DNA from: Planctomycetaceae bacterium
GTDB taxonomy: Bacteria; Planctomycetota; Planctomycetia; Planctomycetales; Planctomycetaceae
DNA length: 43,423 nt
Reading direction: 5' to 3'
NCBI GenBank assembly: GCA_041742495.1
Contig: JBGSIP010000227.1
Location: 1-43,423 of the forward strand
The notes under the pieces were generated by a model. That model was given only the letters and a program-made list of their open reading frames with translations, had not been told where the DNA came from and ran no database searches. How positions within the stretch are numbered: the stretch's first letter is position 1; each line of letters opens with the position of its first letter. Positions 1 through 43,423 of this stretch are shown piece by piece. The position numbers were made by a program, and so were the translations under genes.

Positions 1-1
1 G

Positions 2-577
2 CTGTTGTGCGGGGGGATCACGGTGTTCAACCCGCTGCAGCGGTGGAAGATCCTGCCGACCGCGCGGGCGGGCGTGGTGGGGATCGGCGGGCTGGGGCAT
101 ATGGCGCTGAAATTCCTCCGCGCCTGGGGTTGCGAAGTGACCGCGTTCACCTCGAGCCCCTCGAAATTCGCCGAAGCCAAGTCGCTGGGTGCGCATCGCG
201 TCGCCTCCAGTCGAGACTCGGCCGCGATCCAAGCGCTGGCCGGCTCGCTCGATCTGCTGCTGGTCACCGTCAACGTGCCGCTGGACTGGCCGGTCCTGAT
301 GGGGACGCTGGCGCCGCATGGCCGGCTGCATGTGGTCGGGGCGGTGTTGCAGCCGATCCCGGTCAACGCGTTTGATTTGATCGGCGCGGAGCGCCAAGTC
401 TCCGGGTCCCCCACCGGCTCGCCCGTGAATATCGCCACGATGTTCCAGTTCGCCGCCCGGCACCAAATTGCGCCGCAAGTCGAACATTTTCCGCTGGGCC
501 GCGTCAACGAAGCGCTCGATCGGTTGCGTGCCGGGAAGGTGCGTTATCGGGTCGTCTTGGAGGTCGATGGGACGTAG
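2..577 (+). CDS. Zn-dependent alcohol dehydrogenase family (CAD/YahK-like MDR) oxidoreductase, C-terminal part; the 5' end lies outside the window
   Basis: The ORF is open to the window edge. It contains 'LLCGGITVFNPL' followed by the Rossmann motif 'VGIGGLGHMALKF', and ends 'GKVRYRVVLEV', typical of medium-chain dehydrogenases. Confidence 0.8.
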   Translation: MLCGGITVFNPLQRWKILPTARAGVVGIGGLGHMALKFLRAWGCEVTAFTSSPSKFAEAKSLGAHRVASSRDSAAIQALAGSLDLLLVTVNVPLDWPVLMGTLAPHGRLHVVGAVLQPIPVNAFDLIGAERQVSGSPTGSPVNIATMFQFAARHQIAPQVEHFPLGRVNEALDRLRAGKVRYRVVLEVDGT

Positions 578-644
578 ACCCAAGCTCCCTGGCGAAAGTC
601 GCCTAGTCTGCTAAAATTTGGTCGATTCTGGAGAGTTTGGCCAG

Positions 645-720
645 CGGGACGTAGCTCAGCCTGGATTAGAGCGCTACCTTGGGGTGGTAGAGGTCGCAAG
701 TTCGAATCTTGTCGTCCCGA
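645..720 (+). tRNA. tRNA-Pro (anticodon GGG)
   Basis: Hand-folded cloverleaf of 76 nt. Acceptor CGGGACG/CGTCCCG with C1-G72 and A73. D stem GCTC/GAGC. Anticodon stem CTACC/GGTAG with loop TTGGGGT (anticodon GGG). T arm GCAAG-TTCGAAT-CTTGT. CCA is not encoded. Confidence 0.85.
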
Positions 721-2195
721 CTATTCTTTGAAACGAGCCCTTCGGCGAGAACGTCGAAGGGCTTTCTCATTGTGGGGACCAGAGTTACGCCATCGAGACG
801 TGAGTTCAAAAACACTATTTCGAGCAATCGACGCTTCTCGGGGTAGTCAGCGGTAAGCCATTGCTGCCGCAGAGTTTGCGAAAGTTCAAAAACTTTCGTC
901 GCCAACTCGGCGGTTTCGTCGTGGGAGCGGTCCACGGCGTCAAGTTGCAGCTTGATCGACGCCAGCCGATCCCGCAGTTCAGTATGCTTCTTGGCGAAAG
1001 TCTCCTGGTCGATGTCTTCCGACAATCGCATGTTGAGCAGCCGGTCCTGCTGCTGCACCAACAGCGTCTCCTGCCGCTGAAGCTCCGAGCGCTGCGCGAG
1101 CGAGTCCGCCTGGGCGTCCCGCGTCTGCGACGCCAGCACGAGGCGGAACCAGTCGCGGACCTGTTCATCCTCAACCCGCATCTTGTCGAAGACGGCCAGC
1201 ACCTGCTGGTCGATGTCGGCTTCCGTGACCCGGATGCGAGGATGGTCCTTGCGGTTATAGTAGGTGCAGCGGTAGTACGTGTAGAACCGCTCGCCAGACT
1301 TCATCTTCTTGCGGACCTTCTCGCCGGTGATCGGATGGCAGCAGTGCCCGCACTGGATGATGTCGCCGGCGTAGGTCAGCGCGTGCGACTGGTAGATGTG
1401 CCCGCCCAGCAGCACCTGCACGCGGTCCCAGGTTGCCCGGTCGATCAACGGCTCATGCTTGCCGGGATACCACTCGCCCTTGTGCAGGATTTCGCCGATG
1501 TAGGCGCGGTCCTTCAGGATGGCGTGAACCATGCTTCGGGGGAACTTCGGCTGCGAGGAGCGGAAGACCCGGCCCTCGGTGTGGAGCCGCTCGACCAGGC
1601 CGTCGAGCGTCACGTTCTCGTAGGCGTAGAGTTGGAAGATGCGCTTGACGTTGGCCGCCGTTTCGGGATCGACCTCGACCATGCCGCGACCGTCCTTGCG
1701 GACGTTGCGATACCCGTAGGGACCACGAGTGACGAACCAGCCCTCTTGCACGCGGCGGGCCAACCCCTCGCGAACATCCACCGATTGCTGCTCGGTGTAG
1801 AAGCTGGCCATGTTCGCCAGCGTCCGCCGCATCATGCGGCCGGCCGGCGTGTTTTCAGTCGGCTGGGAAACAGAGATGAACGGCAGGTCGTATTCCGATT
1901 CCAGCCGTTCGAGTTCGACGTAATCGAAGAGATTGCGGGCGGCGCGATCCACCTTGTAGAAGAGCAGACCGTCGAGGAAGGCCGCGTTCTTCTTGGCGTA
2001 GGCGACCAGCTCGCGGAAGGTCTTGCGTTCATCGCCCTTGCTGGCCGTCTCCGCGATGCGGAAGAGCTTGATGATTTCGCCGCCGGCCTGCGTGGCGTAC
2101 CGCCGCAATGCCTCTTCCTGCACTTCGAGGCTGAAGCCCTCGCGTTCCTGTTCCCGGCTGCTTACTCTCGCCAGTGCGACGAATTGCCTGTTCAT
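666..2195 (-). CDS. Large serine recombinase (integrase of the tRNA-Pro-adjacent element)
   Basis: N-terminal resolvase-type catalytic domain ('ALARVSSREQ...', 'YKVDRAARN'). It is followed by a recombinase domain, a Cys-rich zinc-ribbon region ('CGHCCHPITG...YYRCTYY') and a long coiled-coil. The last ~18 codons are encoded by the complement of the tRNA-Pro 3' half. Confidence 0.9.
   Translation of the reverse strand: MNRQFVALARVSSREQEREGFSLEVQEEALRRYATQAGGEIIKLFRIAETASKGDERKTFRELVAYAKKNAAFLDGLLFYKVDRAARNLFDYVELERLESEYDLPFISVSQPTENTPAGRMMRRTLANMASFYTEQQSVDVREGLARRVQEGWFVTRGPYGYRNVRKDGRGMVEVDPETAANVKRIFQLYAYENVTLDGLVERLHTEGRVFRSSQPKFPRSMVHAILKDRAYIGEILHKGEWYPGKHEPLIDRATWDRVQVLLGGHIYQSHALTYAGDIIQCGHCCHPITGEKVRKKMKSGERFYTYYRCTYYNRKDHPRIRVTEADIDQQVLAVFDKMRVEDEQVRDWFRLVLASQTRDAQADSLAQRSELQRQETLLVQQQDRLLNMRLSEDIDQETFAKKHTELRDRLASIKLQLDAVDRSHDETAELATKVFELSQTLRQQWLTADYPEKRRLLEIVFLNSRLDGVTLVPTMRKPFDVLAEGLVSKNSRDDKIRTCDLYHPKVAL
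736..770 (+). terminator. Hairpin plus T-rich tail downstream of tRNA-Pro (terminator-like)
   Basis: A 9-bp stem AGCCCTTCG (736-744) / CGAAGGGCT (755-763) is followed by TTTCTCAT. It lies inside the 3' end of the recombinase ORF on the other strand. Confidence 0.4.
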
Positions 2196-2413
2196 GACGA
2201 CGACCCCGAAGAAAGAGCCTCATACAAACGACCCACCGTCTGGATCATTGTAACGGCTTCTTCGGGCGTGAGAACAGCTTCGTAGTAGGGCTGCCAGACG
2301 CGGATCGTCCGTTCTATGAGTTCAGCGGTAATCCAGTCCGGTGTTCCCGCCGGGACGATGCTTTTCGCATCCTCTCGGGTTCGGCAATCGCGTTTTCGAT
2401 TGCTGCGGGACAT
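2192..2413 (-). CDS. Hypothetical 73-aa protein translationally coupled to the serine recombinase
   Basis: Its stop overlaps the recombinase start (ATGA at 2192-2195). I recognised no motif. Confidence 0.5.
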   Translation of the reverse strand: MSRSNRKRDCRTREDAKSIVPAGTPDWITAELIERTIRVWQPYYEAVLTPEEAVTMIQTVGRLYEALSSGSSS

Positions 2414-2511
2414 GGCCTGGAACCACCATCGACAAGGTTTGAAGAAATGCGCGCAGGGTCAGACCTGACCCGACGCGCGGGACATTCGATTCACGCGAGG
2501 AGCGTTGCCAG

Positions 2512-2775
2512 TCACGAGACCGGCAACAGTCCTTCTCGCTGGTAGCGTTGCAACTCTTCACGGCTGATCGCCCAAGCAGTGTGCTTGCCTCTGCCGCTCT
2601 CTTTTTTCCGTGCCAAAATGCGACCCACGCGGCACCACTGGCGAACCGTGAACTCGGCCCTGCCCACGAGTGCCGCGAATTCATCGACCTCGTAGAAGTC
2701 CTTGACTGTCTGTCGCTCAACAAGGACAGCAAGCATGGATTCGATGTTTTCAAGTCTCTGTTCCAAAGCAGTCAT
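2512..2775 (-). CDS. Excisionase/MerR-like helix-turn-helix DNA-binding protein (candidate recombination directionality factor)
   Basis: 'YEVDEFAALVGRAEFTVRQWCRVGRILARK' is an HTH_17/excisionase-like pattern. I placed the start at the internal ATG 2775, preceded by GGTGGA. The longer ORF to 3030 overlaps the next gene and looks like a GC-driven extension. Confidence 0.6.
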   Translation of the reverse strand: MTALEQRLENIESMLAVLVERQTVKDFYEVDEFAALVGRAEFTVRQWCRVGRILARKKESGRGKHTAWAISREELQRYQREGLLPVS

Positions 2776-2816
2776 GTTCCACCACATAAAAGAAGAGGCT
2801 GGGCGAACCCCCTTGG

Positions 2817-3116
2817 CTAACTGACCACTTCCTGTTTTGACTGCTGCGCCTCCAGTGTGAGCCGGTGCTTCTCCAGCTCGACCTGCTCCTTGCTGCGCAA
2901 CTCTGCGTCGAACCGCCTGGCTTCCTCCTCCTTTTGCCGCTCCTCTTCCTTCTCCATCTCCCTCCCCAGAACGACAGCGATGACCACGTAGCAGGCCAGC
3001 AGCTCGCCGACGATTGCTCCCTTCGGCCACGATGGCGGGTTAATCGACTCGAACACGCCGATCAGGACGAACGTGAGCACCATCGGTCCGAGAACGTATT
3101 TGCATAGCTTTTCCAT
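2817..3116 (-). CDS. Small membrane protein with a charged coiled-coil tail
   Basis: Two hydrophobic segments (VLGPMVLTFVLIGVF; GELLACYVVIAVVL) followed by an E/K/R-rich tail. SD-like CAGGAGAG lies upstream of the ATG. Confidence 0.5.
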   Translation of the reverse strand: MEKLCKYVLGPMVLTFVLIGVFESINPPSWPKGAIVGELLACYVVIAVVLGREMEKEEERQKEEEARRFDAELRSKEQVELEKHRLTLEAQQSKQEVVS

Positions 3117-3165
3117 GATGTTCTCTCCTGAAAGATGGCGGGGTGCGGCGCACCCCGCCTCGGGG

Positions 3166-3321
3166 TTACTTGAACAACCGCTCGAACCATGATGCGATGC
3201 CCTCGTTCGCCTTCTTTTTCAGCGACCCGTCGTCATCGACGGTTGTGAAGATCTTGTAGGCGAGATAGCACAACAGCCATGTTGCAAGCAGGAAGCAGAT
3301 GAAATGCTCTCCAATGCTCAT
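3166..3321 (-). CDS. Small (51 aa) membrane protein
   Basis: I used the internal start 'MSIGEHFICFLLATWLLCYLAYKIF...', preceded by a strong SD (AAGGAGGAG). It has one TM segment. Confidence 0.5.
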   Translation of the reverse strand: MSIGEHFICFLLATWLLCYLAYKIFTTVDDDGSLKKKANEGIASWFERLFK

Positions 3322-3331
3322 CGCTCCTCCT

Positions 3332-3496
3332 TTACTTGCTGAACATGCGGCCGAGGACATTGAAGAACCCCTTCTTGGCCGCGTTGCGAACGGTATCGTT
3401 TCCCTTGAGAATCCGGGCCGTCCGCCCAATCCCGATGAAGATGATGATCAGCCAGAAAATCACTCCAACGGAAGTGAAATCAGATGATGCGAACAT
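3332..3496 (-). CDS. Small (54 aa) membrane protein, not in the supplied ORF track (below its size cutoff)
   Basis: Hand translation gives MFASSDFTSVGVIFWLIIIFIGIGRTARILKGNDTVRNAAKKGFFNVLGRMFSK. SD AAGGAG lies 6 nt upstream. Its stop abuts the SD of the next gene. Confidence 0.5.
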   Translation of the reverse strand: MFASSDFTSVGVIFWLIIIFIGIGRTARILKGNDTVRNAAKKGFFNVLGRMFSK

Positions 3497-3554
3497 GGTG
3501 AACTCCTTCTTGAAAAAAGGTGAGGTAAGGGCGACTTTGTGGGTGCGGTCGCTA

Positions 3555-3869
3555 CTACAATTCGAGACCGCCTCGCTCTCGTTCTTGCTTCATCTCTTGC
3601 TGCGACTCAGGCAGCCCGTGTTGCGGCCCTTCGTCATGCCCACCACGGGCGTACATGACGAATGGGGAGCCGTTGAATAGAGCAGCGGCCAACTCGTGTG
3701 CGCCGTGCGCCAACTGATCCTTCATCTCGGCCTTGATGTCGCTGAAAATCTCTCTTAGCGACAGGCCCGGCGCGACGGCCTGGATTCCTTCCTTGGCGGC
3801 TTCCATTGCCCCAACTTGTTGCTCCCCAGGGTTCACCTGGGAGAAGACCTCCCGAAGCGTTTTGGACAT
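3555..3869 (-). CDS. Hypothetical 104-aa protein
   Basis: SD AAGGAGG lies upstream of the ATG at 3869. It sits immediately downstream of the coupling-protein gene. I recognised no motif. Confidence 0.5.
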   Translation of the reverse strand: MSKTLREVFSQVNPGEQQVGAMEAAKEGIQAVAPGLSLREIFSDIKAEMKDQLAHGAHELAAALFNGSPFVMYARGGHDEGPQHGLPESQQEMKQERERGGLEL

Positions 3870-3885
3870 AGGCCCAGTCCTCCTT

Positions 3886-5424
3886 TCACCGGAAAAAGTG
3901 TTGAAACAATCCCGCCGTGAACAACGCCGCGAGCCCGGCGGAACAGAGAAACAAGCACGCGGTATCGAAGATCAACTTTGCCGGGCCAAGGCCCGTCGGT
4001 GCGCCGAAATCCTTCTCGTAGTACCGGGTCAACCAGGTCCAGATCGGCGGAAAGCCTGGTGTGAAGGTGAGCGCCACTCGCGGATGGAGGCCGATCACCT
4101 CGTCCGGTTTCAAAAGACTGCGCGCCATCTGCTGCCAGTTGTAGTTGCTGCTGGTGCTGTAGCTGTAGCCGCCGTTCTGCTGGCCGGATTGCTGGCTTGT
4201 ACTGTGACTCGTGCCACCGCTTTCTACGATGATCGTTTCTTCCCCAAGTCGCGTCGCCACATACTTGGCGTCCTCGACTTCATTAACCGCGAAGAAGATT
4301 TGCGACGTGTTCCCCAGCAGCACACCCTCTTGGCCCTGCGGAAACAGCTTCCTGATCTGTGCCATCGACTGGAAAACTGCCGTGACCTTCAGCTTGAAGC
4401 CGCGGCCTACCGTGAGCATTTCTTCGAGGGCGTCTCCGTGTCCGGCCATCACGGCAGCACACTCGTCCAGAACCACATTCACCGTCCGCCGATTGCTGAT
4501 GCCCCGACTGACGATGTATTTGGTGAACGCCGTATTCCACAATCGCATCAGAGGCGCGTGACTCTTCAGGTATTGCAGGGGGATGACCAGGTAGATCGTT
4601 GCGCCATTTCCCTCGTACAGCGCCGACAGGTCACAATCGCTCGTGCTTCTGGTGCTCTCGACCACAGCCGGGGTGCCTAAGAATGCAAGCGACCTGTTCG
4701 CGGTCGATAAGATGCCGTCAAGCTCCTTATCCACCGAAAGGGCCATTTCGTTCCCCATCCGAGCCAACAGGCCACCGTGTTCGGTGGACTGTCGCAGCTT
4801 CGCGATGACCTGGGCCAGCAGTGTCTTGTCGGCCAGGATTTCGGCAACGTCCTGTAAGCTGCGAAACTCCGGCGGGCAGAAATGAACCACAGCGGCGATG
4901 GCACCCGCGATGAATTTCTCCGCCTTCTCTGGCCAATGCGGCTGCTGGTCATTCGGTTTCTTTTCCACGATGGCCTCGGCCAGCGCGCGGATCTTGTTCA
5001 GCGCCTCCGGGTCATTCGGGTCGATCAGGTCGAGCACGTTGCAGCGTGCGGGGTTATCCGTCGTCTGACGCCAGGGGTCGAGCCGGATGATTTTCTGGCC
5101 GAGGACTTCCTGCCGGAAGTCCGCTGTCAAACGGGCATTTTCTCCCTTTATGTCCGTGATGATGCAGCTTTCATCCGAGGTAAGCAGGAACGGCTCGACA
5201 ATCGAAACGTTCTTACCAGCCCCTGACGGCGCGAAGACCGCCGTGTGAACAGCGTTCGTCAGCCGCACGAGGTGCTTCTGTTGTGGCTTCCGCTGGAACG
5301 CCTGCAAGAATCGCTGGCAGGCCGCCCTATCGGGGATGGAGCGGTCAAACAGCACCTTGATGCCGCGCCACTTGCTCGCCTTGCCTTCAGTGTGGCCGAG
5401 GATCAGACCATTGCTCTTACTCAT
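3886..5424 (-). CDS. Type IV coupling protein (VirD4/TraG/TraD family), cytoplasmic NTPase part
   Basis: Walker A 'FAPSGAGKNVS' and Walker B-like 'VNVVLDECAAV', with overall TraG-like layout. The N-terminal membrane part is in the preceding ORF. Confidence 0.85.
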   Translation of the reverse strand: MSKSNGLILGHTEGKASKWRGIKVLFDRSIPDRAACQRFLQAFQRKPQQKHLVRLTNAVHTAVFAPSGAGKNVSIVEPFLLTSDESCIITDIKGENARLTADFRQEVLGQKIIRLDPWRQTTDNPARCNVLDLIDPNDPEALNKIRALAEAIVEKKPNDQQPHWPEKAEKFIAGAIAAVVHFCPPEFRSLQDVAEILADKTLLAQVIAKLRQSTEHGGLLARMGNEMALSVDKELDGILSTANRSLAFLGTPAVVESTRSTSDCDLSALYEGNGATIYLVIPLQYLKSHAPLMRLWNTAFTKYIVSRGISNRRTVNVVLDECAAVMAGHGDALEEMLTVGRGFKLKVTAVFQSMAQIRKLFPQGQEGVLLGNTSQIFFAVNEVEDAKYVATRLGEETIIVESGGTSHSTSQQSGQQNGGYSYSTSSNYNWQQMARSLLKPDEVIGLHPRVALTFTPGFPPIWTWLTRYYEKDFGAPTGLGPAKLIFDTACLFLCSAGLAALFTAGLFQHFFR

Positions 5425-5626
5425 CGATCATTCCCTCCAGGTCTTCCGGCTCCGCCCAACGGGCCGAGCCATGTGCGGTGAAGCGGTACGATTTCCGGTA
5501 CAGCATGAAGGCAGCGACACCGAGCGCCGCCAGCCATGCGTAAGGCACGAGATAAATCACCAGCGCGGCGACGTAGGCCATGAGCAACACGGTGGCGATC
5601 AGGACGTAGCGAAGTACGCGATACAT
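5417..5626 (-). CDS. N-terminal membrane segment of the VirD4/TraG coupling protein, encoded as a separate ORF
   Basis: Two TM helices followed by 'HGSARWAEPEDL', the conserved TraG/VirD4 motif that normally precedes the NTPase domain. It overlaps the next ORF by 8 nt (ATGAGTAA) in a different frame. Confidence 0.7.
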   Translation of the reverse strand: MYRVLRYVLIATVLLMAYVAALVIYLVPYAWLAALGVAAFMLYRKSYRFTAHGSARWAEPEDLEGMIDE

Positions 5627-5633
5627 GGTTTCC

Positions 5634-6425
5634 TCACTTTGCAGCCCTTGCTTTGTCCGCCATCATCCGCACCCAGGTCCTCACATCGAACTGCTCCGCA
5701 GCCTTCCGGGCTTCTTTCAGGGTCTCGCTGAGCAGTTCCACCAGGTCGCTCATGCTCAGTTCCGGGCCGCTGACAACGACGCTCGCCCCTTGCGGCATGG
5801 CGATCTTGACCTTCGACATCCTGACGGTCGGAGTGCCTGTCGCCCGCGCCTTGCGGCCAGCCTGCTCGATGGCGTCCCGGCTCGCGCCAGCAAGTGCCAG
5901 GGCCAGGGCCTCGTTCTGCTTTTCCCGTGGCAGCTTCACGATCGCGTACATCCTGGTCAGGTCGATCTGCCCCGAGAGGTACGCCTTCTGCAATTCCGCG
6001 GTCCCATCGCGATACGCCAGGTAGCGCGTGACGGAGGACGGGTCGAGGTGCAAGTGAGCGGCAAGCTCCTTGTTGGTCCAGCCGGTGTTCAGCTCCAGGA
6101 GCCCAACCATCGACAGCGACTTCTCCGGAGCCGTCAGGTCCGCCCGCTGGAGATTCTCCGTCAGCCGGATGATGCGCTTCTTCGTTTCGGTCAGGGGGCC
6201 GGGAATGACCCGGACTTCGCACTCGGTCCAGCCGAGCAGGTCCATCGCGGCCACCCGCCGAAAACCGGCTCCAAGCTCAAGGTCCTCGGTGACCACGGGC
6301 GGTTGAAGCAGCCCTTCCGACCGGATCGACTCCGCCAACGTGCGGATCGCCGCCTCTTCGAGCGCCGGGCTGTCCGCCAACCGGTCGTTCTGCCCTCGCT
6401 TGATGTCCTTGATCTTCACTTTCAT
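5634..6425 (-). CDS. ParB-like (ParB/Spo0J N-terminal domain plus HTH) protein
   Basis: 'GLLQPPVVTE...GFRRVAAMDLLGW' matches the ParB box. An HTH follows ('TNKELAAHLHLDPSSVTRYL'). I chose the start at ATG 6425 with SD AAGGGAG. The longer ORF to 6689 has an implausible Arg/Ser/Cys-rich extension. Confidence 0.8.
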   Translation of the reverse strand: MKVKIKDIKRGQNDRLADSPALEEAAIRTLAESIRSEGLLQPPVVTEDLELGAGFRRVAAMDLLGWTECEVRVIPGPLTETKKRIIRLTENLQRADLTAPEKSLSMVGLLELNTGWTNKELAAHLHLDPSSVTRYLAYRDGTAELQKAYLSGQIDLTRMYAIVKLPREKQNEALALALAGASRDAIEQAGRKARATGTPTVRMSKVKIAMPQGASVVVSGPELSMSDLVELLSETLKEARKAAEQFDVRTWVRMMADKARAAK

Positions 6426-6577
6426 GGTCTTGCTCCCTTTTCGCCTGTTAGTGGCAACTCGTGTCGCTGTTGCTTTCGTGCGACAACGAAGACTACGGTG
6501 ATGAGCACAGAGGTCAGCAACCCACCGAAGCTCTGCCAGCCGCTTTTGACCGGCAGAAAAGGGCCGAAAAGACGCAT
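6422..6577 (-). CDS. Possible 51-aa membrane protein coupled to the ParB-like gene
   Basis: 'MRLFGPFLPVKSGWQSFGGLLTSVLITVVFVVARK...'. Its stop overlaps the ParB start (ATGA). There is no clear SD, so this is tentative. Confidence 0.3.
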   Translation of the reverse strand: MRLFGPFLPVKSGWQSFGGLLTSVLITVVFVVARKQQRHELPLTGEKGARP

Positions 6578-7184
6578 AGAGTGGCGAAAACGAGCTTTGC
6601 CAATCTCGACGAGGCCGCGAATGCGGCAGTGTGCGGCGCGATGTCCTTGCCCGGCATTGGCACGACTGGAGGAAATGAGGTGCAAGCACTTTCAGAGAGG
6701 TGACTTACGTCGTTTGAATCGGCATGCAGGTTGGTCAATCCAGCCAGATGTCTATCGCACCCGCCACTCGCGATTCCATCGCGCCTTTTCCGTCTAGCGA
6801 GGTCCGATTGCAGGGGATCGCTTGCCCGGGGGATGTCGTGGTGATCCCGACCTCCCGATATGGTTCACACTTCGACGGCAGAAGTCGTCTTTGCGACTGC
6901 AACCGATGTCGAGTTACTTCTCCACGTCCTTGGCTGGATGCGCCAACAACCGGCCCGAACGCGGCTTCGCAATGGCATCCTTCACCGTCCTTCACCCAAG
7001 GCCCTTCCGAGGATGACGGCATTTCATCGCGCAAGGTGTGCCCCGCCGGCGAGGTCGTGTTGCTGGAGGCTCTTCGACTAACTGTCCCGAAATGAGTCCG
7101 ACAAGGATGCATCGACCCGAGAGAATGCTCGGTCTTTTGCTGCGATGCAGCACTAGCTGACACTGACGCCCGCTGCGATTCTCA

Positions 7185-7214
7185 GAGACATTTATGGGTC
7201 AGTCATGGTACAAT
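7185..7214 (+). promoter_or_regulatory. Candidate sigma70-type promoter for alpA
   Basis: GAGACA (7185-7190), an 18-nt spacer, then TACAAT (7209-7214), 30 nt upstream of the alpA ATG. Confidence 0.3.
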
Positions 7215-7243
7215 CAGGAGTTGAATAAGTAGATAGGTCTTAT

Positions 7244-7447
7244 ATGCAGGACATTCCAGAAACGGGGTTTATGCGATTGCCGCAGGTACTCAGTGTGATA
7301 CCCGTCGGCAAAACCAGTTGGTGGGAAGGTGTGAAGTCGGGACGCTTTCCAAAGCCTGTCAAACTGTCCGCCCGATGCACCGCTTGGCGTGCAGAAGATA
7401 TTCGGCAGTTAATCAAGGAATTGTCTGAGCAGCAGCAGGGCATGTAG
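7244..7447 (+). CDS. alpA: AlpA-family phage/island transcriptional regulator / excisionase
   Basis: 'MRLPQVLSVIPVGKTSWWEGVKSGRFPKPVKLSARCTAWRAEDIRQLI' matches the AlpA (Phage_AlpA) pattern closely. Confidence 0.8.
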   Translation: MQDIPETGFMRLPQVLSVIPVGKTSWWEGVKSGRFPKPVKLSARCTAWRAEDIRQLIKELSEQQQGM

Positions 7448-7540
7448 TTTCAGCTAATCGTTGCCACTCTCACCCTAATCGAGTATTGTTCCGACCGTGC
7501 ACCGCTTCTTCCCTTCACCGTCGTTTATGCCTTGCGGAGA

Positions 7541-7802
7541 TAGGGGTACAAATCGGGGGTATGTATCACAACACACATCGTGAATAACTAACCTTAACAA
7601 TGACATACTACCGAAGCATGAGTCCCTTTCTGGGCACCATCACAGCGGGCGGCAGCGTCCGCAAAAGGCCGGGAAACATAGGGCCAGAGCCAAGCACAAG
7701 GCGGTCTGGGGTCGCTTCTGTTCGTTCATAATCGTTGACATTCGCCTCGAATTAGGGGTACAAATAATCATATGTACCCCACTTCATAGCGAAATGTACC
7801 CC
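7541..7802. repeat. GGGGTACA / TGTACCCC motif cluster between alpA and the integrase gene
   Basis: TAGGGGTACAAAT occurs at 7541-7553 and 7753-7765 (direct). ATGTACCCC occurs at 7772-7780 and 7794-7802. GGGGTACA (7756-7763) and TGTACCCC (7773-7780) form an inverted repeat with a 9-nt spacer just upstream of the GTG start at 7804. Confidence 0.6.
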
Positions 7803-7803
7803 T

Positions 7804-9006
7804 GTGCCCAAATCCCTCTCGGATGTCGCCGTTCGCAACGCCAAACCAAAACCGAAGCCTTACAAAATGTCGGACGGCGATGGCCTGTTCCTCCTCATCA
7901 CCCCGGCCGGCGGCAAATACTGGCGGATGAAGTACTTCTTCGGTGCGAAGGAAAAGCTGCTGGCACTCGGCGTGTTTCCCGATGTCTCTCTTGCTGATGC
8001 GCGTGAACGACGTGCCCAGGCACGCAAGGTAATTGCCGCTGGCAAGGACCCAGGGGAAGCCAAAAAGGAGTCCAAGCGAATCACTGCACAGAAGCAGGCG
8101 GACACGTTTGAAGCCATCGCCCGCGAGTGGCACCAGAACCGGCTCGCCAAATGGACTCCCGAACACGCGACAAAGATTCTGAAGCGACTGGAAACGCATG
8201 TGTTCAACAGGATCGGCACCAGGCCGGTTGGCGACATAACTGCGGTCGAGTTGCTCACCATCATGCGGAAGATCGAGGAGCATGGAGGCGAGATCGCCCA
8301 CCGCATGCTGCAGATCTGCAACCAGGTCTTTCTGTATGCAGTAATCACAGAGCGTGCGGCGAACAATCCTGCGGCGTCTCTACGTGGGGCGCTGAAGCCA
8401 GTTGCGAAAAAGAACCACGCCTACATCAAGCCCAATGAATTGCAGGAATACCTGGGGAAGCTCGCAGAGTATGACGGTGCTCTGCAAACACAACTGGCGC
8501 TGAAGTTCCTGCTGTTGACCTTCGTGAGAACCGGAGAGCTTCGCGGTGCCGAGTGGTCCGAAATAGACTTCGACAAGGCCGAGTGGCGTATCCCGGCCGA
8601 ACGCATGAAAATGAAAGACCCGCACATTGTCCCGCTTTCCAGGCAAGCCGTCACGATTCTGAGGGAGCTTCAACCGATCACCGGGCAGTGGCGATACGTG
8701 TTCCCCAATCAGCACAAGCCATCAGGGCAGATGAGTGAAAACACGATCCTCTACGCCCTGTATCGCATGGGCTATCATTCGCGCGCGACAGGTCATGGCT
8801 TTCGGAGCACTGCCAGCACCGTCCTAAACGAGCACGGGTTCCAGCCAGACATAATCGAGCGCCAGCTTGCTCACTGCGAGCGCAACGGCGTCAGGGCTGC
8901 TTACAACCATGCCCAGTATCTGCCGGAGCGGCGTAAGATGATGCAGTGGTGGGCGGATTACCTGGACAAAGCAGTCGAAAAGAAACCGCAGGAGACAAGA
9001 CCGTAG
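7804..9006 (+). CDS. int: P4-type tyrosine integrase (DUF4102 N-terminal domain plus phage integrase catalytic domain)
   Basis: 'VRNAKPKPKPYKMSDGDGLFLLITPAGGKYWRMKYFFGAKEKLLALGVFPDVSLADAR' is the classic P4-integrase N-terminus. The C-terminus has 'HGFRSTAST...' and 'LAHCERNGVRAAYNH'. GTG start. Confidence 0.9.
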   Translation: MPKSLSDVAVRNAKPKPKPYKMSDGDGLFLLITPAGGKYWRMKYFFGAKEKLLALGVFPDVSLADARERRAQARKVIAAGKDPGEAKKESKRITAQKQADTFEAIAREWHQNRLAKWTPEHATKILKRLETHVFNRIGTRPVGDITAVELLTIMRKIEEHGGEIAHRMLQICNQVFLYAVITERAANNPAASLRGALKPVAKKNHAYIKPNELQEYLGKLAEYDGALQTQLALKFLLLTFVRTGELRGAEWSEIDFDKAEWRIPAERMKMKDPHIVPLSRQAVTILRELQPITGQWRYVFPNQHKPSGQMSENTILYALYRMGYHSRATGHGFRSTASTVLNEHGFQPDIIERQLAHCERNGVRAAYNHAQYLPERRKMMQWWADYLDKAVEKKPQETRP

Positions 9007-9092
9007 CGTCTTCTCAGAGAACGTGTACGCACACCGAAGTCTGCCAGCTGAGAAACGGGAAGTAACCGGGAGGGCTGCAACGACAGAGAAAC

Positions 9093-10538
9093 CTAAGACA
9101 CGAAAGTGTAGGCTGACGTTTGCGAGCCAAAGTGCTGCAAAGGCCCGATGTCAAGGTAGCCAGTACCAACGACCGATGCGAGGCCGATTGTACCTGGCAC
9201 CCCCGTACCCCGACATGCCGCCCCTTGTCCGGCAGTTTGGTTTAGCCCAAAGTCCGACCCAGCCGAGTTATAAGGGAGGCCACTAAGCGTTTGGTCGTTT
9301 CCACCGCTAGTAAATCCATTGGTCGCAGCGGTTCCGTTATTGTAATATGCATTGTTATGGATAGACATAACGCTTGGTACAGGACTGTTAATTGACAGAT
9401 TGATGCCATATCGACCATTTCCTGTTATAATGTTGTTTACGATGTTGGCGGCACTGGCGTTGTCCATCAGGATGCCGTCACCCTCATTGGCATGGATGAT
9501 ATTATTGCGAATGGTCGTGCTGACGAACGTGTGCTCATAAATGCCATGCATGTTGGTGCCGGTATTGTTATAAATCACCGAATTTACAACCGTCAACCCA
9601 TCGTTGTTATCGTAGATGCCTGCAGAGATATCGGAGGTTGAAATAGTATTGTCATGAACATAACAGGAATCGACATATAATACACAATTATCGGCCGTGG
9701 CGTTTTCAATACCGCCTCCATTGCCTCCGTCATATGTAAAGGCATTTGGGCCAATTTCGCATCCATACACGAGACATGCACCCCCTCCGGCCCGGAGAGC
9801 AAAGGCATTGGTGAAGTTCTTGTATATGCAGTTGATGTGATGAAAACTAATTGCGGAATAGGAAGCACTTATGTCCAGGCCGTCAATAGCTGTCTGCGAA
9901 TTGCCATCGAATACCAGATTCTCAAAAGAGTAAGTAGATATGCCCGATGACACCGTGAAGGTTAGCATGGTGAAGCTGCCAGCACTGGCCTGAAGAGTGG
10001 CGCGGCCGCCGTCACCACGCGTGCTGCTATAGCCAATGATCCGGTTTAGTGATCTGTTAGTAACACCGAACGATACGGAAATAGCCGAGCCAATTGCATA
10101 CGTCGCAGCCTTAATGTAGGTAATCATGCCGGCTCTTGACATCAGGCCAAGCGCTTTACCAGGGGTGGCAAATGCGCCACCCATGTTCCCCGTGATTGCT
10201 GATCCAGCCCCACCGCTACAACAGTTTCTGTCCAAAGTCCACTTATTGGTTCCAGTATTAACTGACGCGATCTGATACGTGCCGGCCACGATATTGGTGC
10301 CGCCTGTGAGCGTGACAAGATTCCCCACATCACCATTCGCTACGGTATACCCCGAGAGTGTCATAACAGACGGAGTGGCATTGGTGGCCGTTGCTGTAAT
10401 CGTCGAATTGTCTATGGCAACATGCGCCGTTGTAGTTTGGCTGTAATCTGTTCCGGTCGCGCCTGTGACAAATCCCCCGCCATTATTGTCGCTGCCGCCG
10501 GACTGAACCTCGAATACTGTATTTCCCGGAAGTACCAT
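9093..10538 (-). CDS. Right-handed parallel beta-helix repeat protein (tail-spike/fibre-like)
   Basis: Repeated 'NN.I..N.G.GI' turns ('IRNNIIHANEGDGILMD', 'NNIITGNGRYGINLS', 'NSVIYNNTGTNMHGI'). Its start abuts the stop of the tail-collar gene (TAGATG). Confidence 0.7.
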   Translation of the reverse strand: MVLPGNTVFEVQSGGSDNNGGGFVTGATGTDYSQTTTAHVAIDNSTITATATNATPSVMTLSGYTVANGDVGNLVTLTGGTNIVAGTYQIASVNTGTNKWTLDRNCCSGGAGSAITGNMGGAFATPGKALGLMSRAGMITYIKAATYAIGSAISVSFGVTNRSLNRIIGYSSTRGDGGRATLQASAGSFTMLTFTVSSGISTYSFENLVFDGNSQTAIDGLDISASYSAISFHHINCIYKNFTNAFALRAGGGACLVYGCEIGPNAFTYDGGNGGGIENATADNCVLYVDSCYVHDNTISTSDISAGIYDNNDGLTVVNSVIYNNTGTNMHGIYEHTFVSTTIRNNIIHANEGDGILMDNASAANIVNNIITGNGRYGINLSINSPVPSVMSIHNNAYYNNGTAATNGFTSGGNDQTLSGLPYNSAGSDFGLNQTAGQGAACRGTGVPGTIGLASVVGTGYLDIGPLQHFGSQTSAYTFVS

Positions 10539-11465
10539 CTATGACCTACTGATGCGAATGACGAGGGTGGCGCGTGTGATCGTCGAGCAGGAATCCACGT
10601 TGAACCCCAGCACATCCCCGGCAGTGACCGAAGTGGTCCATGACGATACGGACAAATTCTGGCCTTTGTTGGACGACGAGATGGTTGGCTTGTCGGCTCC
10701 CGTGATCGTGTCGCCGCTCGTCGGTGGGTAGTTGGCGTAGGTATCCTTCCAAACGTCGATCACGATGCTGCCGGTCTGATCGGCCAGCAGCGTCCAGCCT
10801 GTGATCGTGCCGCTAAAGGGGACCTCGACGTAGCCCTTGACCCCAGTGGTAATCGCTGAGCCGCCGCCATCGATGGTGATACCGGCTGTCGAGACGAGGC
10901 CGCTACCCGAATCATCAACCGTAGCGATGATGTAATTGAGAATCAGCGTGGGTTGGACGTTATTGTGTGCCCCACCTCCGCCAGTATTCTGGACCAATGC
11001 AGCCCCAGTCCCGTACACGCCGGTCGTGTAGTATGCTTGCGTTCCCGTTGTGGGTGAACCAACCAGTTGTTCTCCCACGTTAGTCAATCCCAGTCCCCCG
11101 ATCGCCCCTGAAGAACTGTTATCGCTTAGCAGGGCATGGCCATGTGCGGGCATTTGCGCTGTAGTCAGCGTATGCGTTTCAGCGCCCCCCGAGCCACCGA
11201 GCACATCACCATCGACACCACCGGTCTGTCCAGTGAGCCGATTAGCCGAAGTGCCTCCCATGTCGTCCTGGCCGGCAACCACACGCCCCCGCAGGTCCGG
11301 GACGTTGAACGTGGTTGAGCCGTCGCCCGCGCCATAAGTCGTACCGATGACGGCGAACAAGGCTGCGTAAGTGGTTCGGCTGATCGCTTGACCGTAACAT
11401 AACAGGAACCCACTGGGCGCTGAACTTCCCGCGTAGGGGATGATGGTGCCTGCCGTTATTGCCAT
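10539..11465 (-). CDS. Phage tail-collar domain protein (MdpB-like)
   Basis: 'IIPYAGSSAPSGFLLCYGQAISRTTYAALFAVIGTTYGAGDGSTTFNVPDLRGRVVAG' is the tail-collar hallmark. Confidence 0.8.
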   Translation of the reverse strand: MAITAGTIIPYAGSSAPSGFLLCYGQAISRTTYAALFAVIGTTYGAGDGSTTFNVPDLRGRVVAGQDDMGGTSANRLTGQTGGVDGDVLGGSGGAETHTLTTAQMPAHGHALLSDNSSSGAIGGLGLTNVGEQLVGSPTTGTQAYYTTGVYGTGAALVQNTGGGGAHNNVQPTLILNYIIATVDDSGSGLVSTAGITIDGGGSAITTGVKGYVEVPFSGTITGWTLLADQTGSIVIDVWKDTYANYPPTSGDTITGADKPTISSSNKGQNLSVSSWTTSVTAGDVLGFNVDSCSTITRATLVIRISRS

Positions 11466-11604
11466 GAGACCTACTTGTCTATCGTGGGTGCGAATTCACA
11501 GATAGGCAAGAAATACACTTGTCAAGATTGAACGCAAGGACTTTTTTGCAACCTCGCGGCAAGTATGAGGGCAGAGTGAGCGACACATGGTCGTGAAGCT
11601 GTTA

Positions 11605-12990
11605 TCACTTCTCGATCTTAGCGCTCTTGATACAACCGCTTTCAATCAGCTCGATAAGAACCGGGTTAGCGCCCTTGCTTACTGGCAACGCACCATCGGC
11701 ATGGCCAAGATGTTCCAGGAGCTTGCGTTCGACCTCTTTGCGAGTGTCTGTCCAGGCCGTTGCGTTTTGGGGTCCCCCTGTAAGTTCCAGATACTTGCGG
11801 CGAAGCCGCAGGTTAGACGCATCCCTGCACAGAATGTCGGGGTAGCGCACCAGGAACTCAAGCACTGGCCCGTGGGCATGATCGTGAACAGCGGCTGCCG
11901 TTTTTGTGCCGCGGGCACGGGGTAGCACCAGCAGGCCCTCGTCGTAGAGGGCAAACACGTCCCTGATCTTCTCGGCAATCTTGGCGGGTTTACTGACAAA
12001 CAGCGTGGGCTGCCGCAGGGCAGCTTTCAGGTAGTTGCCGACGGTAAGGCTTTCGGCTGCGAATTGCTCGACCACTCCCGTAATATTCGCCGCGATCGTG
12101 CCGGCGGACGTGGAGAAAAGCGTACCCTGCCTGAGCGCCGCTTTGACATAGTCCCCTAACTCAAGCCCATCGGCTGCGAACCGGTCGGCGACTCCCCTAA
12201 TGTTGCGTTCAATCGTACTGGGGTTCAGGCAAAACAGCGTCGAGCGCCTGATAACAGCGCGCAAGTAAGGACGCACGGTCATTCCGTGCTTCTCGAACCG
12301 CTCCACGACGCCGTTGACATTGCCTGCGATGGTGTCCGGCAACTGGTAGAAAAGGTTTGGCTGGCCCATCGCGAGTTTCAGATACATCCGAACGGTCAGG
12401 CCCTCAGAGGCAAACTGATCCACCAAGCCCGTGATGTTCCCCGCGATGGTGTTCGGCAACTGGTAGAACAGGTTTGGATAGCGCAGCGCGGCTTGCAGAT
12501 ACATCCGAACGGTCAGCCCGTCCGAGCCAAACCGATCCACCAAACCCGTGATGTTCCTCGCGACAGTATCGGGAGCCAGAGCAAATAGCGATGGCTCGTG
12601 GAGAGCGGCTTTCAGGTAATCGCTGGTGCTTAGGCCTTCGTTTGCGAATCGCCCGATCACGCCTCGGATGTTGCCTTCAATCGTGTCCGGCGCTTGTGTT
12701 AACAGTGCAGGTTTTATTACGGCAGCTTCCAGATATTTAGAAAGCGTGAGTCCTTCATCCGCGAAGCGTTTTACGACGGCCATCAGCCGTGGCCCAAAGT
12801 CAAACACGGCCGAGTCTGAAGGAATATTACCTGCCTGTCTTTTCCCACCCTGGGTATCGAGAAACAGAACGTACTTTTCCAAGCGAGGCAACAGCGTCGC
12901 CTTCTGGTCAGAAGTCAGTGGAAGCTCGCCAAGTTTCTGAGAAATGATGGCCCGAAGGTCTTGACCTGGCTGGGCCTTCGATTGAGTCAT
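11605..12990 (-). CDS. Protein with seven to eight tandem 39-aa helical repeats (mTERF-like pattern; function unknown)
   Basis: Repeat units start at residues 107, 146, 185, 224, 263, 302 and 341 (N-I-x-G), an exact 39-aa period. The approximate consensus is 'NIxGxVxRFxxxGLTxxxYLxAALxxPxLFxxxPxTIxx'. Confidence 0.6.
   Translation of the reverse strand: MTQSKAQPGQDLRAIISQKLGELPLTSDQKATLLPRLEKYVLFLDTQGGKRQAGNIPSDSAVFDFGPRLMAVVKRFADEGLTLSKYLEAAVIKPALLTQAPDTIEGNIRGVIGRFANEGLSTSDYLKAALHEPSLFALAPDTVARNITGLVDRFGSDGLTVRMYLQAALRYPNLFYQLPNTIAGNITGLVDQFASEGLTVRMYLKLAMGQPNLFYQLPDTIAGNVNGVVERFEKHGMTVRPYLRAVIRRSTLFCLNPSTIERNIRGVADRFAADGLELGDYVKAALRQGTLFSTSAGTIAANITGVVEQFAAESLTVGNYLKAALRQPTLFVSKPAKIAEKIRDVFALYDEGLLVLPRARGTKTAAAVHDHAHGPVLEFLVRYPDILCRDASNLRLRRKYLELTGGPQNATAWTDTRKEVERKLLEHLGHADGALPVSKGANPVLIELIESGCIKSAKIEK
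11941..12789 (-). repeat. 117-bp coding tandem-repeat array inside the repeat-protein gene
   Basis: The period was deduced from the 39-aa protein repeat. Units 3 and 4 (about 12322-12555) are nearly identical, which is also visible in the antisense ORF 12286..12588. Confidence 0.7.
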
Positions 12991-13206
12991 ATGGCCTGCA
13001 TGAACTATATACCTTTCTCCACGGCATAGGCCGCCGTGGCCTTAGCGATACCCCTTGTAGCGGCAAACTGATCCGCTGTCATGCGAAAGGTGGAAGAAGG
13101 CACGGCGGATTGACCCGCGGCCGCAGCGTGATAGCGAGGACCGCCACAACAAGGCGGGTGCAAGAAAGCAATCTTACCCAGCCAACGGATTAAGGGTAGT
13201 TACCTG

Positions 13207-13755
13207 CTACGGGACCTTATATGTTACCGCCAGCACCTCCAACGTTTCAAGGCCGCCGGGCGCGCGCAGCTCCACGCTGTCGCCCTCCTCGGCCTTCATC
13301 AGCGCCTTGGCCAGCGGCGAAATCCAGCTGATCTTGCCCTGCTTCATATCCGCTTCGTCAATTCCCACCAGCGTCACCGTATGCCCTACCCCATCGGTTC
13401 CGGCATAAGTAACGGTAGCGCCGAAGAATACCCGCTTCAGCCCCCGCTGGCGCCTTGGGTCAACCACTTCGGCACTTTTTAATGTCTTGCTAATGTAGCG
13501 GAGACGGCGGTCTATTTCCCTCAGGCGTTTCTTGCCATAGATATAGTCACCGTTTTCCGACCGGTCGCCATTGCCCGCCGCCCATGCCACCACTTCCACC
13601 ACCTTCGGGCGTTCCACCCGCTCCAGTTGGCGCAACTCGCCCTGCAAAGCCGCAAAACCAGCCGGGGTCATGTAATTTTTGACATTGGCCGGACGGGCCT
13701 CCGGTTCGCCGGAGTCATCCTCGCCGTCCCCTTCTTTGGTAAACGCTTTACTCAT
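13207..13755 (-). CDS. greB: Transcription elongation factor GreB
   Basis: 'NYMTPAGFAALQGELRQLERVERPKVVEVVAWAAGNGDRSENGDYIYGKKRLREIDRRLRYI' shows the GreB signature (GDRSEN, IDRR). Confidence 0.8.
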   Translation of the reverse strand: MSKAFTKEGDGEDDSGEPEARPANVKNYMTPAGFAALQGELRQLERVERPKVVEVVAWAAGNGDRSENGDYIYGKKRLREIDRRLRYISKTLKSAEVVDPRRQRGLKRVFFGATVTYAGTDGVGHTVTLVGIDEADMKQGKISWISPLAKALMKAEEGDSVELRAPGGLETLEVLAVTYKVP

Positions 13756-13782
13756 ATCAAGCCTGATAGCATATCACGGTGT

Positions 13783-13814
13783 AAAAAGAAGGGGCGGTGC
13801 AATCGCACCGCCCC
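13783..13814 (-). terminator. Rho-independent terminator of the porin gene
   Basis: A perfect 10-bp stem GGGGCGGTGC (13791-13800) / GCACCGCCCC (13805-13814) with a 4-nt loop. On the minus strand it is followed by TTCTTTTT (13783-13790). It lies 25 nt after the porin stop. Confidence 0.8.
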
Positions 13815-13838
13815 AGTTTTGGTAGTAAGTGTTTAGTA

Positions 13839-15113
13839 TTAGAAGTTCAGCTGTGTACCAATGATACCAACATAACCTTTGTTGTCGGTGGTAGCTACAG
13901 GTGCATTCTGGTCATACCAGGTGAACTCAGCATACGGAGTCAGACCGGGAGCCAGCTTGTAGTCTACGCCAGCGGAGATCGTGTCCAGCTTGTTTTCACC
14001 GAGCGAACCGGCAACCGCGGTGGCGCAGTTGAAGGTGTTGCCACCTACGCCGCCCACACCAGCGTCAGCTGCGGTGCCGCAGTCGAACTGGCTGTTCAGG
14101 TAGGTTAAGCTGGCGCCGAACGGACCGTACTCATAGGCAAGGCCCACGTTCCAGTACCAGGTGTCGTTGGAGTTAGCAGCCTTTGCAGTGTTGCTATCAC
14201 CCCAATCGCCATACGAACCAGCGAGGCTCCAGCCCATGTAGCTGACCTTCGCGCCTACGTTCCAGGCAGCCAGGTCTTCATAGAGCTTGTTTTCAGCAGA
14301 GCCCCATTCACCCGTGGCAGCCGTGGCAAAGCCCCAGTCGCCGAACTTGGTGTCATAGTTGAGACCACCCTGGAAGATGTTCTTGGACAGACCGGCGCGG
14401 CCTTCAGCGCGGTTCGGACCAATCGGGTTAGCAAGAAGACCGGCAACACCCTGACCACGGTTGATCTGGTCCGGCATGAAGCTTACGCCGACTTGCAGGC
14501 CGTTCCAACGCGGGGTGTAGTAGGTAACCTTGTTGGTGTTTTCTTCGGTGTGTTGACCCAAGAAGTTACGACCAGCAGCAGCAGCAACTACGTGGGAGCC
14601 CATGTTACCATAGTTCATCGGCAGGGCTGCCTGGGCGAGGAACTGGGTGGTCGCGTTAGCAAAGTAGTTGAAGTCACCGTTGATACCACCGGTAGCGCGG
14701 GCGATCGTAGCCGCGTCAACCTTCATGGTGCTGTCAGCGCCGACATTGGAACCGAGTTCAAAACGGCCCCAGCCGCCATCCATATAGATGAATGCCTTGC
14801 TGGCGTTTGCGCCGCGGCCCTGAACGTCGGGGGTGCTGTCCGCGAGGAGGCTGACCTCACCGCCGTAGCCCATGCCCGAGTCGTTCTTGCCGTCGACCCT
14901 GAAGGCAACCTGCGTGTCCTGACGGAAAGCAGTGCTCTTCTGGTTGTAAGCAGTACCGCCTACTGTCGAACTACGAACGTCGTCATCCATGTAGCCGGCT
15001 TCAAAATTGGTATAACCGCCGACGGTAACTTTCGGCGTATCGGCCATTGCCGAACCTGCGAACAGGGCAGCAGCACCGATGAGGGTGGTTGTACCGAGGA
15101 GAATCTTCTTCAT
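13839..15113 (-). CDS. Outer-membrane porin (proteobacterial beta-barrel)
   Basis: Signal peptide 'MKKILLGTTTLIGAAALFAGSAMA'. The body has alternating beta-strand character rich in G/Y/N/D. C-terminal '...IGTQLNF' ends in the terminal Phe typical of OMPs. Confidence 0.75.
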   Translation of the reverse strand: MKKILLGTTTLIGAAALFAGSAMADTPKVTVGGYTNFEAGYMDDDVRSSTVGGTAYNQKSTAFRQDTQVAFRVDGKNDSGMGYGGEVSLLADSTPDVQGRGANASKAFIYMDGGWGRFELGSNVGADSTMKVDAATIARATGGINGDFNYFANATTQFLAQAALPMNYGNMGSHVVAAAAGRNFLGQHTEENTNKVTYYTPRWNGLQVGVSFMPDQINRGQGVAGLLANPIGPNRAEGRAGLSKNIFQGGLNYDTKFGDWGFATAATGEWGSAENKLYEDLAAWNVGAKVSYMGWSLAGSYGDWGDSNTAKAANSNDTWYWNVGLAYEYGPFGASLTYLNSQFDCGTAADAGVGGVGGNTFNCATAVAGSLGENKLDTISAGVDYKLAPGLTPYAEFTWYDQNAPVATTDNKGYVGIIGTQLNF

Positions 15114-15363
15114 ATTGTTTCTTCCCTTTAGAGTTAAAAATGATTCACTAGAAACTTACTCTAGGTGACACAAAGCAATACATATGTAATACTTTGGGTC
15201 TGAGCCTTGCCTAGTTATTGTGTAAACAGATGTGCCTTGCAAGCCGTAACGAAATAGGCCGGGCAAAATCGTGATCTTTTCATCCTGTCTGTTGCAATAT
15301 GGCAACAAATAGGAGGTGAAAACGGGAGAAAATTAACTGATTAGTAAGGAATGTCAGAAGCGT

Positions 15364-16032
15364 ATGCTGGCCATGTCATCGATTGAGCAGGTATGTGAAC
15401 AAGTAGAGAAAGCACGTAGAAACAGCCCGTTAGCAAAAGGGGCGGTTGCCCTGCTGGCGGCCAGCAAAGGGCAGCCGGAGGAAAAGATTATTGAGGCTAT
15501 TGGAATGGGCATCACTGACTTTGGCGAGAACCGCGTGCAGGAGGCCGAAGGCAAGTGGCCGCCGCTTAAAGAGCGCTTCCCCCACATCCGCCTGCACCTG
15601 ATCGGTTCCCTTCAGTCCAATAAGGTCAAGCAGGCGCTGGAGCTGTTCGACGTCATCCAGACCGTGGACCGGGCAAAGCTGGCCGAAGCAATCGCCCATG
15701 AACTGGCAACAGCGCCGCCCCGGGCCGTCCCCCACCGTTTCCTGATACAGGTCAACATAGGCAACGAGCCGCAGAAGGCGGGCGTCCTGCCGGAGGAGGC
15801 GGACCATCTGGTGGACTATTGCCGCAAATTGCACCTGCCCGTCACCGGGCTCATGTGCATCCCGCCGCACGAACAGCCGCCCGCGCCGTATTTCGCCCTG
15901 CTCGGGGAAATCGCCAAGCGCAACGGGCTGGCGGAACTCAGCATGGGCATGAGCGAGGATTTTGAAACGGCGGTGCGCATGGGCGCCACCTGCGTGCGGC
16001 TGGGGCGCATCCTGTTCGGGGACCGGACCTGA
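15364..16032 (+). CDS. yggS: YggS-family pyridoxal-phosphate homeostasis protein
   Basis: 'LLAASKGQP...GITDFGENRVQEA...HLIGSLQSNKVK...LSMGMSEDFETAVRMGATCVRLG' are YggS/PROSC hallmarks. Confidence 0.85.
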   Translation: MLAMSSIEQVCEQVEKARRNSPLAKGAVALLAASKGQPEEKIIEAIGMGITDFGENRVQEAEGKWPPLKERFPHIRLHLIGSLQSNKVKQALELFDVIQTVDRAKLAEAIAHELATAPPRAVPHRFLIQVNIGNEPQKAGVLPEEADHLVDYCRKLHLPVTGLMCIPPHEQPPAPYFALLGEIAKRNGLAELSMGMSEDFETAVRMGATCVRLGRILFGDRT

Positions 16033-16040
16033 ATTCGGAC

Positions 16041-16538
16041 TTACCGCACAAACGCCGGGGCGTTCTGCTTCAGCCACTCCTTTAGCGCCGCCTGCGACTC
16101 GAATTCCTCGACCTGGATGCTGTCGATGGTCGGGCCGGTGTCGCCAATTTTCTCGATGTCCTCCTTCTTCATTTCTTGAATCCAGACGATGCGGTTGCGT
16201 TGCAGGCCGCCGCTCGTCAGGTTGATCGCTCCATCGTTGAGGCGCTTATCCAGGTTGCTGCCCCGGATCAGGACGATGTATACGAGGTCGCCGGAGAACT
16301 TGAGGAGCAGGCCTTCGGACGGGTTGTACTTCCACGGTCCTAGCCAGCCGTAGGGAAACCACGCACTGTTGCCATCGCGGAAACGGAACTCCAATGATCC
16401 CGGCAGATCGCGCACGCCCCTCCAGTAGCCGAACGCTCCGCACGAGGCTTCCGTTTCCTCGGCGTCGGGCTCCTTTGTCCCAGGCCGGAGAATCCCCTTC
16501 AATCGTTCCTGATGGGTAGGAGGACGATCATCGCTCAT
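16041..16538 (-). CDS. Hypothetical 165-aa protein downstream of, and overlapping, the relaxase gene
   Basis: It overlaps the relaxase 3' end by 11 nt. I recognised no motif. Confidence 0.55.
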   Translation of the reverse strand: MSDDRPPTHQERLKGILRPGTKEPDAEETEASCGAFGYWRGVRDLPGSLEFRFRDGNSAWFPYGWLGPWKYNPSEGLLLKFSGDLVYIVLIRGSNLDKRLNDGAINLTSGGLQRNRIVWIQEMKKEDIEKIGDTGPTIDSIQVEEFESQAALKEWLKQNAPAFVR

Positions 16539-19221
16539 GGTCCAATCCCCTTTCGGGCTGGTTCCTGGTATTGGCCTGCTGCATCAAATGGTGTTGCTGG
16601 GCAACGGCTGCCAGTTGCTGGGCGGTCGTCTGGTGTTTTCCAAGCCGATCCGGCCCCGTCGGTTTGCCGTTCATCGATTCAGCAAGTTGCGTTGCCGACA
16701 TCGGATCATCCAGCCGCATCACCGCCTTGAGCAGTTCCGTCCGGTCGTCGGTGTATATCAGCGCCTGTTCCTTGCCGCGTGTCACGGCCACATACGCGGT
16801 CCGCTGGTAGGTCGCCGGGAAGGACTGGGAGGACAGGCCGATCATCACCTTGTCCACGGTAAGGCCCTGACTTGAGTGGCTGGTCACGACGTAACCGTGA
16901 GCGAGGTGGCCGAAATCCCGGTCGATGATCCAGCCGCGATCCACGATGATGTCGCCGCGCTTGGTGAATCCCGCGACGGTGAACAGCGACCCGTTGCTCA
17001 GGCGATGCTTGCCGTCCTTCGTCTTGCCGCCTGCCGTGATCCGCACGCGGTCGCCGACCGCCAGCGCAATCTCTCGCGGCCGGTATACCTCGAAGCGTTC
17101 GGCAAGGCCCGTCGGCGGCGTCACGCCGTCGGCCACCGTTAGCCGCGATCCTTTGGCGTGCCCTTTCGCATTTTGAAAGAACTGGAGCATGTCGCCATTC
17201 TCGTACTGTGTCGCATCGGCTTTCTGGGCTTCCGTCAGGTGCGTCGGCACCCAGGCATTGACCAGGCGTTCCTTGCCCAGCTTGTCCTGTTCCTTGAGGC
17301 CGGCACGGATGGCGGACGTGATGCGATCCGCTTCGGCGTGCGTCGGCGACACGACGAGGGCCGTCTTGTGTTCCCCGCCGCGCTTCGTTTCGGCCACCGC
17401 CGCCAGATACGCCGCCGACAACTGCTCGTAGCGTTCGGCGTCGGGGACTTCCCTGATCCAGCCGAGCTTGTCCAACTCCTCGAACGCTTCCGCCGTCCGG
17501 CCCTCGCTTAAGTCGCGGGCAGCTTTCTTGTAATCGCCTTGCTGCCGCAGGATCTCCGTGACTTCGGCCACCGGCAGCCCGGCCAGTTCTTCCAGCAGCT
17601 TGAGCGGCTCACCCGCCGTGACGCTGCGGTGTTGCCGGCGATCCCCCACGAGGATCACGCGGGCGTTGACCGCTTCGGCCACGCCAAACACCTTCAACAT
17701 GTCGCGGGAGCCAAGCTGGCTTGCCTCATCGACGAGAATGACGCCGCCCTTGACGGCTTGCTGCATCTGCTCGTCCTTGAGGAACCTGGCCACGGTGTCG
17801 GCATGGGCGAACCCTGCCTCTTCGCGGAGCACTTCCCTACTGGCCTTGACTGACTGCGCCAGCGCGGCAACCGGTCGGCCTGCTTCGGCGAGCGCTTCGC
17901 CGATCTCCTGCTCAAGGGTCGTCTTGCCGGTGCCCGCCACGCCGCGAATGACCATCACGCGGTCGCGGGAACCGAGGACGTGCTTGACAGCAGCCTTCTG
18001 CCCTTCGTTGAACCAATTGCGGGAGACGGGCCGCTTCGGATCGCCCAGCGGTCGGCAGCGTCCGCGACCATCACGGGCGAATTCGATGAGCTTCGATTCC
18101 AGCCCGAGCATTTCATTCGTGGTCACCATCCTGCGCCCGGTCACTTCGCTGGTTATCAAAGGGCGATTCCGCACTTCCTTATGCACGCCCACGACCGTGA
18201 CCGCGCCCAGCCCGCGCTTGAGCGCCTCAGTAGCGATCTTGCGTTCCGGCACCACCGCCTCACGCACGAAGCAATGCGAAATTGCATGATCGACCGCTTG
18301 CGTCTCCGCACGCTCCAACCTCGCCACTGGTTTCTCGCGGCGATGCACGGAAGCGAGCGTATTGCGTTCCTCGTCGGTGAGGCGAGCGTTCCATTCCTTG
18401 CGGAGCGATTCCCAGCCCAGTGCCTTTCCTTTTTTCTCGCGGGTTTCGGCCCCGAGTTCCGCCTTGCGGTCGGGACTGGTGATGCCTTTCTCCTCGGCAA
18501 GCTTCTCGATCAGCGCCGTGCGCCGCGAGAAGCGTTTCAGCACATCCTTGGGAATCCCGGCGATCTCGAAATCGTCCCGCTTGCGCTCCACGCCGAAGCC
18601 GATGTCCTGAAGTTTGTTGGCCAGCCGCACCCGGAACGCTGCCTGGAAATACGGTGCATCCCGCTTCAGTTCGCGGAACTGGCCCGCCTTCCAGCGTTCC
18701 TCGTCCTGGTCCCAGGTGGTGTTGAACGCGAAGACGTGCGCATGCAATTGCGGATCGGGGAGTCCGTCAACAGGCCGGGAGGTGGTGTGGATGAATTCGG
18801 CCCAAACCATGTTGCCCGTGGTGCGGTCGGTGTCCTGGCCCTTCCGGCGGACGCGCGTACGCATTTCACCCTCGATCTCACGCATCGTATCATCGACGGA
18901 TGCGCGGAAGGCATCCATGATGCCCTGGTCGCCGCTCATGGCGTACAGAAGGGAAACCGACTTGGGCACGGAGAAGGTGAAATCGTAACCAACCGTCCGT
19001 TCCGCCCGCGTCCTGACGGTGAGCGGCTCGCCCGTTTTCGGGTCGAGGTTGTCACACAACCGCTCGAAGGAGAATTTGTCTACCGTCCCGGAGAGCCCGA
19101 GCCGGGATGCGCCCTTGCCGCCCCACAAGCCGACCAGTTCCTGTCCTTCACTGTAATAATCTGCTGTAGCGTAGTAACGCTTGGCTCCAGATGCACAATC
19201 CTGTTGCGAGATTCGGATCAT
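16528..19221 (-). CDS. MobF-family (TrwC/TraI-like) conjugative relaxase fused to a RecD-like helicase
   Basis: An N-terminal Tyr pair sits in 'AKRYYATADYYSEG'. The 3-His motif is 'HTTSRPVDGLPDPQLHAHVFAFN'. The helicase part has Walker A 'GVAGTGKTT', Walker B 'VILVDEASQL' and C-terminal 'GYVVTSHSSQGLTVD'. Confidence 0.9.
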   Translation of the reverse strand: MIRISQQDCASGAKRYYATADYYSEGQELVGLWGGKGASRLGLSGTVDKFSFERLCDNLDPKTGEPLTVRTRAERTVGYDFTFSVPKSVSLLYAMSGDQGIMDAFRASVDDTMREIEGEMRTRVRRKGQDTDRTTGNMVWAEFIHTTSRPVDGLPDPQLHAHVFAFNTTWDQDEERWKAGQFRELKRDAPYFQAAFRVRLANKLQDIGFGVERKRDDFEIAGIPKDVLKRFSRRTALIEKLAEEKGITSPDRKAELGAETREKKGKALGWESLRKEWNARLTDEERNTLASVHRREKPVARLERAETQAVDHAISHCFVREAVVPERKIATEALKRGLGAVTVVGVHKEVRNRPLITSEVTGRRMVTTNEMLGLESKLIEFARDGRGRCRPLGDPKRPVSRNWFNEGQKAAVKHVLGSRDRVMVIRGVAGTGKTTLEQEIGEALAEAGRPVAALAQSVKASREVLREEAGFAHADTVARFLKDEQMQQAVKGGVILVDEASQLGSRDMLKVFGVAEAVNARVILVGDRRQHRSVTAGEPLKLLEELAGLPVAEVTEILRQQGDYKKAARDLSEGRTAEAFEELDKLGWIREVPDAERYEQLSAAYLAAVAETKRGGEHKTALVVSPTHAEADRITSAIRAGLKEQDKLGKERLVNAWVPTHLTEAQKADATQYENGDMLQFFQNAKGHAKGSRLTVADGVTPPTGLAERFEVYRPREIALAVGDRVRITAGGKTKDGKHRLSNGSLFTVAGFTKRGDIIVDRGWIIDRDFGHLAHGYVVTSHSSQGLTVDKVMIGLSSQSFPATYQRTAYVAVTRGKEQALIYTDDRTELLKAVMRLDDPMSATQLAESMNGKPTGPDRLGKHQTTAQQLAAVAQQHHLMQQANTRNQPERGLDHER

Positions 19222-19360
19222 GCCTAATTTTATCGTAGCACGCGAGCGTTAACGAAAAGTTAACGATGATGCTGTAACCCGCAGCCAGCCTACGTTTGCG
19301 AGGTATCTATATTGTGAAATGTCACTGATATGTCACCGCAATATCAGTGCATCATGGCCG
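19222..19360. promoter_or_regulatory. Candidate oriT / relaxase promoter region
   Basis: It lies directly upstream of the relaxase start. GTTAACGA is a direct repeat (19248-19255, 19259-19266). ATGTCAC is a direct repeat (19318-19324, 19330-19336). A 9-bp inverted repeat CACTGATAT (19323-19331) / ATATCAGTG (19341-19349) is present in locally AT-rich sequence. Confidence 0.4.
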
Positions 19361-19731
19361 CCCTCGAACTTGGCCGGACAGGTTTTTTCCCGCTGCCCTT
19401 GACTGCCTTCCCGGACACTTTGTTACAGGCCGCATTTTTACTTCTTCAACCGCTGGGTGTGGCCGTGGCAGGGCTTTTGGGCACCTCGCCATCGTGGCGA
19501 CCGGGTGCCTGCGGGCTTGCGCTCTCGCACGGTCCTGCCGGACGCTGGACGCCCCTGCGGCCTCCTGGTGCAAGCCATTTGCCATGAAGCGACGCACGAC
19601 CGGCACCAATGAGCAATGGCAATGGCTATGGCGGTAAGCGCTATTGACGACCGTCTTTGTCCGACCATTTGACATATACGCGCTTTCGCCGCACACTGCA
19701 TGCCGTGTTGATCGCAGGGTGACCATAACTC

Positions 19732-20865
19732 ATGAACGAGGATGCAATAAGGAATACGCAACCAGGTCGGCGTGTGTTTACGACGCTGGATGGCATCAGG
19801 GGGGTGGCGGCGATTCTTGTTGCGATGCTGCACACCGAGTCGTTCTTCGGCATCGGCCGGCTTGAGCAAACGCATCTTGCCGTGGATATTTTCTTCTTGC
19901 TAAGCGGAGTTGTGATTGCCAATGCCTACGAGCAACGGCTACTCGCAGGCATGGGAACGTGGCGCTTTACCGTGATTAGGGCAATCCGCATATACCCACT
20001 GTATGTTCTGGCCAGCACCATCACCCTTCTTGCCATGTTCTTCGGTATTGCCGACGAAGTACAGGTGGGCAATGTTGCTCTGTGCATAATCCTGGCACTA
20101 ACGCTGTTGCCGAATCCCTTCACCATCAACGGCAAGATCTATCCGCTTGACGGACCTGCCTGGACGCTCTTCTTTGAAATGGCGGCCAATATCGCCTACG
20201 CCGCATGTATCCGTTTTCTAAATATCCGCAATCTGCTCGCCGTAATGGGTACGTCAGCAATCGGACTCATGATCGCGCTCTACCTGAAGGATAACCACAG
20301 CCTGGCCCTTGGCTGGACGATGAAGGGATTCCCATTTGGTTTCTTCCGGGTTGGTTACTCCTTCTTTGCAGGTGTACTTCTATTTCGCATCTTCACTGCG
20401 GGCGTCGCTCCGCTCCCTATCAGTGCAAAGCATCAACATTATGCGTCGATCCTGATACTTTCCGTCATAGGGGCAATACTTGCCAGCGACCCATCGGACG
20501 CCGTTCGTCCATATTTCGACTTCGTATTTGTAACGATCGTGTTCCCGGCCATCATCTACTGCGCGCTGTGGTGCGAGCCATCGGGCATGGTCGCCATCGT
20601 GTTCAGGGCATTGGGCGCAATCTCCTATGCCCTGTATGTGCTGCATCAGCCAATCGCAAGAGTAGTTCATAACGTCCTTGACCTTCACGGCGTCAAGGTT
20701 GAAACGTATGCTCCTTACGCGGGAATCTATCTGCTTCTGGGACTCGGTGCGCTATGCCTGGTGCTTGACAGAGTCTTTGACTCTCCGGTCCGCCGGTGGC
20801 TGCTGTGTCGTTTTGCAGCGGGGGATAAGCGTCAAAACGCCGGAGGCCGTAAGAGTGCTGCGTAG
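19732..20865 (+). CDS. Acyltransferase family 3 (OafA/YrhL-like) integral membrane protein
   Basis: 'LDGIRGVAAILVAMLH...DIFFLLSGVVI' matches the Acyl_transf_3 N-terminal motif, followed by about 10 hydrophobic segments. Confidence 0.8.
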   Translation: MNEDAIRNTQPGRRVFTTLDGIRGVAAILVAMLHTESFFGIGRLEQTHLAVDIFFLLSGVVIANAYEQRLLAGMGTWRFTVIRAIRIYPLYVLASTITLLAMFFGIADEVQVGNVALCIILALTLLPNPFTINGKIYPLDGPAWTLFFEMAANIAYAACIRFLNIRNLLAVMGTSAIGLMIALYLKDNHSLALGWTMKGFPFGFFRVGYSFFAGVLLFRIFTAGVAPLPISAKHQHYASILILSVIGAILASDPSDAVRPYFDFVFVTIVFPAIIYCALWCEPSGMVAIVFRALGAISYALYVLHQPIARVVHNVLDLHGVKVETYAPYAGIYLLLGLGALCLVLDRVFDSPVRRWLLCRFAAGDKRQNAGGRKSAA

Positions 20866-21235
20866 CCGTTCCGCTGCTTTTGTTTGACGGTCCAAGGTCG
20901 CGATGATGTTCCCGCCCTGGCATCTGTGAGTCGCGATCTCCCGGCTAGCCCAGAATCGTGCTTGCCAGATTCCATGACTCACTCCGCTACGACTAACTGG
21001 TACTCACGGTTAGCCATCTCTCCTTCCCCGGCATGAGCCAGCCCCGCACCTGGGCCTTCACGACGGCACTTTGACCCCGCCGCCGGGCGGATCAAGCTGC
21101 CAAGGCCGCTTTCCGCAGGCGGAAGCCTTCGGCCTTTCGCTTGACCGGCGCTCACGCTCCCGGCTGAGGCGGGCTCCTGGGACGTGCCGTAAGGCCCCGA
21201 TGGTCGGGGCTGAAACTCAAGAGAAGGAGATCAAC

Positions 21236-21496
21236 ATGTCAAAACCCGCTCATAAGCTCCGCATGGGAGTTCTGCAAGTCACCATCTGGCGGAACCACAG
21301 CGAGAAGGGCAACTGGTACAGCGTCATTCCAGCACGCGGCTACAAGCAAGGCGACGAGACCTGGAAGGAAACTGACAGCCTCGGGTCCGACGACCTGCTG
21401 ACGATGGCCAAGCTGCTCGACATGGCCCACACCTGGATCATGCACCAGCAAGCCGCCGACGCCAAGGCCCGCCGGGAATCCCAGCAGGCAGCTTAA
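21236..21496 (+). CDS. Hypothetical 86-aa protein
   Basis: I used the internal ATG at 21236, preceded by a strong SD (GAGAAGGAGA). The longer ORF from 21071 is Arg/Pro/Gly-rich and implausible. Confidence 0.6.
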   Translation: MSKPAHKLRMGVLQVTIWRNHSEKGNWYSVIPARGYKQGDETWKETDSLGSDDLLTMAKLLDMAHTWIMHQQAADAKARRESQQAA

Positions 21497-21552
21497 TCGC
21501 ATTAACCGGGCGGCCCGGCAACGGGTCGCCCATAGCGAAAGGAATCGCAACT

Positions 21553-21942
21553 ATGAAAGTTTTTGACAACTACGAAATCAGTCCATGCCGCCGCTACGAA
21601 GAGCCGGACAGTCCGGGCAAATTCTACTTCGAGGTGTGCGAGCCGCACGAAGCCGACGTGTGGACGCTATACGGTCACATCAACGGCGAAGGCGTCGAAG
21701 CCATCGGCGACTTTCCCACATGCGACGTTGCCGAAGAGGTCTTCTTCAAAATCACCGGAACCAGGTTCACCGGCTCCTACCAGGCAGAGGAACACCTGCG
21801 GGTCATGCACGCCGGGCCGAAGTTGCTGGAGGCTTTGAAGACCGCATCCGAATGGATCGACGCGCAACACTTCGTGCAGCGTACCCTGATCCAGGCAACC
21901 ATCCGTCAGGCAATCGCGGAAGCGACCGGGAGGGCATCATGA
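21553..21942 (+). CDS. Hypothetical 129-aa protein
   Basis: Clean ORF whose stop overlaps the next start (ATGA at 21939-21942). Confidence 0.55.
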   Translation: MKVFDNYEISPCRRYEEPDSPGKFYFEVCEPHEADVWTLYGHINGEGVEAIGDFPTCDVAEEVFFKITGTRFTGSYQAEEHLRVMHAGPKLLEALKTASEWIDAQHFVQRTLIQATIRQAIAEATGRAS

Positions 21943-22409
21943 GCACATTTGCGCCCGCACCCTGGAGCTACATGTATAGCCCTTACACCGTCCGCGATCC
22001 GGGCACGGATGCCAGCAGCAACGTGGGCGACGAACTCCCTGCGTTCGAGGTTTTCGATGCCGATTGCACCAAAGTCTTCGACACCAATGAAGACACACCG
22101 GCCGAACTCCAGGAGGCCAACGCACGCCTTGGTTCAACCGCACCACGTCTGCTCACAGCGCTGGTTGCCTGTGCCAACCTGCTTGCTGACTACGACGAGG
22201 CGGAGGGAGAGGAAGGCCAGGCGTACCGGGAAGCTGTCGCCGCCATCGAAGAAGCGGCCGGTGGTGCGCCGGATGCCCCGCCATCGATCATCATCGAAGT
22301 TCGAGGCGGCGTCGTGCAGGACGTGCTCAACGTACCTCCTGGAATCGGGTACGAAATCCGCGACTACGACAACACGGACGAATCCGCTGAATCAGGGAGG
22401 CCGGCATGA
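21939..22409 (+). CDS. Hypothetical 156-aa acidic protein
   Basis: It starts at 'MSTFAPAPWSY...' within the longer ORF 21585..22409 and is translationally coupled on both sides. Confidence 0.55.
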   Translation: MSTFAPAPWSYMYSPYTVRDPGTDASSNVGDELPAFEVFDADCTKVFDTNEDTPAELQEANARLGSTAPRLLTALVACANLLADYDEAEGEEGQAYREAVAAIEEAAGGAPDAPPSIIIEVRGGVVQDVLNVPPGIGYEIRDYDNTDESAESGRPA

Positions 22410-22840
22410 CAAACACGAACTGCCTGGAAGGCATCCGCTGCCCGAAGTGCGGCCAGGGAGACCGGTTCTTCATCCACGCATCCATTACCGCCGAAGTTAC
22501 AGACGACGGTGCGGAGGTCGCACGCTGGCCACGCGGTGACATCGAATGGGACCGTAACAGCGCCACCGAGTGCGCTGAGTGCGGGTATTCAGCTTGCCTC
22601 AAGCACTTCCGCAAGCTTCCACCCGATCCCGAGGGAATGAATGACAAACGTGCCGCCTGGGCAGGTGCCTCGCTCCGCACGTTCATCGACGAGACAGGAG
22701 TGGATGAAGAGGATGCCCTCGGCGACCTGCTTTGCGACCTGAAGCACTGGTCAGACCGCCACGACTACGACTTCGATGCAGCCCTTGATCGTGCTCGCTT
22801 TCATTACGAGGCGGAGACGGGCGGAGAACCGCCCTTTTAG
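22406..22840 (+). CDS. Hypothetical zinc-ribbon protein
   Basis: CPKC...(about 40 aa)...CAEC is a four-Cys pattern. Its start overlaps the previous stop (ATGA). Confidence 0.55.
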   Translation: MTNTNCLEGIRCPKCGQGDRFFIHASITAEVTDDGAEVARWPRGDIEWDRNSATECAECGYSACLKHFRKLPPDPEGMNDKRAAWAGASLRTFIDETGVDEEDALGDLLCDLKHWSDRHDYDFDAALDRARFHYEAETGGEPPF

Positions 22841-22950
22841 ACTCCACTACCGTCGGGGCCTGCCCGACAGGCTCCGGCTCCAGAGAGCACTTGTTTGACA
22901 CGATCCGGCGATGGGTCTATACCCGCTTGGAACAACCCTTCAGGCCCACC

Positions 22951-23199
22951 ATGTCCAACCAATCCGAGATCGCTCGCAGAATTCAAGTCGGTGACAACGT
23001 TGCCTACACCAAAGCCTTCCTTGACCGCCAGCATGTCGGTGCGGAAGTGGCTATGTCTGCCCAGGGCAAGGTAATAGCCCTGCATCGCCTCGAAAGCGGC
23101 ATCCTCCTGGCCGAAATCGCATGGAACAAGCCCGGCCTACCCAAGCGTGTCAACATGAAGTACTTGACCAGGAGAAAAGCCGCTGCCCTCGCGGAATGA
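22951..23199 (+). CDS. Hypothetical 82-aa protein
   Basis: I used the internal start 'MSNQSEIARRIQVGDNV...'. No motif was recognised. Confidence 0.4.
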   Translation: MSNQSEIARRIQVGDNVAYTKAFLDRQHVGAEVAMSAQGKVIALHRLESGILLAEIAWNKPGLPKRVNMKYLTRRKAAALAE

Positions 23200-23567
23200 C
23201 CGGCACCTGTAAGTCGTTCTGCCTTTTCGACGGATTGATGCGTTATTTCTTTCCGCGTTTCTTCCGTGGACACGATCCAAGTCCAGTTGCCTCAATCTAT
23301 GGGCGTCTCAGCATCCATGCTGACCGGGTGACTCCGGGCTCCGCGTACGCTCGGTCGGAGTACCGACGGCTATCGCCCCCTCCAGCCCCCTGACGTGAAA
23401 AACCGGGGGTGAATCGCCCGCGGATTTCAAGGATACCTGCCAAACGCACTTGAGAGAAATCGCGGAAACACGAAAGGCACCGGGAATGATCCATTCCGCC
23501 AGGGAGTGGATTGTACGTCTCCGCTCAAGGGCCGCATCCCGCTGCTGCTCGAACCCGGCTTAAGAAC

Positions 23568-23601
23568 CCGGAAAACCGGCTCGTCCTGCCCGGTTTTCCG
23601 G
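23568..23601. repeat. Perfect 12-bp inverted repeat in the long non-coding gap
   Basis: CCGGAAAACCGG (23568-23579) and CCGGTTTTCCGG (23590-23601) are separated by a 10-nt spacer. Confidence 0.6.
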
Positions 23602-24297
23602 TCGCCGGTTTCGAGACTCCCCCTTGATCTCCGACAAAGACCGTTCCACTTATCAGGCGGAATGGGTCAAATTCGCTCACGGATTCAGGCACCGCCCAAT
23701 CATTACCGACCGACTCTCCGCCGTCCGTCCTTGACTCCGCTCCCCCTTGCATCTTGCCCCCTGTGCCGGTTGCTGCCTCGCGGTCAACCCGGACATAGAT
23801 ATAAGAGTCGCTCCCAGCGTCGGTGTTGACCGAGGCTGGCGGCATTATCCCATCGCACTGCAACACGCTCCCCATGCGTGATGCATCCACGTCCGTATGC
23901 CTCATGGTCCGGTGTGGTGGATGCGTTTTCTGAAGGTATTGCTTTTCCATTTTGGTTCAGGCGTCTTCCCTATGCACTGCATAGGTTGGCTGGAACGGTT
24001 CCAGCGGTCAGACGCCTGCCAAGCTCGGTGTCGCAGGGGCTATCCGGCCGTGTTCACTGGATGCCGGACGCGCCCCTTTTGTGCAGTTGCGAACCTCGCT
24101 TGGATTCGCCCTCCGTGTTGCCACTTGCCGATGCCGTTTGACGGCTCTGGGCACTGGTACCGGAGGGCGAAAAACGCAACAAAGCCACCCGCCACAAGGC
24201 CAGGGATTCCGCCGCTGTCGCAATGCAGCAACGCGGAGACACCATATTTTCTGCGGCTTTCCGCGTGTCAATACCCCGCAAACCCGCAGTTCGCCTA

Positions 24298-24326
24298 TTG
24301 CGCGAGAAATTGCACAGTGCTACAAT
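24298..24326 (+). promoter_or_regulatory. Candidate sigma70-type promoter
   Basis: TTGCGC (24298-24303), a 17-nt spacer, then TACAAT (24321-24326). It lies 52 nt upstream of ATG 24379, which has SD AAGGAGG. Confidence 0.45.
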
Positions 24327-24378
24327 CCGAAATAGGGGTTAAGGAATTTCCCCTCATATCTACAAGGAGGTTTTCATC

Positions 24379-24855
24379 ATGTCACGCAAGCGCAAACAAG
24401 ACAAAGAACCATCAACTACCACCACGTCGGAAACCGCCGCGCCAGAAGCCGGCACAGCAGTCGCAGAACCGCCCGCCGTTGCCAATGACAACCATGAGGC
24501 AGCCGACGCGGCCAACGATAACCGCCCTTCATTTGCCGAGCGGGTTGGCCAGAGGATGCGGACTTCCGCAGCCGATCCCTTCGTTATCGCCGCGGACCAC
24601 GTTGTTGGTGTCCGCCTCTATGAAAGCAGGCGCGACCGCCAGATGGCGATCAAGTTCGAGGAGAAGCCCAGCCGTGCCGTGCTCGACACGATGCGCGACG
24701 CAGGGTGGGTGTGGAAGCAAGCCGACAAGATTTGGGCACATGCCATCACGCCGGATAACGCCGCAACCACACGGGTGAAGGCCGAGCGGCTCTACCAGGA
24801 GGTCTGCAATATGATCCGGCAGGAGATAGGTGCCGGACGCGAAGTGCCGTTCTAA
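24379..24855 (+). CDS. Hypothetical 158-aa protein
   Basis: Strong SD (AAGGAGG). The N-terminus is disordered and Thr/Ala/Glu-rich, and the C-terminal half looks folded. Confidence 0.6.
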   Translation: MSRKRKQDKEPSTTTTSETAAPEAGTAVAEPPAVANDNHEAADAANDNRPSFAERVGQRMRTSAADPFVIAADHVVGVRLYESRRDRQMAIKFEEKPSRAVLDTMRDAGWVWKQADKIWAHAITPDNAATTRVKAERLYQEVCNMIRQEIGAGREVPF

Positions 24856-24879
24856 CTGGGTTTGGTCACCGAGGCGATC

Positions 24880-25083
24880 ATGACCTTTCCTCCCACCTAT
24901 CACCTTCAGGACCTTGGCTCCCAGGCGCAGTCGATGGCGAGAAACTGCGGCAACGAACGCACCGCGATGGTCATGCAGTACGTCGCACTGGGCTGCATGA
25001 TTGTGATGGCAGGCGTTGCCGCCAGCCACGTACTTAAAGAGGCATTCGGCCCGACCGACCATCACCGGGGCCGGGGGCGGTGA
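24880..25083 (+). CDS. Possible small membrane protein (67 aa)
   Basis: ATG at 24880 with GAGG upstream. One hydrophobic segment 'VMQYVALGCMIVMAGVAA'. Confidence 0.4.
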   Translation: MTFPPTYHLQDLGSQAQSMARNCGNERTAMVMQYVALGCMIVMAGVAASHVLKEAFGPTDHHRGRGR

Positions 25084-25289
25084 TGGTAGCACCATGCAGG
25101 GCCGTCACCGCTATCCACAATCAGACGACAGGCTGAAGCAGCAGGCAAAGCCGTCCAGGGTGGAGGCGCTCCCTTGACATATGCCGAAGAAACCTCCCAA
25201 CTGGGACCAGCCCACGCTATTTCCCGACGACCCTGACGATTCCACTCGCCAGCCGAATTCAATAACAACAACCGATGAAGGAGACCAAC

Positions 25290-25607
25290 ATGCAGTACAA
25301 GACCATCGTTCTCGAACTCCTGCAACAACGGCCGGAGATGCACGAGCAACTTCGGAAGGACCGAAAGCTGCTAACGACAATGGAGAGTTACGCCAGGGAT
25401 CTGAAGAGCAGCCACGAAGCATGGAAGGAGACGCTCGGCCAGGAGAGGCCGGGCAGCGACCAGAGCCAGATCGCGAGCGAGGCCCTGGAGATGGCCCTCA
25501 AGGATTTGGAGGATCGTTTGCCCAGCGCGTCACATCCCAGCGACAACGAACCGCTCTCCCTCGACGCAGCAATGGCGTTCATCCGCAATCACACGTCGCG
25601 CGGCTGA
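25290..25607 (+). CDS. Hypothetical 105-aa helical protein
   Basis: SD GAAGGAG lies 6 nt upstream of the ATG. The composition (K/E/L-rich) is protein-like. It overlaps, out of frame, the low-complexity 5' extension of the giant ORF. Confidence 0.55.
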   Translation: MQYKTIVLELLQQRPEMHEQLRKDRKLLTTMESYARDLKSSHEAWKETLGQERPGSDQSQIASEALEMALKDLEDRLPSASHPSDNEPLSLDAAMAFIRNHTSRG

Positions 25608-25876
25608 AAGCATCGCGGAACCAGCCGAGTCTTTTTGATCCCGTCTTCGGCGATTCTCCTCCCGACACTCCAGCCCCGCCTGGGTCCATAGGCGACGGCA
25701 CTGTACTCAGCCCGCCGGGCCGTGCAAGCGGAAACCCGGTTCCCCCTGAAGGTCTCCCCCAACTTTCCGCTGGCACGGTCGCTACGCGAGCGGAGCCCCG
25801 GCTCAATGCTGAGTCCCTGGCGTGCCGTGAGGCCCCGACGGCGGGGCCGGAAACGCCAAGGGAAGGAGACCGTGCC

Positions 25877-28800
25877 ATGATGGGCACTCAGTTGAGTTTG
25901 CAGTTCGACACACCACCACCATTCATTTCTGTCAGAGAACCAGAACCGAACCGGCAATTAAAGCCGGCCCCGATCGCCAGCGGCGAGAAGTCGAAGGCCC
26001 GCGACATCATCACCGCTATCCGCACGCTGAAAGCCATCGAGCAGCAACACCGAACGGCGACACCTGACGAAAAGCAACTGCTCTCCCGCTTCGCCGGTTT
26101 CGGTCCCGTGGCACTCTCGATATTTCCCGATCCGGTCAGCGGCAGATACAAGGACGCCGGATGGCAGTCCCTGGGAGATGAGCTAAAGACGCTGCTCACC
26201 CCGGAGGAATACGACAGCGCCAAGCGGACGACCTTCAACGCCTTTTACACATCGCCGACCGTTATCGCTTCCATGCACGAAGCGATTGCCCGATTGGGCG
26301 TGCCTGATAAGGCCACTGTCCTGGAACCCGGTTGCGGTATCGGCAACTTCATGGGGCAGGGCACGCCGGGAAACCGCTTCATCGGCGTGGAATTGGACTC
26401 CATCTCCGGCCGCATCGCCAGGGCCATCCATCCCGAACACGACATCCGCATCGAGAGTTTCCGCGACACGAAGCTGCCCGAGAATCGCATTGATGCCGTG
26501 ATCGGCAACGTGCCGTTCGCTGACCTCAAGCTTGATTACCAGGGCCAGAAGCTTTCCCTGCATGACTACTTCTTCGCCAAATCCATCGACGCCCTGAAGC
26601 CCGGCGGAGTGCTGGCACTGGTTACGTCGCATTTCACACTCGACAAGCAGAACGCCGCCATCCGCGAGTACCTCGCCTCGAAGGCCGACTTCGTGGGAGC
26701 CATCCGCCTGCCATCGGATGCGTTCAAACGGGAAGGAACCGCCGTGGTGACCGACATCGTGTTTCTTCGCAAGCGGGCTCCTGGGGAGCCAGCCAATCAT
26801 GTGGACACTGATTGGTTGGGCGTGGCACCGCTAGAGATCGATGGCGCAGAGGTTCCTGTCAACCGCTACTTCCTGAACCATCCGGAGATGGTGCTTGGCA
26901 AGTGGAGCCGCAAGGACACGCTCTACGGCGGGGAAGGCTTCAGCGTCACCAGCAATGGCGATATAAGCGAGAAGCTTCGGGAAGCAGTGAGCCGCCTGCC
27001 GCGATTTGAAAGCATTCAGGCAACCACAGATCAGAAGGAAGAGACAGCACCCGCATTTATTCCACCGCCGCCCGAGCGGCATATCGGCGAAGGCAGCTTC
27101 TTCATCGGCGACGACAAGCTCATTTACCAATCCGAAGGCGGGCAGGGTGTGCCCGTTGTGTACGGTGGCACCACCCTGAAAGCAGACGGAACGCTCACCG
27201 GAAAACGCTTGGCCGCCCTCGTGGGCCTGCGGGACCGCGCCCGCCGCGTGCTGCAATCTCAGAACGAAGGCTGGCCCGAGGCGAATCGTGATGACGCACG
27301 CCGCGAACTCAATCTGGCCTACGACCGGTTCGTGGCCGCGTACGGCCCGATCAACAAGACCACCTTCGGCGAGACCGCCGACGGCAGCATGATCCGCCGG
27401 ATGCCCAATCTGGTGAAGTTCCGCGAAGACCCGGACGCCATGCTGGTCATGTCCCTGGAAGATTATGACGAGGTTACGGGGAAGGGAACGAAAGCCGCCA
27501 TCATGGCCAGGGACGTGGTGGGCAAGACTCCGCCCATCACCCATGTCCGCAGCGCCGAGGAAGGATTGCTGGTTTCCCTGAACCAAAAAGGAGCCGTGGA
27601 TCTGCCGTTCATCGGAACGCTCTACGGCAAGCAGAAAGCCGAAATCGTTGCCGAACTGGGCGAACTGATCTTTCCTGACCCGGAATCCAGAACATGGCAA
27701 ACCGCCGACGCCTATCTCTCCGGGAATGTCCGCACCAAACTCACCGCCGCCGAACACGCCGGTCCTCAATATGCCCGCAACGTCAACGCCCTGCGAAGCG
27801 TGCAGCCCGAGGACGTGCTGCCGGGAGACATCGACGCCAATCTTGGCGCACCCTGGATACCGGTGAGCGACATCCAGGCATTCGCCGCCGACCTCTTCAA
27901 GGTCGAGCTATCTTCTATCCCAGTCGCCCACCTGAAAAAAGATGCCGTCTGGAGCCTCGACGCCGGTTACGCCGCCAAGGCATCGGTTGGAGCAACGTCC
28001 GAATTTGGGACAGGTCGCGCCAACGGCACCTGGCTGCTGGACCTGGCCCTCAACATGAAATCGCCGACCATCTACGACACGATCCAGAATGGCGACCGCG
28101 AGGAGCGGGTCGTCAATCAGGAAGCGACGATGGCCGCCCGCGAGAAGCAGAAACTCATCAAGGAGCGTTTCCGTTCCTGGGTATTCTCCGATCCTGAACG
28201 CACGGAGCGTCTCGTGCGGACTTACAACGACACCTACAACAACCTCCGGCCCCGCCTGTTCGACGGCGGGCATCTCGACTTCCCCGGCATGAACCAGACG
28301 CTGACGCTTCGGCCCCACCAGAAGGATGCGGTCTGGCGTGGCATGAGCAGCGGCAACACGCTGCTGGCCCACGTCGTAGGCGCCGGCAAGACGTTCACGA
28401 TGGCCGCCACCGGCATGAAGATGAAGGAAGCCGGTCTCATCAAGAAGCCGATGTACGTCGTCCCCAACCACCTGCTGGAGCAGTTCTCCCGCGAATTCAT
28501 GCAGCTTTACCCGAACGCCAAGCTGCTGGTCGCCAGCAAGGAAGACCTTTCGCGGGATCGCCGCAAGATGCTCACCGCCAAGATCGCCAGCGGCGAATGG
28601 GACGGGATCATTGTCACGCATTCGAGTTTCGAGCGAATCGGCATGAGCCGGGATTACCAGGAGAAGTTCCTGACCGAGCAAATCGCCGAGTACGACCAAC
28701 TGCTACTGGAGCACGCTGCCGACAAGGGAGCCAACCGCAATCTCATCAAGACCATCGAGAAGCAGAAAGCAGCACGGTGCGAACGGCTGAAAGACCTGCT

Positions 28801-31033
28801 CGCCGACGACAAGAAGGATGACGGGCTGGTGTTTGATGAACTCGGCGTCGATCACGTCTTCATCGACGAAGCGCACTACTTCAAGAACCTGGAGACGCCG
28901 ACCAAGATGGAGCGCGTCGCCGGAATCCAGACCGGAGGCTCAGAGCGTGCCTTCGACGTGTACATGAAAGCCCGCTACCTCGACGAGCAGCACGCCGGCC
29001 ACGGCGTGACGTTTGCCACCGGCACTCCGATCAGCAACACGATGGTGGAGATGTACACCATGCAGCGATTCCTTGATCCCAAAGGGCTCAGGGAACGCGG
29101 GCTGGAGCATTTCGACGCATGGGCCGCCACGTTCGGCGAAGTAGTTGACACGATGGAAATCTCACCCGACGGCGCGGGTCTGCGTCCACGCAGCCGATTT
29201 GCCCGCTTCACGAACTTGCCAGAACTCCAGCAGATGTTCCGAGCGTTCTCCGATGTGCAGACGGCCGAGATGCTGAACCTGCCGCGCCCCCGCCTGCAAG
29301 GCGGAAAGCCCACCGTTGTTGCCTGCCCGATGTCCGAGGAGCAGCAAGCCCTTCAGCAAGAACTGGTCGAACGCTACGAACGCTTGCGGTCGCAAAAAGT
29401 TGACCCGCGTGTTGACAACGCACTCGCCATCACCACCGACGGACGCAAGCTGGCCACCGACGCAAGGATGCTTTCAGCCACGGCACCCGACTTCCCGGAA
29501 TCGAAAGTCAACCGCCTCGTTGAGAATGTCGCGGACACATGGAAGAAGACCGCCGCGACACGCGGCACGCAGATGATCTTCGCTGACATGGGCGTCAATC
29601 CGACCGCCTGGGGTTACTCACCGTATGACGAGATTATCACCAAGCTGGTTGCCCACGGCATTCCCCGTGACCAGATCGCCGCCATCGGCGACGCTGAATC
29701 CGACGCCAAGAAACAGGCACTCTTCGAGAGGGTCCGCAATGGTTCCGTTCGCATTCTGATCGGCAGCACGCAGAAGATGGGCACCGGCACCAACGTCCAG
29801 AAACGCCTAGTTGCGCTGCATCACCTCGACGCCCCCTGGAAGCCAGCGGAAGTCGAGCAGCGCGACGGCCGCATCCTTCGGCAGGGAAACGAAAACGAGG
29901 AAGTGGCGATCTACCGCTACGTCACCGAAGGATCATTCGACGCCTACATGTGGCAGGCACTTGAAACCAAAGCGCGGTTCATTGGCCAGGTCATCACCGG
30001 CGACAACGCCACCCGCCGCGCCGAGGACATCGGCGGCCAGGAACTCTCCTACGCCGAGGTCAAGGCGATTGCGTCGGGGAATCCAGCCGTGCTGACGCTG
30101 GCGGAAGCTGACGCCGAACTGCAACGCCTCACTCTACTCAAGAAGAACCATCTCGACGAACAATACGTCGCCCGCCGCAGCGTGCGCGACTTGCCAGCGA
30201 CCATCGCCAGCCAGAGCGAGCGACTGTCGAAGCTCACGGCAGACGAGGCGACCGCCAACGCCCGTGCCGGCGACCCAATCACCATCGCGGGCCGCACCTG
30301 GTCACGCGAAGACATACCCGAGATTCTCGGCGGTAAACTGGATGCCTTACCGAAGAACGTCCGCGACACGACCCGCGTGCCGCTTGGCAACTATCGTGGC
30401 TTACGTTTCGGCCTTGTGCTTCATCCGCAATTTCCGCCCGACGTGTACCTGGAAGGTGCGATCACCCGTCAGTCCGGCCTCTCACGCGAACACCAGGGGC
30501 CGCGTGCCGTGCTGAACGCACTGGAACGACTCGCCAGCGGTTACGGCTCTGAATGCGTCCGCGTCCAGCAAGACCTTTCCATCGCGGAAGCCCAGCTTCG
30601 CGATTACCAGGCCCGCCTTGGCAAGCCCTTCACGCATGAAACCTATCTGACTGAACTGACCAGCCTGCGCGACCAGCTCAAGGCTGGCCTTTCCAGCACA
30701 GCCCACGAGTTGGACAACGAGGAGGGTCCGAGCGCTTCCGAACTGGCCGAGAAGATCAAGGCGATCAAGGCAGCGAACAGCATCGAGGCGACGCCTCAGC
30801 GAGTCCGCCAAAAACACTCCACTGCCGAGGAACCCATCACCGCCCGCATCCGCCGCAGGGCGGAGTCAATTCCCGCATCCGAATCAGCGAGTGAAGCCGA
30901 TGCTGCACCCGAAGCAGGGTCGGCTCTGCCGCCAGAACCTTCGCCGAATTCATCTGGCAAGCCGCCGATGACGTTCCAGGAGCGTATCGCGATGGAGCGG
31001 CAACGCAAGGACCAGGAACCAAGCCTGTCTTGA
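25877..31033 (+). CDS. Giant N6-adenine DNA methyltransferase / SNF2-helicase fusion protein (phage P1 DarB-like; probable anti-restriction function)
   Basis: MTase motif I 'LEPGCGIGNF' and motif IV 'GNVPFAD'. SNF2 motifs: 'LRPHQKDAV', 'GAGKTF', 'FIDEAHYFKN', 'TGTPISN', 'HLDAPWKPAEVEQRDGRILRQGN'. The ORF is open from 25181, but I prefer ATG 25877, which has SD GGAAGGAG. Confidence 0.85.
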   Translation: MMGTQLSLQFDTPPPFISVREPEPNRQLKPAPIASGEKSKARDIITAIRTLKAIEQQHRTATPDEKQLLSRFAGFGPVALSIFPDPVSGRYKDAGWQSLGDELKTLLTPEEYDSAKRTTFNAFYTSPTVIASMHEAIARLGVPDKATVLEPGCGIGNFMGQGTPGNRFIGVELDSISGRIARAIHPEHDIRIESFRDTKLPENRIDAVIGNVPFADLKLDYQGQKLSLHDYFFAKSIDALKPGGVLALVTSHFTLDKQNAAIREYLASKADFVGAIRLPSDAFKREGTAVVTDIVFLRKRAPGEPANHVDTDWLGVAPLEIDGAEVPVNRYFLNHPEMVLGKWSRKDTLYGGEGFSVTSNGDISEKLREAVSRLPRFESIQATTDQKEETAPAFIPPPPERHIGEGSFFIGDDKLIYQSEGGQGVPVVYGGTTLKADGTLTGKRLAALVGLRDRARRVLQSQNEGWPEANRDDARRELNLAYDRFVAAYGPINKTTFGETADGSMIRRMPNLVKFREDPDAMLVMSLEDYDEVTGKGTKAAIMARDVVGKTPPITHVRSAEEGLLVSLNQKGAVDLPFIGTLYGKQKAEIVAELGELIFPDPESRTWQTADAYLSGNVRTKLTAAEHAGPQYARNVNALRSVQPEDVLPGDIDANLGAPWIPVSDIQAFAADLFKVELSSIPVAHLKKDAVWSLDAGYAAKASVGATSEFGTGRANGTWLLDLALNMKSPTIYDTIQNGDREERVVNQEATMAAREKQKLIKERFRSWVFSDPERTERLVRTYNDTYNNLRPRLFDGGHLDFPGMNQTLTLRPHQKDAVWRGMSSGNTLLAHVVGAGKTFTMAATGMKMKEAGLIKKPMYVVPNHLLEQFSREFMQLYPNAKLLVASKEDLSRDRRKMLTAKIASGEWDGIIVTHSSFERIGMSRDYQEKFLTEQIAEYDQLLLEHAADKGANRNLIKTIEKQKAARCERLKDLLADDKKDDGLVFDELGVDHVFIDEAHYFKNLETPTKMERVAGIQTGGSERAFDVYMKARYLDEQHAGHGVTFATGTPISNTMVEMYTMQRFLDPKGLRERGLEHFDAWAATFGEVVDTMEISPDGAGLRPRSRFARFTNLPELQQMFRAFSDVQTAEMLNLPRPRLQGGKPTVVACPMSEEQQALQQELVERYERLRSQKVDPRVDNALAITTDGRKLATDARMLSATAPDFPESKVNRLVENVADTWKKTAATRGTQMIFADMGVNPTAWGYSPYDEIITKLVAHGIPRDQIAAIGDAESDAKKQALFERVRNGSVRILIGSTQKMGTGTNVQKRLVALHHLDAPWKPAEVEQRDGRILRQGNENEEVAIYRYVTEGSFDAYMWQALETKARFIGQVITGDNATRRAEDIGGQELSYAEVKAIASGNPAVLTLAEADAELQRLTLLKKNHLDEQYVARRSVRDLPATIASQSERLSKLTADEATANARAGDPITIAGRTWSREDIPEILGGKLDALPKNVRDTTRVPLGNYRGLRFGLVLHPQFPPDVYLEGAITRQSGLSREHQGPRAVLNALERLASGYGSECVRVQQDLSIAEAQLRDYQARLGKPFTHETYLTELTSLRDQLKAGLSSTAHELDNEEGPSASELAEKIKAIKAANSIEATPQRVRQKHSTAEEPITARIRRRAESIPASESASEADAAPEAGSALPPEPSPNSSGKPPMTFQERIAMERQRKDQEPSLS

Positions 31034-31222
31034 GTCCGGGTCGCGGAATTCGCTGATGAGTATCCACCTGTTCCCGGAAGCCATCTGGGGGCAGGACCAG
31101 AGGCCCCAGTTCCCGCCCCCAGGCCCCCACTCTCTTCCCTCTTTTCTGTTCCGGTTTTCAGAAGCAAAGGACGGCCGCAAGCCGATCCGCCGTAAACCCG
31201 TTCGGGACAAGAACAACGGACC

Positions 31223-31250
31223 TTGACAAGTCTATCACGGGCCGATAGAC
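31223..31250 (+). promoter_or_regulatory. Candidate promoter -35 box plus palindromic operator upstream of the HTH gene
   Basis: TTGACA (31223-31228) is immediately followed by a perfect inverted repeat GTCTATC (31230-31236) / GATAGAC (31244-31250) with a 7-nt spacer. It lies about 30 nt upstream of ATG 31279. Confidence 0.4.
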
Positions 31251-31278
31251 CCTACTGCAAGCAAAAGGAGCACCCCGA

Positions 31279-31575
31279 ATGCCATTTGAGCGATCCCTGG
31301 AGATCGAACGCCGCCTTGACGATGTACTCCGCCTGATTCGCACTGGGCGGTTTTCAACGCCCATGCTGGCTGAAGAAGTGGGCGTCTCGATCCCGACGAT
31401 TTCCCGATGCGTCACGGCTTTGCGGCTGAGGGGGCACGATATCCGGGCCGAAAAGAACGAAGAGGGATGGCGCTACGTGATTGCTGGAAAGAAAAATCCG
31501 GAAACGAAACGGGCAGTGGATGCCAAAACGAAAAGTCCGTCAACGGCTTCCAAACTGAGCGGCCACGATGACTGA
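31279..31575 (+). CDS. Small winged-helix/HTH transcriptional regulator (HTH_11/DeoR-like)
   Basis: 'FSTPMLAEEVGVSIPTISRCVTALRLRGHDI' is an HTH pattern. The 3' end overlaps the SNF2 gene start by 8 nt (ATGACTGA). Confidence 0.7.
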   Translation: MPFERSLEIERRLDDVLRLIRTGRFSTPMLAEEVGVSIPTISRCVTALRLRGHDIRAEKNEEGWRYVIAGKKNPETKRAVDAKTKSPSTASKLSGHDD

Positions 31576-34450
31576 ATACCACGCCAAATACTTCGCTTAC
31601 GAGCTAACTCGGAGAGGTGCCGCCGGGTTGGATCGTTTGTCGATGTCGCTCTTTGACGCGGCGGTCGATCTCAACCCGCACCAGATCGAGGCGGCCCTTT
31701 TTGCACTTCAGTCGCCGCTGTCGAAGGGCGTCATCCTCGCCGACGAAGTCGGGCTCGGAAAAACCATCGAGGCAGGTATCGTCCTCTGCCAATCTTGGGC
31801 CGAACGCAAGCGAAAGCTGTTGGTGATATGCCCGGCATCAATCCGTAAGCAATGGGCGCTGGAACTCTCGGAGAAGTTCAACCTGCCAGCTATCGTCTTG
31901 GACGCCAAGGCGTCGCGGGATGTGCAACGGTTGGGTCGAGCACCCCTTTCCGAGAAAGCAGTGCTTGTCATGTCGTTCAATTATGCCAGTAAGATTCGTG
32001 AGCACCTGAAGGCGATCTCCTGGGACTTAGTTGTCATCGACGAAGCACATAAACTCAAGAACGCCTACCGCCCAAGCAATAAGGTCGGCCAAGGAATTCG
32101 CTGGGCCACCGAAGACTGCCGAAAACTTCTGCTGACGGCAACGCCGCTTCAGAATTCATTGGTGGAACTCTACGGGCTGTCAACGCTCATCGACGAACAC
32201 CTTTTCGGGGACATCAATTCTTTCCGTGCTCAATACACCGGCGCGGGAAGCAATCTTGAGGCGTTGAGGCAACGGCTTTCGACCTTCTGCAAACGCACCC
32301 TTCGGAATCAGGTCACCGAGTATATCCGCTATACCGCAAGACGAGCGATCACTCGCCCGTTCAAACCCAGCGACGACGAGCACGCTTTGTATGAAGCGGT
32401 TTCGGCCTTCCTCCAACGAGAAAACAGTTATGCACTCCCGCACCGACAGAGGCACTTGACCGCCCTGATTCTGCGAAAGCTCCTCGCGTCTTCTTCCCAG
32501 GCCATCGCCGCGACTCTGGATACCTTACGGGCACGCCTTGAGACGCTTCGCGATCAACAAGCGGTGAGCGATCCCGAATTCACGGAGCAATTGATAGAAG
32601 GCGAGGAAATCGAGGACGACCTTCTCGACGAAATCCTCAACGAAGATTCAGACTCTGAGGAAGACGAAACGAAGACATTGACCATCGACCGCCTGAGACT
32701 GAAAGAAGAAATTGAAGTTCTTGCTCGCCTCGCCAAATGGGCACACAGCATTGGTATCGACACCAAGACGCGCAGCTTACTCACGGCACTGGAACTCGGC
32801 TTCGAGAAGATGACTTCGTTTGGTGCGGCCAAAAAAGCGCTCATCTTCACCGAATCGCGACGCACGCAGGAGCATCTGAAAACTTTCCTTGAATCCCACG
32901 GTTATCGTGGACAGGTCGTGCTGTTCAATGGCACGAACGGCGGGCCAGAAGCGACGGCTATCTACGAGAAATGGGCGGTGGCCAACCGCGAGTCGGGCCG
33001 GGCATCCGGTTCACGGGCCGTTGACGTTCGCACGGCACTTATCGAGCATTTCCGCGACAACGCATCAATCCTGCTCGCTACCGAGGCGGCCTCCGAGGGT
33101 GTTAACCTGCAATTCTGCTCGCTGGTGGTGAATTACGACCTCCCCTGGAATCCGCAGCGTATCGAGCAGCGTATCGGCCGTTGCCACCGATACGGGCAAA
33201 AGCATGATGTTGTCGTCATCAACTTCCTGAACGAACGGAATGCAGCGGACCAGCGTGTTCTCGAATTGCTCTCCGAGAAATTCCGCCTCTTCGATGGCGT
33301 TTTCGGCGCCTCCGACGAAGTCTTAGGCTCGATTGAGTCCGGGGTCGATTTCGAGAAACGAATCCTCGCCATCTACCAGCAGTGCCGTAGCACTGAGGAG
33401 ATCGACTCTGCCTTTCGCATGTTGCAGGAGGAGATGGACGAACAAATCCGCACGCGGCTCGATGACACGCGACGTTCACTTCTCGAACACTTTGACGAAG
33501 ACGTGCATGAGCGATTGCGAGTAAAGCTGGCCGACACCAAGGCACAACTCGACCGTGTGAGCAAGCGGTTCTGGGCCGTCACACGATTCATACTGGAAGG
33601 CAAGGCCCAATTCGATGAAAAGACCTTGGCATTTCAGCTCGCTGATCCGCCACGCAATGACATCCCAATCGGTCGCTATCACTTGATTTCCAAAACACAT
33701 CCTCAAGCGACTCCCGAAATCAGCGACGATTCCGGACAGTTCCTTTACCGCCTCTCTCACCCGCTCGGTGAATTGGTCCTTGATCGAGCCAAGAGGACCG
33801 AGACGCCATCCGCCAGTATTACGTTTGACGTGAGCAATCACCCGACTCGGCTGCACGTTATTGAAGCCCTACGTGGCAAGAGCGGCTATTTGACGCTCTG
33901 CCGTCAAGTGATCGATTCTTTCGAGACAGAGGAGCATTTGCTCTTCTCAGGGTTTGACGACGACGGCAATTCGCAGGATCAGGAGACAATGGACAAGCTG
34001 TTTCAATGCTCCGGGCGTGTGGATGCTGGTTCAGAGCTTCCTAACGTCTTGACAGTCCGCTTGTCCCAAGAATCCACTCGCCATGCTGAGGCAAATATTA
34101 GCCGATCACTTGAGGCCAACAGTCGTCACTTCCAGCAGGCCAGGGAGAAGCTGGAGCACTGGGCCGACGACATGGTCCTCGCCGCCGAGAAGGCGCTGCG
34201 TGACACCAAAGAGAAGATCAAGGTGCTCCAGCGCGAGGCCCGACAGGCCGCCACATTGGCCGATCAGCACCGAATCCAGGAAGAGATTCATAAGCTGGAG
34301 AAGGTCAAAAGGCGCCAACGCCAGGACATTTTCAAGGCCGAGGACGAGATCATCGAAAAAAGAGACTCGCTGATTGAATCCCTTGAAAAGCGGCTTTCCC
34401 AGCGGACCCACACCGAAACACTTTTCACCATACGCTGGTCTGTCGTTTAA
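31568..34450 (+). CDS. SNF2-family helicase/translocase (960 aa) with a C-terminal coiled-coil
   Basis: 'LNPHQIEAA', 'ILADEVGLGKTIEAG', 'LVVIDEAHKLKN', 'LLLTATPLQNSL', 'ALIFTESRRT', 'LLATEAASEGVNLQ', 'YDLPWNPQRIEQRIGRCHRYGQ'. Confidence 0.9.
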   Translation: MTEYHAKYFAYELTRRGAAGLDRLSMSLFDAAVDLNPHQIEAALFALQSPLSKGVILADEVGLGKTIEAGIVLCQSWAERKRKLLVICPASIRKQWALELSEKFNLPAIVLDAKASRDVQRLGRAPLSEKAVLVMSFNYASKIREHLKAISWDLVVIDEAHKLKNAYRPSNKVGQGIRWATEDCRKLLLTATPLQNSLVELYGLSTLIDEHLFGDINSFRAQYTGAGSNLEALRQRLSTFCKRTLRNQVTEYIRYTARRAITRPFKPSDDEHALYEAVSAFLQRENSYALPHRQRHLTALILRKLLASSSQAIAATLDTLRARLETLRDQQAVSDPEFTEQLIEGEEIEDDLLDEILNEDSDSEEDETKTLTIDRLRLKEEIEVLARLAKWAHSIGIDTKTRSLLTALELGFEKMTSFGAAKKALIFTESRRTQEHLKTFLESHGYRGQVVLFNGTNGGPEATAIYEKWAVANRESGRASGSRAVDVRTALIEHFRDNASILLATEAASEGVNLQFCSLVVNYDLPWNPQRIEQRIGRCHRYGQKHDVVVINFLNERNAADQRVLELLSEKFRLFDGVFGASDEVLGSIESGVDFEKRILAIYQQCRSTEEIDSAFRMLQEEMDEQIRTRLDDTRRSLLEHFDEDVHERLRVKLADTKAQLDRVSKRFWAVTRFILEGKAQFDEKTLAFQLADPPRNDIPIGRYHLISKTHPQATPEISDDSGQFLYRLSHPLGELVLDRAKRTETPSASITFDVSNHPTRLHVIEALRGKSGYLTLCRQVIDSFETEEHLLFSGFDDDGNSQDQETMDKLFQCSGRVDAGSELPNVLTVRLSQESTRHAEANISRSLEANSRHFQQAREKLEHWADDMVLAAEKALRDTKEKIKVLQREARQAATLADQHRIQEEIHKLEKVKRRQRQDIFKAEDEIIEKRDSLIESLEKRLSQRTHTETLFTIRWSVV

Positions 34451-34489
34451 CGGCCCGCAGAGAGAAACCACGAAGGAACGGACGCAGCA

Positions 34490-37400
34490 ATGAGCCAAAA
34501 ATACGAAAAACTGAAATCTCTTCTGAAGGAGTTGTTCCAGCTCGATCAGCCGGACCTCGACTTCGGTCTGTATCGCATCATGCACGCCAAGGCGGCCGAG
34601 GTCACCGCATTCCTCGAACGTGATCTGCTGCCCCAGGTGAAAGCCGAGTTTGGTCAGTACAAGACCGCCGACAAAGCCGAGCTTGAGCAGCAATTGGCAA
34701 AGGCCATTGAGCAGGCACAATCGCTCGGAGCGGACCCCGGGACGCTGCCCAAAGTCAAAGATCTGCGCGACAAGTTGAAGTCCGACGCCGTTGATATCTC
34801 CGCGCTCGAAGGCGAAGTCTACGACCACCTCATCAGCTTCTTCAGCCGTTACTACTCAGAGGGCGATTTTCTCTCCAAACGCCGCTACTCACGCGACGGC
34901 CGCTACGCTATTCCCTATGACGGCGAAGAAGTGAAACTCTATTGGGCCAACCACGACCAGTACTACATCAAAACCAGCGAATACCTCCGTGACTACGCCT
35001 TCCGACTCAGGCCGGACGACGACGCGAAACCCATGCGAGTCCACTTTCGCCTGGCCGATGCCGTCGAGGGCGAGCATGGAAACATCAAACCCCCTAACGG
35101 CAAGGATCGAGTGTTCATCCTGGCGACCGGTGCCTTTGCCTCTTTGGAGCAGGCGGAACTCAGCCTCCGCTTCGAGTTCCGCCCAGCAACTCTCACGGAC
35201 TGGCCTGAAGAAATACGACAAGGCAAAACCAAGCCACCGGCCCAGAAAGACCTGACCGACATAGCCGAGAAGCGAATGCTCACAGTCGCTGAAGCCGCCT
35301 TTTTGCCCTGGGTCGCAGAACTGGCCAAACCACATTTGAAGGCGGACGGCGAGAAGGCCGACTATAAGCGGATACGCGCGCACCTTAACCGGTACGTCGC
35401 CCGCAACACCTTCGATTACTTCATCCACAAAGATTTGGGCGCGTTTCTACGCCGCGAAATCGACTTCTACATAAAGAATGAAGTCATGCACCTGGACGAC
35501 GTAGAGAACGAGACAACTCCGCGAGTTGAGCAGTACCTCTCCAAAATAAAGGTCATCCGTCGCATCGCTGGTAAGCTCATCACGTTCCTTGCCCAACTAG
35601 AAGACTTCGAGAAGGCGATTTGGCTAAAAAAGAAATTCGCGGTCGAAACCCAGTACTGCGTAGCAGTGCGCGAAATCTCCGAGGAATTCCTGCCGACGAT
35701 CCTGGCCAATGCCGCTCAATGGGAAGAGTGGGAATCGCTGCATCACCTGTCCGATCTGACCAAAGGCGACGATGGCCTATTTGCCAAGAGGGCTAAGCTC
35801 AAGTCACCGGAGCTACTTAAAGAGAATCCATCGCTGATGATCGACACGCGGCACTTTGATGCCGACTTCACGGCTCGGTTGCTCGAAGCCCTTGGCGACC
35901 TCGAAGCCAAAACCGATGGCGTGCTCTTCCACAGCGACAATTTCCAGGCTCTCAACCTGATGCAGGCCCGCTATCGGGAGAAGGTGAAGTGTGTCTACAT
36001 AGACCCGCCTTATAACACGGACGCCTCAGCTATTCTGTATAAAAACGATTACAAGCACTCGACTTGGATTAGCCTAACTCAAAGTCGAATGTTGCTAGCT
36101 CATCAATTGATTTCCAAGTCGGGCACGCTTTGCTTCGCGATTGATGATGAAGAGGTCTGTGAAGCTCGTTTGATGCTCAAGGAACTGTTTCCGAACTTTC
36201 TCGGTGTTGCGGCTGTTCGCTCAAATCCTCAGAGCCGCAAGGCGAAGGGCACCTTATCGCCTGCACATGAATATGTGCTCTTTTATGGCAAAACCCACGA
36301 ATCCAATCCTGGGTCCTTGGAAGCAACCGACAAAAGACTCTCCCGATATCCAAAACAAGACGAGAAGGGCCGTTACGCCTGGTTGAACCTAATCCGGACG
36401 GGAAACAATGACAAACGAGAAGACCGGCCGAAACTGTTTTACCCAATTTATGTATCGTCAGACGACAAACTGCGTGTGCCTCCCATGACATGGTCTGAAA
36501 CCACTGGGGATAATGGAGAGTGGATCATCAATGAAAATCCCAAAAGCGACGAGGTCGTTGTCTATCCGATAGCTATTGCTGAAGGGGTGCAAGTGGAGAA
36601 AAGATGGCACCGAGGTGCGGATCGTGTCACCAGCGAGCCAGAGGAATATCGAATCAGAAGGAATGGTGAAGGCGCAGTAAGCATTGACTTCAAGACAAGG
36701 ATGGATGAAGAAGCCACTCCCAATACATGGTGGGACAAAAATGAGTACGCTTCTGCAAATTACGGTGCCTCGGAATTGAAGGCCTTATTCGGAAGGAAAC
36801 CGTTTGATTTTCCGAAAGCACTCGCACTTGTCAAGGATTCTATTTTGGCAGGTGATGCTGATATGCATAGCATCATCCTGGACTATTTTCCGGGTTCTGG
36901 AACGACGGGACATGCTGTTATCAATCTTAACCGCGAGGATGGGGGAGATCGCAAATTCATTCTAGTCGAGATGGCCGACTACTTTGATTCGGTGCTGCTA
37001 CCTCGACTCAAGAAAGTAGCCTTTTCCCCTGAATGGAAAGACGGGAAGCCGGCGCGATCAGCCACGACGGAGGAGACCGAGCGAGGTCCGCGCCTTTTCA
37101 AAATCATTCGCCTGGAATCGTATGAGGATACGCTCAATAACCTGGAGGTTAAACGATCCACAACCCAGCAAAGCCTTCTTGACACTACCGACGCTCAGGG
37201 AACCGACAAGCTCCGCGAGCAATACCTACTGCGCTACATGCTGAGGGTGGAAACCCGTGAAAGCCCATCGCTGCTGAACGTGGCCGCATTTAGCGATCCG
37301 ACGTTGTATCGCCTCGTGGTCAAACGTCCCGGCTCCGATGAAAGCCGGGATGTAAGTGTCGATCTCATCGAGACCTTCAACTGGCTGCTCGGCCTGACGG

Positions 37401-37776
37401 TGCAGCACATCGCCGTTCCGCATGTCTTCTCAGCACAATTCGAACGAGACAAAGAGAAGCGGCTCCGTTTGAAAGACCGCATCAAACCGGACGCGACCGG
37501 GCCATACTGGTTCCGCACGATCACCGGCACGATGCCGGATGGTCGCAAGACGCTGGTCATCTGGCGGAAACTCACTGGCAATCCGGAGGAAGACAATCTG
37601 GTTCTCGACGCATGGTTCACAAAACAGGGCTATTCGAGCAAGGACACCGAGTTTGGCCTCATATATGTCAACGGCGGAAACAACCTGGAGAACCTGAAAG
37701 CCCCCGACGACACCTGGAAGGTTCGACTTATAGAGGGTGACTTCCAGCGGCTGATGTTCGCCACGGAGGGCCAATA

Positions 37777-37777
<1 letters not shown>
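34490..37777 (+). CDS. Large (1095 aa) beta-class N6-adenine/N4-cytosine DNA methyltransferase (type III Mod-like core with long N- and C-terminal extensions)
   Basis: Motif IV '[10 protein letters not shown]' (DPPY at 36002-36013) precedes motif I '[13 protein letters not shown]' (about 36880-36915). That is the beta-class order of the N6_N4_Mtase family. Confidence 0.85.
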
Positions 37778-41055
<3,278 letters not shown>

Positions 41056-41093
41056 CATTTGAGTTCTCACATCATGAAAAAACATAGCGGGCA

Positions 41094-42404
41094 ATGACCA
41101 TGCAGATTCACGCCATTACAGACCTCCTCTCCCATGCCGGGTTTGCCGCACCCGATCTGCGCGTGCTGAATCCTAACCACGAGAACTACACGGCTCTCCT
41201 ACTTCAGCCTCAGGGCGAGATTGAAGCTGACGCAAATGGAGTACGCAATGCCGACCAGGAACTGGCACGAAAGCAATACTCAGCATTCTTAGCCGATGCA
41301 GTTGCAGAACAAGCCGCCATCGCTATTACTCCCGAATATTCAATGCCTTGGCAGGTATTCGAGGACTCCCTTCGGAACGGGGTTGTGCCAGCCCCTGGCT
41401 CGCTATGGGTGGTGGGCTGTGAAAGTGTGACCTTAGAACAACTCGGAGCGTTTAGAGACAGGGTGTCTGATATCGCCACTGTCCTCTACGAAACTCTTGC
41501 TCCGCAACCAGGGCGGTTTCTCGATCCCGTTGTATATGTTTTCTCTTCCAGGCCCGCACAGGGTGGTGATAATCTTCAGCTTGTGATTGTTGTGCAATTC
41601 AAGACATCGCCAATGGGAGACGCAGGGCATTTCGAGATAAACGGCCTTCAGACTGGAACCCGCATCTACTCCTTTGGAAACGGTACAACCCAGCTACGTC
41701 TTGCGACCCTAATCTGTTCCGACGCTTTCGCATTTCTGGATGAGCACGCGGCTGAACTCTATCATCGTACCCTGCTCATTCATATTCAACTCAACAAATC
41801 ACCCAGACAGGCCCAATATCGCCAGTATCGCGCGAAGTTCATGCAATACGATGGCGATGAGACGGAAGTGCTTTGCCTCAATTGGGCCAAAGACGTAATT
41901 GAACGGAGCGGTGACCAAAAGACGTGTTGGAACAACATTTCTGGCTCCGCGTGGTACCTCCGCCCCGACAAGTATGATGACAGTGACACGACGCTAGCCG
42001 AGAATCACAAACACGGATTGTATTATACTTGGCTTCATGACCTGCGGTGCCGTGCGTTGTTTTTCACTTATATCCCGGCAGTATTCGCAATCACGGCATC
42101 AAAGGTGGCCCACCACGGAGTCACTGCGTCAGTATCTCGCCGCCGGGGTCCAATTCTTACATCTACCCGTGTGTGGGACGACGCTTCAGCGAGTTGGATC
42201 GTGCCAACCACCGTCAATGACGGCTTTGCCGCAATCGTAGGAGAATGTGGTGACGCCGCCGCAGATATTCAAGCACTTGCCAGCACAAAGCCATTCTGTG
42301 CAGAGCGAACCTTGGCTCTATGCGCCGGTCAAATTGTCGTTCGCGGTCAGAAACAGGGCCAATTTCGCGGCGAGAATAGGGCCACGTTGTGGGTTGCGAC
42401 TTGA
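41094..42404 (+). CDS. 436-aa protein with an N-terminal carbon-nitrogen hydrolase (nitrilase superfamily)-like Glu-Lys-Cys pattern; function unknown
   Basis: E81 in 'AIAITPEYSMP', K170 in 'VIVVQFKTSP', C208 in 'LATLICSDAFAF', with nitrilase-like spacing. The ORF itself is solid, but the family assignment is by-eye motif inference only. Its stop lies about 5 nt before the presumed IS21 end. Confidence 0.5.
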   Translation: MTMQIHAITDLLSHAGFAAPDLRVLNPNHENYTALLLQPQGEIEADANGVRNADQELARKQYSAFLADAVAEQAAIAITPEYSMPWQVFEDSLRNGVVPAPGSLWVVGCESVTLEQLGAFRDRVSDIATVLYETLAPQPGRFLDPVVYVFSSRPAQGGDNLQLVIVVQFKTSPMGDAGHFEINGLQTGTRIYSFGNGTTQLRLATLICSDAFAFLDEHAAELYHRTLLIHIQLNKSPRQAQYRQYRAKFMQYDGDETEVLCLNWAKDVIERSGDQKTCWNNISGSAWYLRPDKYDDSDTTLAENHKHGLYYTWLHDLRCRALFFTYIPAVFAITASKVAHHGVTASVSRRRGPILTSTRVWDDASASWIVPTTVNDGFAAIVGECGDAAADIQALASTKPFCAERTLALCAGQIVVRGQKQGQFRGENRATLWVAT

Positions 42405-42454
42405 GATGTGGGACGCGTGAGAGAACGACTGCAGGGCGGGGCTGAGAGGTGTCG

Positions 42455-43282
42455 TCAGGCGGCGGGGCGGGGATTGGTTTTGTCGTCGCGGGCGCGGTGA
42501 GCGCGATAGGACTTGCCGGCGATGCGGAGGATGATGGCTCCGTCCACGACGCGGTCGAGCAGGGCCATCGCCAGCGGCGGGTCGCCCAGGTAGTCGCCCC
42601 AGGCTTTGAAGTCGATGTTGGTGACGAGGGCCGTCGAGCGCTGCTCGCTGCGGGCGTCGATGACCTTGTAGAGCAAGCTGGCGGCTTGCGGGGCTTCGCT
42701 CCGTTCGAGGCGGTCGAAGCCGAACTCGTCGATGATCAACAGGTCGAACTTGGCGTAGTACCTCACGCGATTGGGCAGCGTCTGGTCGGCCAGCGAGGCG
42801 CGCAGGTCGAGGAGCAGGTCGGCGCTGGTGGTATACCGCACGCGCCAGCCCAGGACACAAGCGGCGTGAGCCACTGATTGGATAATGTGACTTTTTCCGA
42901 CGCCGCTCTGTCCCGCCAGGACGAGGTTGTCCCCGCGGCGGATGAACTCGCCGGTCGCCAGTTCTTCGATGCGGGAGCGATCGATGGCTTTGGCATTGAA
43001 CTGCCAGTCGAAGGTGGCCAGCGTCTTCGGTTCACGAAAGCGGGCTTCGCGGATGCGGTGCGCGATGCTCCGTTCGCGGCGCTGGGCCGCCTGTTCGGCG
43101 ATCATCAGATGCAGGAATGCGAGGTGTGACAGCCCTTCCCGTTCGGCGCGGGCCAGCGTGGCGTCGAACGCTTCGCCGCGCAAGGGAACTTTCAAAGTGG
43201 CGAAGTCGGACAGGATCTGTTCACGCAACTCGTCAGAAGGGGGCGTCTTCGATTTCGGCGGGCGGTTCGGTCGGTGGCTCAT
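42455..43282 (-). CDS. istB: IS21-family helper ATPase IstB
   Basis: 'FDWQFNAKAIDRSRIEEL', Walker A 'LAGQSGVGKSH', Walker B 'LLIIDEFGF' and 'NIDFKAWGDYLGDPPLAMALLDRVV'. I chose the start at 'MSHRPN...' (43282). Confidence 0.9.
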   Translation of the reverse strand: MSHRPNRPPKSKTPPSDELREQILSDFATLKVPLRGEAFDATLARAEREGLSHLAFLHLMIAEQAAQRRERSIAHRIREARFREPKTLATFDWQFNAKAIDRSRIEELATGEFIRRGDNLVLAGQSGVGKSHIIQSVAHAACVLGWRVRYTTSADLLLDLRASLADQTLPNRVRYYAKFDLLIIDEFGFDRLERSEAPQAASLLYKVIDARSEQRSTALVTNIDFKAWGDYLGDPPLAMALLDRVVDGAIILRIAGKSYRAHRARDDKTNPRPAA

Positions 43283-43423
43283 CGGGGGCAGGCTCCGCGG
43301 GCAAGAGGGGTTGGTACTCGGAGGTGGGACGCGGTTGGACCGCCGCCGGATCGGCATCTCCCGGCACAGTCGGCGGCTCGTTCTCGGCCAGTACGGACCA
43401 CAGGCTCTGCGGTCGGGCCTGGC
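43233..43423 (-). CDS. istA: IS21-family transposase IstA, C-terminal tail (partial)
   Basis: Hand translation of the third minus-strand frame gives '...SLWSVLAENEPPTVPGDADPAAVQPRPTSEYQPLLPAEPAPDEPPTEPPAEIEDAPF*'. This is an acidic, Pro-rich tail ending about 50 nt inside istB, as is usual for istA/istB overlap. Confidence 0.45.
   Translation of the reverse strand, partial: QARPQSLWSVLAENEPPTVPGDADPAAVQPRPTSEYQPLLPAEPAPDEPPTEPPAEIEDAPF

Follow-up and report, generated by a model that had tools for sequence, protein, structure and literature searches.

A nitrilase-fold protein paired with an SMC-like ATPase, probably a compact Lamassu variant, and its disruption by an IS21-family element in a Planctomycetaceae contig

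What does a gene with nitrilase-like features contribute at the end of an operon resembling a restriction-modification (R-M) system? The question is raised by the open reading frame (ORF) at 41094-42404 (+ strand, 436 amino acids) in the window, i.e. the whole stretch of 43,423 nucleotides from a Planctomycetaceae bacterium analysed here. Four genes precede it on the same strand. A gene for a small HTH protein (31279..31575; HTH_11, E 6e-5), a candidate operon regulator, overlaps the start of a SNF2 helicase gene (31568..34450) which is DrmD_b-like according to profile matches lying under the NCBIfam cut-off. These are followed by a gene for a type III Mod-like N6/N4 DNA methyltransferase (34490..37777; PADLOC MTase_III, E 4e-192; Pfam N6_N4_Mtase) and by a type III Res-like helicase/endonuclease gene (37777..41055; PADLOC REase_III PDLC03654, E 4e-219), which is outside the module described below.

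For the ORF, the initial annotation had proposed a Glu-Lys-Cys signature like that of carbon-nitrogen (CN) hydrolases. Retranslation placed the three residues as claimed, E81 within AIAITPEYSMP, K170 within VIVVQFKTSPMGD and C208 within LRLATLICSDAFAF, with distances of 89 residues from E81 to K170 and 38 from K170 to C208. A loose PE..K..C.D expression with the same spacings was matched by this ORF alone among the 22 gene-like ORFs of the window and arose in 1.5% of shuffles of the protein, while a stricter E-K-E-C pattern arose in 0.06%; the pattern is thus above chance. The predicted catalytic Glu E81 (41334..41336, + strand, 'TPEYS') was aligned to the LPE Glu of CN hydrolases, and the predicted catalytic Lys K170 (41601..41603, +, 'QFKT') terminates a beta-strand of the structural model. 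The predicted nucleophile C208 (41715..41717, +, 'LICSD') was paired with the CYD-motif Cys in the alignments and sits in a strand-Cys-helix elbow of the AF2 model. Another residue, E181 (41634..41636, +), falls on the second Glu of CN hydrolases in the alignments and is predicted to complete an E-K-E-C tetrad; this member had been overlooked before. All four residues are invariant in an alignment of 34 close homologues as well as in 86 divergent homologues at 26-52% identity, where they are among just 14 invariant columns. The real start codon may be M3 at 41100, since homologues begin with MQI..., in which case all residue numbers shift by -2.

The structural comparison was made with P0002, a full-length relative that is 77% identical to the window protein. 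Its AF2 model (pLDDT 93.4, pTM 0.91) showed the alpha-beta-beta-alpha sandwich, and the top 50 Foldseek matches in the PDB all belonged to the nitrilase superfamily (E 1e-7 to 2e-5, probability 1.0), among them the NadE glutaminase domain, N-carbamoylputrescine amidohydrolase, Nit2, AmiF and Lnt; the TM-scores (target) of these matches were just ~0.5 and their rmsd 6-7 A. In BFVD, the sole match below 1e-3 was a phage CN hydrolase. An hhalign comparison of the family with 12 genuine CN hydrolases yielded 88% probability (E 3e-6, 221 columns), compared to 0.8% or less for reversed and unrelated controls. This result required a diverse family alignment and the 12-member CN-hydrolase alignment (YafV and plasmid genes); a shallow family alignment against the single YafV sequence gave no match. 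E81, E181 and C208 were placed by hhalign and HMMER on catalytic residues of CN hydrolases. For K170, hhalign gave a position one column away from the catalytic Lys, to which HMMER aligned it in part of the P0140 alignment, where the domain was weak and scored negatively. Family-level profiles were less sensitive. The window protein had no Pfam, PADLOC or NCBIfam match at E<=1 and did not reach the gathering score of PF00795, which was nonetheless the only Pfam family matched by at least two members (4 of 86 relatives, weakly, best E 0.014). PDB sequence-profile searches with two family alignments retrieved nothing relevant. Taken together, the Foldseek matches, hhalign with its controls, the invariance of the residues and the weak but recurrent PF00795 matches support the resemblance to CN hydrolases: judging from alignments and model, the N-terminal ~370 residues are a divergent nitrilase-superfamily domain with an intact, predicted catalytic E81-K170-E181-C208 tetrad.

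With the metabolic nitrilases (Nit2/YafV omega-amidase, N-carbamoylputrescine amidohydrolase, AmiF, NadE glutaminase and Lnt), the protein, hereafter called the effector, shares the four-layer alpha-beta-beta-alpha fold and a tetrad whose order is identical and whose spacing and secondary-structure context are similar. On the other hand, identity is only ~10-15%, and due to insertions the domain is larger (~370 residues compared to ~260-300). It also has additional invariant residues, H230, Q232, N263 and W264, which imply a different pocket, and unlike the metabolic enzymes the effector has a further domain at its C-terminus and is obligately partnered by an ATPase.

The 436-residue ORF is not an intact family member. 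Relatives comprise ~580 residues, and homology to them stops at nt ~42333-42335, codon ~414, as seen in alignments and by tblastn with a full-length relative; beyond 'ALCAGQI', neither approach revealed homology to any family member. On the basis of tblastn homology, alignments and fold, positions 41094..42335 (+) represent the 5' portion of the effector gene (codons 1 to ~414 of ~580), whereas 42336..42404 (+) is a tail with stop codon foreign to the native protein. The ORF is a chimera whose last ~22 codons and stop result from read-through into an IS21-family element. One end of this element (42336..43423, - strand) was recognized by IstB_IS21 and terminal direct repeats (42340-42361 and 42364-42384, found by a repeat search); it harbors istB (42455-43357, -; IstB_IS21 PF01695, E 3e-55) and leaves the window. 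Its boundary was set by the loss of homology and the terminal repeats; a blastn search of the region against plasmids did not define it.

The gene is therefore the last of its operon in the window, as annotated, but merely since the insertion sequence and the window end remove what follows in intact relatives. Likewise, the C-terminal ~200 residues, previously described as a block without recognizable motif, turned out to be composite: the sandwich domain extends to ~370, a presumed coupling domain begins with residues ~373-413, and residues 414-436 stem from the insertion sequence. What is left of the effector is the nitrilase-superfamily-like domain (residues ~1-370) and the first ~40 residues of the C-terminal coupling domain. 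Insertion at codon ~414 deprived the protein of its coupling domain and parted the gene from that of its ATPase. The window copy is for this reason most likely a non-functional, IS-disrupted remnant of little biological importance locally. Since all residues invariant among the 34 close homologues are still retained, the insertion seems to be recent. It had also been suggested that the gene is a swapped-in module of low GC content. The count of 27 G or C in one 60-nt segment is correct, but the gene as a whole has 53.2% GC compared to 53.3-56.6% in the operon genes and thus no compositional anomaly; the suggestion was rejected.

Intact relatives have a two-domain architecture in the AF2 model, with a C-terminal domain of ~200 residues after the nitrilase-like domain. 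Modelled alone (pLDDT 73.7), the C-terminal domain had no significant neighbor in the PDB, Lamassu entries included (best E 0.24, probability <0.4), and no match among the Pfam ABC-3C CTD families. The family consists of 749 clusters at 50% identity, all annotated as 'hypothetical' and devoid of a Pfam domain. It is spread patchily over more than eight bacterial phyla and archaea, suggesting horizontal transfer.

The gene that follows in intact relatives codes for an ABC ATPase of ~1,020 residues. By tblastn it was not detected in the window, where the insertion sequence and the window end cut it off. In all 32 loci with both genes intact, which stem from many bacterial phyla and archaea, effector and ATPase gene overlap by 4 nt, which suggests translational coupling. 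The ATPase is composed of an N-terminal MComp1-like region, a Rad50/SbcC/LmuB-like ABC head and an extended coiled coil bearing one CPxC zinc hook. For 32/32 ATPases, no PADLOC models were matched more widely or scored better than those of LmuB (down to E 4.5e-38), although the scores were moderate. MComp1 (PF20289) was matched by the N-terminal ~50-115 residues of 25 of the 32 proteins, with a best E of 3.5e-7 and mostly below the gathering threshold of 27.3 bits. From these matches, the region appears to resemble the 'middle component 1' of ABC-3C systems, the equivalent of LmuC, and the loci contain no separate middle-component gene. Walker A, ABC signature and CPxC are invariant, while Walker B is DD instead of DE.

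How does this pair relate to the R-M genes upstream? The effector might serve the SNF2-Mod-Res (type III-like or DISARM-like) system exclusively, as an accessory subunit or effector, and act jointly with it on DNA or nucleotides. In the window and in loci L001, L003, L004/L005, L021 and L024 it is situated directly 3' of Res on the same strand, and shorter Res matches lie just 5' of it in L030 and L048; the gaps between Res and effector are merely 6-44 nt. Linkage to these genes, which the initial annotation had proposed to check, does occur, as Res is found upstream in 8 of 51 genome loci (three of them short C-terminal fragments), but it is not obligate. The effector-ATPase pair follows BrxL of BREX in 2/51 loci (L002, L026), a type I R-M system in L029, a type II methyltransferase in L027 and, with a PglX-like methyltransferase further upstream, an MkoA-like gene in L039, while L006 lacks any defence gene beside it. 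The remaining loci have other neighbors or none; LmuA-like genes and a second LmuB-like ATPase also occur next to the pair. Moreover, two unrelated Mod/Res families are involved, and of all partners just the ABC ATPase is invariant. An R-M-associated function is consequently unlikely, and the effector as R-M subunit was rejected. Because the neighbors vary from type III-like R-M, type I R-M and BREX to other defence-type genes or none, the pair is an independent module within surroundings of defence genes and mobile elements. The appended position recalls PrrC and RloC, ABC-ATPase-based modules repeatedly attached to or embedded in R-M-type operons (10.1101/2024.01.29.577857). What distinguishes the pair from them is that its effector is a protein of its own, that the coiled coil is long and carries a zinc hook, that an anticodon-nuclease domain is lacking and that the pair also occurs without any R-M system.

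Since the partner is Rad50/SbcC-like and carries a zinc hook, and Lamassu has been proposed to derive from SbcCD (PMC12663957), DNA processing as in SbcCD/Mre11-Rad50 has to be considered, with the sandwich domain acting on DNA as a nuclease or phosphoesterase and not as an amidase. BFVD indeed returned SbcD and calcineurin-like phosphoesterases as weak matches (E 0.3). By contrast, the PDB top 50 are entirely of the nitrilase superfamily, the invariant E-K-E-C tetrad is aligned to catalytic positions, and inspection of the 14 invariant residues revealed no Asp/His pattern of the metallophosphoesterase type, rendering this explanation quite improbable. It is also very doubtful that the domain is a catalytically dead scaffold for oligomerisation or sensing and that toxicity resides elsewhere, for example in a C-terminal domain with faint PD-(D/E)xK-like matches. 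Nitrilase domains do mediate oligomerisation of DRT1 (PMC13275509), and the C-terminal domain weakly and non-significantly matches endonuclease-fold proteins. However, these matches have E>=0.24 and probability <0.4, and 4/4 tetrad residues are invariant in a protein that otherwise varies for the most part (26-52% identity). Fold and tetrad would be explained by an amidase, nitrilase or Lnt-like acyltransferase of ordinary metabolism that happens to lie near defence genes, but this is highly improbable in view of the missing match at family thresholds, the extra ~200-residue domain and overlapping coiled-coil ABC ATPase gene that are always present, the neighborhood of defence genes and mobile elements, and the patchy distribution.

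Considering sequence and model comparisons together, the two-gene module is probably a compact Lamassu (ABC-3C) variant with a nitrilase-fold effector, the window copy of which was disrupted by an IS21-family element at codon ~414. As in Lamassu, a protein with a predicted N-terminal enzymatic and a presumed C-terminal coupling domain is encoded just 5' of a coiled-coil Rad50/SMC-like ABC ATPase that appears to have a middle-component-1-like region and has LmuB models as its best PADLOC matches, and the module is found among defence genes. The single CxxC hook matches the description of 'long' LmuB (PMC12663957). There are several differences. Listed Lamassu effectors are Cap4, Mrr, PDDEXK, Sir2, hydrolase, protease, phosphoesterase, FMO, HNH, SMEK and lipase (10.1101/2022.05.11.491447; PMC12663957; 10.1101/2025.06.23.660979), and the nitrilase-fold domain is outside this list. 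The ATPase appears to carry the middle component at its own N-terminus, resulting in two genes and a protein of ~1,020 residues, and Walker B is DD. Neither a known CTD family nor a solved LmuA was matched by the effector's C-terminal domain, and PADLOC LmuA models match neither the window protein nor a full-length relative. Among the papers searched, none connected Lamassu with a nitrilase effector.

A CN hydrolase in defence is not without precedent, as nitrilase effectors are part of the DRT1/UG5 reverse transcriptases (PMC13275509, PMC9122126). Nitrilase-fold effectors are nevertheless almost unknown in prokaryotic immunity, these RT-nitrilase systems being the only known precedent (PMC13275509). 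With the class 3 UG/Abi systems DRT1/UG5, the module shares a nitrilase-superfamily tetrad domain as presumed abortive-infection effector and, plausibly, control by oligomeric state (PMC13275509, PMC9122126, PMC13436386); the DRT1 effector needs to form a tetramer (PMC13275509). Contrary to DRT1, the sensor or regulator is an SMC-like ABC ATPase and not protein-primed DNA synthesis: neither profile matches nor the loci examined revealed a reverse-transcriptase domain in the effector or its conserved neighbor. The nitrilase-like domain is also far more divergent, remaining below Pfam thresholds.

An anti-phage role of the pair is suggested by its association with defence genes. By analogy with solved Lamassu complexes and DRT1, we infer that a dimer of the ATPase would keep the effector as an inactive monomer by means of its C-terminal domain. 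Sensing of phage DNA ends or replication intermediates would lead to release of the effector, which might then oligomerise; nitrilase activity has been described as requiring oligomerisation (PMC13275509). Growth arrest or abortive infection would follow from the attack of Cys208 on an amide- or nitrile-type C-N bond of a metabolite or protein that the cell cannot do without. More tentatively, the family could constitute a new biochemical class of Lamassu effector, a Cys-nucleophile C-N hydrolase that is released by a DNA-end-sensing SMC-like ATPase and deamidates or cleaves an essential molecule with amide or amine groups, such as NAD+, a nucleotide or the side chain of a protein. Given how frequently R-M and BREX operons have the pair appended to them, it may even serve as a second-line guard which would fire once these systems are overwhelmed or inhibited.

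The family described here, with ~750 clusters in bacteria and archaea, would place the same catalytic chemistry under a wholly different sensor, a Lamassu-type SMC-like ATPase. Two questions thereby become testable, the substrate of nitrilase immune effectors and the validity of the 'sequester, release, oligomerise' logic of Lamassu for effectors that are not nucleases. Detection models for Lamassu would gain a compact architecture, the apparent fusion of middle component and ATPase, and a new effector class, and setting the family beside the DRT1 nitrilase could bring to light what nitrilase-type immune effectors act on.

The gene at the end of the R-M-like operon (41094-42404, +) encodes 436 amino acids. 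The initial annotation had proposed a nitrilase-like Glu-Lys-Cys signature for it, and translation located E81, K170 and C208 in exactly the peptides quoted there, with spacings of 89 and 38 residues. A loose regular expression of this pattern matched one of the 22 gene-like ORFs in the window, namely the effector ORF, and 1.5% of shuffles of its protein, while a stricter version with a second glutamate added occurred in 0.06% of the shuffles. The pattern of the effector ORF thus exceeds chance. The count of 27 G or C within 60 nt, from which a low GC content had been concluded, was right but does not mark an anomaly since the gene has 53.2% GC compared to 53.3-56.6% for the four operon genes.

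When the search was deepened to 1.84 billion cluster representatives, 749 family clusters were obtained, and 86 of these, 26-52% identical to P0002 (a full-length relative sharing 77% identity with the window protein), were aligned to determine conservation. Just 14 columns were invariant, among them E81, K170, E181 and C208 as well as H230, Q232, N263 and W264 (window numbering). Hence, all three residues of the proposed signature are conserved in homologues, and E181, which had been missed, is predicted to be the second Glu in the E-K-E-C tetrad of nitrilases. In sequence searches the family does not reach the cut-offs of the curated models. In a Pfam scan of the 86 sequences at E<=10, PF00795 (CN_hydrolase) was the sole family with more than one matching member (4/86, best E 0.014). 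When the family was compared by hhalign with 12 bona fide CN hydrolases (E. coli YafV and annotated plasmid genes from ten phyla or classes), a probability of 86-88% was obtained (E 3-5e-6, 221-222 columns), and the reversed alignments, the ATPase alignment and the family's C-terminal domain used as controls gave 0.8% or less. The alignment paired 'dLavtPEYS' with 'dlvvLPE', 'LICSD' with 'iCYD' and E181 with the second Glu; K170 was offset by one column from the catalytic Lys. In printed HMMER alignments, E81 fell on the catalytic Glu in the family members P0113, P0256 and P0140. The second Glu and the Cys were both aligned in P0256, and Lys matched Lys in the partly printed alignment of P0140, where the domain is weak and scored below zero.

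Structure prediction pointed in the same direction. An AlphaFold2 model of P0002, whose numbering is that of the window minus 2, was built from an alignment of 91 sequences headed by this protein (pLDDT 93.4, pTM 0.91). Foldseek retrieved 121 PDB matches at E<=1e-3, and the best 50 belonged to the nitrilase superfamily without exception (E 1e-7 to 2e-5, probability 1.0, TM on target approximately 0.5), including NAD+ synthetase glutaminase domains, N-carbamoylputrescine amidohydrolase, Nit2, formamidase AmiF, D-carbamoylase, Lnt and archaeal nitrilases. Among viral models, the single match below 1e-3 was a cyanophage CN hydrolase. In the P0002 model the Glu directly follows a strand, the Lys is situated at a strand end and the Cys in a strand-Cys-helix elbow, which are the expected places. 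The Foldseek matches, the invariance of the residues and the hhalign results with their controls together support the predicted nitrilase fold and its catalytic signature well.

A homology search with the window protein gave 409 relatives, all of them unnamed or 'hypothetical' and without a Pfam domain. Nearly all are 578-584 amino acids long, and the window protein aligns to them over only ~94% of its own length. The family alignment holds through '...ERTLALCAGQI' (aa ~413), after which 22 unrelated residues and a stop follow. In a tblastn search with a full-length relative, homology stopped at nt 42335, and neither the lost C-terminal part nor the partner ATPase had any counterpart elsewhere in the window. 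Immediately past the breakpoint there are two direct repeats of 21-22 nt (42340-42361 and 42364-42384), followed by an IS21 istB gene (42455-43357, -; PF01695, E 3e-55). The ends of IS21-family elements typically carry repeated terminal binding sites. Since family homology ends at ~aa 413 (nt 42335) with the repeats and istB directly beyond, the ORF is a chimera in which the first ~414 codons of a gene of ~580 codons are joined to read-through into the IS. The insertion looks recent, because the window copy retains every residue that is invariant in 34 close homologues. This copy, which is without the coupling domain and has no ATPase gene in the window, is probably inactive; both the ATPase and the 3' part of the gene may still be present on the far side of the IS.

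In every long contig examined, the effector gene is followed, with an overlap of 4 nt (ATGA), by a gene for a protein of 1,015-1,042 amino acids with SMC_N/AAA_23/AAA_15 matches. When 185,579 species genomes were scanned, 51 loci were found, in Planctomycetota, Acidobacteriota, Nitrospirota, Alpha-, Beta-, Gamma- and Deltaproteobacteria, Verrucomicrobiota, Elusimicrobia, Actinomycetota and Candidatus Obscuribacter, and among archaea in Methanolobus profundi, a Methanosarcinaceae MAG and a Bathyarchaeota MAG. Both genes were intact and overlapped by 4 nt in 32 loci. The remaining loci are contig ends, frameshifts or insertions in which ATPase fragments are still present, except for L031 (effector gene cut short, no ATPase detected), L030 (ATPase inverted) and L070 (a match of just 21 residues). 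Two more relatives are disrupted: L057, where an insertion lies between the effector and ATPase genes, and L067, which has an internal deletion. Such frequent disruption of relatives (L030, L031, L057, L067) fits a module that is costly or toxic. The ATPase is an obligate Rad50/LmuB-like partner. It has an invariant Walker A motif (GxNGxGKT), an ABC signature (StGQRaA) and, mid-protein, one invariant CPxC corresponding to a Rad50/SbcC-type zinc hook. Walker B reads 'DDP' in all 32 proteins (e.g. L022, 11737-14784), with DD instead of the usual DE, and ATP hydrolysis may be slow or regulated. Two LmuB models of PADLOC were the only families top-scoring in all 32 ATPases (best E 4.5e-38). Residues ~50-115 matched PF20289 ('ABC-three component system Middle Component 1') in 25/32 (best E 3.5e-7), and ~830 amino acids follow this N-terminal extension.

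As to the neighbourhood, the pair is located directly 3' of SNF2 and type III-like Mod/Res genes in L001, L003 and L004/L005, as is the effector gene in the window, and directly after Res on L021 and L024, both of which are short contigs. L030 and L048 have shorter Res matches (52-77 residues) just upstream, and a 54-residue Res remnant is kept in L020. However, the Mod/Res genes next to the pair belong to two unrelated families, and other loci have different neighbours. L002 and L026 have BREX BrxL upstream, and L065 has a weaker BrxL match at a distance of ~0.6 kb upstream; L029 has a type I R-M, L027 a type II MTase, L039 an MkoA-like gene immediately upstream and a PglX-like MTase further out, the archaeal L045 a second LmuB-like ATPase, L068 a LmuA-like protein, and L006 no adjoining defence gene. 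The assignment of the gene to the R-M operon as a component could therefore not be upheld. As the ATPase is the only invariant association, the pair is an independent module of defence islands that is often appended 3' of R-M-type operons. In L045 (5162-9429, -; Methanosarcinaceae MAG), a second module in opposite orientation adjoins the nitrilase-type pair and comprises a LmuB/mad3-like ATPase (888 aa) and an unannotated 534-aa protein; this archaeon may possess two Lamassu-like systems in tandem. The SNF2 helicases of the window, L001, L003 and L004 are 44-46% identical and DrmD_b-like, below the NCBIfam cut-off. The window (31568-41055) combines a 1,095-aa Mod with a PDLC03654 Res, elsewhere a ~630-aa Mod is combined with a PDLC03647 Res, and variable genes are inserted between them (GmrSD_N in L003, PLD in L004), which points to a modular SNF2 and type III-like architecture.

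The window as a whole looks like conjugative-element cargo, and its defence cluster appears to be carried by an integrative conjugative element or plasmid, because genes for a TrwC relaxase-helicase (16528-19221, -), a type IV coupling protein (TraG/VirD4-like; 3886-5424, -), a serine recombinase (666-2195, -) and a tyrosine integrase (7804-9006, +) are present. A 1,950-aa protein (25181-31033, +) consists of a DNA methyltransferase region fused to a SNF2-type helicase, with weak PADLOC mad2/DrmD matches; its first ~250 amino acids are of low complexity and Pro/Gly/Ser-rich, and it is typical conjugative-element cargo. Adjacent genes for a phage tail-collar-domain protein and a beta-helix (NosD-like) protein (9093-11465, -) look, together with a Gram-negative porin gene (13839-15113, -), like a cassette of the tail-fibre type carried within the mobile element. 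The 98-aa HTH protein (31279-31575, +), whose gene overlaps the SNF2 start by 8 nt, gave weak WYL/CasR/mad1-type matches and may regulate transcription of the R-M-like operon.

The effector/ATPase pair is classified as a probable Lamassu/ABC-3C system whose effector has a nitrilase fold and whose putative middle component is fused to the ATPase. Type II Lamassu was formerly called ABC-3C; the middle components of ABC-3C are LmuC counterparts, and its CTD families are the equivalent of the C-terminal domain of LmuA (10.1101/2025.06.23.660979). One CxxC is a feature of the SbcCD-like ancestor and was kept in long Lamassu, whose LmuB has ~800 amino acids (PMC12663957), compared to ~830 beyond the extension and a single CPxC here. 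The C-terminal domain of the effector (residues ~373-566) has an alpha/beta structure, which the full-length AlphaFold2 model of P0002 predicts with confidence, and modelled alone it reached a pLDDT of 73.7. It had no significant neighbour among PDB structures (best E 0.24, with faint PD-(D/E)xK-fold matches only) and no match to the solved LmuA structures or in Pfam, ABC-3C CTD families included; judged by position and architecture, it may be equivalent to the LmuA CTD. Published Lamassu effectors comprise Cap4, Mrr, PDDEXK, Sir2, hydrolase, protease, phosphoesterase, FMO, HNH, SMEK and lipase (10.1101/2022.05.11.491447; PMC12663957; 10.1101/2025.06.23.660979), and no nitrilase is among them. 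The literature search found no link between Lamassu and a nitrilase effector, and nitrilase effectors were reported only for RT-based systems; the original ABC-3C description, which was outside its reach, may already contain one. In solved Lamassu complexes the LmuB coiled coils hold LmuA as an inactive monomer, and sensing of DNA ends frees LmuA, which forms an active tetramer (PMC12663957; 10.1101/2025.06.23.660979). Nitrilase activity has been described as requiring homo-oligomeric assembly, and the DRT1 nitrilase effector is active only as a tetrameric assembly; ATP, GTP or NAD+ have been suggested as its possible substrate (PMC13275509). By analogy with these Lamassu complexes and the DRT1 nitrilase, it is proposed that the effector would be sequestered by the ATPase, that after release it would oligomerise and attack a C-N bond of an essential molecule via Cys208, and that abortive infection would result.
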